DNA of 64,000 bases, taken from Nemertoderma westbladi (Eukaryota; Animalia; Xenacoelomorpha). The position numbers and the translations under genes were made by a program. Of the stretch, positions 1-64,000 are shown one piece after another. The notes below the pieces were generated by a model, which ran no database searches, had not been told where the DNA came from, and was given only the letters and a program-made list of their open reading frames with translations. Numbering within the stretch: the stretch's first letter is position 1; the number at the start of each line of letters is the position of its first letter. Where the stretch lies: contig JAUCBJ010002979.1 of assembly GCA_032718475.1 (NCBI GenBank), forward strand, positions 1,566 through 65,565, given 5' to 3'.

Positions 1-1635
1 GAGACTGCGACGCGTCGTGTAGAATGCCTTTGCGTTGTTATTATGAATATATGGATATTTACTTGTATTTAAAGAAGCACTTTTCTGTGACCTGAACCGA
101 ATAGTTTTGTTACGAGTGAATGCGAAGTAAGTGAACCGAGTGTTTTGTTTTGTAAAGGTAGGAGGGGGGGGGGGGGGGGGGACTCAGAAAGCTATAAACT
201 AATTTTAGAAATAAACGGTTTATAGTTATTCCAGAATATATTATATTATTCCAGAGTTTAAACATTATGAAACGACTGCATATGAACAAGTGGTAACAAC
301 CCTTGGGGTAATTAGGCCTGTATTCCATTCTTACAGCGATTTGTAACCAATCATACCTTGATGTAATCTCCCGCTATTTTTCGAACCGTTCACAATTGTG
401 TTATAACTACTCGATATCAGAATAATGACGAAGTTAATTAATGTTAAAAATACAGGTTGTGGGGGGGGGGGGCTTTTGACGCTATCAGAATGGGTTACTC
501 TCCAGGCGAAAATCAACATAAATAACCTATTATTACTTAATAATTCATATATATTTTTGATTTTATATTTGTCACATGTTTATTATCAACCAAGGTACCT
601 TTCCGTTTGTTTTGGTAAAATATAATGAGATTTAAATTAAGTTTCTGTTCCAGGTTGGTGCTCAAGTTATTTTTCGAATTTCTTTTTTAGTTCCCAAGTA
701 ATGAAAATAAATGTATATATTCTGGTCGTTTTTTTATATACATCGAGCCCACTGGATGGCGATGCCTATAATTTTATTCTAACATTTATTGTAAATTGAC
801 TTTATTTACTCAACGTTGCTTTTCTCCGAGGAGAAAATCGCAGAGAACCGTAATGATTCCGCTTCAACGACCCCGAAAAAAGGTTGCGGAATGTGGTCTG
901 ACCGTGCGTCGACCAGCAGATGCACGTAGCGATTAGGTAGAAGCGTCGGTTGATCGGTAGATAACGTTAGGACTTTAGCGAACGCATTCCCGACGTTAGG
1001 ACGGCCGACACACCTGCAACTCTTGTACCGCTTCTTATCGCCGTAGTAAATTATACTTTACTTAGTAGTGAGGCAGGTACCGGAATCACAAGTAGCCCTA
1101 CTTGATGTAGGGTTATCTAAGGTTTCTGTTGCACATCCATCGACATAGCTTCATTAACCTCAGAACGACCGCTACAACTTATCCCTCTTCTTTGTGCTCC
1201 ACTCTACCCCAACTAATGGACTCTGAGAGCCCCCTCCCTTATCAGTCCCTTCTGCTTTTGTTTCAAACTCATTGATGTTCCTTATCAACAAAAACACCGC
1301 GGTTTGCCATGTAACGTCTCATTTTATTAGTTAAAAAATTCCCTCATATACTAGTCAGAATTGATGTAACTCTACATTGGGGTGTGAATTTTTTTATATT
1401 TTATTTAACCTCCACCTAAACAAATTTTATTATAAAAACGCAAACAAAAACCGCACTAAAGCAACTCTGATGGCGAAAACATGAGTAGAATTTGTAAAAC
1501 ATGAGTGATTATTTATCAAGAGAACATGGAGTTTGGAAATCTGGCCCAAAAGAGAGGGGGGGGGGGGGGGGGGGGGCTGAACGCAAATACCATCTCCGCG
1601 AATTAATATCTCGTCTCTATAAAATTCACGATTTA

Positions 1636-1880
1636 GGAAAGGGATCAGGTTACAGTGGCGCGTTATTTTAACTTAAACAATAAATTAAAATCCATAAAAA
1701 CTATACGCCTGTGATCAATGATTCATCTGACAAATCAGATTGATAAATCAGTTATGCGCTAATAAATAACCCAATTGACGCAAATAACAGATGATTACTC
1801 CCAAAAATAAAACTGTAACCTGTTGATTCTAGTATATAGTTTTGGTTATAATAACGTGCCACTGTAACCAGCTCCTTTCC
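1636..1880. mobile_element. Small MITE-like inverted-repeat element
   Basis: GGAAAGGGATCAGGTTACAGTGGCGCGTTAT and ATAACGTGCCACTGTAACCAGCTCCTTTCC are imperfect inverted repeats. TSD unclear. Confidence 0.6.
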
Positions 1881-2090
1881 ATTAATAATTGATAATCTAA
1901 CATTGAGACAGGATATAAATTCGCAGCTAATAAATTGGTTTAATAGATTAGATAGACTTATATTTTTTCATCTAGGGTAGGAAGCTCTATTCCTTACGAT
2001 TACCATCAACAATAGTTCATACTATTCCTCTATCTCTGTCTTTACAATTATTTACAATCGTAGTTTTTGGATTAATATTTTCGCCTTTAG

Positions 2091-2259
2091 AACGAACGTC
2101 TCCAGGACGAACAGAATTACCATATAGGGGAGCTGTTGAAGCAAGCCAAGGCTAACGAGAAGAAGCTGGAAGATCTCGAGATATGCGACAAGGATAAAGT
2201 AAACGAAGCCCTCCTAGACAAATGGAATGCAGAAAGACAAGAGCGACGGGAACTGGACG
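2091..2259 (+). CDS. CCDC83: CCDC83-like coiled-coil protein, first exon found in window (internal exon; upstream exons not found)
   Basis: ctttag| acceptor and |gtaagt donor. Encodes NERLQDEQNYHIGELLK...VNEALLDKWNAERQERRELD, which matches recalled human CCDC83 NSRLKEEQIWHIRHLLK...[21 protein letters not shown]. Confidence 0.85.
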
Positions 2260-2880
2260 GTAAGTTTGTACTGTATATATGTAGTGGATTAGTGATAATG
2301 ATATTTTAGTATACGCGTTCTGTTAAATTTAACCTTTTCTATTAAGATCAAACTGAAACATTAAATTACTTCCTTGGTTTTTCTAATTTCTAAAATTATT
2401 CTGCTTTCTAATCTGTTTGCTGTTCTAACTTTTTACCGTGAAATACTCTGAGACTAGTGTTACAGTTACTTGTCAAATTAAATCGAGATTGTTTCCACAG
2501 TTGACTTACTGAGATATTGTTCATGACCCTGGCCTGACTTATTACTAGGCGTTAATCAATTTTAATGAGAGTATGAGTACTTTCAACAAGGATTACTTCG
2601 TTTAATTATCGCTCGAAGTTCCAATTCAAAAGCGTTCAATCCAGCTAATAACATATTGTGCCACACGACGGCATTATAGAACATTTTAGAAGACTGCATT
2701 ACTCGTCTCTATTACAACCCTCGCTACTACTCTCAGATTATAAAACGATTTGTACTGTTATCTTATAAAGATTATATTTGCGGCGACCTTTCATCCCAAT
2801 TCAGACTCTCGTGGTTCGGATTAACTCATCCGATCAGATTATTGTTTTCTCCGATCGAACTTTGCTGATTTACGTTGCAG

Positions 2881-3048
2881 ATTTAAAGTTAACAATCGAG
2901 AGATGCGATTATACGATATCGGAGAACCGGAAAATCGTGTCTCATTGGGAAGAGTTCCGGGAAATCGGACAACATCAGCACAACAATCAGATCAAGCTAC
3001 TGGAGAAAGAATTGGAAGATATGAAGGAAACATTTGATGAGATGACAC
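2881..3048 (+). CDS. CCDC83: CCDC83-like exon 2
   Basis: ttgcag| acceptor, |gttagt donor, phase 1/1. Encodes DLKLTIE...HWEEFREIGQHQHNNQIKLLEKELEDMKETFDEMT (human [24 protein letters not shown]). Confidence 0.85.
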
Positions 3049-6000
3049 GTTAGTAGGACATCATGCTTATAATGATGACACGTTAGTAGGACATCATGCT
3101 TATAATAATACATCATGCTTATAATACTGGCACGTTAGTAGGACATCATGCTTATAATACTGGCACGTTAGTAGGACATCATGCTTATAATACTGGCACG
3201 TTAGTAGGACATCATGCTTATAATAATGGCACGTTAGTAGGATATCATGCTTATAATAATGGCACGTTAGTAGGATATCATGCTTATAATAATGGCACGT
3301 TAGTAGGACATCATGCTTATAATAATGGCACGTTAGTAGGACATCATGCTTATAATAATGGCACGTTAGTAGGACATCATGCTTATAATAATGGCACGTT
3401 AGTAGGACATCATGCTTATAATACTGGCACGTTAGTAGGACATCATGCTTATAATACTGGCACGTTAGTAGGACATCATGCTTATAATAATGGCACGTTA
3501 GTAGGACATCATGCTTATAATACTGGCACGTTAGTAGGACATCATGCTTATAATACTGGCACGTTAGTAGGACATCATGCTTATAATAATGGCACGTTAG
3601 TAGGATATCATGCTTATAATAATGGCACGTTAGTAGGATATCATGCTTATAATAATGGCACGTTAGTAGGACATCATGCTTATAATAATGGCACGTTAGT
3701 AGGACATCATGCTTATAATAATGGCACGTTAGTAGGACATCATGCTTATAATGATGACACGTTAGTAGGACATCATGCTTATAATACTGGCACGTTAGTA
3801 GGACATCATGCTTATAATAATGGCACGTTAGTAGGACATCATGCTTATAATAATGGCACGTTAGTAGGATATCATGCTTATAATAATGGCACGTTAGTAG
3901 GACATCATGCTTATAATAATGGCACGTTAGTAGGATATCATGCTTATAATAATGGCACGTTAGTAGGACATCATGCTTATAATAATGGCACGTTAGTAGG
4001 ATATCATGCTTATAATAATGGCACGTTAGTAGGACATCATGCTTATAATAATGGCACGTTAGTAGGACATCATGCTTATAATAATGGCACGTTAGTAGGA
4101 CATCATGCTTATAATAATGGCACGTTAGTAGGACATCATGCTTATAATAATGGCACGTTAGTAGGACATCATGCTTATAATAATGGCACGTTAGTAGGAT
4201 ATCATGCTTATAATAATGGCACGTTAGTAGGACATCATGCTTATAATAATGGCACGTTAGTAGGACATCATGCTTATAATAATGGCACGTTAGTAGGACA
4301 TCATGCTTATAATAATGGCACGTTAGTAGGACATCATGCTTATAATACTGGCACGTTAGTAGGACATCATGCTTATAATACTGGCACGTTAGTAGGACAT
4401 CATGCTTATAATAATGGCACGTTAGTAGGACATCATGCTTATAATAATGGCACGTTAGTAGGATATCATGCTTATAATAATGGCACGTTAGTAGGACATC
4501 ATGCTTATAATAATGGCACGTTAGTAGGACATCATGCTTATAATAATGGCACGTTAGTAGAACATCATGCTTATAATAATGGCACGTTAGTAGGAGGGAC
4601 ATGCTTATAATAATGGCACGTTAGTAGGACATCATGCTTATAATAATGGCACGTTAGTAGGACATCATGCTTATAATAATGGCACGTTAGTAGGACATCA
4701 TGCTTATAATACTGGCACGTTAGTAGGACATCATGCTTATAATACTGGCACGTTAGTAGGACATCATGCTTATAATAATGGCACGTTAGTAGGACATCAT
4801 GCTTATAATAATGGCACGTTAGTAGGATATCATGCTTATAATAATGGCACGTTAGTAGGACATCATGCTTATAATAATGGCACGTTAGTAGGACATCATG
4901 CTTATAATAATGGCACGTTAGTAGGACATCATGCTTATAATAATGGCACGTTAGTAGGACATCATGCTTATAATAATGGCACGTTAGTAGGACATCATGC
5001 TTATAATAATGGCACGTTAGTAGGACATCATGCTTATAATAATGGCACGTTAGTAGGACATCATGCTTATAATAATGGCACGTTAGTAGGACATCATGCT
5101 TATAATAATGGCACGTTAGTAGGACATCATGCTTATAATGATGACACGTTAGTAGGACATCATGCTTATAATACTGGCACGTTAGTAGGACATCATGCTT
5201 ATAATAATGGCACGTTAGTAGGACATCATGCTTATAATAATGGCACGTTAGTAGGATATCATGCTTATAATAATGGCACGTTAGTAGGACATCATGCTTA
5301 TAATAATGGCACGTTAGTAGGATATCATGCTTATAATAATGGCACGTTAGTAGGACATCATGCTTATAATAATGGCACGTTAGTAGGATATCATGCTTAT
5401 AATAATGGCACGTTAGTAGGACATCATGCTTATAATAATGGCACGTTAGTAGGACATCATGCTTATAATAATGGCACGTTAGTAGGACATCATGCTTATA
5501 ATAATGGCACGTTAGTAGGACATCATGCTTATAATAATGGCACGTTAGTAGGACATCATGCTTATAATAATGGCACGTTAGTAGGATATCATGCTTATAA
5601 TAATGGCACGTTAGTAGGACATCATGCTTATAATAATGGCACGTTAGTAGGACATCATGCTTATAATAATGGCACGTTAGTAGGACATCATGCTTATAAT
5701 AATGGCACGTTAGTAGGACATCATGCTTATAATACTGGCACGTTAGTAGGACATCATGCTTATAATACTGGCACGTTAGTAGGACATCATGCTTATAATA
5801 ATGGCACGTTAGTAGGACATCATGCTTATAATAATGGCACGTTAGTAGGATATCATGCTTATAATAATGGCACGTTAGTAGGACATCATGCTTATAATAA
5901 TGGCACGTTAGTAGGACATCATGCTTATAATAATGGCACGTTAGTAGAACATCATGCTTATAATAATGGCACGTTAGTAGGAGGGACATGCTTATAATAA

Positions 6001-6662
6001 TGGCACGTTAGTAGGACATCATGCTTATAATAATGGCACGTTAGTAGGACATCATGCTTATAATAATGGCACGTTAGTAGGACATCATGCTTATAATACT
6101 GGCACGTTAGTAGGACATCATGCTTATAATACTGGCACGTTAGTAGGACATCATGCTTATAATAATGGCACGTTAGTAGGACATCATGCTTATAATAATG
6201 GCACGTTAGTAGGATATCATGCTTATAATAATGGCACGTTAGTAGGACATCATGCTTATAATAATGGCACGTTAGTAGGACATCATGCTTATAATAATGG
6301 CACGTTAGTAGGACATCATGCTTATAATAATGGCACGTTAGTAGGACATCATGCTTATAATAATGGCACGTTAGTAGGACATCATGCTTATAATAATGGC
6401 ACGTTAGTAGGACATCATGCTTATAATAATGGCACGTTAGTAGGACATCATGCTTATAATAATGGCACGTTAGTAGGACATCATGCTTATAATAATGGCA
6501 CGTTAGTAGGACATAATGCTTATAATAATGGCACGTTAGTAGGACATCATGCTTATAATAATGGCACGTTAGTAGGACATCATGCTTATAATAATGGCAC
6601 GTTAGTAGGACATCATGCTTATAATAATGGCACGTTAGTAGGAAGGACATGCTTATAATAAT
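3041..6662 (+). repeat. 33-bp minisatellite (~110 copies) built from the exon 2/intron junction
   Basis: Unit (aat)GGCAC|GTTAGTAGGACATCATGCTTATAAT. The first copies read GATGACAC|GTTAGT, the real exon end and donor. Confidence 0.95.
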
Positions 6663-6730
6663 TACACAATATTATCTAAGATTAATCAATTTTGCTAATG
6701 GATGCAATTTCACAATCATCCGTCTATGTA

Positions 6731-7512
6731 CCGGGTGTTCCATAATGATTGCCCCCCCCCCCCCCCTGGCCAGCCAAAACTGCCAGACATGCACCTTAGT
6801 GTAATATATCAAAAGATAATTTAATTCTGAGCTTGCATGCAAAAATTTAGGGTCCATTACAAAAGTATAAAAATGTTATATGCTATTCTTTAAACCTATC
6901 TTAATAAACCTATCTTACTTTTCAATATTTGTGATTTAATCACAATTAAAAAAAATATAATTTATCCAGCGTTAGTCATCAGATTTGCAACCCTGTTTAA
7001 ACAGTTATTACTGCTTGAATTTTGCTGTATTGCAATATATTACAGTATTCAGTTACCGGTATTAGTGTTTCTTTGGTAATTTTACTGAATTAGGCTAACT
7101 TCGATGACTCTGAAGAAAAACGTATGGTTGACAGGATCAGAGATGTTACTTTTAGAGAGGGTCGTGATTCTGTGGCATAATCAAAACTGAACTCAAACCA
7201 AAACGGCCCTTTTAAGGGCCAACACCCATTGCCACTATCGAGGAGCTCCCCGTGCTGCAAAGGGGAAACATGGCTGTAAAGCTGATGACTAACGCTGGAT
7301 AAATTATATTTTTTTAATTGTGATTAAATTAAAATAGGTTTATTAAGATAGGTTTAAAGAATAGCCTATAAAATTGTTATACTTTTGTAATGGACCCTAA
7401 ATTTTTGCATGCAAGCTCAGAATTAAATTATCTTTCGAATTGTATATTACACTAAGGTGCATGTCTGGGCTGGCCAGGGGGGGGGGGGGGGCAATCATTA
7501 TGGAACACCCGG
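6731..7512. mobile_element. Tc1/mariner-type MITE, ~250-bp TIRs, TA TSD
   Basis: TA|CCGGGTGTTCCATAATGATTGCCC...GGGCAATCATTATGGAACACCCGG|TA. Inverted identity extends to ATCCAGCGTTAGTCATCAG. Confidence 0.88.
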
Positions 7513-7551
7513 TATATAATATAAGATTCTGTTCTTTTTACTGTCCATTAG

Positions 7552-7643
7552 GTTTCATGGAGAAGTTATTGGCATCAAGCAAAGAAGAAATTCTGGAGAG
7601 AACAAAGCAGCTTCTTGATAACATCAAGGATAATGCCGCAGTG
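7552..7643 (+). CDS. CCDC83: CCDC83-like exon 3
   Basis: ccattag| acceptor, |gtgggt donor. Encodes (R)FMEKLLASSKEEILERTKQLLDNIKDNAAV, in phase with both neighbours. Confidence 0.8.
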
Positions 7644-7912
7644 GTGGGTTTATTTATTGTAATAGTTTGGGTACTAATGTAAGTAGGCGAACCAAGAATT
7701 CAAGCAAAGCTTCAGGGTACTGTCACAATTATAGCCGCTGCTTTGTGTTGGTCCAACATTAACATGGACAACCGCTTCCTCTCTGTTAATTTGAAGGATA
7801 ACAAGAAATTTTACTTTCTATAAAATGCATTAATTTGTCTGCAAATTCCGTCAAAAAATTGACTTACAATATAAATAATAACAAAAATGTCACTTTCCGC
7901 TTTTCCTCCTAG

Positions 7913-8103
7913 AAAGCATCTGGTACCCTCGACCTCAGGGACAAAGAAGAAATGGTTGACTTTGATTGGTTGAAAAAGGAAGCCAAAGTTCACGTCGAAT
8001 CATACGGAGATAAACTTTGTGAGGTGGAGGAATTGGAGCGAGGAAACCTACAACTTATGAGCGAGCTGTTTGACTGTCGCATCGAAGATTTAAAAATATC
8101 AAA
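7913..8103 (+). CDS. CCDC83: CCDC83-like exon 4
   Basis: cctcctag| acceptor, |gtaaga donor. Encodes DWLKKEAKVH...ELERGNLQLMSELFDCRIEDLKIS (human DWLKKEVAIH...[24 protein letters not shown]). Confidence 0.88.
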
Positions 8104-8927
8104 GTAAGACTACGATTAGTAAGATGGAAGGACGGTAGAGTGTAGCGACAATTTGTTTCCATTGGTGTTTTATATAGGACTGTCACTGTCACTGTGTGTT
8201 CCCTTTACTTGTATTTTATCGAATAATCGTTTTTTTTATTTATTTTTTGTGTTTTCTGATTTGAATCATATCGCTCGTAGATTATTAGGAAGAGGGACAC
8301 TGTGGGAAAATTTCCCTAAATTCGGGAGAAAAGAGGGTATATACATTTTCCTTGGGGTAAAAAGTAACCCATAGGATTGCAGAGAATTAAATTTTTTACC
8401 AGAAAGTAAAATAAAATATTTTTGTGGAATTTCTTAAATTTTATTACATGTGTTGAAAGAGCATCGAAGTAGAAAAGGTTTACCCGTAATTTGAGCAAAA
8501 TCCATTTACACACTGAAAAGTTATTGCAACTTTAGTGTCTGTAAGGCGAACTCCAAAACGGAACTCAATATCCAATATTGTTTTATGTTGTTAAGCGGCT
8601 CTCTAGTTACGTAATAAATATTCGAGAACACTAAATTATTTAAACATTGAGTAAAGCAGCATCAGGAGTTGAAGAGTAAAGTAATTTGAATCGCAGTAAC
8701 TATGGAAGCAATAATACTGCAGTTCAATTTATTTTGTAACACTACATCGCTGTACGTTTTATTAAAGAATTGAGCTACAAAAAAGTACCAATTTGAGAAT
8801 AAATTGACGTATTACATGGAAAAAAAACACGTATAACTTTTTTCCCTATTCTCTCTACCCTTTACTTTTTTCCAATGTAATTATGTTGTGGTGAAATATT
8901 TTTGCAACCCAAATTCTTAACTTTCAG

Positions 8928-9060
8928 GAACTTTCTACTCACACAAATGGACGATGCATTCACCGAAGATCCAGGGTTGTTAGAGAAAGATTTATCTGCT
9001 ATTGATTTTGACGTAACCAGAAAGGATACGGCCTACAGGGGGGCTGTGGGAGGCATCGAG
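8928..9060 (+). CDS. CCDC83: CCDC83-like exon 5 (its last ~41 nt are the first unit of the 50-bp array)
   Basis: tttcag| acceptor, GAG|gtaggt donor. Encodes NFLLTQMDD...RKDTAYRGAVGGIE. Phase 0 fits the exon at 25478. Confidence 0.75.
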
Positions 9061-12000
9061 GTAGGTCGGGGAAGGATACGGCCTACAGGGGGCTGTGGGA
9101 GGCATCGAGGTAGGTCGGGAAAGGATACGGCCTACAGGAGGCTGTGGGAGGCATCGAGGTAGGCTGGGAAAGGATACGGCCTACAGGGGGGCTGTGGGGG
9201 GCATCGAGGTAGGTCGGGAAATGATACGGCCTACAGGGGGGCTGTGGGAGGCATCGAGGTAGGTCGGGAAAAGATACGGCCTACAGTAGGGCTGTGGGAG
9301 GCATCGATGTAGGTGGGGAGAGGATACGGCCTACAGTGGGGATGTGTGAGGCATCGAGGTAGGTCGGGAAAGGATACGGACTACAGGGGGGCTGTGGGAG
9401 GTATCGAGGTAGGTCGAGAAATGATACGGCCTACAGGGGGGCTGTGGGAGGCATCGAGGTAGGTCGGGAAAAGATACGGCCTACAGTAGGGCTGTGGGAG
9501 GCATCGATGTAGGTGGGGAGAGGATACGGCCTACAGTGGGGATGTGGGAGGCATCGAGGTAGGTCGGGAAAGGATACGGCCTACAGGGGGCTGTCGGAGG
9601 CATTGATGTAGGTGGGGAAAGGATACGGCCTACAGGGGGGCTGTGGGGGGCATCGAGGTAGGTCGGGAAAGTATACGGCCTACAGGGGGGCTGTGGGAGG
9701 CATCGATGTAGGTCGGGAAAGGATACGGCCTACAGGGGGCTCTGGGAAGCATCGAGGTAGGTGGGGAAAGGATACGGACTACAGGGGGGCTGTGGGAGGT
9801 ATCGAGGTAGGTCGGGATAGGATACGGCCTACAGGGGGCTGTGGGAGGCATCGAGGTAGGTCGGGAAAGGATACGGACTACAGGGGGGCTGTGGGAGGTA
9901 TCGAGGTAGGTGGGGAAATGATACGGCCTCAGGGGGCTGTGGGAGGCATCGAGGTAGGCTGGGAAAGGATACGGCCTACAGGGGGGCTGTGGGGGGCATC
10001 GATGTAGGTGGGGAGAGGATACGGCCTACAGTGGGGATGTGGGAGGCATCGAGGTAGGTCGGGAAAGGATACGGCCTACAGGGGGGTTGTGGGAGGCATT
10101 GATGTAGGTGGGGAAAGGATACGGCCTACAGGGGGGCTGTGGGGGGCATCGAGGTAGGTCGGGAAAGTATACGGCCTACAGGGGGGCTGTGGGAGGCATC
10201 GATGTAGGTCGGGAAAGGATACGGCCTACAGGGGTCTCTGGGAAGCATCGAGGTAGGTGGGGAAAGGATACGGACTACAGGGGGGCTGTGGGAGGTATCG
10301 AGGTAGGTCGGGAAAGGATACGGCCTACAGGGGGCTGTGGGAGGCATCGAGGTAGGTCGGGAAAGGATACGGACTACAGGGGGGCTGTGGGAGGTATCGA
10401 GGTACGTGGGGAAAGGATACGGCCTCAGGGGGCTGTGGGAGGCATCGAGGTAGGTCGGGAAAGGATACGGCCTACAGGGGGCTGTGGGAGGCATCGAAAG
10501 GATACGGACTACAGGGGGGCTGTGGGAGGTATCGAGGTAGGTGGGGAAAGGATACGGCCTACAGGGGGCTGTGGGAGGCACCGAGGTAGGTCGTGAAAGG
10601 ATACGGACTACAGGGGGGCTGTGGGAGGTATCGAGGTAGGTAGGGAAAGGATACGGCCTACAGGGGGCTGTGGGAGGCATCGAGGTAGGTCGGGAAAGGA
10701 TACGGCCTACAGGGGGCTGTGGGAGGCATCGAAAGGATACGGACTACAGGGGGGCTGTGGGAGGTATCGAGGTAGGTCGGGAAATGATACGGCCTACAGG
10801 GGGGCTGTGGGAGGCATCGAGGTAGGTCGGGAAAAGATACGGCCTACAGTGGGGCTGTGGGAGGTATCGAGGTAGGTCGGGAAAGGATACGGCCTACAGG
10901 GGGGCTGTGGGAGGTATCGAGGTAGGTGGGGAAAGGATACGGCCTACAGGGGGGTTGTGGGAGGCATTGATGTAGGTGGGGAAAGGATACGGCCTACAGG
11001 GGGGCTGTGGGGGCATCGAGGTAGGTCGGGAAAGGATACGGCCTACAGGGGGGTTGTGGGAGGCATTGATGTAGGTGGGGAAAGGATACGGCCTACAGGG
11101 GGGCTGTGGGGGCATCGAGGTAGGTCGGGAAAGTATACGGCCTACAGGGGGGCTGTGGGAGGCATCGATGTAGGTCGGGAAAGGATACGGCCTACAGGGG
11201 GCTGTCGGAGGCATTGATGTAGGTGGGGAAAGGATACGGCCTACAGGGGGGCTGTGGGGGGCATCGAGGTAGGTCGGGAAAGTATACGGCCTACAGGGGG
11301 GCTGTGGGAGGCATCGATGTAGGTCGGGAAAGGATACGGCCTACAGGGGGCTCTGGGAAGCATCGAGGTAGGTGGGGAAAGGATACGGACTACAGGGGGG
11401 CTGTGGGAGGTATCGAGGTAGGTCGGGATAGGATACGGCCTACAGGGGGCTGTGGGAGGCATCGAGGTAGGTCGGGAAAGGATACGGACTACAGGGGGGC
11501 TGTGGGAGGTATCGAGGTAGGTGGGGAAAGGATACGGCCTCAGGGGGCTGTGGGAGGCATCGAGGTAGGCTGGGAAAGGATACGGCCTACAGGGGGGCTG
11601 TGGGGGGCATCGATGTAGGTGGGGAGAGGATACGGCCTACAGTGGGGATGTGGGAGGCATCGAGGTAGGTCGGGAAAGGATACGGCCTACAGGGGGGTTG
11701 TGGGAGGCATTGATGTAGGTGGGGAAAGGATACGGCCTACAGGGGGGCTGTGGGGGGCATCGAGGTAGGTCGGGAAAGTATACGGCCTACAGGGGGGCTG
11801 TGGGAGGCATCGATGTAGGTCGGGAAAGGATACGGCCTACAGGGGTCTCTGGGAAGCATCGAGGTAGGTGGGGAAAGGATACGGACTACAGGGGGGCTGT
11901 GGGAGGTATCGAGGTAGGTCGGGAAAGGATACGGCCTACAGGGGGCTGTGGGAGGCATCGAGGTAGGTCGGGAAAGGATACGGACTACAGGGGGGCTGTG

Positions 12001-15000
12001 GGAGGTATCGAGGTACGTGGGGAAAGGATACGGCCTCAGGGGGCTGTGGGAGGCATCGAGGTAGGTCGGGAAAGGATACGGCCTACAGGGGGCTGTGGGA
12101 GGCATCGAAAGGATACGGACTACAGGGGGGCTGTGGGAGGTATCGAGGTAGGTGGGGAAAGGATACGGCCTACAGGGGGCTGTGGGAGGCACCGAGGTAG
12201 GTCGTGAAAGGATACGGACTACAGGGGGGCTGTGGGAGGTATCGAGGTAGGTAGGGAAAGGATACGGCCTACAGGGGGCTGTGGGAGGCATCGAGGTAGG
12301 TCGGGAAAGGATACGGCCTACAGGGGGCTGTGGGAGGCATCAAAAGGATACGGACTACAGGGGGGCTGTGGGAGGTATCGAGGTAGGTCGGGAAATGATA
12401 CGGCCTACAGGGGGGCTGTGGGAGGCATCGAGGTAGGTCGGGAAAAGATACGGCCTACAGTGGGGCTGTGGGAGGTATCGAGGTAGGTCGGGAAAGGATA
12501 CGGCCTACAGGGGGGCTGTGGGAGGTATCGAGGTAGGTGGGGAAAGGATACGGCCTACAGGGGGGTTGTGGGAGGCATTGATGTAGGTGGGGAAAGGATA
12601 CGGCCTACAGGGGGGCTGTGGGGGCATCGAGGTAGGTCGGGAAAGGATACGGCCTACAGGGGGGTTGTGGGAGGCATTGATGTAGGTGGGGAAAGGATAC
12701 GGCCTACAGGGGGGCTGTGGGGGCATCGAGGTAGGTCGGGAAAGTATACGGCCTACAGGGGGGCTGTGGGAGGCATCGATGTAGGTCGGGAAAGGATACG
12801 GCCTACAGGGGGCTGTCGGAGGCATTGATGTAGGTGGGGAAAGGATACGGCCTACAGGGGGGCTGTGGGGGGCATCGAGGTAGGTCGGGAAAGTATACGG
12901 CCTACAGGGGGGCTGTGGGAGGCATCGATGTAGGTCGGGAAAGGATACGGCCTACAGGGGGCTCTGGGAAGCATCGAGGTAGGTGGGGAAAGGATACGGA
13001 CTACAGGGGGGCTGTGGGAGGTATCGAGGTAGGTCGGGATAGGATACGGCCTACAGGGGGCTGTGGGAGGCATCGAGGTAGGTCGGGAAAGGATACGGAC
13101 TACAGGGGGGCTGTGGGAGGTATCGAGGTAGGTGGGGAAAGGATACGGCCTCAGGGGGCTGTGGGAGGCATCGAGGTAGGCTGGGAAAGGATACGGCCTA
13201 CAGGGGGGCTGTGGGGGGCATCGATGTAGGTGGGGAGAGGATACGGCCTACAGTGGGGATGTGGGAGGCATCGAGGTAGGTCGGGAAAGGATACGGCCTA
13301 CAGGGGGGTTGTGGGAGGCATTGATGTAGGTGGGGAAAGGATACGGCCTACAGGGGGGCTGTGGGGGGCATCGAGGTAGGTCGGGAAAGTATACGGCCTA
13401 CAGGGGGGCTGTGGGAGGCATCGATGTAGGTCGGGAAAGGATACGGCCTACAGGGGTCTCTGGGAAGCATCGAGGTAGGTGGGGAAAGGATACGGACTAC
13501 AGGGGGGCTGTGGGAGGTATCGAGGTAGGTCGGGAAAGGATACGGCCTACAGGGGGCTGTGGGAGGCATCGAGGTAGGTCGGGAAAGGATACGGACTACA
13601 GGGGGGCTGTGGGAGGTATCGAGGTACGTGGGGAAAGGATACGGCCTCAGGGGGCTGTGGGAGGCATCGAGGTAGGTCGGGAAAGGATACGGCCTACAGG
13701 GGGCTGTGGGAGGCATCGAAAGGATACGGACTACAGGGGGGCTGTGGGAGGTATCGAGGTAGGTGGGGAAAGGATACGGCCTACAGGGGGCTGTGGGAGG
13801 CACCGAGGTAGGTCGTGAAAGGATACGGACTACAGGGGGGCTGTGGGAGGTATCGAGGTAGGTAGGGAAAGGATACGGCCTACAGGGGGCTGTGGGAGGC
13901 ATCGAGGTAGGTCGGGAAAGGATACGGCCTACAGGGGGCTGTGGGAGGCATCAAAAGGATACGGACTACAGGGGGGCTGTGGGAGGTATCGAGGTAGGTC
14001 GGGAAATGATACGGCCTACAGGGGGGCTGTGGGAGGCATCGAGGTAGGTCGGGAAAAGATACGGCCTACAGTGGGGCTGTGGGAGGTATCGAGGTAGGTC
14101 GGGAAAGGATACGGCCTACAGGGGGGCTGTGGGAGGTATCGAGGTAGGTGGGGAAAGGATACGGCCTACAGGGGGGTTGTGGGAGGCATCGAGGTAGGTC
14201 GGGAAAGGATGCGGCCTACAGGGGGCTGTGGGAGGCATCGAGGTAGGTCGTGAAAGGATACGGCCTACAGGGGGCTGTGGGAAGCATCGAGGTAGGTGGG
14301 GAAAGGATACGGCCTACAGGGGGGCTGTGGGAGGCATCGAGGTAGGTCGGGAAAGGATACGACCTACAGGGGGCCTGTGGGAGGCATCGAGGTAGGTCGG
14401 GAAAGGATGCGGCCTACAGGGGGCTGTGGAAGGCATCGAGGTAGGTCGGGAAAGGATACGGCCTACAGGGGGGCTGTGGGAGGCATCGAGGTAGGTCGGG
14501 AAAGGATACGGCCTACAGGGGGCTGTGGGAGGCATCGAGGTAGGTGGGGAAAGGATACGGCCTACAGGGGGGCTGTGGGAGGCATCGAGGTAGGTCGGGA
14601 AAGGATACGGCCTACAGGGGGCCTGTGGGAGGCATCGAGGTAGGTGGGGAAAGGATACGGCCTACAGGGGGGCTGTGGAAGGCATCGAGGTAGGTCGGGA
14701 AAGGATACGGCCTACAGGGGCTGTGGGAGGCATCGAGGTAGGTGGGGAAAGGATACGGCCTACAGGGGGCTGTGGGAGGCATCGAGGTAGGTCGGGAAAG
14801 GATACGGCCTACAGAGGGCTGTGGGAGGCATCGAGGTATGCCGGGAAAGGATACGGTCTACAGGGGGCTGTGGGAGGCATCGAGGTAGGTCGCGAAAGGA
14901 TACGGACTACAGGGGGGCTGTGGGAGGTATCGAGGTAGGTGGGGAAAGGATACGGCCTACAGGGGGCTGTGGGAGGCATCGAGGTAGGTCGGGAAAGGAT

Positions 15001-15936
15001 ACGGCCTACAGGGGGCTGTGGGAGGCATCGAGGTAGGCTGGGAAAGGATACGGCCTACAGGGGGCTGTGGGAGGCATCGAGGTAGGTCGAGAAAGGATAC
15101 GGACTACAGGGGGGCTGTGGGAGGTATCGAGGTAGGTGGGGAAAGGATACGGCCTACAGGGGGCTGTGGGAGGCACCGAGGTAGGTCGTGAAAGGATACG
15201 GACTACAGGGGGGCTGTGGGAGGCATCGAGGTAGGTGGAGAAAGGATACGGCCTACAGGGGGCTGTGGGAGGCATCGAGGTAGGTCGGGAAAGGATGCGG
15301 CCTACAGGGGGCTGTGGAAGGCATCGAGGTAGGTCGTGAAAGGATACGGCCTACAGGGGGCTGTGGGAAGCATCGAGGTAGGTGGGGAAAGGATACGGCC
15401 TACAGGGGGGCTGTGGGAGGCATCGAGGTAGGTCGGGAAAGGATACGACCTACAGGGGGCCTGTGGGAGGCATCGAGGTAGGTCGGGAAAGGATGCGGCC
15501 TACAGGGGGCTGTGGAAGGCATCGAGGTAGGTCGGGAAAGGATACGGCCTACAGGGGCTGTGGGAGGCATCGAGGTAGGTGGGGAAAGGATACGGCCTAC
15601 AGGGGGCTGTGGGAGGCATCGAGGTAGGCCGGGAAAGGATACGGCCTACAGGGGGCTGTGGGAGGCATCGAGGTAGGCCGGGAAAGGATACGGCCTACAG
15701 GGGGCTGTGGGAGGCATCGAGGTAGGTGGGGAAAGGATACGGCCTACAGGGGGGCTGTGGGAGGCATCGAGGTAGGCCGGGAAACGATACGGCCTACAGG
15801 GGGCTGTGGGAGGCATCGAGGTAGGTCGGGAAAGGATGCGGCCTACAGGGGGCTGTGGGAGGCATCGAGGTAGGTGGGGAAAGGATACGGTCTACAGAGG
15901 GCTGTGGGAGGCATCGAGGTAGGTCGGGAAAGGATA
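9020..15936 (+). repeat. 49-50-bp G-rich minisatellite (~140 copies) built from the exon 5/intron junction, with a 1611-bp higher-order repeat
   Basis: Unit GAAAGGATACGGCCTACAGGGGGGCTGTGGGAGGCATCGAG|GTAGGTCGG. Near-identical ORFs recur at 9612/11223/12834. Confidence 0.95.
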
Positions 15937-16235
15937 GTAAGTCACACAGTCAGGGTTAACAAACTAGGAGTATTCTTTGTAAATCGATCCGTAATACAGT
16001 CCGCATTTCTGGGCTCGGGTTAATAGGTATTGTAGTGGCGTTATTGTAATATTATTTCCTTCATTACTTCGTAAATGTTAATATGATAGTTAAAATATTT
16101 TAACTTTAAAAATATTTATTGTACTGCCAATAAACTAGGTTGCCGAATAATAAAAAAAACACATTTCATTCAAATTAAAATCTTAGAATATCCGTCTTTA
16201 CGGCCTAAATTAATTAAGTATCCGTCCCCTAGGTA

Positions 16236-18801
16236 TTATATTAAATACCATTAATTAATTAATACAATTTATATTAAATACCATTAATTAATTAATACAA
16301 TTTATATTAAATACCATTAATTAATTAATACAATTTATATTAAATACCATTAATTAATTAATTCAATTTATATTAAATACCATTAATTAATTAATACAAT
16401 TTATATTAAATACCATTAATTAATTAATACAATTTATATTAAATACCATTAATTAATTAATACAATTTATATTAAATAGCATTAATTAATTAATACAATT
16501 TATATTAAATAGCATTAATTAATTAATTCAATTTATATTAAATACCATTAATTAATTAATACAATTTATATTAAATACCATTAATTAATTAATACAATTT
16601 ATATTAAATACCATTAATTAATTAATACAATTTATATTAAATACCATTAATTAATTAATACAATTTATATTAAATACCATTAATTAATTAATACAATTTA
16701 TATTAAATAGCATTAATTAATTAATTCAATTTATATTAAATACCATTAATTAATTAATACAATTTATATTAAATACCATTAATTAATTAATACAATTTAT
16801 ATTAAATACCATTAATTAATTAATTCAATTTATATTAAATACCATTAATTAATTAATACAATTTATATTAAATACCATTAATTAATTAATACAATTTATA
16901 TTAAATACCATTAATTAATTAATACAATTTATATTAAATAGCATTAATTAATTAATTCAATTTATATTAAATACCATTAATTAATTAATACAATTTATAT
17001 TAAATACCATTAATTAATTAATACAATTTATATTAAATACCATTAATTAATTAATTCAATTTATATTAAATACCATTAATTAATTAATACAATTTATATT
17101 AAATACCATTAATTAATTAATACAATTTATATTAAATACCATTAATTAATTAATACAATTTATATTAAATAGCATTAATTAATTAATTCAATTTATATTA
17201 AATACCATTAATTAATTAATACAATTTATATTAAATACCATTAATTAATTAATACAATTTATATTAAATAGCATTAATTAATTAATACAATTTATATTAA
17301 ATAGCATTAATTAATTAATACAATTTATATTAAATACCATTAATTAATTAATACAATTTATATTAAATAGCATTAATTAATTAATTCGATTTATATTAAA
17401 TACCATTAATTAATTAATACAATTTATATTAAATACCATTAATTAATTAATTCAATTTATATTAAATACCATTAATTAATTAATACAATTTATATTAAAT
17501 ACCATTAATTAATTAATACAATTTATATTAAATAGCATTAATTAATTAATACAATTTATATTAAATAGCATTAATTAATTAATTCAATTTATATTAAATA
17601 CCATTAATTAATTAATACAATTTATATTAAATACCATTAATTAATTAATACAATTTATATTAAATACCATTAATTAATTAATACAATTTATATTAAATAG
17701 CATTAATTAATTAATACAATTTATATTAAATACCATTAATTAATTAATACAATTTATATTAAATACCATTAATTAATTAATACAATTTATATTAAATAGC
17801 ATTAATTAATTAATACAATTTATATTAAATACCATTAATTAATTAATACAATTTATATTAAATACCATTAATTAATTAATACAATTTATATTAAATACCA
17901 TTAATTAATTAATACAATTTATATTAAATACCATTAATTAATTAATACAATTTATATTAAATACCATTAATTAATTAATACAATTTATATTAAATACCAT
18001 TAATTAATTAATACAATTTATATTAAATAGCATTAATTAATTAATACAATTTATATTAAATACCATTAATTAATTAATACAATTTATATTAAATACCATT
18101 AATTAATTAATACAATTTATATTAAATAGCATTAATTAATTAATACAATTTATATTAAATACCATTAATTAATTAATACAATTTATATTAAATACCATTA
18201 ATTAATTAATACAATTTATATTAAATACCATTAATTAATTAATACAATTTATATTAAATACCATTAATTAATTAATACAATTTATATTAAATAGCATTAA
18301 TTAATTAATACAATTTATATTAAATACCATTAATTAATTAATACAATTTATATTAAATAGCATTAATTAATTAATACAATTTATATTAAATACCATTAAT
18401 TAATTAATACAATTTATATTAAATACCATTAATTAATTAATACAATTTATATTAAATACCATTAATTAATTAATACAATTTATATTAAATAGCATTAATT
18501 AATTAATACAATTTATATTAAATAGCATTAATTAATTAATTCAATTTATATTAAATACCATTAATTAATTAATACAATTTATATTAAATACCATTAATTA
18601 ATTAATACAATTTATATTAAATACCATTAATTAATTAATACAATTTATATTAAATAGCATTAATTAATTAATACAATTTATATTAAATACCATTAATTAA
18701 TTAATACAATTTATATTAAATACCATTAATTAATTAATACAATTTATATTAAATACCATTAATTAATTAATACAATTTATATTAAATACCATTAATTAAT
18801 T
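16236..18801. repeat. 33-bp very AT-rich satellite (~78 copies)
   Basis: Unit TTTATATTAAATACCATTAATTAATTAATACAA with ACC/AGC and TAC/TTC variants. Confidence 0.95.
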
Positions 18802-19634
18802 GAATAATTTAGTCATGGATTTCCATGATTACAAGCCATATCAGCAAATATTCCAGAACATTTTTAAACAAACTGGTGGGTAGGCCATGCTGGTACCACC
18901 GGCCACATATCGGCCACATGTATCATTTACAACGCCTTTGTTTTTACCTTGCGTAGGCCTGCTGCCGTTATGTATTTATTCGTGTTTAATTTCCCATATA
19001 TTATTCTACTTATTCCTCGCCATGAATTCATCTTTGGGCACAAGTAAAGCAAAATGGTCCCTACTTCGCCCTGTCTACACCACCTGCCATTTTTTTCACC
19101 AATCCTTTTTTAGTGTTTTTTTTTATGCTTTTTTGGTAGTGGTCAATGTTCTAGAAAATTAGTATATATGTTTTTTTTATGGTAGCTAGTGTTTTTTTAC
19201 TAGCTAGTATTTATTGAAATTATAAAAAATGCGACGTTGCTATTTTAGGTTTAAACTACAACAGGTTAACCAACAGTTTACAGTTTATATTCGTTTTTTT
19301 TAATTTTCAAAAAAATACAAGCTACCATTAAAAAAATATCTACGAATTTTCTAGAACATTCACCAATACCAAAAAAAACCTTAAAAAACACTAATAAATT
19401 TATTTGTAATATTAATATATTATTATATTATAATATATTGTAATAAATTAAACTAATTTTGGGACTCTTTTATTTGACAAGTGCCCATCTTTGGCTTATA
19501 ACATATCAGGCAAATGACATCCCTGCCATTTATAAAACTCGTTATGTTATTGATTAACGTTCAACACTGTTAATTATCTAATTAATTAATTACCATAATA
19601 CTAGCTAGTTAAACGATTCTTGGGCAAAGTTGCT

Positions 19635-19910
19635 ATTGGGCGGGCAACACACTCCAGCACCTATGCGACATGGGTACCTTATTGGGCGGGCAACACACTC
19701 CAGCACCTATGCGACATGGGTACCTTATTAGGCGGGCAACACACTCCAGCACCTATGCGACATGGGTACCTTATTGGGCGGGCAACACACTCCAGCACCT
19801 AGGCGACATGGGTACCTTATTGGGCGGACAACACACTCCAGCACCTATGCGACATGGGTACCTTATTGGGCGGACAACACACTCCAGCACCTATGCGACA
19901 TGGGTACCTT
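19635..19910. repeat. 46-bp tandem repeat x6
   Basis: Unit ATTGGGCGGGCAACACACTCCAGCACCTATGCGACATGGGTACCTT. Confidence 0.9.
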
Positions 19911-20563
19911 AATTTACCTACATTTTCATTTTTTTTTTAAACCTGTGTATTTTATGTAAAACGGTATGCATGTACATTTATTAATCATATATGTTACATT
20001 TGCATAAATATACCACAATATACTGTTTATTAATTCTACACATTAATTGTTATCTTTGTAATCAGTTGGGTATGTTTTCTTTATGAGCTCGAGTAGTTCT
20101 TTAAATGGTGTTTGTTTATGCATCAACCGCCAGCGAATTCAGCTAGGTTTTGCTTCAACGTGTTCTAGAACGTAAATGTACAATAAAGGTTCTAAAACAA
20201 ATGTAACTGATATAGCAACAATCTGAATAAGGCAAAAAAAAATCAAATTGAGGTATCCATGTCGTAGAAGTGCCCCCCCCCCCCCCCCCCCCCCACCCAC
20301 TGTCACTAAACAATAACTGGAATTGAAAAGAGTAAAAGAAAAGACGGAAGTAATTCATTCATGGACATAATAAAAGAAATAAAAACAACCTACCCTGTTG
20401 ATTAAATCAAATACTGTTTAGTAAAAACAACCTACCGTGTTGATTAAATCAAATACTGTTTAAATACTGAAATATGTATGAAAATGTTGAATGTAATATC
20501 ATTTAATTAATATAAAATATAAAAATAAATAAAAATATTTTCCACTTTTAAAAAATGGGCTAG

Positions 20564-21155
20564 AGTTCCGTATAGAACTGCCATGAATGTCATTGTTACT
20601 ATGGCAACGTTGAATAGTTCTATAACAATAGAACAAGTAATATATACTATTCTAGAACATAAATAAATTAAAAAATATTATGTTCTAGAACATATAGCTA
20701 GTAAATAAAATATATTTTTTTTTTAGATTTTAAAATAGCAATTTTCCCTTACGTATCTGACGTCTCCACAAGTATTCGGTAAGTTCTTCAGATAATTTCT
20801 CTTGATAGGCTTTACACTCCTTGCACCATGCTCTTGCGTCATAAATTTTTCTAATTTTTAGCCTTTACATTTCTTTTAATCGCTGTGAGTTGACCTGTGT
20901 GTATTTCGCAACCCCTTTGATATTCTGGACTCTTTCATATTGCCTGCTGTTTATTTACCGACTGCTGTTATACTGGTACATTAAAAAAAATATGTTAAAT
21001 GTAAAAAATTACTAGATACTATCTAGAACAATAATTTTTTTATTTTATTTTTGTTCTAGAATAGTGTATATTATATATTTTTTGTTCTAGAACTCTTCAC
21101 TGTGGCCATGGTAACAATGATTTATGTTATAAAAAATGCAGTTCCATACGGAACT
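20564..21155. mobile_element. Foldback/MITE-like element with ~150-bp imperfect inverted arms
   Basis: AGTTCCGTATAGAACTG...CATTGTTACTATGGC versus GCCATGGTAACAATG...CAGTTCCATACGGAACT. Arms carry TTCTAGAA motifs. Confidence 0.65.
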
Positions 21156-22367
21156 GTTACCAAAAAATGTTCTAGAACAAAATAAAACTTGTTCTAGATC
21201 ATTACACAAACACTGAAAGGTAACAGCTTGATACTGAAAGGTATCATCAATAGATTGAAAGGTAACAAGTTTTTACATTTTGGTATAAAATTAAAATTGG
21301 GGACGGGCTGATCTCTATCCTAATTTTTATGGTGTATCGGTAGCCAATATTTTATTTTTAGCTAGTTGTAAAAAAAATTTAATATATAATACATCAGAAT
21401 TTATAAAATTAAAAATAATTTTGTAAATGTTTTAGAGTTATAGTTATAGAACAAAATTTAATTATTAAATATATATAAAAAATCTAAAATGTCGTAAAAC
21501 ATTTTAAAATAATAACTAACAGAAACTATATTTTAAAATATAGTTTTTATTGTTCGAGAACAACATTTATTTCTTCTATGAATAGATATTATGTTCTAGA
21601 ACATTTTCAAAGAACCTAGTAACAAAAACAAGCAACTACATTAGTATACAAATTTGGAGAGGTGTGTACAAAAAATCACAGTAGTGCCTTCATAGCAAAG
21701 CAATAATTACATTAAAAACACTCATAAAAATAGACAAATACCTACCAAAATTAAATTTTTTTGTTCTTCAAAAACACTAGGAAGCTACCGGCACCAATTA
21801 AAAATTACCAGATGCATAATAGTTGATGTCCTAATATACATACAGTAGTATCAAAAGTATACAAAAAGGTCTGGGTAATTAATATTTTGAGTAATACTGA
21901 AAACTATTCCCAAAAGTAATTATTCCAATAATTATTTTTATAATAAAGATAAATATCGACCATATTCTAGAACATTTTAAAATAAGTATCAAAATATAGT
22001 AAGCATAAAATATTATTAGGATTATTGTTCAGAGATTTGTCAATGCCTACAGTATTTCAGTGTAAGCCTACGCGTACTGAGAGTGTAAGCTTATGTGTGT
22101 ACTGACTGAGAGTGAACCTTTTTTATTACGTTACTAAATCTTCAATTATTGGGTGATTATAGTGCCTGTTAAACAACATTACAACGCGTTTATAGTATTT
22201 GTGGGTCATCTACTGGTACTGGAAGAATATTATAAATATTAATAATAATAGAGACGCATTTTTTAAAACTTTCAATTAACTTCACGTCGCAAAAGCGACC
22301 GTAACGAGAGCAACAATAACTAAAGACCGAACGGGTTTGAATAGAACGTATCTATTGTAGTAGAAAC

Positions 22368-23720
22368 ATGGAGAAAAATGAGAATCGTAATAAACATACG
22401 AGACGAAGGAAAAAACCTCAACGCGACAAACGGAAGGAATACCACTTCGAAGACGTAGTGAAACTCATCGTACCGATAACCATATCAATGACATTGTCTA
22501 TCTTAATTTCTAAGATAGTCAACACAGCTGCCGATAGTACATTGTTCGGCGGCAATAAATCCCGTCCTACCAAAGTCACTGGTACAGATTCTGATCCGAC
22601 CGAACCCAACGACCTCCCCATGTGGGTCTCGATCGCAGCTTGTGTCGGCGTAATTGTCATTGTGAGTCTAGTGACATTCTTTATTGTCTGTCTATATGCA
22701 TGGGGTTGCTTGAAAACTCTAAAGGGAATTATAGGTTTAGAAGTGGCATTATTGCTCACATACCTTCTCATGTTCACTGCTCGCGAAGTTCTGTACAATT
22801 TGGGTTTGCCATTTGATTACATCACCTACGCGATAATTAGTTGGAATTTCACTGTCGTTGGATTAACTTCGATGTACTATGTAAGTCCGCTACTGCTCCA
22901 ACAATTCTACCTTATTTGTATCAGCGCGTTCCTCAGCAATTCTCTCGTATTCATTCTACTGTTGTGGTTTGGGTATCTCCTAATTATTTTCATTTTCCTT
23001 GGGGCTTTCTGTGTCTACGATATGGCATCAGTATTAATTCCGATGGGTCCGCTGAATCTTTTAGTTCGGGTGATGGAAGGCAACGTTCTGCGAGACGCCC
23101 CCTTCCGGCCGCTTATATACTCGACCGTTGCGACTGTTTATCTTCCATCCAAAACGGAACCGTGTCAGATTCCCGTTGCCAATAAACTCACGTCGCCCAG
23201 GACATCCAAGGCGGACCTACTCCGAGTAAGAAGCGTTCCACTAGTCAATAATAAAAGAAAATCCAAAACGGAATTGGGAAGTCAAGTTCAGTTTGTTGTA
23301 GGAATAAAATCTAATGAGAGTAAAGTGACGATTGGAAATAAAGTCGTTGAGAAGGAAGAAAACACCATTGGTGTGTTGGACAGAGAATTGCCTTTTACGA
23401 ATTTAACAGAATCGGAAAAGTTTAGGTCAAGTTTAACAGAAGGAGGAGATGGTCCGAGGTTGGGACTCGGCGACTTTATATTTTACAACATTCTTATGAT
23501 TTTGGCTGCCGCGAACGAGTCTGCTATTACTACAGTGTTTGCCTGCTATCTCTCTATCATTGTTGGATTGCTCGGCACTCTTTTCTTACTTCTGCTCACA
23601 AAGAAGGCCCTACCAGCTCTTCCGCTCTCCTTGGCTATTGGCATGTTCATATACTTTCTATCTGTTTACTGTGTCGCTCCATTTATTTCTACACTCTCTT
23701 ACAACTTCATTTTTATATAA
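22368..23720 (+). CDS. Intronless divergent presenilin-family (peptidase A22A, GxGD aspartyl protease), 450 aa, nested in CCDC83 intron 5
   Basis: Single ORF with many hydrophobic segments. Has TM6 YD (FCVYDMASVLIPMGPL), TM7 LGLGDFIFY, C-terminal ALPALPLS and WNFTVVG/PLLLQQFYLI motifs. AATAAA at 23761. Confidence 0.9.
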   Translation: MEKNENRNKHTRRRKKPQRDKRKEYHFEDVVKLIVPITISMTLSILISKIVNTAADSTLFGGNKSRPTKVTGTDSDPTEPNDLPMWVSIAACVGVIVIVSLVTFFIVCLYAWGCLKTLKGIIGLEVALLLTYLLMFTAREVLYNLGLPFDYITYAIISWNFTVVGLTSMYYVSPLLLQQFYLICISAFLSNSLVFILLLWFGYLLIIFIFLGAFCVYDMASVLIPMGPLNLLVRVMEGNVLRDAPFRPLIYSTVATVYLPSKTEPCQIPVANKLTSPRTSKADLLRVRSVPLVNNKRKSKTELGSQVQFVVGIKSNESKVTIGNKVVEKEENTIGVLDRELPFTNLTESEKFRSSLTEGGDGPRLGLGDFIFYNILMILAAANESAITTVFACYLSIIVGLLGTLFLLLLTKKALPALPLSLAIGMFIYFLSVYCVAPFISTLSYNFIFI

Positions 23721-23844
23721 ATTAACTAAATAACTTAAATATAAATGTTTGTAATGAATTAATAAAACCTCTGCTACTATGGCAACTTTTAATTAGAATC
23801 AATCAAGGATTAGGCCTACTCGTCACTGTGTTCGAGTAAACATA

Positions 23845-24527
23845 CATCGTCCATTCCACTAGGATGCATTGTCCACACCACTATAATGCATCGTCCACAC
23901 CACTATGATGCATCGTCCATATCACTATGCTATGATCCTTCGTCTACACCACTATGATCCATCGTCCATACCACTATGATGCATCGTCCATACCACTATG
24001 CTATGATCCATCGTCCACACCACTAGGATACATCGTCCACACAACTAGGATGCATCGTCTACACCACTATGATGCATAGTCCATATTACTATGCTATGAT
24101 CCTTCGTCTACACCACTATGATCCATCGTCCATACCACTATGATGCATCGTCCACACCACTAGGATACATCGTCCACACCACTAGGATACATCGTCCACA
24201 CAACTAGGATGCATCGTCTACACCACTATGATCCATCGTCCATACCACTATGATGCATCGTCCATACCACTATGCTATGATCCATCGTCCACACCACTAG
24301 GATACATCGTCCACACCACTCACTATGATGCATCGTCCACACCACTATGATGCATCGTCCATATTACTATGCTATGATCCTTCGTCTACACCACTATGAT
24401 CCATCGTCCATACCACTATGATGCATCGTCCACACCACTAGGATACATCGTCCACACCACTATGTTGCATCGTCCAGTCCATTAGGATGCATCGTTCACA
24501 CCACTATGATGCATCGTCCACACCACT
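23845..24527. repeat. ~22-bp degenerate tandem repeat just 3' of the presenilin gene
   Basis: Variants of CCACTATGATGCATCGTCCACA. Confidence 0.88.
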
Positions 24528-24830
24528 GCACTCGCCGGTCAGCCCGCAACGCAACAGTTCGCGACCAGCCATCTAACTCCCCAATTAATCTGCATTATCT
24601 ACTCTGTTGTCTTTTAGCAGAAGTTTCACGAATGTTAATTATAGGAAGGGGGGGGGGGGGATATAGGGGTCTTAACCTCGAATGGTAAGTTTATTTTACC
24701 GAAAATAACTTATCTTTTATTGGCGCAATTGTAGGACTAATCCCATCACATGCGTACTTTTTAACCGGGTAGTGTACAAATTTAGGAATTGCATAATTTT
24801 TCTTAAAATTAATATCTCATATCTCTCCAA

Positions 24831-24873
24831 ACCACGTACGCGTTTCAACCTTACTGGGTCTCATCAGCGTGGT
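24831..24873 (-). ncRNA. Minimal type I hammerhead ribozyme directly downstream of a tRNA-like head (24874-24935)
   Basis: ACCACG-CUGAUGA-GACC(CAGUAA)GGUU-GAAAC-GC-GUA^CGUGGU. The catalytic core is complete, stem I is 6 bp and stem III is the palindromic ACGCGU. Confidence 0.85.
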
Positions 24874-25477
24874 GTCGGATTCGAACCTGGGACCTCGAGG
24901 TGGAAGCCGAGACTCCAACCACTAGGCCACAGGTTCTTGAGATATGGAGTATTAATTTCAAAGCCAGTTGCCATTTTATTAGCCCCTGATTTTTATTATT
25001 GATAGTAACAAGGTCATGCCAAGACCTTGTTATCAGTGAATGTTAATGGCTGACCACAACGTTTCCTCTCGTCTGCCGACTACCATAAAACTGATCACTC
25101 ATAGACTGATCGATTCTACAATCGCAGCAACCGACAAATCGTATCCATAGTTCCTGCAAGGTGTTACTAGGTTTTGCATTTCTCGGTAACTGTCGACATT
25201 TTACAAAGCCTCGTTTATTAAGTTAGCTTTGTATTTTATGTCATGAACAACGTGCCGCATCCTGGTGTATGTGTACCATCAATGGGTCTGGTGACTTCTT
25301 CCCTAAATTGATAATTTAACATTGAGACGAGATATGGGATGGGGCCCCCCACCCATTCCCGTCTCAAATATACATATGCTCTACTGAACGTACCTGGAAT
25401 GTTACAGATTGGTCTTATCCGGATGACACACAATATCTGGTCTAATACTCTGTAACTGATGAAATTTTTCTGTACAG

Positions 25478-25628
25478 GTTCAACAGACTAGTGATTATGG
25501 TACTTCCGGTTATTCAACCATCGATATTGAGTCGCAAGATCTGGTGCAAGTGAGGCCGAAGAGCAGAACTCTTAGAATGGTTGAAGACAAACTTTTGGAA
25601 TATAACGAGGACAGTTTACTAGATGGAG
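25478..25628 (+). CDS. CCDC83: CCDC83-like exon 6
   Basis: tttctgtacag| acceptor, |gtaaaa donor. Open frame VQQTSDYGTSGYSTID...EDSLLDG, phases 0/1 consistent. Confidence 0.7.
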
Positions 25629-25783
25629 GTAAAATATTTGTTGATTATTTACATCTATTGATTGATTGATTGATAAATTTAAACTACTGTACAATAACAT
25701 CCACGGTTGTGATTTAATTGTTTTGAATATTTTGAATATTTTTTACTGCGGCCGCCATCAACAGGAATTTTTGTGTGTTTCAG

Positions 25784-26046
25784 ATGATTTCAGCAGCAGG
25801 GATGAGGACCTTTCTCGGGTTGCTATAGGAACTAAAGGAGATGGTGTATCTGAAGAGAGTCTATCTCTCAGACAACCTGACTCAGCTATCACTTACCATC
25901 CAGGCCATCCGAAACTTAGTTCCCGTTCACAAGGAATACTGAGTACTTTGGCGTCGGACGACCCCCTATATAAACGGGCCGTAGAAATATTCGAACGCGG
26001 GTCTCTCTTAGACAATTATTTCGTATTCGAGGACGATGATTTCGAT
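25784..26046 (+). CDS. CCDC83: CCDC83-like exon 7
   Basis: tttcag| acceptor, |gtaagt donor. Ends LLDNYFVFEDDDFD (human YLLYEDEKDFKD). Confidence 0.8.
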
Positions 26047-26070
26047 GTAAGTATAAGTATTGTATATGTG

Positions 26071-28595
26071 GAGTAAGTAAGACTATGTCTTTGGTGTAAG
26101 TAAGACTATATCTTTGGTGTAAGTAAGACTAAATCTTTGGTGTAAGTAAGACTATATCTTTGGTGTAAGTAAGACTATATCTTTGGTGTAAGTAAGACTA
26201 TATCTTTGGTGTAAGTAAGACCATCTTTGGTGTAAGTAAGACTAAATCTTTGGTGTAAGTAAGACTAAATCTTTGGTGTAAGTAAGACTATATCTTTGGT
26301 GTAAGTAAGACTATATCTTTGGTGTAAGTAAGACTATATCTTTGGTGTAAGTAAGACCATCTTTGGTGTAAGTAAGACTAAATCTTTGGTGTAAGTAAGA
26401 CTAAATCTTTGGTGTAAGTAAGACTATATCTTTGGTGTAAGTAAGACCATCTTTGGTGTAAGTAAGACTAAATCTTTGGTGTAAGTAAGACTAAATCTTT
26501 GGTGTAAGTAAGACTATATCTTTGGTGTAAGTAAGACTATATCTTTGGTGTAAGTAAGACTATATCTTTGGTATAAGTAAGACCATATTTGGTATAAGTA
26601 AGACCATCTTTGGTGTAAGTAAAACTATATCTTTGGTATAAGTAAGACCATCTTTGGTATAAGTAAGACCATCTTTGGTGTAAGTAAGACTATATCTTTG
26701 GTGTAAGTAATACCATCTTTGGTGTAAGTAAGACTATATCTTTGGTATAAGTAAGACCATCTTTGGTATAAGTAAGACCATCTTTGGTGTAAGTAAGACT
26801 ATATCTTTGGTATAAGTAAGACCATCTTTGGTATAAGTAAGACCATCTTTGGTGTAAGTAAGACTATATCTTTGGTGTAAGTAAGACTATATCTTTGGTG
26901 TAAGTAAGACTATATCTTTGGTATAAGTAAGACCATATTTGGTATAAGTAAGACCATCTTTGGTGTAAGTAAGACTATATCTTTGGTATAAGTAAGACTA
27001 TATCTTTGGTGTAAGTAAGACTAAATCTTTGGTGTAAGTAAGACTAAATCTTTGGTGTAAGTAAGACTATATCTTTGGTATAAGTAAGACCATCTTTGGT
27101 GTAAGTAAGACTATATCTTTGGTATAAGTAAGACCATCTTTGGTATAAGTAAGACCATCTTTGGTGTAAGTAAGACTATATCTTTGGTGTAAGTAAGACT
27201 AAATCTTTGGTGTAAGTAAGACTAAATCTTTGGTGTAAGTAAGACTAAATCTTTGGTGTAAGTAAGACCATCTTTGGTGTAAGTAAGACTAAATCTTTGG
27301 TGTAAGTAAGACTATGTCTTTGGTGTAAGTAAGACTAAATCTTTGGTGTAAGTAAGACTAAATCTTTGGTGTAAGTAAGACTAAATCTTTGGTGTAAGTA
27401 AGACTATGTCTTTGGTGTAAGTAAGACTAAATCTTTGGTGTAAGTAAGACTAAATCTTTGGTGTAAGTAAGACTAAATCTTTGGTGTAAGTAAGACTAAA
27501 TCTTTGGTGTAAGTAAGACCATCTTTGGTGTAAGTAAGACTAAATCTTTGGTGTAAGTAAGACTATGTCTTTGATGTAAGTAAGACTAAATCTTTGGTGT
27601 AAGTAAGACTAAATCTTTGGTGTAAGTAAGACTATGTCTTTGGTGTAAGTAAGACTAAATCTTTGGTGTAAGTAAGACTAAATCTTTGGTGTAAGTAAGA
27701 CTAAATCTTTGGTGTAAGTAAGACCATCTTTGGTATAAGTAAGACCATCTTTGGTGTAAGTAAGACTAAATCTTTGGTGTAAGTAAGACTATATCTTTGG
27801 TGTAAGTAAGACCATCTTTGGTGTAAGTAAGACTAAATCTTTGGTGTAAGTAAGACTAAATCTTTGGTGTAAGTAAGACTATATCTTTGGTGTAAGTAAG
27901 ACTATATCTTTGGTGTAAGTAAGACTATATCTTTGGTATAAGTAAGACCATATTTGGTATAAGTAAGACCATCTTTGGTGTAAGTAAAACTATATCTTTG
28001 GTATAAGTAAGACCATCTTTGGTATAAGTAAGACCATCTTTGGTGTAAGTAAGACTATATCTTTGGTGTAAGTAATACCATCTTTGGTGTAAGTAAGACT
28101 ATATCTTTGGTATAAGTAAGACCATCTTTGGTATAAGTAAGACCATCTTTGGTGTAAGTAAGACTATATCTTTGGTATAAGTAAGACCATCTTTGGTATA
28201 AGTAAGACTATATCTTTGGTGTAAGTAAGACTATATCTTTGGTGTAAGTAAGACTATATCTTTGGTATAAGTAAGACCATATTTGGTATAAGTAAGACCA
28301 TCTTTGGTATAAGTAAGACCATCTTTGGTATAAGTAAGACTATATCTTTGGTGTAAGTAAGACTAAATCTTTGGTGTAAGTAAGACTAAATCTTTGGTGT
28401 AAGTAAGACTATATCTTTGGTATAAGTAAGACCATCTTTGGTGTAAGTAAGACTAAATCTTTGGTGTAAGTAAGACTAAATCTTTGGTGTAAGTAAGACT
28501 AAATCTTTGGTGTAAGTAAGACTAAATCTTTGGTGTAAGTAAGACTATATCTTTGGTGTAAGTAAGACTATATCTTTGGTGTAAGTAAGACTATA
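26071..28595 (+). repeat. 21/23-bp minisatellite (~110 copies) filling almost all of CCDC83 intron 7; most units carry GTAAGT
   Basis: Units GTAAGTAAGACTATATCTTTGGT and GTAAGTAAGACCATCTTTGGT, with ATAAGT variants. Starts 24 nt after the donor at 26047. Confidence 0.95.
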
Positions 28596-28667
28596 ATCTA
28601 TGCTGTCTATGATATCTATGAATAGTACCAAGTTGTGTTTTTAACTAACTCAAATTTAATATCACAG

Positions 28668-28841
28668 GAATACCTAAAACTCGCACCGGTGGAACTCAAA
28701 TTGCTCAGCGTTGAGGGAACGACAATGCCAATCCACGGCCGACCTAGATTGACCTCACTCGAGTTCGATGCTCAAAAACACAACCCTCCCACCTACCCCG
28801 TTACCCAACCTATGCTACATAACCTTATGAACTCGTGCTGA
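28668..28841 (+). CDS. CCDC83: CCDC83-like terminal exon
   Basis: atcacag| acceptor. Encodes EYLKLAPVELKLLSVEGTTMPIH...NLMNSC*, matching human [23 protein letters not shown]. Confidence 0.88.
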   Translation, partial: EYLKLAPVELKLLSVEGTTMPIHGRPRLTSLEFDAQKHNPPTYPVTQPMLHNLMNSC

Positions 28842-30218
28842 CAACCTGCATTTTTAACAGTATTTTTGTTGCTTATACCACAATATTTCGTTTCCTCATC
28901 AACCAACATTTAATTATAATTTGCAATGTATATGATTATATAATAATTGTAACTTTGATTCGAAATTTTGATACGAAAATACAATATGAAACACAAACAT
29001 TAATTATTTGTATTAGGCCTCTACAATACGAAAAGGTCAACTACTATATACTCTGATTGGCTACTACTAACTGTCGGCCTACCTACCAGCATTGCAACTG
29101 ATTTATATGTGTCTTTTAAGAGTCGTCTCAAGAAACTATGGTCTGTCCACGTTGCTTATTATCTCCATGGGGTTGTCAATACTCAAGATTGTGCACAGGC
29201 TGGTCCTCGCGTCCAAAGCAATGTCCCCCGAAGCGGAGGCGGCTCTGTTTAAGTCACAAGAAGCTTGTGGGAAATAATGAGACACATACACTGCTATACA
29301 GGGTCTGTTCGGAGGGTGTGTGGTGGAGTTATATTTAACCAAATGAACGCGAAAATAGAAATCCTACGAAATGCAAATATTTAATGAATATTTAAAATAA
29401 AAAAAATTAATATTTAATATTTAATTTAATTTCGTATCGCATCCTGCCAGAGGTCCCTTTGCATATGGGTACTGGACGTATGGATCCTGCGATTCCTGAA
29501 CTAAGGCTCAACGAACGTATTGAACTTGTCCAACAGAGAAGCGCAAACTACGGTATTATTGTCGGAGAAGAAGTCAAGTTTTCTTAATTTATAATCTAAA
29601 TAGGTAAAAAACAATGATGTATCAAGTTAATATTTCAATCATTGAATGTGAAATAGTAAATAATAACACTTATTTAATTTATTTGTTTATTCCCACACCG
29701 TGTTAGCGGATTATAACGAACCTGCCTATTAATAGGCCAGCGTAGTTCTTGTCAAGAGTTGAGCCGTTCAAAAACACGATGTGGTTATGTGTGTGTGTAT
29801 ATGTGTATAACCATCCAATATCTCAAAAACTCAAGCAGGTACGCAAAAATTTTAATAACAAACTCTCCATAAATTTTGGTTGCGCACAAGACTGTATATT
29901 TTTTGTGGCGTTTCGATCACGGGGTCACTGAAAAATAGCGGTTTTGAAAATTTAAAGTTGAATTTCACCGATTTCAACTCGTCGAGTAGGCACCAACTCT
30001 TTTATTTGAGATATTCAGTCATCTGAGCAACATATTTGAGCCTCAGAATCTTTTCAAATATCGCCAATCTCGCACAGAACGTCGCCAAAATTTGTTAGTA
30101 GGGGAAAAAAACCCACAAATTCGTCTAAAAGAGTAAATTATTTAGTTGCGCAATAATATGATTCAACTAGAAAAGCCAGCCAGCTGGCTGTAAGGAGACC
30201 GTCCATATAGACAAACGT

Positions 30219-32391
30219 TATGGCATACTTTTAGTATTTTTATTCGACATTTTATTTCCCCTTGATATTCTTCTGAATTTAGTCGCGAGATAAATGATTA
30301 AACTCGCGAGAAAATTATCAAACTCGCGAGAAAATTATTATTCTCACGAGAAAATCATTAAACTCGCGAGAAAAATGATTAAACTCGCGAACAAATAATT
30401 AATCTCGCGAGGTAAATGATTAAACTCGCGAGAAAATAATTAAACTCGCGAGAAAATAATTAATCTCGCGAGATAAATGATTAAACTCGCGAGAAAATGA
30501 TTAAACTCGCGAGATAAATGATTAAACTCGCGAGAAAATAATTAATCTCGCGAGATAAATGATTAAACTCGCGAGAAAATAATTAAACTCTCGAGAATAT
30601 AATTAATCTCGCGAGATAAATGATTAAACTCGCGAGATAAATGATTAAACTCGCGAGAAAATTATCAAACTCGCGAGAAAATTATTATTCTCACGAGAAA
30701 ATCATTAAACTCGCGAGGAGAAAATGATTAAACTCGCGAACAAATAATTAATCTCGCGAGGTAAATGATTAAACTCGCGAGAAAAATACACATCTCACGA
30801 AAAAAGTCGCGATTGGCTGTTAATTGGGACAGTAGGAAACGGCCATCCAATAGCAGCAGAGGAAATACCCTTACACGTGCAATAGGGATATATATAATAG
30901 ATATTAAATAGGCCTTCTTTCTATATCATTCATTTCAGCATACCGTAACATTATCTCTGCCTCCTGTCTGTATTAAGGGGCATCGTGTCGAGTTTAGGGA
31001 AGCATGTTTGTTTATACAAGCCAGAGTTGCAATATTGTATTTGTACTTTGGTACAATAGCCATTTGGGCTGCCTGGCGCGCGGCGCTGCGCGGTGCGGCG
31101 GTCCCTATTCTGGACTGAATTTTTGTTTAGCAGTAGTCAGATGCATGATTTCTACTTAATGTGATTCTTTTAAATTCAATAAAAATTAATAATTCAACAA
31201 ACCATTAAATTGATGCACTATATTAAGTGGTGATACAGTTTATTATTAGCGCCCATGGGCCCATGTGAAGAATACCAGGATTTCACTTTTCGGACGACCT
31301 TTTATTGGAATTTTATATAAAGATTGTTATTTTTTTTTATTTATCTTTATTAAATGTTTTATAGCGTTTATTTCTGTCTTATAACCTGTACATACATATA
31401 CTATTTCGTTTATTGTTTTGGTTAAATTCAGCCCTTCTGTAACCTGTGTTTTTGGTTAAAACCTGGTATTCTTCACATGGGGGTAACTGCAAAGTGAAAT
31501 ATAGCGGCAGAAAGTCTGGTATTCTTCATATGGGCCATTATTAGTATTATGCTGTTGATACGTTGGCTGAATTGGGCCAAATAAAAGTCGCCTCTAAAAG
31601 TCGCGTTACGGCTAATTGTCGCGTTACAGCTAAATTTTTGAGAGATTAGCCATAACGCGACTTTCAAAGTCGCGGTACGGCTACTCAAAATGTTGCGTTA
31701 TGGCTAATCTATTGTCTTGGTTTTATAAAGGGAATCATTATCAATATTATTCTATGGTGTTTACGTACATATGAGGTCCGAAAAATGTAATGTAATAATG
31801 TTTTACAGCGTGGGAGTATCTGGGGGGGGGGGGGGGGATTAATCATTTATCTCGCGAGATTATTTAATTTCTCGCGAGTTTAATCATTTATCTCGCGAGA
31901 TTAATTAATTTCTCGCGAGTTTAATCATTTATCTCACGAGATTCTTTAATTTCTCGCGAGTTTAATCATTTATCTCGCGAGATTAATTAATTTCTCGCGA
32001 GTTTAATAATTTATCTCGCGAGATTAATTATTTTCTCGCGAGTTTAATCATTTATCTCGCGAGTTTAATCTTTTATCTTGCGAGATTAATTATTTTCTCG
32101 CGAGTTTAATTATTTTCTCGCGAGATTAATTATTTTCTCGCGAGTTTAATCATTTATCTCGCGAAATTAATTATTTTTTCACGAGTTTAATCATTTATCT
32201 CGCGAGATTTATAATTGTCTCGCGAGTTTAATCATTTTTCTCGCGATTTTAATGATTTTCTCGTGAGAATAATAATTTTCTCGCGAGTTTGATAATTTTC
32301 TCGCGAGTTTAATCATTTATCTCGCGACTAAATTCAGAAGAATATCAAGGGGAATTAAAATGTTGAATGAAAATACTAAAAGTATGCCATA
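30219..32391. mobile_element. Non-autonomous foldback DNA transposon, IS3EU-like (TATGG...CCATA termini, 6-bp TSD AAACGT), with subterminal ~20-bp CTCGCGAG tandem arrays
   Basis: AAACGT|TATGGCATACTTTTAGTATTTT...AAAATACTAAAAGTATGCCATA|AAACGT. Arrays at ~30284-30800 and 31838-32327 are mutually inverted. Confidence 0.85.
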
Positions 32392-34274
32392 AAACGTAGT
32401 GTTAGTTGGGACCCTCCTCATTCATTATCATCAACTCCCTCCCACCTAACATAGCAGTGAGTAACCTTATTGATTGTTGTCATAGGATTCACTGGGAAGA
32501 GCTATTCATCTGGTGGGGTAATACATTATACAGTACACGTTCGTGGGGCCTTCGCGCAGCACGAGGCCCAGTTATGAGATACAAATTAAAATTGAGCGAC
32601 TGTATCACAAAATCAGGTTTTGAGAAATTTACCCACACCACCAATCAATCAAAGAAAGGGGGACAGTACGTGTTCACCCCTTTTAATCCCCCCCCCCCCC
32701 CCCCACCCTTCCCAACCACCAATACATAACCGCGACATCTACCACCCACGGAAGGGTAGCACGAACTTATTTCCAATCGCACGTTCAATATGCAAAGCCA
32801 GGTGGTTTATAGGAATATAATAAACGCAGTACTCGTATTCATTATAAGCCTCGTTGCGTTCGTCCTGTTTTGTATTTAAATATATTTCTTAAACGCAGGC
32901 TAGGACGTTCTTTATAATAATAATAACTAGGGATGCGATCAATATGTGAAGCCAGGTGGTTTATATAATAATTTAGTCAACGCAGTACTCGTCTTCATTA
33001 TATGCCTCGTTGCGCTCGTCGCTTGTCCTGTTTTGTTATAAAATATTTTTCCTAAACGCAGACTGACGATCTTTATACAGTTATAACTATGCGAAGTTTC
33101 GAAACTGTGCGAGTAACTGTTGATACATCTATGTGGATATGTGTGATATGTGGAGATGTGTGATACAACGCCAACGCATCTTATGCCGATGTAGTAATAT
33201 GGGTATTGAAATAATATTAAATTAATGTACACTCTTAAAGCTGCAGCGAAAAAATGTAGCTAATTTCCTAGGTTACATATAAAATAATAATATTATTTTT
33301 AAGAACATTAATTTTACTACTTTGCAAAAATTCAATTAAAAAATAACCAGACATATACATTGTGGAATAAACTATTTCAGAAGCCTACACAACAGCCATG
33401 CCATGGATAGTATTTATGTTATGATATCTGTCATTCACCTGAGATAGCAATACAACATTTATAGTGAATTTAAAGAATGCTGTCTGGGCTGGAATAGCAA
33501 TGCTGGTTGTCTATTACTATTCCTCTCTGGTTAGTCTTAGCAACAACTCCCAGCCAGCAGCAGAGACTTGACCAATAATCATTCCCAGCAACTGGGAATG
33601 ACACACACATCCCATCTATGTACCAGCATGTTGGCCAATAAATGAGCAGTATTTAATGAGAATAAGTTTTTTTTGCCGTTTTAATTACTTTAGATCAATT
33701 AAAGACACAATTATTAAAGCAAATCACTTGAACTAATTAAAAACTATAATAGAATGGCGTATGGGGATTACATCTGTATAATTTTTAATTATAATTATTT
33801 AAATCTTATACTGTAAAACAATTAATTTCCTTTAAAAGGCAGGTTGAAAATGGTGTTTTTACCGTAATAACTTAATTAACTAATTAACTGCTATTATCTT
33901 AGCTTCTCGAAGGCCACACTGAAATTCTACTTGGAAAATTTCTAAACTTTTGCCAAACAACATGTGTACCAAGTTTGGATAGATTTCATCAAAGATTGGC
34001 CGAGTTATTAACGTTTAAAATTGAACACGACAGAACGACAGAACGACAGAACGACAGAACGACAGGTTGATTAATGGTACCACTACGCTAAGGCTCACTC
34101 ACTTCGTGGCTCGCCCCACAAACTTACAGTTGATGTTTGATTACTGTCTGGGTTAGAGTGAGATAGTAATAAATTTGGCAAGTAATAGGAGTACCAGCAG
34201 CTGGTGTTTATATCGTTGAGTTGATGGCAATTATCGTGTTTTCATTTTCGCTCACTCATGGTACTGGTTTGAGG

Positions 34275-34312
34275 GGCAGGTTCGTTTAAAGCCAGCTTGC
34301 TGGCTTTCTAGT
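34275..34312 (+). mobile_element. Helitron-like 3' end (hairpin + CTAG); a similar inverted end lies at 30166-30189
   Basis: AAAGCCAGC-TT-GCTGGCTTT-CTAG|T, with a (GACAGAAC)n microsatellite upstream at ~34029-34064. Confidence 0.45.
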
Positions 34313-35064
34313 TATCCTTAGTAAATGCGATTCTGCTACTAATTTTCCCGATCCACCCACCCACAATATATAAAGTGACCTAATTGCCCCAAGTTAACTT
34401 TTAAATCTTCCCGCCGAATACTGTCTGCATGTGATCTGATTGGTTAATAATAATAATGTCTGACACGAAGGATTTGAAATCCTCATTACATTCTGCTCAA
34501 GAAGAAACATAACAAATTTCTTAAATTTTGACCCGTGGGTATCCCCCCCCCCCCCCCCAAAAAAAAAAAAATATATATATTCAGGCCATTAAGTTAATTT
34601 AGTTAAATATTATTCGTTAGTCAGTTAGTAGTAATGTTTTTAAGATACTCATAATATTAATAAATATAATTAATTAAGTAACAGAAATGAATATAAACAA
34701 TACATTTAAGGTTGTTATAAAATAATTTATAAAGATAGTAAATCTAGTCCATGAGCTTCAATTTATAAAAATTACATACATTTTTTCACTTTAACTATCA
34801 ATTAAACATCAGTTACTTGCTTTACTGTACATGTAAATATATGGGTATTTTAAATCCATAATATAGTTTATCTAATAAATATTCGAATCTACTATACCGT
34901 TTACTATAACTATAACATTACATAAAAAAATATATTGCATTAAGGATAGGGTATTGGGAGACAGTGGAAATAATATATTTTAAGATTATTTATCACTCTT
35001 TTAGATTAAATTAATTATGTTTCTGTAGTTTCTGTAGTTTAGTTTCAGTACCGGTTCATGATAT

Positions 35065-35250
35065 TCAATCTTTTACCGCTTTACTTTTACCAGATCCGAT
35101 AAATTGGTTGAGTAGTTTCATTGCTATAGTCGGTTTCTCCGCTCGCGAGGAATTAAAGACCATGTGTCTCTGGGCGGTTGTCGTGGTAACGGATGGGTGC
35201 GGGGTAGAAGGTCGAGACTTCAACGGGTCGCGGAATGTTCGATTTTTCGT
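35065..35250 (-). CDS. Uncharacterised protein, terminal exon 7
   Basis: ttatttatag| acceptor, phase 0. Encodes TKNRTFRDPLKSRP...GSGKSKAVKD*. Confidence 0.65.
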   Translation of the reverse strand, partial: TKNRTFRDPLKSRPSTPHPSVTTTTAQRHMVFNSSRAEKPTIAMKLLNQFIGSGKSKAVKD

Positions 35251-36005
35251 CTATAAATAAATTAAATTGTAAAGTTAATTAGCTAAGGGAATAAAAGTAT
35301 GCCGACACATATGCCGACTGTTTTACAGTATACTTAGAAACCATTCCTACTTGAAATAGAGCTACCAAATACAACACTAATAACAGTAGTCCTATTCCTT
35401 TTATAAGGAGGAAGGAGGTTGTTATTATGTCGAAATTAAATACCGGGACATTTTTCCGCTGACGCCATGATGTAAATTTTCCGAGCGGATTTAATTATAC
35501 ATTAAAGGGGTTATATAGGCCTACAGTATAAGGGAAATAAAAGGTTTTCCGTCTCCGTTTGTTGCATTTTCACTTCCCCTAACACTCTGTAAACTATAGC
35601 ACCGGTAGGCATATTACCTATTGCGGTTTCAGCCTATTTTAACATATTAACTTAACTTCGCGAATATTTAATTTTGATATTCATCATTTAAGGTACCTTT
35701 TAAAGGAAGGTAGCAGGTTATAATGGCAGGCTTTTCTAACCAAAACAATAAACTAAATTTAGGAACACAGTTTACCGTAACATTTTTACTTCTAGGCACT
35801 AATTTTTCAATATTAATTTAACATTAACCCTATGAAAAGGCTGAAACGACACCCCAATTTGCTTTTTGCCACTGGTGGTGGTAGAGGATAGCCAAAGGCA
35901 TACAACTGCAAATAGTATTTGAACAATACAATTTGTGCATATTAATACAAAATGCATGCCATAATTATGAATAATTTATTATTGGTGTTTTGGGTGAATG
36001 AGTGG

Positions 36006-36258
36006 TTTCATATTATTATAACTTTATGTTGGGCACAGCTTTTGCAAAGTCGGCAATGACGTCCAGGTGGGATCAACCTGGTGACCTCCGGGTTGGAAGT
36101 CTGACGCTCTAACCATTCAGCTACCGGCTCAGGTAAAAGATAGACCTGAAAATACTATCTGATACCTTGTATGTCCGCAATTTACTGGATTTGTTTCTGG
36201 ACGTCATTGCTGTCTTTGCAAAAGCTGTGCCCAACATAAAGTTCTAATAATTATGAAA
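36006..36258. mobile_element. MITE with ~60-bp TIRs enclosing a tRNA-like segment
   Basis: ACTTTATGTTGGGCACAGCTTTTGCAAAG..CAATGACGTCCAG is inverted at 36197-36258. Minus strand 36063-36131 reads GGTAGCTGAATGGTTAGAGCG...CAGGTTGATCCC. Confidence 0.7.
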
Positions 36259-37161
36259 GCATATATGTTTTTTTATTTATTCAAATTCCAATATAATAAG
36301 GAGTTGGGGTGTGAGGGTTACGGGTAGATTACATTAGCATATAATCAGCATTTGTAACGCGAAATTAAATACCCACAGCTACACTTTGTCAGCTGAACAA
36401 CATTTCACTACTTATTGTCAATTGGAGTTACACATTAGTTATATCGTTAATTATTGTTCTATCTCTATTCAGTCAGTTAGTGTAACAAACAGTACATCAT
36501 TTATATATCGTATGTATCTACAGTATAGGGCCTATTGTCATCGTTATAAGACTGTCATCAACTCAGGCTCTAAGCTCAATTATAATGTAAATGCTTAGTA
36601 GGTTTTGTATATCTGGGACGTTTACAACAGCTGTCGATTAAACTAACAAAACCAGAAAACTGAACCAGGGTGCCAACCGGGTACCAACAGTTGTTATAGG
36701 TAGACTTAATGGAACATTTCACAAACTTTCATAGGAGGCTTCACCCTTGTACGTACATGTACATTATATTGGTTGCTCCGATGTTTTTATTAGGCTAACT
36801 GATAATGTATTAGGTATAAATAATTCGTGTCCTTTATTTTATTTATCTAATACAGAAAGACCCCTCCGCAGAACAATCTGCTCTTTTGGGCCGTTTTTCC
36901 CAGATTGCGGATATTTCATACATCGCAATAATTGTGATTATTTTTTGTTTGCCTAGGCAAGTCATTCTTGGTTTGCATCTTCCAATCCCATCTGTTTGTT
37001 GGAGTCTGTGTAAGACAGGTTCGTTTCAAGCCATCTTGATGGCGTTTTAGTCAAATATTAAAAATATAATAACGAGTTAGAACAAATTTATAGTACAACA
37101 TAACTGGAGTTGGAAACTAAACCTATTATAATTAAGATCAATGATAATACTCTTTACTTAC

Positions 37162-38648
37162 ATTCTGAAACTTTTGTAACAACTCAGAATTGCGATGTGG
37201 CATAGACATTGTCCTGGAGAGACGGCAACTCTCAATATCATCGTCTGGGTTCTCTGCGGTATCAACGTAACTAGACAGTTTACTGGAATATTTGGAGGAT
37301 TCTAAAGAAGCTATAGCTCGTATTCGTTGCAATCTCAATTCTTTACTTTCTGTCGATGTCGATGTTGTTAATTCCATTGCTGTCTTCCTAGGAGTTCTCT
37401 TTAATGTAAGGTTTTGCCATTCGGATGGTTTTCTTTCCACCGGCGGTTGTTCTATCTGTCGTTTGTCCGATACTGTCCGTTTTAGTTTCATATTCTTAAA
37501 TTCGGGTTCAAACTTTGTTATCGAAGGCGAGGTGATTGTCGTTCGATCCAGTGATTCGCGCCTTTTTAATGGTAAATCAACAAACTCTGGTTTATCACTG
37601 ATTGCTGTAGAATGTGTTTCGTTTGTTTCCTTGGGGACAGGTTTGAGTTCACTCAATCCGGGAATGACTACGGTGGGATTCTCTTCAATAATGGAGAGAG
37701 GTCGAGGCGGAATCGCTCGGGTTTCGCGTAAATGCACCTGAAATATTTCGCTCGCGTTCGTAACTTCTTCTGGATCACCCGAACCGACTAGTTTCGTTGG
37801 TTTCAACGCGGTTACATCAAACGGCAACTTTACATCGGTTAGGTCGCAGGTCTTTGGCCTTTCCCTTCGCGGTTTCAACCTCATGGTCCGGAATGTCGGT
37901 TCCTCTTTAGTTGAAATTTGAGTTTTACTTTCGAGTTTTCGAATAGTCCCCATAAGTGCAACTGCGTTGTTTTCCTCAATGTTATCCCCTGTGTGTTCAT
38001 CATGGATAACATCGTCCTCATTTGCTTCCGTTAATGTTGTTCTCAATTTGACCTTTGTAACAGCAATCTGAGGGTGAATCTTGTTTTGTTTTCGTTGTCG
38101 TTCTAATTTCATTAACGCGTCGTATCTGCGAAACGAAATATCCTGTTCATTGTTGACCACCCGAGGTGCGTTATCTGAGATATTCGGCTTCTGTGGAGTT
38201 TTCTTTAGATTAACATTACATAGTTCTGAGTCAGATTCCTCGGTAATGCTTCCTCTAGGGGAAGTAATTCGTGCTTCCCTTAACCTTAATTCCGAGAATG
38301 CCGGGACATTCCTTTGAGAGGACGATAGTTTTTGGTTCGATTTCTCGAGTTGGGAAATGGCTTCCATGTATTGGGTGCTGTAATCCGTCTTACCGATGAC
38401 ACCCGATCTACCGGAGGTCTGCCGTTTTTCTTTCTCCGATAATTGGTAGGTTTTGGCGGCTTTTAGGAACTGCTGGGTGTGTTCTGTTTCGCGTTCGATA
38501 CCGGATCGTGTTTCCCGAGAATGTGTTCCCATTTCATGTTCGCGTTCTTTCTCTAATCGGGTTATAGCTTCCATGAAGGTCGTCGAATATGGTGTGGCGT
38601 TAATAACTGTAGATTCATCAGCCGTTGATAATTTATTTGCTGTTGCAC
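37162..38648 (-). CDS. Uncharacterised protein, large exon 6 (contains the 478-aa ORF)
   Basis: ttttag| acceptor in frame with ORF 37138-38574. AAT|gtaagt donor at 37161. About 1.5 kb stop-free and non-repetitive. Confidence 0.8.
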
Positions 38649-39266
38649 CTAAAATTATAATTTAGAAATTTCACGCAAAGAAACTAGTCTAGAAACTTCC
38701 ATAGTCTAGTTAATGGCGCAAAATGACCGTAAATACTAACTTTTTTTTTGTTTGGAGGATTTAACGTTAATTTATTTTAATTTAAAACATCAAAGCAAAA
38801 GAGCAGTATAGAATGGCGGTATCTCGCCAATACAATAAATTTTATATCACTTGCGATAAATTGTCAATTTGCCCTGTAGATAACTTTTGCACCACTATTA
38901 GCCCTAGACTAAGCTTGTTGTGATATATTACCATGCGATGAAGCAAATATTTTCATGTTGTACAGTTTGTACTATAAGCATGGAGCTACCGTTACCGTAT
39001 AATAACTTGCTAATAAATTGGTAGTCAATTTAATAATACAATTAATTATAATAGCAGATGTGGAGCCCTCTTGGAGGAGAATAAGTAGGCCAACAACGTT
39101 CAGCTAACCGGAGCCTCATTCCAGTGCCGGAAGTAAGGATTTCATAGGCTTCTATACATTATTCCTACGCTTCTGGCCCACACGTCATGACACACCAATT
39201 TGGAAAACGACCATAGTGTAATAATTATTATGATCTAACACTAACTTAAATCTTTTACTCATTTGA

Positions 39267-39398
39267 ATCTTACACCCCACTATATTACAACTATCTTACA
39301 CCCCCACTATATTACAACTATCTTACACCCCCACTATATTACAACTATCTTACACCCCCACTATATTACAACTATCTTACACCCCCACTATATTACAA
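39267..39398. repeat. 27-bp tandem repeat x~5
   Basis: Unit CTTACACCCCCACTATATTACAACTAT. Confidence 0.85.
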
Positions 39399-39733
39399 AA
39401 TGTTTTGGGCTTGATGTCCTGATTCAATGTTTTTTGTAATTTGTGGGGTGTAAAACTCAACAGAGTAAAACCTTAGTTAGATTACATTAACAGCCCCCAA
39501 ATTCATTTCTAGTTATAACTTAGATAGAATAATTATAAACGTTCGATAATGGCTCACAGTTCTGTCTCTGTTCAACATTCATTAAACGATAAAGTTAACT
39601 AATAATATTATTTAGAAATTCCGTCGTGAGAAAATTTGGGAGGGAATTCTAGGTACGGAGTAAGTGACCGAGACCACTGTTTGTAATTATATAAGGACAA
39701 CAATTTATGTGTTCAATTTGAACGACAACCAAC

Positions 39734-39927
39734 CATATTCATCACTGGAAGCTTCGCTACTAAGACCACTGTCACTAGATGGCAGCATCTTCTGGAGTTT
39801 CATCAATCTCTTCGATTTCTCATTCGGTTTATCGCCATCTCCGTAACCCCCCGATGGATCGTAAGGCTCTATGTATTCCAGATTATCTTGGCTAACATCC
39901 AACTGCTTTTTAAGCATTTGCATTGAT
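39734..39927 (-). CDS. Uncharacterised protein, exon 5
   Basis: tttttag| acceptor, |gttggt donor. Encodes SMQMLKKQLDV...SSEASSDEY, phase 2/1. Confidence 0.7.
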
Positions 39928-40129
39928 CTAAAAATAAATGCAGTTCTTACGGTTTAGGTGATGTAACTTTTTTAATACATTTTCGAAGATTAAATATGTA
40001 TTAACGGAATCTCTGGAATTTTGGCTGAGTTAGGATACAGTATAGATCGCCCTATATTTACATACCCTTAGCACAATGGACTAACTTTACAAAATTTCCC
40101 CTTGATTTTGCGATCTTTCGAAAAAACTA

Positions 40130-40226
40130 TTAATAGACCTATGTTGTTTGTTAATAGACCTATGTTAATATTAATAGACCTATGTTAATATTAATAGACC
40201 TATGTTAATATTAATAGACCTATGTT
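40130..40226. repeat. 20-bp tandem repeat x~5
   Basis: Unit TTAATAGACCTATGTTAATA. Confidence 0.85.
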
Positions 40227-40291
40227 GCTATGTATGTTTATTTACATATAATTTACCTTTATTATTGTTATATATTGTGCTATTATAATAC

Positions 40292-40427
40292 CTGGTTGTT
40301 AAGGCCGGATCAACAAAATCATCGCCTCTTATTGACATCACTATAGTATCGTCAGCATCATCCTCGTAAGTTTCGGTAGATTCGTCATTTACAAATGTAT
40401 CATCGTCGTCTTCTGGCCCAATCATTC
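40292..40427 (-). CDS. Uncharacterised protein, exon 4
   Basis: aaacag| acceptor, AG|gtatta donor. Encodes (R)MIGPEDDDDTFVNDE...DPALTT, phase 1/2. Confidence 0.7.
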
Positions 40428-40761
40428 CTGTTTATTATTATAATAATGAAATTCGAGAGTTCAGGATATTAATATTATAACAGTTACTAAGTACTTGTCG
40501 GGCCTACCATATATTAACTACTACTAACTGTTCTGGTTCTATTTTATATGTTAAACTGTTTTCGATCAACGGGTCTCTGTTTCCAAGCTACAGTACCATT
40601 AATAATAGCAGCGTTGCGGTAGGAATGTTGCTTACAGTTAACATCATCAGTTTTGTTGCTACAGTAGTTAATTACACTTACGCACAGGGAAGGCTTATGA
40701 AATGCTTTGACAAGTTCATTACACTTAATTAAGTAGATCATATTAAATGCTTTATACAGTT

Positions 40762-43700
40762 AGAGTCTATTAAATACTTTTGTCTTTAGTAATTCAACTG
40801 ACTTACGGGAGAGTCTATTAAATACTTTTGTCTTTAGTAATTCAACTGACTTTGGGAGATTCTATGAAACACTTTGTTGTTGGTCAATTCCGTTAGTAAT
40901 TCAACTGACTTACGGGAGAGTCTATTAAATACTTTTGTCTTTAGTAATTCAACTGACTTACGGGAGAGTCTATGAAACACTTTGTTGTTGGTCAATTCCG
41001 TTAGTAATTCAACTGACTTACGGGAGAGTCTATTAAATACTTTTGTCTTTAGTAATTCAACTGACTTACGGGAGAGTCTATGAAACGCTTTGTTGTTGGT
41101 CAATTCCGTTAGTAATTCAACTGACTTACGGGAGAGTCTATGAAACGCTTTGTTGTTGGTCAATTCCGTTAGTAATTCAACTGACTTACGGGGGAGTCTA
41201 TTAAATACTTTTGTCTTTAGTAATTCAACTGACTTACGGGAGAGTCTATGAAACGCTTTGTTGTTGGTCAATTCCGTTAGTAATTCAACTGACTTACGGG
41301 GGAGTCTATTAAATACTTTTGTCTTTAGTAATTCAACTGACTTACGGGAGAGTCTATTAAACGCTTTGTTGTTGGTGAATTCCGTTAGTAATTCAACTGA
41401 CTTACAGGAGAGTCTATTAAATACTTTTGTCTTTAGTAATTCAACTGACTTACGGGAGAGTCTATTAAACGCTTCGTTGTTGGTCAATTACGTTAGTAAT
41501 TCAACTGACTTACGGGAGAGTCTATGAAACGCTTTGTTGTTGGTCAATTCCGTTAGTAATTCAACTGACTTACGGGGGAGTCTATTAAATACTTTTGTCT
41601 TTAGTAATTCAACTGACTTACGGGAGAGTCTATGAAACGCTTTGTTGTTGGTCAATTCCGTTAGTAATTCAACTGACTTACGGGGGAGTCTATTAAATAC
41701 TTTTGTCTTTAGTAATTCAACTGACTTACGGGAGAGTCTATGAAACGCTTTGTTGTTGGTCAATTCCGTTAGTAATTCAACTGACTTACGGGGGAGTCTA
41801 TTAAATACTTTTGTCTTTAGTAATTCAACTGACTTACGGGAGAGTCTATGAAACGCTTTGCTGTTGGTCAATTCCGTTAGTAATTCAACTGACTTACGGG
41901 GGAGTCTATTAAATACTTTTGTCTTTAGTAATTCAACTGACTTACGGGAGAGTCTATGAAACGCTTTGTTGTTGGTCAATTCCGTTAGTAATTCAACTGA
42001 TTTACGGGAGAGTCTATTAAATACTTTTGTCTTTAGTAATTCAACTGACTTTGGGAGAGTCTATGAAACGCTTTGTTGTTGGTCAATTCCGTTAGTAATT
42101 CAACTGACTTACGGGGGAGTCTATTAAATACTTTTGTCTTTAGTAATTCAACTGACTTACGGGAGAGTCTATGAAACGCTTTGTTGTTGGTCAATTCCGT
42201 TAGTAATTCAACTGACTTACGGGGGAGTCTATTAAATACTTTTGTCTTTAGTAATTCAACTGACTTACGGGAGAGTCTATGAAACGCTTTGTTGTTGGTC
42301 AATTCCGTTAGTAATTCAACTGACTTACGGGAGAGTCTATTAAATACTTTTGTCTTTACTAATTCAACTGACTTCGGGAGAGTCTATGAAACGCTTTGTT
42401 GTTGGTCAATTCCGTTAGTAATTCAACTGACTTACGGGAGAGTCTATGAAACGCTTCGTTGTTGGTCAATTCCATTAGTAATTCAACTGACTTACGGGAG
42501 AGTCTATTAAATACTTTCGTCTTTAGTAATTTAACTGACTTACGGGAGAGTCTATTAAATACTTTTGTCTTTAGTAATTTAACTGACTTACGGGAGAGTC
42601 TATGAAACGCTTTGTTGTTGGTCAATTCCGTTAGTAATTCAACTGACTTACGGGAGAGTCTATTAAATACTTTCGTCTTTAGTAATTCAACTGACTTACG
42701 GGAGAGTCTATTAAATACTTTTGTCTTTAGTAATTCAACTGATTTACGGGAGAGTCTATTAAATACTTTTGTCTTTAGTAATTCAACTGATTTACGGGAG
42801 AGTCTATTAAATACTTTTGTCTTTAGTAATTCAACTGACTTACGGGAGAGTCTATTAAACGCTTTGTTGTTGGTCAATTCCGTTAGTAATTCAACTGACT
42901 TACGGGGGAATCTATTAAATACTTTTGTCTTTAGTAATTCAACTGACTTACGGGAGAGTCTATGAAACGCTTTGTTGTTGGTCAATTCCGTTAGTAATTC
43001 AACTGACTTACGGGAGAGTCTATTAAATACTTTCGTCTTTAGTAATTCAACTGACTTACGGGAGAGTCTATTAAATACTTTCGTCTTTAGTAATTCAACT
43101 GACTTACGGGAGAGTCTATTAAATACTTTTGTCTTTAGTAATTCAACTGACTTACGGGAGAGTCTATTAAACGCTTTGTTGTTGGTCAATTCCGTTAGTA
43201 ATTCAACTGACTTACGGGGGAATCTATTAAATACTTTTGTCTTTAGTAATTCAACTGACTTACGGGAGAGTCTATTAAACGCTTTGTTGTTGGTCAATTC
43301 CGTTAGTAATTCAACTGACTTACGGGGGAATCTATTAAATACTTTTGTCTTTAGTAATTCAACTGACTTACGGGAGAGTCTATTAAACGCTTTGTTGTTG
43401 GTCAATTCCGTTAGTAATTCAACTGACTTACGGGGGAATCTATTAAATACTTTTGTCTTTAGTAATTCAACTGACTTACGGGAGAGTCTATTAAACGCTT
43501 TGTTGTTGGTCAATTCCGTTAGTAATTCAACTGATTTACGGGAGAGTCTATTAAATACTTTTGTCTTTAGTAATTCAACTGACTTACGGGAGAGTCTATT
43601 AAACGCTTTGTTGTTGGTCAATTCCGTTAGTAATTCAACTGACTTACGGGGGAATCTATTAAATACTTTTGTCTTTAGTAATTCAACTGACTTACGGGGA

Positions 43701-44259
43701 TTCTATTAAACGCTTTGTTGTTGGTCAATTCCGTTAGTAATTCAACTGACTTACGGGGGAATCTATTAAATACTTTTGTCTTTAGTAATTCAACTGACTT
43801 ACGGGAGAGTCTATTAAACGCTTTGTTGTTGGTCAATTCCGTTAGTAATTCAACTGACTTACAGGAGAGTCTATTAAATACTTTTGTCTTTAGTAATTCA
43901 ACTGACTTACGGGAGAGTCTATGAAACGCTTTGTTGTTGGTCAATTCCGTTAGTAATTCAACTGACTTACGGGAGAGTCTATTAAATACTTTCGTCTTTA
44001 GTAATTCAACTGACTTACGGGAGAGTCTATTAAATACTTTTGTCTTTAGTAATTCAACTGACTTACGGGAGAGTCTATTAAACGCTTTGTTGTTGGTCAA
44101 TTCCGTTAGTAATTCAACTGACTTACGGGGGAATCTATTAAATACTTTTGTCTTTAGTAATTCAACTGACTTACGGGAGAGTCTATGAAACGCTTTGTTG
44201 TTGGTCAATTCCGTTAGTAATTCAACTGACTTACGGGGGAGTCTATGAAACGCTTTGTT

Positions 44260-44298
<39 letters not shown>

Positions 44299-46829
44299 AT
44301 AGCCGTATATTTATTATTAAAGCTTGTAAAAACAGCTGATGCACATCAGATCGCATAGCAACCACCACCAACTACCAGACAAATATACACTGTTAAATTA
44401 ATACTACAGTTAGTATATGATACTGTCTGACTGTCCTCCAAACTTGGAGGGTTGTTATCCACAGTCGCCTACGCCGGGTTGCAGTCGGCATTGCTGTGGA
44501 TGATCGACTCCACGTCGCACCGAACCGGACGCCGCTTAGCTGATCGACAGCCGCGAAGGCACAGGAGGGCTGACCGCAAAAGGGCGAAACTCAACCTCCT
44601 GCGAACCCACACAACACACTCTGAATAGCGGACCTCGCGTTTGTCAGCCAGTTTCAACGCGAGACGCTTGATAAACTGTGTGGCTGACGGTGAAGCTCCA
44701 CCAAACGCAGAGAATATAAGGGGAGTGAAGCTGGCGTGCTCCACCTCCCTCAACCGCTCTTCGTATTTGAGCCTCTTGCGAGACTTATGGTGTAGGTGGG
44801 ATGCCGGAAGGGACATCGCGGCGTTGGTGTCCGCCAGCGGGTTGAAGACAGACACGTCGATGAACGTTTTCCGGAAACGGTTTCCCCAGAATCCGCTCAC
44901 CGACACATCCAGCCTCGCCTGCTGGTCCGTCGATGTCGACCGATGGCTGAACGTCTCGCCCGATAGTGGCTGCAGAAGCGGTTCCACCCCGACATTGTTT
45001 GAAACGCTTTGTTGTTGGTCAATTCCGTTAGTAATTCAACTGACTTACGGGAGAGTCTATTAAATACTTTTGTCTTTAGTAATTCAACTGACTTACGGGA
45101 GAGTCCATAAAACGCTTCGTTGTTGGTCAATTCCGTTAGTAATTCAACTGACTTACGGGAGAGTCTATTAAATACTTTTGTCTTTAGTAATTCAACTGAC
45201 TTACGGGAGAGTCTATGAAACGCTTTGTTGTTGGTCAATTCCGTTAGTAATTCAACTGACTTACGGGAGAGTCTATGAAACGCTTTGTTGTTGGTCAATT
45301 CCGTTAGTAATTCAACTGACTTACGGGAGAGTCTATGAAACGCTTTGTTGTTGGTCAATTCCGTTAGTAATTCAACTGACTTACGGGAGAGTCTATTAAA
45401 TACTTTTGTCTTTAGTAATTCAACTGACTTACGGGAGAGTCTATGAAACGCTTTGTTGTTGGTCAATTCCGTTAGTAATTCAACTGACTTACGGGAGAGT
45501 CTATTAAATACTTTTGTCTTTAGTAATTCAACTGACTTACGGGAGAGTCCATAAAACGCTTCGTTGTTGGTCAATTCCGTTAGTAATTCAACTGACTTAC
45601 GGGAGAGTCTATGAAACGCTTTGTTGTTGGTCAATTCCATTAGTAATTCAACTGACTTACGGGAGAGTCTATTAAATACTTTTGTCTTTAGTAATTCAAC
45701 TGACTTACGGGAGAGTCCATGAAACGCTTCGTTGTTGGTCAATTCCGTTAGTAATTCAACTGATTTACGGGAGAGTCTATTAAATACTTTTGTCTTTAGT
45801 AATTCAACTGACTTACGGGGAGTCCATGAAACGCTTCGTTGTTGGTCAATTCCGTTAGTAATTCAACTGACTTACGGGAGAGTCTATGAAACGCTTCGTT
45901 GTTGGTCAATTCCGTTAGTAATTCAACTGATTTACGGGAGAGTCTATTAAATACTTTTGTCTTTAGTAATTCAACTGACTTACGGGAGAGTCTATGAAAC
46001 GCTTCGTTGTTGGTCAATTCCGTTAGTAATTCAACTGATTTACGGGAGAGTCTATTAAATACTTTTGTCTTTAGTAATTCAACTGACTTACGGGAGAGTC
46101 TATGAAACGCTTTGTTGTTGGTCAATTCCGTTAGTAATTCAACTGACTTACGGGATAGTCTATTAAATACTTTTGTCTTTAGTAATTCAACTGACTTACG
46201 GGAGAGTCTATGAAACGCTTTGTTGTTGGTCAATTCCGTTAGTAATTCAACTGACTTACGGGATAGTCTATTAAATACTTTTGTCTTTAGTAATTCAACT
46301 GACTTACGGGAGAGTCTATGAAACGCTTTGTTGTTGGTCAATTTCGTTAGTAATTCAACTGACTTACGGGATAGTCTATTAAATACTTTCGTCTTTAGTA
46401 ATTCAACTGACTTACGGGAGAGTCTATGAAACGCTTTGTTGTTGGTCAATTCCGTTAGTAATTCAACTGACTTACGGGATAGTCTATTAAATACTTTTGT
46501 CTTTAGTAATTCAACTGACTTACGGGAGAGTCTATGAAACGCTTTGTTGTTGGTCAATTTCGTTAGTAATTCAACTGACTTACGGGATAGTCTATTAAAT
46601 ACTTTCGTCTTTAGTAATTCAACTGACTTACGGGAGAGTCTATGAAACGCTTTGTTGTTGGTCAATTCCGTTAGTAATTCAACTGATTTACGGGAGAGTC
46701 TATTAAATACTTTTGTCTTTAGTAATTCAACTGACTTACGGGAGAGTCTATTAAATACTTTTGTCTTTAGTAATTCAACTGACTTACGGGAGAGTCTATG
46801 AAACGCTTTGTTGTTGGTCAATTCCGTTA
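40762..46829 (-). repeat. Composite 60/48-bp minisatellite (~100 units) built from the exon 3/intron junction of the minus-strand gene
   Basis: Minus-strand units CGGAATTGACCAACAACAAAGCGTTTCATAGACTCTCCC|GTAAGTCAGTTGAATTACTAA (60 bp) and AGACAAAAGTATTTAATAGACTCTCCC|GTAAGTCAGTTGAATTACTAA (48 bp). Confidence 0.95.
44261..44999 (-). mobile_element. 5'-truncated CRE-like non-LTR retrotransposon with restriction-like endonuclease (RLE) C-terminus, poly(A) tail and ~15-bp TSD
   Basis: ORF 44469-44987 has ARLDVSVSGFWG...FIDVSVFNP...KRLKY...FTPLIFSAFGG, an RLE-type motif set. T-run at 44261-44293 is the poly(A). TGAAACGCTTTGTTG is duplicated at 44246-44260 and 45000-45014. Confidence 0.85.
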
Positions 46830-46889
46830 CATTTTCTTCTTCACTTAGACGTCGTAACTCCATTTTCTTCTGTGTTTTACGAATTTCCG
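46788..46889 (-). CDS. Uncharacterised protein, exon 3 (3' part is the founder unit of the 60/48-bp array)
   Basis: tcaacag| acceptor, CTCCC|gtaagt donor. Encodes AEIRKTQKKMELRRLSEEENVTELTNNKAFHRLS, phase 1/1. Confidence 0.72.
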
Positions 46890-46948
46890 CTGTTGAAATA
46901 TTTTCGGAATTTATAATAAAATTGTTGGTATTGGAAATATAGTAATGT

Positions 46949-47159
46949 GGAAGCAGGACAATTCGGTCCCGGACAATTCGGTCCTAGGACAATTCGGTCC
47001 TAGGACAATTCGGTCCCGGACAATTCGGTCCCGGACAATTCGGTCCCATTTATTTAGTGTTTTGGGACCGAATTGTCCGGGACCGAATTGTCCGGGACCG
47101 AATTGTCCGGACCGAATTGTCCGGGACCGAATTGTCCGGGACCGAATTGTCCTACATCC
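46949..47159. mobile_element. MULE-type palindromic MITE built of 15-bp units, 9-bp TSD TAGTAATGT
   Basis: GGAAGCAGGACAATT...AATTGTCCTACATCC. (GGACAATTCGGTCCY)x6 is followed by 6 inverted copies. TSD at 46940-46948 and 47160-47168. Confidence 0.85.
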
Positions 47160-47300
47160 TAGTAATGTACCTAAATCCAATTCTATATCGAATGACCATA
47201 ACCCCAGCTACCCAACCCACACCACGGTCCAACATTAACTACTGTACTGGGTGTTGTTCCCTCATACAGTAGTAAATTTACTTTGGTAGTCTATACTAAC

Positions 47301-47464
47301 CTAGATTCACCATTGGTTGTTTAGATGTGTCTTTAACTATCCTGTGTATCAATCTCAACCTCTTCATTGACTCACTAACATGATGTTCGTCCTCTTTCAT
47401 TCTATCGTCGTCGTTATCACCATCACTCTTGTCGTTAACGGATTGACGATATCGAAGACTATCA
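47301..47464 (-). CDS. Uncharacterised protein, exon 2
   Basis: ctgcag| acceptor, |gttagt donor. Open frame DSLRYRQSVNDKSDGDNDDDRMKEDE...QPMVNL. Confidence 0.7.
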
Positions 47465-47734
47465 CTGCAGAATTCAAGTAAATAAATTAATTTGTATTAT
47501 CTCTATTTATTGTAATATTAACAGATAGGCTTACCCAAAGAAAGGTTACCTGTTAAACATTTCATATGAAGAACCGTGGTATATTGAATTGCATTCTTAT
47601 TATAACCACTTAATTTCTTTGATTTGTTTACGAGATTGGGGGATATTAAAAAAGCTGTTCATAATCCTATTTAAATAATTATTAAAAGTTAGTGTGAGTG
47701 ATAGTTGTGTGAGTGGTACTTTTGTGTGTTGTAG

Positions 47735-47770
47735 CATGACCTACTATAACACCTGTTATAGTAGGTCATG
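47735..47770. mobile_element. 36-bp perfect palindromic mini-element with 7-bp TSD (P-superfamily-like CATG ends)
   Basis: GTTGTAG|CATGACCTACTATAACA-CC-TGTTATAGTAGGTCATG|GTTGTAG. Confidence 0.7.
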
Positions 47771-48114
47771 GTTGTAGTTTTGTGAGAGGTAGTTACTGTA
47801 TTGTGAGTGGTAGTTATTAGGAATGGTAGATATTAGGAATTGTGGTATGGAATGGTAGCTATTGTGAATGGTAGGGTAGAGGAGACGCAATCAAAATGGA
47901 ACAAGGGGAAATCGAAGCAATAACAATTACTGATTATGAGAAATATTATTATTTATTATATATATTTGTTGCTTTAATTCAGGCTCTAAAGGAGCAGCTC
48001 CTTTAAAAACCGGTAATGGAAACAGCACAAAGGTAAAACAGAGAAACCTGTAAAAAAACAAAGTAAAGCAAACAGTCAGCCGAGGCCGGAGGCGATGCGA
48101 AGACGCCGGAGTAG

Positions 48115-48188
48115 TTGACCCTGGCGGGGCTGAACCTACAACCATTAGATCGCAGGCCCGGCGCTCAACCAACTGAGCTACCTCGCCA
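48115..48188 (-). pseudogene. tRNA-like (SINE-head) sequence
   Basis: GGTAGCTCAGTTGGTTGAGCG (A box) and GGTTCAGCCCC (B box-like). The acceptor stem does not pair. Confidence 0.5.
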
Positions 48189-48331
48189 TTAACCTGAAAA
48201 ATATGATATGGTAAATAAAAATTTCCCTGTCTCAGGAATTAGACTATCCTTCTATACTTCACTTTGTATAGTACTTACTGGGTATAGTGGTCCCGGTCCG
48301 GTACTACGTAGGCCTACAGTACTACACAGAC

Positions 48332-48519
48332 CTGCTATCTCCATTCTGTAACATAGAGAAACTACTGGCTAGTAGAGACCCGGGATCCATTCCCTTCTCC
48401 CAGGCGTGCTCGGGCATAAGTGACGGCGTTTGTGATCGACCTTGTGAGCCGTTTAGGTGTCTGTGTGAACAAGTTTCATCCGAACTATTTGATTTATCGT
48501 CTTCTGCAATATCTCCCAT
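48332..48519 (-). CDS. Uncharacterised ~818-aa protein, exon 1
   Basis: AAACCATGG start and AG|gtctgt donor. Phase 2 fits the next exon. Confidence 0.6.
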
Positions 48520-49741
48520 GGTTTTTTTTTATAGATGCGAAGTAATTAGAACCAAATTATATCGACAATGGGGTTTATTATTACATAATTCGTAGTATTT
48601 TTTGTTATAAATAGTTTATTTATATAAATCGCTTCATTTCTATTACAACTTGGCGAGAATTTAGTACAAATTTAACTAACAACATAACGATTGTATTAAC
48701 TTTACGTAGAAGATTAGTTAATCGATTTTAGTACTTCAAATCGATATAAAACAAACTTAGCGGTCTTTACTAAATTTTGTATTCTGGTGAAATAATGGGG
48801 CAAAATGACCGCAACATAAACTATGTGATTTGGGATTTACAATTTTTATTGAATTAATATAAACATCAAGGGAAAGAAGCAGGATTCAATTACGGTGTTT
48901 TCTAACCAAAATAATAAAATAAACTTTATTTCACTCGCGGTCAGTTTGCGCCACTATCTGTTGTAGGCCTAGGTATTAATTCCTGCTAAGATCTATAAAC
49001 TTAATTAAGTAGAAAACATTTAGATAAGTATATTTGTGCCAAACGTTTTGCTATTTTGCAGTTTGTCTTAAGTTGTGGCAGAACCATGTATAATATTAAT
49101 AGTTGGACGTTGACAGGTATATATATATCTACAACAAAAACAATTCAAAATTAAATCCCTCTATATTACGTATAAGCAGTGTAGTTGAATATAACAGGTA
49201 TTTGTTGATTAGAGTATTGCATGTTAGGAGCCAAGATTTTTTTAAGACATTCCTCATTCTTATGTCCCGCTGTGCAACATATATGTGTTGATATTATCTA
49301 TATATTATTTGAACTTGGCAACCGCATCCATCTGAGGGATATAAAATTGAGCGGGTGATACTTTCATGTAACTCTTATCGATTACTGGAATGTTATATTT
49401 ACAAAGGTGAATGTGCTGTGCTGCCCAATAGGAATGTATACAAAGATATTACAAACTACATAACGAGTAAATTAGTGTAAGATGGAAATTATGACCGATC
49501 AATTTATAATGGGTGCCTTAATTAATGGTATGATAAACTTGCAAACAATAACTTCTTATATAAGTTACTTCCTTCCGAAAAGGCAAGTTAATTACTGGAA
49601 AACCAACGAACCATATTAGTTGATACTCAATCAGGGACGCCATCTAACATAACTAACAGAAATGTGCCAGTTCTATATTTATATTATGTATTTATTACAC
49701 AGTCGTGATTTCTACTAATTCAAAAAATTACTTTTTTAGCA

Positions 49742-50736
49742 TTCTACCAACCTACAGTACCAACCAACCGACCTACCAAGATACCGACCTAACAACATGC
49801 CAACCTACCGACTTACCAACCTACCAACAGGCCGACATCCAACCTTCCATCCTACCAACCTACAGTACCAACCAACCGACCTTCCATCCTACCAACCTAC
49901 AGTACCAACCTACCGACCGAGCTACCAATCTTACAACATACCGACCTACCAACATACCGACCTACCAATATACCGACCTGCCAACCTACCGATCTACCAA
50001 CATACCGTCCTACCAACAAAGTGACCTAACAACATACCGACCTACCAATATACCGACCTGCCAACCTACCGATCTACCAACATAGCGAACTACCAACATA
50101 GTGACCTACCAACATACCGATCTACCAACCAAGCAACATACCGACCTATAAACCGGCCAACCTGCCGACCTACCAACCTACCGACTTACCAACCCACCGA
50201 CCTACCCACTTACCAACCTACCGACCTATAAACCTGCCAGCCTACCGACTTACCAACCTACCGACAGACCAACCTACCGACGTACCAACCTACAGACCTA
50301 CCAACCAATCAACCTACCGACCTATAAACCTACTAACCTTCCGACTTACCAACCTACCGACTTACCAACCAATTAACCTACCGACCTATCAACCTTCCAA
50401 CCCACCGACTTACCAACCTACCGACCTATAAACCTGCCAGCCTACCGACTTACCAACCTACCGACTTACCAACCCACAGACCTAACAACCAATCAACCTA
50501 CCGACCTATAAACCTGCCAACCTACCGACTTGCCAACCTACCGATCTGCCCACTTACCAACCTACCAACCTATAAACCTGCCAACCTACCGACTTACCAA
50601 CCTACCGACCTATCGACTCACCAACCTACAGACCTACCAACCAATCAACCTACCGACCTATAAACCTGCCAACCTACCGACTTACCAACCTACCGAAATA
50701 TCAACCTATCGACTTGCCATCCTACCGACCTACCAA
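49742..50736. repeat. Degenerate 8-mer-based repeat (CCTACCAA/CCTACCGA/CTTACCAA)
   Basis: Strongly C/A-skewed tract of about 1 kb. Confidence 0.85.
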
Positions 50737-51615
50737 TCGAACGTGAGTGGGTCTAATAATTGGATGGCTTGGTTGGTCGCTTATAACTCTTCTGCTACTG
50801 AGGGTCTTGGATTCGGAGATCTGTCGACCAACTTCGAATACTAAAGCGGAAGGCGGTTGCATTATGGCCTGTATTGAATAAACTACCAAGGGTATAAAAT
50901 TAGCTGGAATCACTCGTTTTCACTGAACGTAAAATTAACGGTCAGCAGTGGATCATACTCTCTGCTATATGGTAACCCATGCTTGGCTCAAGCTGAAATG
51001 ACACCAGATATCTTGTTGGTAGATACAGACTAGGATACTGCAGGGTTTGTGGCATACAGTAGAGTGCAATGCCACGTAACAAACGAGGCGCAGTACACTC
51101 TCGGGAGAGAATCGACAAAACGCAGCAAAACCCGGAAGGATCTACGGAAGCGACTTGACGGTCACTGCCATTGCAAATACCTACCGGTATAAACAGTAGG
51201 TGATGATCTCGTTCTAAAATAAACGGTTGGCGAGAGGAGGGAAGGTGGTGGTCGGCCATTGACATTCATAAAATAAAAAGAAAAAGAAAAGAAAATAAAA
51301 TAAAAAGAAACTGATCTTGGTAATGCAGATGAATTGGGGATTTACATGGCGGATCGCGACGTGTGGAGTTGTTGAGATGCGGGGCCAACCCGTATATTAT
51401 ATGCTTATGTAATTATTTTGCAGTTTTGCATAAGTGGTACGGCTGGTGCCTAGTATGGATGAGTTGAGTCCAGCCAATGCATTTATCAGAAGTGGATGAA
51501 AAGATGTAGCATCTGTAAGAACTGTTTGTGGTTTTGGATGGAGAGATGTAACCCCAACCACTGATTGTACCAACTACTACTACTACGATCGGCATGCTGC
51601 ATTGCAGCTGCATTT

Positions 51616-52470
51616 TTAAGAATGCTGTGCCGGCTTATCGACAAAATTGCGCCGCCACAACTCCCTATCACCCATGACATTTGCTAGATCATCCGCATTT
51701 TCAAGGCCAGTGTCCTTTAAGATGCGTCTTAAGAAAGTCATGGGCTGTCCACCATGCTTATTCACTCCATGAGGCTGCCAAAGTACAAGATTATGCACTG
51801 GCTGGTCCTCACGGCGAAAGCAATGTCCTGCAAAGCGGAGGCGATTTTGTTCTAGTGTCAAGCTTGGGAGAACCAATGAAACACCTCCAATGTTATATAG
51901 TGTCTGGTTGGAGATGAGTGCATTGTACTTGACACAATGAACCCGGCGTAGCATTCTTGTGAATGTGCCATCCAGAGATTTGGTGTCCTCAGCAGTTAGA
52001 GCCCAGCATGGAATCCCATAGAGGAGTACTGGAACTACTGCTGCTCTAAATAATCGGACCTTAAGTTTCCGATTAATTCTCGGTGACTTCCAAATCCTGG
52101 AAAGCCTATTCAAGGCTGCCCATGCCTTTCCCTTACGTATTCGAAGGTCCCTCACCTGACATCCGGATCCATGATCCCAGGTAACAGAAGTCATCCACAT
52201 GCTCAAGCATACCATCTTTTGAGCTTATGCTCATCCGATCAGAGACTTGCTGAGGACTTTCAAAGTTAACTGTCAAAATTTTGGTCTTTCTGGAGTTAAT
52301 AAAAAGACCAACGCTAGAAGCAGCATGTTCTAATGTGCTGAGGAGCCGTTGGGCTCCCTCTAGTGATTCTGAGAGTACTCCTAAGTCATCAGCAAAGTCT
52401 AGATCAGTTAGGTACTTGGCAGGATTTCCTCGACTTCTGGAGCCAGTAGGTGGAGTTATCATCACCCCAT
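51616..52470 (-). mobile_element. RTE-clade LINE fragment, reverse-transcriptase C-terminal half, frameshifted
   Basis: LTDLDFADDL (RT YADD motif), GLFINSRKTK and VDDFCYLGSWI, then a frameshift near 52140 into RIRKGKAWAALNRLSRIWKS...LLYG...RLRFAGHCFR. Confidence 0.85.
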
Positions 52471-53216
52471 CATCATTATGATGATCTAAGGACATGCGTA
52501 GAACAGATTGTACCAAAACATAAATGAAACACAAAAATTTATCAACCAACTTAGGGACTTTTATCCAACGTTTATCCCAACTCGTGTTGTCTCCTGCACA
52601 CGTACAGTACGTGGTGGAATTTGTCCTCTGATTAAAGAGCATCCATAAAATCCTTTTTTTCACATACCGAACGCTGATAAGTTGACATAATGTAACAAAA
52701 TTACATACATCTTTGAGTGCAAAGGTTAATTACTTTTCAGATTTATAAAAAACCTTGTTTACTTATGTAAACCTCGCACGCTGCTCTCGCTCGGTACATA
52801 AATACACTCCGGTCACAAGCACAACGCTGTAAAGTGCTACTTTGCACACAATGATGTAAATTGTTATTCGCCACTAATTGAATGCCACCCCAAATTAGGT
52901 GATTTAACACCAAAATAAATTATTTTCCACCAAATATATAATTTTTGTAGCATCAATTCACATCCCCCAATATTGAATATCCCTCTCACCAAAAACAATT
53001 ATCATCCCCCAATAACAATTATTCGCCCCCCAAAAACAATTATTGATTCCCCAAAAAACAATTATTCATCCCCCCAAAACAATTATTATTCCCCAAAAAA
53101 CAATTATTATACCCCCAAAAACAATTATTGATTCCCCAAAAACAATTATTCATCACCGAAAAATAATTACTTGTCAACCAAAAAAAATTATTCCAGCACC
53201 AAATATTTTATATTAA

Positions 53217-54348
53217 CCCTATTACCACTGGGGGGGGGGGGGGGGGGGGGGGGCGAATCGGCCCCTTCCTAGTTTTTAATTTAATTTTTAATTTAATTGG
53301 TACCAGCCCAATTTTTTACGAGAATTTTTCAAATTTAATGGCGCATCTTTTGCAAAAAACGGCGTTGCAATTAGATTTCAACTTTTCGATGTTGGTGCCA
53401 CCTCAAAATTTGGTCCCCAGCAGAAATTTTTTTGAAATTTTCGAATTTTACAAGGTCATTTGTGAGTTAGAAATTTTTTATATAGGGGCTTTTTTTTATT
53501 GATTCTGATTTGTATGGAGCACTCTACTACTCTATATAAGTATGTAAGGGACGTGGTACGTAATTTTTGGTGCACTATAATTAGGGCGTGGCACTTCAAA
53601 CTTTCAAAATTGCAATATTCGTTAAATACTCCGAAGTTTTGATTTCAACGCATTTTTATGGTTTTCTGGCCCGCTTAATCGATTGAAAGTAATATAGAAG
53701 TCTCAATTCTCAATGGTACATCATTTTTGGTGCACCAAAATTAGGGCATGGCAAGTCTTGCTCAAAATCAACTTTGCTTTATTTTCGGAATCTCGTATTT
53801 TTCCATATTTGAAGTGCCATGCACCCTAATTTTGGTGCTCCAAAAAGGACGATCCACTAAGTCTTCAGGCTTCGATAATATTTGCAATCGATTCAGCGGT
53901 CCAGACAACCTATAAAAACGCGTTGAAATCAAAATATGGGGAAATTTTCCGAATATCGTATTTTTCAAAATTTGAAGTGCCACGCCCACTTCTTAGGTGC
54001 ACGAAAAATAGCATCCAGTTCAATTTTTGGAAATGGAATATAATCACATTCGATTCAGCGTAGTGAAAAACCTACTAATGCTAGCCAACAATGGCACACT
54101 ATCAGTTTTTAGAATATCAAAAAAATGTATATTTTGTCCTGGGACTACTTATATTTTTCATGAAAATTATAATACCCACCTTATGAAGTTTTCATTTTTT
54201 TGGATTTGAAAATGTTCTTCGATAATTTTTTCACCTTCAACCCAAATTTCGTAGGATTTTATTGGATGATTACAAAAATACAGCGAGGGGGCCGAATCGA
54301 CCCCCCGCCTGTGCTGCTAATGGTCTAAACATCCCAGTGGTAATAGGG
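53217..54348. mobile_element. Non-autonomous piggyBac-type element, TTAA TSD
   Basis: TTAA|CCCTATTACCACTGGG...CCCAGTGGTAATAGGG|TTAA. Confidence 0.88.
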
Positions 54349-54379
54349 TTAAAGTAAAAAGTAAATTTTCTTCGGCCGC

Positions 54380-54630
54380 TAGGCCAGGGATTACGCACAA
54401 AGTCTTACGACTTATTTCCAGTGCGGTCCCCCCAGAACTTTACTCCCCAGAGGAAACTCCAGTACTCATTTAGCTACCACTTAAGGATGCAAGGCAGAGA
54501 TGCGCCCTGGCTGGTCCCTTTAAAGCATTCGTGCCGAAACGAAAACTGCCCTGGCCCATGTGAGGATCGAACCCACGACCTACAGGAGATGTGAATTCAA
54601 TGCAACCACTACACCAAGGTGGAACCCAGG
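54380..54630 (-). mobile_element. tRNA-derived SINE with a Deu/Nin-like core
   Basis: A box TGGTGTAGTGG and B box GGTTCGATCC, then CTCTGCCTTGCATCCTTAAGTGGTAGCTAAATGAGTAC, which resembles the recalled Nin/Deu conserved domain. Confidence 0.55.
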
Positions 54631-55860
54631 TTAAATCCTGGTATTCTTCACATGGGCGTATGCTTCAGTCTTCAGTTACAGTATTCCTGCCGATAGGCTG
54701 TATTGGGCTTCCGTAGTTATTACGTTTCGTACCGATGCAGCGATGTACGTACAGTATTACTGTATTAGCAGATTAGGCCTACTTCAGTTTCAGTATTCGT
54801 ACCTATAGGCCTATTGCAGTATTGCATATCTATTATTGTCTATGGCCTATTACTTTTTCTGTTATTAGGTTTCAGTATTACGGCAGTACTGAAGTTTTTG
54901 TCTAACTTCCAGGAAGTGCAAGGCCTATTGCTCTGTTGCTGCAGTAGTACTGTAGTACTGTAGTATAGCCTAGTCTGTAGTATTTATTTTGGGTGATTAG
55001 GCCTACAGGATTATGTATTTATTTTGGGCAAAAATGTGTTTGTTTTGGGGGAATATGTATTTATTTTGGGCGAAAATGTACTGGTATTTGTTTTGGGGGA
55101 AAATGTATTTGAAAAGGTATTTCTGTATTTTATGCTGAAGTGTATTTGTTTTGGGGGAAAATGTATTTATTTTGGGCTAAATGAAATGTAGGTATTTCAG
55201 TACGGTATTTGTTTCTTGGCAGTTTGGGGGAAAATGTATTTGTTTTGGGAAAATTTGTAATTATTTTGGGGGTTTTGGCATTTATTTTGGTGCTAATAAT
55301 TGGTTTTGGGAAGCATTTATTTATTTTGGTAGGCCCCTATTGAATAATTGGTTTTGGCAGTTTGGTGTTGAATAATTTTTTTTGGTTTTGAAAAATTTAT
55401 TTTGGCTGTTTGGTGTTTGAATAATTTTATTTGGGGTGACTTTATTTAATTTGGTATAAAATAATTTTTTTTGGTGAAATTTTCATCAATTTTGGGATGA
55501 CTTTAATTGGTACCGGTAGCCATTCCATTGCTGCATTGTTATTATTGCCATTGTGTTTTTATTGTTCTTTTCCCGTTTTATGAAACAAAACTTATCAGAT
55601 GTTATTCTGTTATTGTACCATACTGCCAGACTGAACTGCTGCAGTACCGGTCAGCCGGTAGTTGTAGTAGTAGCAGTAGGCCTACTACTAGCTGTAGCTG
55701 ACTAGAAGTACGGTACAGATTTAGGCCTTGTATAACTGCTGAACTGTGAACTGTAGAAGTTAGTTCTCTAGCTAGTTCTGTTTCTGAACGACTGAACCCA
55801 ATTTTACCGACTTACTGCTTTACCGTACTGTCGTACGCGTGCGTAAAGACAGACAGGGTT

Positions 55861-56085
55861 ATGGGGAGGAAGAATAGAGTTGCTCAGCAGACAAACTCCC
55901 GCCGTCGACCTGTGCTAGATCTGGGAGGAGCGACAACTGGCACCGGTACTATTGGGAGATCGAATAATCTGTCAGCTCCATTTGGAATCGTTGACGATTA
56001 CGGTACGGGCAGTGATTCCGACTCGGAAAAACGTATTAATGTCAATGTTGATGAAATTGACTCAAAATTGTCTGAATTCTTGGCT
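55861..56085 (+). CDS. FNBP4: Formin-binding protein 4-like, exon 1
   Basis: MGRKNR...RRRPVLDL, DDYGTGSDSD and EIDSKLSEFLA|gtaagt match recalled human FNBP4 MGKKSR...RRPILQL, GAYADSDDD and DIDSTLANFLAEI. Confidence 0.85.
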
Positions 56086-56731
56086 GTAAGTATGAAGTAC
56101 CGGTGCGGTGCTGTCAGCGTGTCAGGCAGTTACGAGTTATAGTATCATTATTATTATATAGCTGTATAGAGTTATCGTATAGGCCTACCCAGATACCGGC
56201 AACCGGTCTGCCGGTAGCAAAAAATAGGACTATAATTGTAATAAGTAACCCAGTAAACTATGTTATTGAGTTAGGCCTATCGTTTATTGTTTTGGTTTGA
56301 AAACATCGTCACTGTAACCTGCTCCAGGCTCTTTTTACCACAGGTACGCATATGAACGATAACCACAATCACAATTAGTGCGATGTGTGAAATGTTATCC
56401 CTATCCGCAACCTGGGAAACGGCCCAAAGAGCAGTTTATTTTGCTGATGATGGTTATAATAAATATAATATCTATAATACTGTAATATAATATAAATAAT
56501 AGATATAATATATAACATTAAATAGTCGTAACTACAGTATCTTAAACGGTAGGGTATCGATTTTTCTTTTTAGGCTTTGAATTATTTTTAATTATATTTT
56601 ATTTCTGTGTTTAATAGTATATGAATTGGAGTTGAGCTGTTAATGCAACAAACTCTATTAAAGGTGTAATATTATGGTTTTGTTCAGAAATGGAAAAAAA
56701 TTAGAAAGCGCTTCACCGGGGGTTGAACCAG

Positions 56732-56772
56732 GGCTATACGTACGTTTCAACCTATCAGGCCTCATCAGTACC
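56732..56772 (-). ncRNA. Second hammerhead-like motif, between tRNA-type A and B boxes
   Basis: GGUA-CUGAUGA-GGCC(UGAUA)GGUU-GAAAC-GUAC-GUA^UAGCC. Core intact, stem I weak or bulged. Confidence 0.6.
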
Positions 56773-57206
56773 GCTAACTAGTTAAGCCACTTGTCCCTGA
56801 CATTCACTCTCCCACCTAATCCACTTCTATTGAACGGGCAATCTTAAGTTTCAATCCTGATTTGTTCTTCCTGATTGTATTTTAATTTAATTAAAGTTGC
56901 ATTAACACTAACAGTTCCACTCGAATTAATTTAAATAGGCCTAATTTTATGTTATTTTTAATTCGATTGTCTATTAAAAACCAATCCACAGTTGGTTTTG
57001 GCGTTCCGTTAATGCATCATCTTTTAATAGTTCATTTAACCCTAAATACTGACTAGTTGTATATATTAATTTCTACCTAATGACAGTGCTTTATCTTGTA
57101 CCGGTACTCTAACGGGCCGTGTTAAACTTTTGTTTATTGTTTTGGTTCCTTCCACCCGTATCTGTTTCCTGCTCCTGTATTAACCAATTGACTGTGTTAA
57201 TTTTAG

Positions 57207-57358
57207 GAGATTGAAAATATAGATGAAAATGATCCCACCAGTGCCGGTACTTTAGCTGAAAATCCTAAATCGCAAACAGCGTCGGATAAACTGCGAGCAG
57301 AGTCAGATATCGCCAAACCTAAAGGGAATTCTATTGAGGAATTTGAATGGCAAGAATG
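57207..57358 (+). CDS. FNBP4: FNBP4-like exon 2
   Basis: ttttag| acceptor, |gtgagt donor. Encodes EIENIDE...EFEWQE(C), the start of the WW domain. Confidence 0.8.
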
Positions 57359-60300
57359 GTGAGTTAACTTTAACATTATCTATCGCCTTGGTGGGATAAA
57401 TATTTCTCCATTTGACGCAACACCGCCGCGGCCGCTATGAGGGAGGTGAATACCGCGGCCGCTCCTAAAGCCGCAGGCCATCGCTAACTATATAGGTTAA
57501 CTTGGGATTCTGGGGGACTTTTCGATGAAGGAACAGACCAATTTTTTTTATTTTCTCACCAGAGGAGCGGCTCGGAATTCTAAGATATTAGCAACTCTAA
57601 CATTATTAAATCTAACCCTTCGACGGACACGGCGGACAAAAAACCGTCATTTTTTCGACAATTTTAAAATTTTTTTGAAAGGCGCTCTACAGTGGCTCGA
57701 AAAAACCCTAGGTTATTGCTTAGCCGACGCCGGGATACGATAGAAGTGATTAATTAGTGAATTCGTTTTTTTTTTCAAAAAAGATTACCACGCCTTTTTT
57801 CCGAAAATGTCCGTCAAAGTTGAAAAAACTGACAAAATGACTTTGCGGGATCCGCTATAACTCGGCTAATATTAATCGTACGGGGACGAAAGTAACGCGG
57901 TTGGAAAGGGGAAGAGTGGTACTACCTTCGTATCGAATGGGGGTAAGATATTTATTACAATTTCGGGTGGAAAAAGGGGCTGTAAATTTGTACGTTTTTG
58001 TCAGTCTTTTTTGGAAAACTTATTTCCGAAATGTTTAATTCGACAACGCGGGTAGGAATCCACTAATTCTTTTATGAAACTCGTAGAAGACCATTGGGGC
58101 TACGTTCCTATCGAATGGGGGTAGAAAAAATATGTCGGCAATTGGGGCCAAAAAGGGCCAGAATTTGTAAAGTAGTTTTTATCGAATAATTTTTTATTTT
58201 TAACTTTAGTTGGTTAAGGTACATTCTATACAGTCAATATCCATACGGGGAATTCAAATATGCTATCGGTTTTGCTCCAAGGATGATATTAAAAAAATGA
58301 GGCCCAAAATTATAATTTCGCGCTTCAAACTTGCTTCGCGGGAAATCGTCTAGCTCGAAAACTACTTAGCTTACGGGAGATTTGTTTACACAGACTTATA
58401 GTGCGTTAAATTATCTATCTAACAGCGTTAATCACAGCGCCGGAGGTATTATAAAACTGGAGCGGCAGGCGATCGTGTGAAATATAATATTTATAAAAAG
58501 GGACGAAACATTTTTTTTTTAACAAATCGCTATTCCATTATAATTTAGCGTATTGCGCCAAAAGTACCTGTAAAAAGTATCAAATTAACTCCGCTATCTT
58601 TTATCTTAACATATATAATTAAAATTACGAATTTTAAGGGTCGAAAAATATCGCGTTATTTTGGCCCTTTTTTTTAATTTTTTTGGGGCCAAAAATAACC
58701 CCTTCTCAAAAGATTAAGAAAAAAATTACGGCAAAGAATATACCAATTTTATGGAATTTGGACCACCAGAACCGAAGTTAGAGCGATTTTAGTGAAAAAA
58801 TAAAAATAATTTTTTTGCAAAAAAATTAAGAATGGTCAGGTCAATATTGGATTTCGAACCCGCGAACTTAGGTTTCATTAACGTGATTGATAACCACTAG
58901 ACTATGTGACCAAGTGAATTTGAAATTTTCGAGTGACTAATTTTAAACATCAATAACTTCGGTTCTACTGGGCCGTTTAATCTGAAACTTTTTTCATTGG
59001 ATAGAGGATAGATTGTAGTGTGTGAAATAGGATAAAACTTGGGAAAAGACTTATGTGCACTTAGTGCAAAATGCACTTAAATAGTGAACATTTTTTCTAT
59101 ATTTCAAACACTGTTATTTCCAGTTCTATTCATCGTAGAATGTTATTTTTTGGATTAAAATGTAGTTTGGAATGATTTCTAACTATAATCGTAACATTTG
59201 TTTAACTTTTTATGTATATAAAGTGACTTAAAAATGTCCATGAATATGGTCCAAAATCGCAAATCCAGATTTATTAAATTGGATTTTTGACACTTTTAGC
59301 GACTGTCACTTGATCATACACCATCGTAGATCGGTAGAGGATAAACATAAGTTTGTTAAATAAGATCCACCATTACGATCTGCTAAAGTGCATTTGTACA
59401 AATAAGTGTGCAAAAGTGCAAATTTTTTAATAAGGTCAAATTATATAGTATTGGGTTCTTTTCTTTGCAGATACTTTATTTTCATATTAATATGTTGTTT
59501 GAACCTTACTGAGCGCATTAGGGGATATGCGTACAAATAACCGGCCCTTATGAGGCGTCGATTGGGTAAATTAATAAAACATAAGGTTGTATAGTATACT
59601 ATTCTAAAAACCAGTGTGATATTAAATGCACTTTAAATAATAAATAGAAATCAAATAACAATTGGACCACACAATTAAAAACTCGTACAATTTTGTACTT
59701 ATTATATCGCTTCAAATTATTTCAACAGTGGATATTTGTGGGAAGGGGGAAGTTACAGTGTGCATTCGGGGGAAGTTTGGTGAACTGCATTTATGCAGTG
59801 AATCCAAACTTCCCCCTTTGATATATCATATACTTAAGACATGCTAGGGTGACGGGGAAATATTTGTTACTGTCACACTTTGCTTCCATTTATCCTATCC
59901 TTTATTATTACCCCAGTCAGATAAGAGATAATAAATCAGTAAAAACTAAACTAAACTGTCTTTCATGCAAACAAATTTCTAACTAAAGACGGGTGAATGA
60001 CCATGACCATGGAAATAATTTTAAATATAATTGTATATCAACTACTTGGGGAGGCTTCCAAGTTAAACCCGAAAACAATTATTTTGTTACATATATAGTA
60101 AATAACGTTGTATGTTCTTCTTCCTCTCATAAGAAAATATAAATGAAATATCTCAGATAGCTATGCCCTGTAACATTTCACAACCAAAATATTTAAGTGT
60201 GAAAAGTGTAGGCCTACCACACTCCGCCCAAACAACCGCAAACGCATAGCCAACAAATTTAACAAAAGGTTACATACATGTTGGGTTCATGACGAGATGA

Positions 60301-60483
60301 GTGAAAATTGATCGCGTAATATAAAGTAAAAAATTAAGAGACGGGCTGGCTCTCCTCCACTTTCTTACCCAATGGATATGTTGTTGTAATAATCTAATAT
60401 TGGGGCGGCTTTCTCTCGGTGCTTTACAGTAGTTTCTTTAAATGTTCTAGAATATTATATTATCCCTACGTTTTTGTTTGCAG

Positions 60484-60605
60484 TTACGACGATTCAGTTG
60501 GACACGTTTACTATTGGAACACTGTCACTAACACTGTGCAATGGGGAACACCCTCAACCTACCGACCAATAGATTCTACTAATAATTACCATTTATCACT
60601 ACAAG
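60484..60605 (+). CDS. FNBP4: FNBP4-like exon 3 (WW domain)
   Basis: tttgcag| acceptor, |gtatgt donor. Spliced WQECYDDSVGHVYYWNTVTNTVQWGTP matches human WQEVWDENTGCYYYWNTQTNEVTWELP. Confidence 0.85.
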
Positions 60606-62004
60606 GTATGTCTTCGGTAGAAAAACTCTTGTTTATTTTAATATTAATACCTACGTTGTTCCTAGAACCTCTTTCATTAGCGGTTCCGGTACCACAGTAA
60701 CTCAGTTACCTAAATATTGTTCATATATTTGATAAATTAGCTACTTATTTATATTATACCGATACTTAATAACATTTTTTTACATTTTCTACAAATTCGT
60801 TCTAAATAAAATATACCACGGTAGATAATTTATCTTTATTAATGATTATTTTCATAATTCAGTGTTTTTGTTTAATTTTCTTACTAATTATCGGATTGGG
60901 GCAGATCGTATTATATTAAAACTTATTAATTCCATTATGTTTTTGATCTGATTTCACAAACGCAGGTAATATTCGGGTGAGGCGGTGGTTTATTCAGTAA
61001 GTGTAAGTAAATAAATAGCATAATTCCGTTACAGACGTGTACAACTCAATATTCTAGAATTCTGCTATGGGACTTCCCAGGGTCAAGTCTGGCTTATATA
61101 TTTTATCTAATTTCTAATTTTTTTTCATTTTATCCTAAATCTATTTTTCACACATTTTAATAAATTTCTCACTAAATTTTCAATGTCGACAATTACGACT
61201 CATCAGACTAAACTTAATCACGGCAATACTATTTGATATTTGGCGCGTTTAGAACCAACAAATCGCAACCAGTGAACTGCAATTCAATGCAACTGGAATC
61301 AGCTCAGTGCGACACTGGGTGTGTATCCCACTGGCAGCACATCCGTACCTGTAGTTGTAGTTGAACTTATGTAACCCAACCTTTTCCTTCTATTGGTTAA
61401 TTGCAACTGATAGCTAACTGTTATTTTAACAAATTCTGCACAATCGGAAAGTGCTGGCAGTAATCGGTCGGCAGTTCTCCAGTCTGCCGCTAGATTATCT
61501 TCCCCTTGTCCTTCATCTTAATTTGGTTAATCGAAATCTTTGAATATAATATGTACTAACTATACCACATTGATGTGTCTTTGTGAAGGTGATCGGTCCC
61601 AATGCTAAATGATAATAATACTAAACGAATTACTATTAAAAAAATAAATCACCGGGCCGCACGCAGTCCGTGATATTTCTCTAAATATTTATTTGGGTGA
61701 ATTTTTCGAGAAAATGTAGTGAAAAATTGTTAATATATAATATTATTAAGGCGAAAAATATTTCCCTTTTTGTAAGAGACTAAGATATTTTCCTCAGTGA
61801 AGTAAAGGAAATCCAACCAACATAGAGTTGGCGCTTTATTTATAGACAACAGTTTGAAACTAATATGCCTTACTTTGACAGACTTGAAAGTAGTGTGTTG
61901 CGTGTGATAGTGGCAATATAGTAACCCGTAGATGGGAGTGTCGACTCGACATACATGGTAGATCATATCGGTGACATCGAAGGTAGTTTGTGTTAACGGA
62001 CAGC

Positions 62005-64000
62005 GGCATTGACAATCGTTGGGGGTGGGGGGCATTGACAATCGTTGGAGGTGGGATGGGGGGCATTGACAATCGTTGGGGGGCGTGGCATTGACAATCG
62101 TTGGAGGTGGGGGGCATTGACAATCGTTGGGGGTGGGGGGCATTGACAATCGTTGGGGGGCGTGGGATTGACAATCGTTGGAGGTGGGATGGGGGGCATT
62201 GACAATCGTTGGGGGGCGTGGCATTGACAATCGTTGGAGGTGGGGGGCATTGACAATCGTTGGGGGTGGGGGGCATTGACAATCGTTGGGGGGCGTGGCA
62301 TTGACAATCGTTGGAGGTGGGATGGGGGGCATTGACAATCGTTGGGGGGCGTGGCATTGACAATCGTAGGAGGTGGGATGGGGGGCATTGACAATCGTTG
62401 GGGGGCGGGGAGTGGGGCATTGACAATCGTTGGGGGATGGGGGGCATTGACAATCGTTGGGGGTGGGGGGCATTGACAATCGTTGGAGGTGGGATGGGGG
62501 GCATTGACAATCGTTGGGGGGCGTGGCATTGACAATCGTTGGAGGTGGGGGGCATTGACAATCGTTGGGGGTGGGGGGCATTGACAATCGTTGGGGGGCG
62601 TGGGATTGACAATCGTTGGAGGTGGGATGGGGGGCATTGACAATCGTTGGGGGGCGTGGCATTGACAATCGTTGGAGGTGGGGGGCATTGACAATCGTTG
62701 GGGGTGGGGGGCATTGACAATCGTTGGGGGGCGTGGCATTGACAATCGTTGGAGGTGGGATGGGGGGCATTGACAATCGTTGGGGGGCGTGGCATTGACA
62801 ATCGTTGGAGGTGGGATGGGGGGCATTGACAATCGTTGGGGGGCGTGGCATTGACAATCGTTGGAGGTGGGGGGCATTGACAATCGTTGGGGGTGGGGGG
62901 CATTGACAATCGTTGGGGGGCGTGGCATTGACAATCGTTGGAGGTGGGATGGGGGGCATTGACAATCGTTGGGGGGCGTGGCATTGACAATCGTTGGAGG
63001 TGGGGGGCATTGACAATCGTTGGGGGTGGGGGGCATTGACAATCGTTGGGGGGCGTGGCATTGACAATCGTTGGAGGTGGGATGGGGGGCATTGACAATC
63101 GTTGGGGGGCGTGGCATTGACAATCGTTGGAGGTGGGATGGGGGGCATTGACAATCGTTGGGTGGTGGGGTGGGGGGCATTGACAATCGTTGGGGGGCGT
63201 GGCATTGACAATCGTTGGGCGGCGTGGCATTGACAATCGTTGGGCGGTGGGGCGGGGGGCATTGACAATCGTTGGGGGTGGGGGGCATTGACAATCGTTG
63301 GGGGGTGGGGCGGGGGGCATTGACAATCGTTGGAGGTGGGATGGGGGGCATTGACAATCGTTGGGTGGTGGGGTGGGGGGCATTGACAATCGTTGGGGGG
63401 CGTGGCATTGACAATCGTTGGGGGGCGTGGCATTGACAATCGTTGGGGGGCGTGGCATTGACAATCGTTGGGGGTGGGATGGGGGGCATTGACAATCGTT
63501 GGGGGGCGGGGAGTGGGGCATTGACAATCGTTGGGGGGCGGGGAGTGGGGCATTGACAATCGTTGGAGGTGGGATGGGGGGCATTGACAATCGTTGGGTG
63601 GTGGGGTGGTGGGGTGGGGGGCATTGACAATCGTTGGGGGGCGTGGCATTGACAATCGTTGGGCGGCGTGGCATTGACAATCGTTGGGGGGTGGGGCGGG
63701 GGGCATTGACAATCGTTGGGGGTGGGGGGCATTGACAATCGTTGGGGGGTGGGGCGGGGGCATTGACAATCGTTGGGGGTGGGGGGCATTGACAATCGTT
63801 GGGGGGTGGGATGGGGGGCATTGACAATCGTTGGGGGGCGGGGGGCATTGACAATCGTTGGGGGTGGGGGGCATTGACAATCGTTGGGGGGCGTGGCATT
63901 GACAATCGTTGGGGGTGGGATGGGGGCATTGACAATCGTTGGGGGGCGGGGAGTGGGGCATTGACAATCGTTGGGGGGCGGGGAGTGGGGCATTGACAAT
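62005..64000 (+). repeat. G-rich minisatellite with a near-invariant GGCATTGACAATCGTTGG core and variable G-run linkers; runs off the window end, inside an FNBP4 intron
   Basis: Unit ~23-32 bp. Linkers are drawn from a small set (GGGTGGG, AGGTGGGATGGGG, GGGGCGT). Confidence 0.93.

Follow-up and report, generated by a model that had tools for sequence, protein, structure and literature searches.

A dispersed repeat copy on the minus strand of the 64,000-nt stretch of DNA analysed here (the window) carries in its central part an A box and a B box followed directly by a type I hammerhead ribozyme (Table 1). Among the neighbouring genes only one is recognisable, a presenilin homologue without introns that lies on the + strand and ends at 23720; the relatives of its ORF reach 31% identity at best. 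For a 507-aa ORF no relatives were found, and its atlas scores were 0.80 or lower. The window's RT remnants are all either LINE-like or unclassified, and no autonomous partner element was found within the window. A first-pass annotation of this DNA had placed the ribozyme antisense within CCDC83, for which Pfam offered no support in the 76 window ORFs, an absence of support rather than a disproof. The stretch that holds the motifs is repeat DNA and not a gene feature.

The copy in the window includes an 11-base expansion of a C run, and the repeat family itself is about 390 bp long. The 26 nt at the 5′ end of the copy (25037-25012) have diverged from the other copies, and the loose ends of DNA contigs indicate that other copies run on past 25011 and beyond the C run. 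When the two 71-nt flanks were compared, 10 nt was the length of the longest word common to both; 6 of 2000 shuffles reached this length, and so did 22 of 1500 real tandem-free pairs taken at the same spacing from TRF-masked window sequence (1.5%), making the flank repeat only moderately unlikely. The insertion site is AT-rich, and a blastn search of the window with the element matched only the element itself. The first-pass annotation had described a compact 147-bp unit bracketed by inverted repeats, an outline that had to be abandoned, as depth is high about evenly over 24662-24985 and the copy extends for about 400 bp between direct repeats of 10 bp.

Table 1. Coordinates of the features of the repeat copy, in window positions
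Feature	Position	Strand	Description
Target-site duplication, 5′ side of the element	25038..25047		GAATGTTAAT as read on the + strand; 10 bp
Dispersed repeat copy	24640..25037	minus	Ends good to about 2 nt; non-coding; length about 400; GC 0.41
Inverted repeat, left arm	24939..24961	minus	23 nt; 5′ of the tRNA-like module
tRNA-derived module	24877..24929	minus	tRNA positions 8 to 62; boxes and anticodon-arm-like hairpin
A box	24929-24919	minus	TGGCCTAGTGG; perfect, 11/11 letters
B box	24887-24877	minus	GGTTCGAATCC; perfect, 11/11 letters
Type I hammerhead	24873-24831	minus	ACCACG-CUGAUGA-GACC/CAGUAA/GGUU-GAAA-CGCG-UA^CGUGGU (^, predicted cut)
Inverted repeat, right arm	24803..24825	minus	23 nt; begins 5 nt past stem I
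TTTT run	24805..24808	minus	Private to the window copy; family majority TTTC (24805 A>G on the + strand)
Other T4 run	24702..24705	minus	Sole other T4 on the sense strand; no variant of 10% or more listed
C run	24648..24660	minus	13 C; other copies have CC and then TTCCTATAAT; loose ends at 24658
Target-site duplication, 3′ side of the element	24630..24639		2-nt overlap with the element tail TTCCTATAAT

Pol III boxes and hammerhead on the minus strand

Every motif named in the first-pass annotation (A box, B box and hammerhead) was found, and on the minus strand as claimed. The distance from A box to B box is 32 nt, which is tRNA spacing, and only a 3-nt spacer, GAC, separates the end of the B box from stem I of the hammerhead, bearing out the earlier statement that a tRNA-like head is fused directly to the ribozyme. 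An anticodon-arm-like hairpin, read from the sequence as CUCGG, an 8-nt loop and UCGAG, lies at 24911-24894. The tRNA-derived module has neither an acceptor stem nor a T stem; ARAGORN found no tRNA anywhere in the window, and a search of 91 nt with the Rfam tRNA model brought up nothing even at an E cut-off of 10. The cloverleaf remnant goes unrecognised by both programs, and what remains of it are the boxes and the hairpin.

Three helices surround the hammerhead core, and helix I is the open one, as in the type I hammerheads of Rfam clan CL00010. Stem I (ACCACG/CGUGGU, 6 bp) and stem II (GACC/GGUU, 4 bp, with the loop CAGUAA) are perfect, and stem III is an exact palindrome, ACGCGU, that allows 1 bp and a 4-nt loop in the monomer and 6 bp in the dimer. 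The conserved core letters are all present (C3 U4 G5 A6 N7 G8 A9, G12 A13 A14, A15.1-U16.1 and H17), with C3-A9 at 24867-24861, G12-A15.1 at 24846-24843, U16.1 at 24838 and A17 at 24837, and the predicted cut falls between 24837 and 24836. The hammerhead had been called intact, which is true of its 13 core letters and A17 but not of position 11.1, where the window copy has U in place of C (24847) and hence a G-U wobble at 10.1-11.1 (24860/24847). Nearly all contig depth carries at 24847 the letter that restores the canonical G10.1-C11.1, and its G-U pair probably makes the window copy a weakened one.

These motifs are present and are not chance matches. A composite pattern of the two boxes (T[AG]GC..AGTGG, 28-40 nt, GGTTCGA..CC) matched once in the window and in none of 300 dinucleotide shuffles, with both strands searched, and a full hammerhead descriptor, which asked for the core, 5 bp or more in stem I, 3 bp or more in stem II and U-H at the cut, likewise gave 1 match against 0 in 300 shuffles. 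With a loose pattern of the hammerhead core, 2 matches were found against 0.13 expected. Rfam returned 0 matches in the window at gathering score, and the best of its hammerhead models, HH9, reached 22.4 bits (E 0.0063), short of its gathering threshold of 52. A metagenome scan for a B box with a hammerhead core yielded 6 loci, all of them bacterial tRNA genes followed by a chance CTGATGA...GAAAC, and exact-pattern scans of public genome contigs and viral contigs gave 0 matches. Sequence strings of the element matched nothing in the literature text, nor were any present in the supplement of PMC8490949.

A high-copy family of closely similar copies

DNA contigs from four public runs of three studies (X1-X4) were matched to an 801-bp stretch around the element at a likeness of at least 80%, giving 790 contigs for X1, 1168 for X2, 2228 for X3 and 48 for X4. 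By likeness, the contigs of X1 fell into bands of 99% or more (239), 95-99% (275), 90-95% (193) and below 90% (83). The repeated stretch spans about 24661 to 25011 and further, and summed contig depth was 2.4e5-8.2e5 over 24662-24985 against 12-100 in the flanks. Adjoining single-copy contigs had a depth of 12-22, which makes the element about 1e4 times deeper, a figure of summed depth and not of copy number. In run X4 the repeat was present and the window flanks were absent.

With variants listed from 10% of contig depth upward, the family is so uniform that conservation of the ribozyme does not stand out above that of the remaining element. The letter carried by nearly all depth departs from that of the window at just six positions (24790, 24793, 24805, 24847, 24915 and 24968). 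The family is of high copy number, abundant in the DNA reads of the organism, and its copies are closely alike, in agreement with the earlier description of a family that combines tRNA-type boxes with a type I hammerhead.

Depth in X1-X3 was about 40% lower in the 5′ part than in the 3′ part, a weak hint that the family includes 5′-truncated copies, depth being a hazardous guide to copy structure. Among 15 of the 34 joints, those listed, we found one of head-to-tail type, running from 25011 to 24671 with 9 letters between and seen at a depth of 107 in one run. Most copies seem to be single units, dispersed and with target duplications.

Inverted repeat and predicted RNA structure

The two arms of the inverted repeat are 83% complementary and pair as a stem in the predicted RNA fold, where the family majority letter at 24805 changes a G-U into a G-C. 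Imperfect inverted repeats had been noted before, and imperfect arms are indeed present, but at 23 nt they are longer than the 17 nt quoted, and they are internal to the element instead of bounding it. A reading of the inverted repeat as a MITE was considered and rejected, as depth inside the arms is not above that outside and the arms have no flanking duplication.

The predicted fold of the sense strand has an energy of -97.3 kcal/mol (z -4.09, with 0 of 100 shuffles as good), and the antisense strand has a z of -2.82; the paired fraction of the predicted element RNA is 0.61-0.67. In the minimum-energy fold of a 159-nt domain, stems I and II and the 23-bp stem are all kept. When two strands were folded together, an intermolecular 6-bp ACGCGU/ACGCGU helix formed in silico; with the window letters the two-strand energy was -41.9 against 2 x -17.5, and with the family-majority letters it was -46.9 against -38.6. 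The palindromic stem III had earlier been taken to be of the kind that works as a dimer, a view with which both this predicted pairing and the accounts of such ribozymes in PMC4209133 and PMC6765202 are consistent.

Discussion

We favour, with moderate confidence, the reading that the locus is the central domain of a target-duplication-flanked copy of a very abundant non-coding family of about 390 bp, whose RNA, by prediction, is at least in part a Pol III product of the tRNA-derived A/B-box module and would likely be cut by the adjoining hammerhead. The A box begins 109 nt inside the 400-nt copy, so that the element's own Pol III promoter cannot transcribe its 5′ part or the left arm of the inverted repeat, and we therefore argue for read-through or a different promoter as the source of the propagating RNA. 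Judged by its letters, the T4 run at 24702-24705, about 135 nt past the cut site, could serve Pol III as a stop. The first-pass annotation had pictured a SINE whose Pol III transcript gets its 3′ end by self-cleavage. That picture fails, since such a transcript would lack the 5′ part and the cut would part the promoter head from the 199-nt body, and a 3′ end made by cleavage cannot describe the RNA that propagates.

In the mechanism that we propose, the element would spread by reverse transcription with an enzyme supplied by an autonomous element, for which a Penelope-like element and a LINE are the candidates. The monomeric hammerhead would be largely inactive because its helix III has only 1-2 bp, and full-length RNA could thereby survive as a template. 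Cleavage would take place when two ribozymes pair, be it in multimeric or read-through transcripts or in trans, leaving a head of promoter and ribozyme that carries a 2′,3′-cyclic phosphate and measures about 105 nt when counted from a Pol III start, and an element body with a 5′-OH. A division into head and body of this sort would follow the model proposed for Sm-alpha.

The closest known systems are the SINE-like hammerhead elements Sm-alpha and Sj-alpha of schistosomes, together with the animal non-LTR retrozymes, and the layout seen here is already known from the schistosome repeats. Sm-alpha and Sj-alpha are reportedly the SINE-like retroposons described by Ferbeyre et al. in 1998 and Laha et al. 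in 2000, and Lunse et al. in 2017 are said to have dealt with the minimal hammerheads of Penelope-like element pLTRs. Like our element, Sm-alpha is a repeat of a few hundred bp (335 bp) in high copy, given as tens of thousands of copies in passages of PMC6765202, PMC2770079, PMC8490949 and PMC4918200, and both schistosome elements are described as having a type I hammerhead with a short helix III and, just upstream of it, a Pol III promoter related to tRNA. According to PMC6765202, Pol III appears to transcribe these elements, and cleavage leaves the promoter at the 3′ end of the unit. Sm-alpha copies are called tRNA-derived in PMC2770079 and PMC4918200, and the tRNA is named Gln in the text of both papers and Glu in the legend to figure 7 of PMC4918200. 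For Sm-alpha a full tRNA is reported, whereas in our element only tRNA positions 8-62 are left, joined at the T loop to stem I and having a loop CUUCCAC(C). Our element further differs in scoring below the Rfam hammerhead thresholds and in that its copies seem mostly to be dispersed single units with target duplications, the two systems being compared here by description and not by sequence. The tRNA-derived SINEs, with their type 2 Pol III promoter, are similar in that they too have A and B boxes spaced as in a tRNA, are bordered by a target-site duplication, do not code for protein and are high in copy number. However, they carry the tRNA head at the 5′ end, whereas the tRNA-like part of our element starts at nt 109, and our element has no A-rich or simple-repeat tail, ending instead in TTCCTATAAT, and carries a ribozyme.

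Several other explanations could account for a repeat of this build. That the element is a strict non-LTR retrozyme, in which read-through transcripts of tandem units are cut at successive hammerheads and closed by tRNA ligase into a circular RNA of about 350-390 nt that serves as template, we regard as unlikely. Its unit size agrees with the range of 170-400 nt and with the mussel repeats of 350-390 bp given by Cervera and de la Pena in 2020 (PMC7229834), its GC of 0.41 is below the 45% quoted there for such repeats, and it resembles the retrozymes of that paper in its type I hammerhead, its lack of coding sequence, its structured sense RNA (z -4.09) and its high copy number; the head-to-tail joint from 25011 to 24671 also fits. 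However, tandem arrays and circular RNA define the retrozymes, which PMC7761336 describes as seemingly lacking a promoter, whereas the window has A and B boxes in a solitary copy with a 10-bp flanking duplication and one ribozyme, so that no circle can be cut from that copy. Head-to-tail joints are rare in the reads of the element (among 15 of 34 joints, those listed), with a depth of 107 in one run for the joint against 4.5e5-8.2e5 for the element, and its paired fraction lies under the figure of 'above 70%' quoted for retrozyme RNAs in PMC4918200. We consider it quite improbable that the copy is the ribozyme-bearing end repeat (pLTR) of a Penelope-like element, or else something short and non-autonomous derived from one, and was copied by the RT and GIY-YIG endonuclease of that element, with the boxes acting as the pLTR promoter. 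No Penelope-type ORF lies beside the copy or within the window, and Pfam detected no GIY-YIG in the 76 ORFs. The helices I and II of the ribozyme, of 6 bp and 4 bp, and its 4-nt palindromic loop correspond to the canonical animal type I hammerhead of Cervera and de la Pena in 2014 (PMC4209133), which has helices I, II and III of 6, 4 and 1-2 bp with a small palindromic loop and acts as a dimer, and not to the minimal Penelope form with a long helix II set out in the same paper. Nevertheless, a tiny palindromic helix III is presented in PMC4209133 and PMC6765202 as a hallmark of Penelope-like elements, and the minimal hammerheads of their pLTRs share with our element both this trait and an expected cleavage as dimers (PMC4209133). 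One proposal also derives the non-LTR retrozymes of vertebrates from such elements (bioRxiv 10.64898/2026.07.22.740005), and an AT-rich insertion site is what PMC11167929 reports for a Penelope-like enzyme in vitro.

The ribozyme and the promoter might also be inert relics of a tRNA-derived ancestor, carried along by ordinary spread of the repeat with no transcription or cleavage today. A hammerhead that scores below the Rfam thresholds, a decayed tRNA cloverleaf and the core-adjacent mutation of the window copy all point in this direction, as does the low self-cleavage in vitro that PMC4209133 reports for ribozymes with a short helix III. Against this, the core letters are all intact, with G10.1-C11.1 in the family majority, pairing in stems I and II is perfect, helix III is an exact palindrome, and both boxes keep 11 of 11 letters at exact tRNA spacing. 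In addition, the youth and uniformity of the family imply that its RNA was active recently, and we rate such a relic state as very improbable.

Short ribozyme-bearing retroposons are widespread in animals. Within hammerhead repeats, tRNA sequence is treated in passages of PMC4918200 as an exception confined to schistosomes. A second family with a tRNA-type promoter fused to a ribozyme would back the view that Pol III drives some such elements, and it would be most informative if its host were not a schistosome. Going beyond the favoured reading of a partly Pol III-made, hammerhead-cut RNA, we put forward a more tentative and rather doubtful idea, namely, that a lineage possibly outside the schistosomes independently welded a T-loop-truncated tRNA gene onto a canonical hammerhead, producing a retroposon that is dispersed, set between target duplications and supplied with a Pol III promoter of its own, which would be related to the retrozymes yet self-promoting. 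With about 105 nt from promoter to cut site, the element would be a compact test object. On this tentative view, one ACCAC is contested by both the GUGGU of the A box and the 3′ strand of stem I, and a tRNA-like fold could thereby switch the ribozyme off.

Results

Contigs from four public DNA runs (X1-X4) of one organism, produced in three studies, were aligned to 24500-25300, and a likeness of at least 80% was reached by 790, 1168, 2228 and 48 of them, respectively. Summed contig depth over 24662-24985 was 2.4e5 to 8.2e5 in each bin, against 12 to ~100 in most bins on either side (one X2 bin reached up to 968) and 12-22 for the single-copy contigs that span the flanks. Summed depth is not copy number, yet a difference of some four orders of magnitude shows that the repeat family is very abundant. 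The first-pass annotation had claimed a repeat family, which these depths bear out, and had drawn it as a ~147-bp unit, which they do not: that stretch does not exceed its surroundings in abundance and thus forms no separate unit, and the copy is ~400 bp long.

We interpret the copy as an insertion of ~400 bp that spans 24640-25037 and is bracketed by a target-site duplication: a direct repeat of 10 bp (GAATGTTAAT, plus strand) occupies 24630-24639 and 25038-25047, just beyond its ends. A shared word of 10 bp between flanks was reached by 6 of 2000 shuffles and by 22 of 1500 real, tandem-free window pairs at equal spacing; with tandem arrays present, the real-pair control (358/1500) is spoiled by the arrays. 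Loose contig ends indicate that other copies extend beyond 25011 with common sequence, and at the opposite end they read CC and then TTCCTATAAT before diverging; the window copy has a 13-C run (24660-24648) before TTCCTATAAT. The window holds no second copy of the element. The first 26 nt of the copy have diverged from the family, and a 13-nt inverted repeat (TAACAAGGTCATG/CAAGACCTTGTTA, 1-nt spacer, 25006-25032) lies inside this diverged 5′ end.

The A box, B box and hammerhead named in the first-pass annotation are present on the minus strand, and the predicted scissile bond, between 24837 and 24836, coincides with the cut site that it gave. These motifs are real and non-random, not chance matches; the composite A/B pattern at tRNA spacing and the hammerhead descriptor with its stems each matched once in the window and in 0 of 300 dinucleotide shuffles. 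ARAGORN called no tRNA in the window, Rfam gave no matches at gathering score, and its tRNA model was unmatched up to E 10 in a 91-nt search; the sole Rfam match in the narrowed search was the hammerhead model HH9 (22.4 bits, E 0.0063, against a cut-off of 52). In tRNA numbering the module retains only positions 8-62, the T-stem 3′ strand and acceptor strand beyond position 62 being replaced by ribozyme stem I, and for this reason it is tRNA-derived yet no tRNA. Both the A-box GUGGU (24917-24923) and the stem I 3′ strand CGUGGU (24830-24836) can pair with ACCAC(G) at 24868-24873 on the minus strand, so a tRNA-like minihelix could rival the active ribozyme fold; on the same region the tRNA-like mascRNA model of Rfam scored 12.2 bits (E 3.5, not significant).

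Features of the hammerhead module and tandem arrays in the window (slash, predicted cut)
Feature	Position	Strand	Remarks
23-nt arm, left	24961-24939	minus	followed by 9 nt before the A box
A box TGGCCTAGTGG	24929-24919	minus	sequence motif
31 nt between A and B boxes		minus	contains 5-bp hairpin with 8-nt loop, CUCGG-CUUCCACC-UCGAG
B box GGTTCGAATCC	24887-24877	minus	sequence motif
Spacer GAC		minus	joins B box to hammerhead
Hammerhead	24873-24831	minus	ACCACG-CUGAUGA-GACC-CAGUAA-GGUU-GAAA-CGCG-U-A/CGUGGU
23-nt arm, right	24825-24803	minus	5 nt past hammerhead; 83% complementary to left arm
Hammerhead-like core CTGATGAGGCCTGATAGGTTGAAAC	56768-56744	minus	within 56739-56806; palindromic ACGUACGU after GAA
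22-bp minisatellite	23845-24527		3′ of presenilin homologue
Tandem arrays (TRF)	3041-6662, 9020-15936, 16236-18806, 23845-24527, 26073-28595, 40762-46799, 62005-63983

At a 10% threshold the window copy differs from its family at only six places within the element in nearly all contig depth. At 24847 the window has U11.1 and the family majority C, which gives the majority the canonical G10.1-C11.1 and the reading CUGAUGAG...CGAAAC; at 24805 the window's TTTT is TTTC in the majority, with loss of a terminator-like run beside the ribozyme and a change from G-U to G-C within the 23-bp stem. At 24865 and 24857, in the core and stem II, minor variants reach at least 10% in X4 only, in one contig each. 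The element is equally uniform throughout, which argues for a young family, and since the rest is as uniform as the ribozyme, this uniformity is no sign of special constraint on the latter.

Sense RNA of 24661-25011 folds at -97.3 kcal/mol (z -4.09, 0 of 100 shuffles as good) and the antisense RNA more weakly (z -2.82), and the paired fraction of the whole element RNA is 0.61-0.67. For the 159-nt domain, the predicted fold of minimum energy pairs the 23-nt arms, forms hammerhead stems I and II and gives the tRNA-derived part the shape of a single long imperfect hairpin. Helix III of the monomer would have at most one A-U pair and a 4-nt loop, and forcing it costs energy (-3.6 versus -9.5 kcal/mol for a 43-mer). 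In the modeled two-copy fold each copy keeps stems I and II, and the ACGCGU stretches would pair as a 6-bp intermolecular helix, with energies of -41.9 versus 2 x -17.5 for the window letters and -46.9 versus -38.6 for the six majority letters. Canonical animal type I hammerheads are described in PMC4209133 as active in dimeric form, with 6 bp in helix I, 4 bp in helix II, and 1-2 bp plus a small palindromic loop in helix III; the element's hammerhead matches this architecture in these folds.

Discussion

We infer that the element is a non-autonomous retroposon, as it is non-coding, carries a target duplication and falls in depth from 3′ to 5′, a drop of ~40% in three runs that hints faintly at 5′ truncation. 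Pol III, recruited through the A and B boxes, would start ~10 nt upstream of the A box, and cleavage would split a ~105-nt promoter-plus-ribozyme head, with a 2′,3′-cyclic phosphate end, from the body. Because the A box starts 109 nt into the copy, the element's own Pol III transcript would be missing both the 5′ part of the element and the internal stem's left arm; the RNA template for full-length insertions would therefore have to start further upstream, in an upstream unit or by read-through. In a ribozyme-retroelement review (PMC6765202), the same promoter problem and solution are described for schistosome SINE-like elements: once cleaved, a unit carries the Pol III promoter at its 3′ end, and a copy standing alone can no longer propagate. 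The weak helix III would protect monomeric RNA from cleavage and thus leave it usable as a full-length template; cutting would take place where ribozymes pair, either within multimers or in trans. The first proposal, a compact SINE transcribed by Pol III and given its 3′ end by cleavage, is at odds with the dimensions of the element; that interpretation had the kind of element right and its extent and the role of cleavage wrong.

The closest known system, compared by description only, appears to be Sm-alpha / Sj-alpha of schistosomes, which PMC2770079 and PMC8490949 describe as SINE-like hammerhead repeats of ~335 bp, with copies classed as tRNA-derived SINEs and >38,000 and >5,000 hammerhead matches in two schistosome genomes. 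The promoter-hammerhead layout is shared, but on these descriptions our element differs in its truncated tRNA part, its different anticodon type, its scores below the threshold of Rfam models and its seemingly mostly dispersed copies. Animal non-LTR retrozymes have size, GC and ribozyme type in common with the element (PMC7229834); the defining traits of retrozymes are tandem arrays and circular RNA, and they are reported to be promoterless (PMC7761336). Unlike such tandem retrozymes, the element has a head-to-tail joint that is rare in reads, with one among the 15 of 34 joints listed, at depth 107 versus several hundred thousand for the element. Derivation from a Penelope-like element is possible, but an ORF scan of the window found no Penelope-type ORF. 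The element's sequence strings had no match in the main text of the papers searched. We consider the element best filed in a known class, the tRNA-promoter-plus-hammerhead SINE-like retroposons, and because this combination is treated as a schistosome peculiarity (PMC4918200), the element would be of greater interest if its host lies outside schistosomes.

A location antisense within CCDC83, as initially annotated, is unsupported, as ORFs around the element match no family indicating that gene. The nearest recognizable gene is an intronless presenilin homologue (plus strand, 22341-23720, Pfam E 2.1e-74), an uninterrupted ORF of 459 codons whose best relatives in a 5.8-billion-protein search, at ~31% identity, come from plants and protists and no animals; this points to either a divergent paralogue lacking introns or a poorly sampled host. 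Tandem arrays with periods of ~20 to 220 bp make up 43% of the window by TRF, and many yield long spurious ORFs. The ORF at 44469-45035 (minus strand) sits inside a 48/108-bp tandem array and shares ~50% identity with the C-terminal portion of ~1000-aa RT-containing proteins (RVT_1 only), unnamed proteins from environmental and genome assemblies. Two overlapping ORFs at 51616-52729 (minus strand) have weak RVT_1 and DUF6451 matches and are, by motif appearance, presumably a LINE-type RT remnant; this region has no similarity to the element tail.

The second hammerhead-like core in the window is flanked 5′ by an A-box-like GTGGCTTAACTAGTTAG and 3′ by a B-box-like GGTTCAACCCC accompanied by a nearly intact T arm, which places the ribozyme between two tRNA-like halves. 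Its stem I is weak, it was not called by the hammerhead descriptor, and it scored 14.8 bits (E 1.3) against the Rfam model Hammerhead_3; the stretch at 56739-56806 may represent a degenerate member of a related family.

Follow-up and report, generated by a model that had tools for sequence, protein, structure and literature searches.

The predicted gene and its donor array

The window (the whole stretch of DNA that was analysed, 64,000 nucleotides) contains a predicted minus-strand gene with exons numbered 1 to 6 (Table 1) and, on the same strand, a tandem array of about 99 units, each 48 or 60 bp long, which extends over about 6 kb (40762–46829). The array starts inside exon 3, at about 46829, and its first unit consists of the last 40 nt of that predicted exon followed by the first 20 nt of the intron (GTAAGT plus 14 nt). 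Copies of the 5' splice site (donor) recur along the array, where 95 donor-like 9-mers were counted: 85 are CCCGTAAGT, the dominant form CCC/GTAAGT, eight are CCCGTAAAT and two are CCTGTAAGT. A 24-nt donor-plus-intron motif, with up to three mismatches allowed, matched at 97 places, every one of them on the minus strand and within 40786–46790; 83 of them were exact, as counted from the list of matches, and 100 shuffles gave none. Intact GTRAGT occurs 87 times on the gene strand. The initial annotation placed the first donor at 46787, which is correct for the G of its GT, but exon 3 ends at 46788.

Table 1. Features of the predicted gene, its array and the adjacent intron, in window positions.
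Feature	Position	Strand	Remarks
Predicted exon 1, coding end	47550..47560	-	ATG TTT AAC AG / gtaacc; supplies the 2 nt that keep exon 2 in phase; prediction
Predicted exon 2, 164 nt	47301..47464	-	acceptor ctgcag/T, donor CTAG/gttagt; open, in phase with exon 3
Two 15-bp-unit arrays, opposed in orientation, intron 2	46955..47152	.	rows 46956-47047 and 47064-47152, units reverse complements
Predicted exon 3, 102 nt	46788..46889	-	its last 40 nt equal the exon part of the 60-bp unit
First, presumed authentic 5' splice site CCC/GTAAGT	46782..46787	-	sequence
Proximal array block	45001..46829	-	includes the 18 in-frame donors, whose last exon bases run from 46788 to 45876
LINE-like retroelement fragment, 5'-truncated, 739 nt	44261..44999	- (gene's orientation)	poly(A), target duplication
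Distal array block	40762..44260	-	four further 59-bp units; one unit with TAA
Predicted exon 4, 136 nt	40292..40427	-	acceptor aaacag/GA, donor CCAG/gtatta
Predicted exon 5, 194 nt	39734..39927	-	acceptor ttttag/A, donor TATG/gttggt; phase agrees with exons 4 and 6 (by reading)
Predicted exon 6, 507-aa open frame without tandem repeat	37141..38648	-	sequence

The exons are presumably real, given consistent phases across five junctions and the 507-aa open frame downstream, which is the strongest sign that the predicted minus-strand gene exists. It is quite unlikely that the model is wrong, with 46788–46889 no exon, the array an ordinary non-coding minisatellite and its GTAAGT incidental. Searches for relatives agree with such a view: the exon 2 peptide has no homolog among longer proteins, the 507-aa ORF belongs to no Pfam family and had no match among 1.84 billion representatives, and the ORF of exon 3 plus array (363 aa) matched nothing among proteins of 199–636 aa. 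ORFs of 60–80 codons are, moreover, not rare at such composition, and the splice sites were picked with the frames known. Even so, the five successive junctions (exons 1–6) all keep phase with canonical AG/GT, the repeat-free 507-aa ORF lies downstream on the same strand, GTRAGT arises in a shuffled unit only about 5% of the time, and the position at an exon edge recurs at three other arrays in the window. A Pfam search with the array ORF returned 11 families (Ribosomal_L5, DUF6154 and others), none of which passed on any single stretch, and these were dismissed as artefacts of summing over repeats. The best ESM Atlas scores, 0.80 (P0001) and 0.87 (array ORF), both lie below the lead level of 0.9. 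The opposed 15-bp arrays of intron 2 are separate from the donor array.

Structure and growth of the array

In the one haplotype analysed, TRF called the array at 40762–46803 with periods of 48, 108 and 216. Anchoring on a 15-nt motif gave 98 anchors and 97 intervals, of which 49 measure 48 bp, 42 measure 60 bp and five measure 59 bp (frameshifts), while the remaining one, of 814 bp, is a 60-bp unit split by an insertion. The array and its two unit lengths, both multiples of three, are thus as first described. The consensus higher-order repeat is a 108-bp dimer (48 + 60 bp), the two lengths alternate in 71 of 96 neighbouring units, and the variant types are few and common to blocks of units. 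The edges differ: the proximal edge unit, at the exon end, agrees with the array consensus at 40 of 40 positions, the distal edge units are decayed, and degenerate unit-like sequence lies beyond them at about 40672–40761. Scans of Rfam at the gathering threshold and of metagenomes with a 41-nt stretch of the unit gave no matches, and ARAGORN reported no genes.

The insertion is a retroelement fragment in the orientation of the gene, with a GC content of 0.51 against 0.36 for the array. It has the marks of a non-LTR element, namely a 3' poly(A) of 33 nt, a 15-nt target-site duplication (CAACAAAGCGTTTCA, at 45000–45014 and 44246–44260) and a 5' truncation, its ORF being open to the 5' junction. 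Neither a reverse-transcriptase nor an endonuclease domain, nor any other Pfam family, was found on its 188-aa ORF; the fragment represents the 3' end only, and this result is compatible with the LINE-like class.

Judged by its sequence, the array belongs to the known kind of boundary-spanning VNTRs, or 'mirages', represented by amphioxus Adh3 and globins and by human F7, LMNB2 and IFI6: it has head-to-tail units of minisatellite size, a first unit lying across a predicted exon-intron boundary, and a homogenised interior from which the edges escape. As far as the sections on the amphioxus mirages of Adh3, troponin C, the globins BflGb6 and BflGb9 and PGBD5 describe them, those units likewise span the boundary and repeat a splice signal, and they too are homogenised with decaying edges (PMC3087553, PMC3902484). 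The globin mirages have three to six units of about 150 bp in the same accounts, in contrast to the roughly 99 units and 6 kb seen here, and the array also differs from the amphioxus cases in having two unit lengths, arranged in a 108-bp higher-order repeat that is in frame with the exon.

A 60-bp piece, comprising the last 40 nt of the exon, the 5' splice signal and in all 20 nt of intron, has probably multiplied, along with a 48-bp deletion variant of itself, until about 99 units filled the intron. Growth would have proceeded by slippage or unequal exchange, with homogenisation still going on, as suggested by the alternation of unit lengths, the blocks of shared variants and the contrast between the intact proximal and decayed distal edge. 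Two further ideas about the units were dropped. The first, that the upstream 60 nt of exon 3 are an older, decayed unit (exon growth by donor loss), gave an alignment score of 4.0 against a shuffle mean of 3.82, and scores as high were reached by 1049 of the 2000 shuffles and by 156 of the 314 controls taken from the window. The second, that TACTAAC followed by AG in each 60-bp unit forms an internal branch site and acceptor, was set aside on inspection by eye, there being no pyrimidine tract between them.

The open frame

The consensus dimer is free of stops in just one of six frames, and this is the frame that continues exon 3. It was claimed initially that the exon frame runs on through stop-free units; the open frame was confirmed at 45796–46983, where it reads ...TELTNNKAFHRLSRKSVELLKTKVFNRLSRKSVELL..., and the consensus is indeed without stops, but one 60-bp unit carries TAA. 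A first 59-bp unit at about 45869–45811 breaks the frame at about 45.85 kb. Up to that point it is intact, without any indel, across 18 consecutive donors (1014 nt), and these 18 of the 95, the real one included, would each make an in-phase, stop-free junction with exon 4, giving exons of 102 to 1014 nt. The claim that donors before the first frameshift share a phase and would join exon 4 in frame therefore stands, with 17 of them besides the first, although not all read CCC/GTAAGT as stated, three of the 18 being the weaker GTAAAT. The other 77 of 95 donors lie behind a frameshift. Half of the RLSRKS kinase-like site proposed for the modules is intron read-through; the product of the first donor would read ...AFHRLSR and then MIGPEDDDD (by reading).

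A unit length divisible by three and open in the exon frame is what characterizes the IFI6/6-16 type of array. A coding VNTR is a different matter. The frame is not kept across the whole array, given that five of 97 units are 59 bp long, one unit has a TAA and a retroelement of 739 nt interrupts the row. Nor is there any excess of synonymous or third-position change of the sort left by purifying selection: among the 91 full-length units (the five 59-bp units and the interrupted unit being left out), 18 variant types were found, 15 of them non-synonymous (one a stop) and three synonymous, with 11, 3 and 4 falling at codon positions 1, 2 and 3. In the proximal, in-frame part, three of five variant types are synonymous (by reading), numbers that are too small to exclude weak constraint.

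An open frame of this kind is also not rare by chance. In the non-array DNA of the window, 46,990 of 72,797 stretches of seven codons (0.645), as long as the part of a unit that derives from the intron, are free of stops, as are 0.128 of stretches of 36 codons. Since the unit length has one chance in three of keeping the frame, an in-frame, open array should arise fairly often, in about 0.2 of the arrays at donors if they are neutral. Three further donor-reiterating arrays in the window serve as controls. They lie on the gene strand, have units of 33, 50 and 23 bp, begin no more than about 20 nt from a predicted donor, and repeat GTTAGT 109 times, GTAGGT 123 times and GTAAGT 86 times, respectively. 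Their exon frames stop 2, 99 and 27 nt past the first donor, which indicates that the donor-array architecture arises whether or not it can be read. Only one of the four arrays is thus open in the frame of its exon, and this fits chance.

The unit peptide lacks a signature of coding constraint, which points away from a selected, graded device, and the open frame of the array is probably a by-product. The suggestion of the initial annotation that the array gives graded protein isoforms is therefore possible in its geometry, while the variants, the frameshifts, the retroelement and the control arrays all stand as indirect evidence against a selected device.

Choice among the donor copies

The reading that we consider probable is that of a mirage-type minisatellite in which the gene uses the first donor alone, or almost alone, for splicing, leaving the other 94 or so copies as silent decoys and the open frame as a by-product. 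The first donor would be favoured by its position, with the upstream acceptor 102 nt away and a purine-rich, enhancer-like run in exon 3 (GAAGAAGAAAA) ending 44 nt before it, if exon definition acts together with a 5'-to-3' 'scanning' of the type seen in human F7. Several points count against this reading: exon model and donor choice alike are predicted, the frame is intact over all 18 proximal donors, and the donor copies share identical local sequence. Masking of the downstream donors by RNA structure was considered and rejected, the fold of 46560–46900 having a z of 0.07 and 47 of 100 shuffles folding as well.

F7 is the model for most-upstream-site-wins (PMC1557585, in the part dealing with these repeats). 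The first unit of its 37-bp VNTR in intron 7 likewise crosses the exon-intron boundary, and identical pseudo-donors follow the authentic one (PMC1557585). According to the same description, F7 has five to nine copies, a weak site (UGG/gugggu) and a unit that is not a multiple of three, in contrast to the 95 copies, the perfect GTAAGT on the intron side and the in-frame units found here; splicing was measured in F7 and is predicted here (PMC1557585). Long donor-reiterating units similar to the present ones are listed there for LMNB2 (100 bp, 10–15 copies) and PDGF intron 4 (81 bp, 16–18 copies), both with fewer copies than this array (PMC1557585). The authentic donor alone is used in F7, LMNB2 and PDGF, in the cases set out in that source (PMC1557585), and the amphioxus mirages in Adh3, TnC, globins and PGBD5 are described, in the relevant sections, as duplicating splice sites without aberrant mRNAs (PMC3087553, PMC3902484).

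The intron 2 minisatellite of IFI6 (6-16) also reiterates a donor and provides a precedent of another sort: the two nearest of its 25 pseudo-sites are used beside the authentic donor, giving three mRNA species with different isoforms (PMC1557585, PMC4526556, in the portions on this gene), and CBS similarly uses the authentic donor and two copies (PMC1557585, same portion). On this model, several of the 18 in-frame donors would be used and the protein would occur in isoforms differing by modules of 16 or 20 aa, most plausibly as a short ladder from donors 1–3, as in IFI6, rather than a graded series of 18 steps. The open exon frame, the shared phase of these donors in units of 48 and 60 bp and the identity of the copies all accord with such isoforms, as does the use of two downstream copies in IFI6 and CBS; in IFI6, however, no more than the two nearest pseudo-sites serve in this way (PMC1557585, PMC4526556), and here the use of any copy is hypothetical. 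We regard them as unlikely, since the module peptide bears no mark of selection, the in-frame state is fairly often expected by chance and is seen in only one of the four arrays in the window, the third donor is the weaker GTAAAT, and the module protein was not found among candidates of 199–636 aa; copies of this kind are, in addition, silent in F7, LMNB2, PDGF and the amphioxus mirages, as far as those accounts extend (PMC1557585, PMC3087553, PMC3902484). A minor share of products longer by 48 or 96 nt, in frame as in IFI6, would be compatible with predominant use of the first donor.

Exon definition disfavours an internal exon of 6 kb. This bears on a further reading, in which the intron-proximal donor wins and 'exon 3' would extend over about 6 kb, across frameshifts and the retroelement, and meet a premature stop, the transcript being degraded or the gene decaying. 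About 380 nt separate the last intact donor copy from the acceptor of exon 4, and in vitro, when two strong consensus 5' sites were present, nearly all splicing was from the downstream, intron-proximal site (PMC3413131, in the experiments on duplicated sites). That rule is the opposite of the F7 rule, and precedent consequently leaves the winning copy unsettled. Natural boundary-spanning arrays use the upstream donor in the examples given by PMC1557585, PMC3087553 and PMC3902484, and the downstream exons are still open and in phase here, the 507-aa ORF included, which makes this outcome highly improbable.

The least probable of all the readings is that the array is kept since some 90 intronic U1-binding sites are useful, either by boosting the upstream donor or by shielding a lengthened intron from premature cleavage. 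The 87 intact GTRAGT copies on the gene strand would suit such a role, and donor-like motifs keep to a consistent strand in four or five of the window's arrays; yet the donor copies decay freely, with eight reduced to GTAAAT and the GT lost in three of the 59-bp units, and an origin at the exon edge is a simple explanation for the motif.

The array offers a large, clean natural test of how the spliceosome chooses among identical 5' splice sites. Products of the first 18 of the 95 copies would be in frame and not removed by nonsense-mediated decay, so that use of the first site, use of the nearest site and slippage could be told apart. It is very unlikely that donor-reiterating minisatellites are a genome-wide habit, through splice-site-linked mutation or as U1 platforms, and that slippage among at most 18 in-frame donors then yields a protein ladder of 16–20-aa modules that escapes nonsense-mediated decay. 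That four such arrays lie together in 64 kb supports the older suspicion that in some invertebrate genomes mirages are a general feature; the authors of the amphioxus work suspect a general genome habit in their discussion of these repeats (PMC3087553, PMC3902484).

Donor-reiterating arrays (four, perhaps five) fill 30% of the window, and tandem arrays together cover 27,301 of its 64,000 bases. Open frames through arrays reach 506 aa and occur on both strands, which is a warning for annotation, as such long open frames are not genes. The window also holds an intronless presenilin ORF with 27–34% identity to its best full-length matches, which come from very different phyla.

Anatomy of the donor array and its predicted gene

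The window DNA is eukaryotic, with spliced-gene features and numerous minisatellites, and tandem arrays occupy 27,301 of its 64,000 bases. The donor array, situated in intron 3 of a predicted minus-strand gene, was returned by TRF as a single minus-strand array running from 46803 to 40762 with periods of 48, 108 and 216. When unit spacing was measured by anchoring on a conserved 15-nt motif (98 anchors, 97 intervals), 49 intervals were of 48 bp, 42 of 60 bp, five of 59 bp and one of 814 bp, the last being a 60-bp unit broken by an insertion. The 48-bp unit lacks 12 nt of the 60-bp unit and carries a few substitutions, and because the two types alternate (71 of 96 adjacent pairs) they form a 108-bp higher-order repeat. 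A 24-nt motif, CCC|GTAAGT and the following 15 nt, was matched 97 times at up to 3 mismatches, always on the minus strand and between 40786 and 46790 (83 exact, by our count of the match table), with no match elsewhere in the window and none in 100 shuffles. The 60-bp consensus unit reproduces the final 40 nt of exon 3 without a mismatch, its remainder being the donor GTAAGT plus the 14 nt after it, and the array is therefore an amplified exon 3/intron 3 junction. Decayed unit-like sequence at its far end (~40672-40761) is as expected for array edges. The GC-richer fragment lodged within one unit is a 5'-truncated LINE-like insertion, given its poly(A) and target duplication. Without array and insert, intron 3 would measure ~350 nt, comparable to the neighbouring introns (363 and 411 nt).

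The exon model was read off the sequence, with splice sites picked when the frames were already known, and comprises six consecutive segments of the minus strand, bounded by AG/GT and agreeing in phase (see table). No Pfam family or detectable homolog was found for any of the exon pieces, so that support for the model comes from the long ORF, the splice motifs and the consistent phases. Chance is not expected to yield the 507-aa open frame of exon 6 in DNA of this composition, where even a 36-codon stretch lacks a stop in only 12.8% of cases. On these grounds the six-exon model is quite probably right.

Coordinates of predicted exons, arrays and other features
Feature	Position	Strand	Details
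Predicted exon 1, coding segment	47550-47560	-	ATG TTT AAC AG|gtaacc
Predicted exon 2	47301-47464	-	AG/GT boundaries, phase match
Predicted exon 3	46788-46889	-	AG/GT boundaries, phase match
Predicted exon 4	40292-40427	-	AG/GT boundaries, phase match
Predicted exon 5	39734-39927	-	AG/GT boundaries, phase match
Predicted exon 6	38648 down to 37141	-	507-aa open frame without repeats
GC-richer 739-nt fragment	44261-44999	gene's orientation	within one donor-array unit; 33-nt poly(A), 15-nt target duplication
Array (a), 33-bp, ~107 copies	TRF rows from 3110, unit-like copies from ~3030, to 6662	+	GTTAGT x109 (descriptive)
Array (b), 50-bp, ~141 copies	9020-15936	+	GC-rich (0.61); GAG|GTAGGT x123 (descriptive)
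Array (c), 23-bp, ~112 copies	reaches 28595	+	GTAAGT x86; units with GGTGTAAGTAAG
Fifth array, 16-bp	49758-50736	-	GGTAGGT/GGTAAGT-like motifs; 13 strict, 51 relaxed (descriptive) donor hexamers
Intronless 459-aa open frame	22341-23717	+	Pfam Presenilin end to end, E 2.1e-74
Two 20-bp arrays	30283-30787 and 31839-32327		units mutually reverse complementary; ~1 kb apart
Two adjoining 15-bp-unit arrays (GGACAATTCGGTCCC)	46955-47152		intron 2 of donor-array gene; opposed orientation, together a long palindrome
tRNA-like stretch GGTAGCTCAGTTGGTTGAGCG...	~48120-48195	-	spotted by eye
Retroelement remnant	51619-52729	-	weak Pfam RVT_1 (E 5.7e-6, below cut-off) and DUF6451

Reading frame through the array

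The initial annotation observed that the frame of exon 3 continues open through the array units, and this is correct: it is the one frame of six in the consensus dimer without a stop, the other gene-strand frames having 3 and 7 and the plus-strand frames 1, 6 and 1. Donor-like 9-mers number 95 in the array (85 CCCGTAAGT, 8 CCCGTAAAT, 2 CCTGTAAGT). The in-phase donor copies that had been proposed are also present, as 18 of the 95 join exon 4 in phase without a stop, with exon lengths of 102-1014 nt; the remaining 77 lie beyond the first 59-bp unit and meet stops. Two thirds of each unit copies coding sequence, so only the intron-derived part of ~20 nt must be open. In the non-array DNA of the window a 7-codon stretch is stop-free in 0.645 of cases, and a unit length is a multiple of three in one case out of three. 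About one array in five with a single unit type is then expected to be open and in frame, and fewer if the 12-nt deletion must also keep frame.

Array units show no sign of coding constraint. Variants were counted over the full-length units, 42 long and 49 short, leaving aside the five of 59 bp and the one that is interrupted. There are 18 variant types, 15 of them non-synonymous, including one to TAA, and 3 synonymous, distributed 11, 3 and 4 over codon positions 1, 2 and 3. Among the first 18 units, three of the five variant types seen are synonymous, numbers too small to argue either way.

Other donor-reiterating arrays in the window

Array (a) follows a predicted coiled-coil-like exon (2882-3048) ending GACAC|GTTAGT at 3048, and each of its units has CAC|GTTAGTAGG; the frame of the exon meets a stop 2 nt beyond the first donor. 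Other frames of array (a) run for 506 aa without a stop, on both strands, and in several arrays of the window hundreds of codons stay open on either strand, although such frames are not genes. Array (b) starts within, or ~10 nt past, predicted exon 8928-9060, which includes an ATG (MDDAFTEDPG...); each unit has GAG|GTAGGT, and the exon frame stops 99 nt past the first donor. An AT-rich 33-bp array (16236-18806, GC ~0.12) comes directly after it. Array (c) begins ~20 nt past the donor TTCGAT|GTAAGT of predicted exon 25783-26046, its first unit repeating the donor region in decayed form, and here the exon frame stops after 27 nt. The fifth array sits upstream of the donor-array gene, and no adjoining exon was resolved for it. 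Shuffled units have GTRAGT in just 1-9% of trials, per array; the relaxed motifs GTTAGT and GTAGGT were picked after the arrays were seen, and counts on them are descriptive only. Together the donor array and arrays (a) to (c) take up 19,166 of the window's 64,000 bases. They clearly arise by a process blind to readability, and of the four only the donor array happens to be readable.

Splice-site choice and further features

Tandem arrays that begin with a unit straddling an exon-intron boundary have been described. In amphioxus Adh3 they were named 'mirages', minisatellite-like duplications of the boundary, with the same structures reported in globins, troponin C and PGBD5; splicing is described as undisturbed, and the authors suggest a possibly general genome feature (PMC3087553, PMC3902484). 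For human genes, one account gives the authentic donor alone as used in F7 IVS7, LMNB2 and PDGF, and two downstream copies besides it in 6-16 (IFI6, 25 pseudo-sites) and CBS (PMC1557585); three mRNAs are reported for IFI6 (PMC4526556). With paired strong consensus 5' sites in vitro, the intron-proximal copy was reported to take nearly all of the splicing (PMC3413131), which counts against a simple 'first wins' rule.

The donor array is probably a minisatellite under little or no selection, which grew out of the exon 3 donor junction via unequal exchange and slippage. Splicing of the gene would start from the first donor, with the remaining copies silent; exon definition and upstream-first selection would favour that donor, which has the upstream acceptor at 102 nt and a purine-rich run at 44 nt. 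A minor share of in-frame products longer by 48 or 96 nt may occur. Whereas these steps are inferred, the sequence itself shows the anatomy, the frame arithmetic, the absence of constraint and the behaviour of the other arrays in the window. The geometry of the proposed device for graded protein-length isoforms is valid; a selected device is unsupported and on balance unlikely. The array is large and unusually tidy for the boundary-spanning kind, and it is of value mainly for testing how a 5' splice site is chosen and as part of a cluster of several such arrays within a single window.

Among other features, the intronless Presenilin frame has just 27-34% identity to its best full-length database matches, pointing to a divergent presenilin paralogue, possibly retrocopied. 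No tRNA was called by ARAGORN or Rfam at the tRNA-like stretch, which may therefore be a SINE head. The paired 20-bp arrays resemble a mobile element's terminal inverted repeats of the array type.
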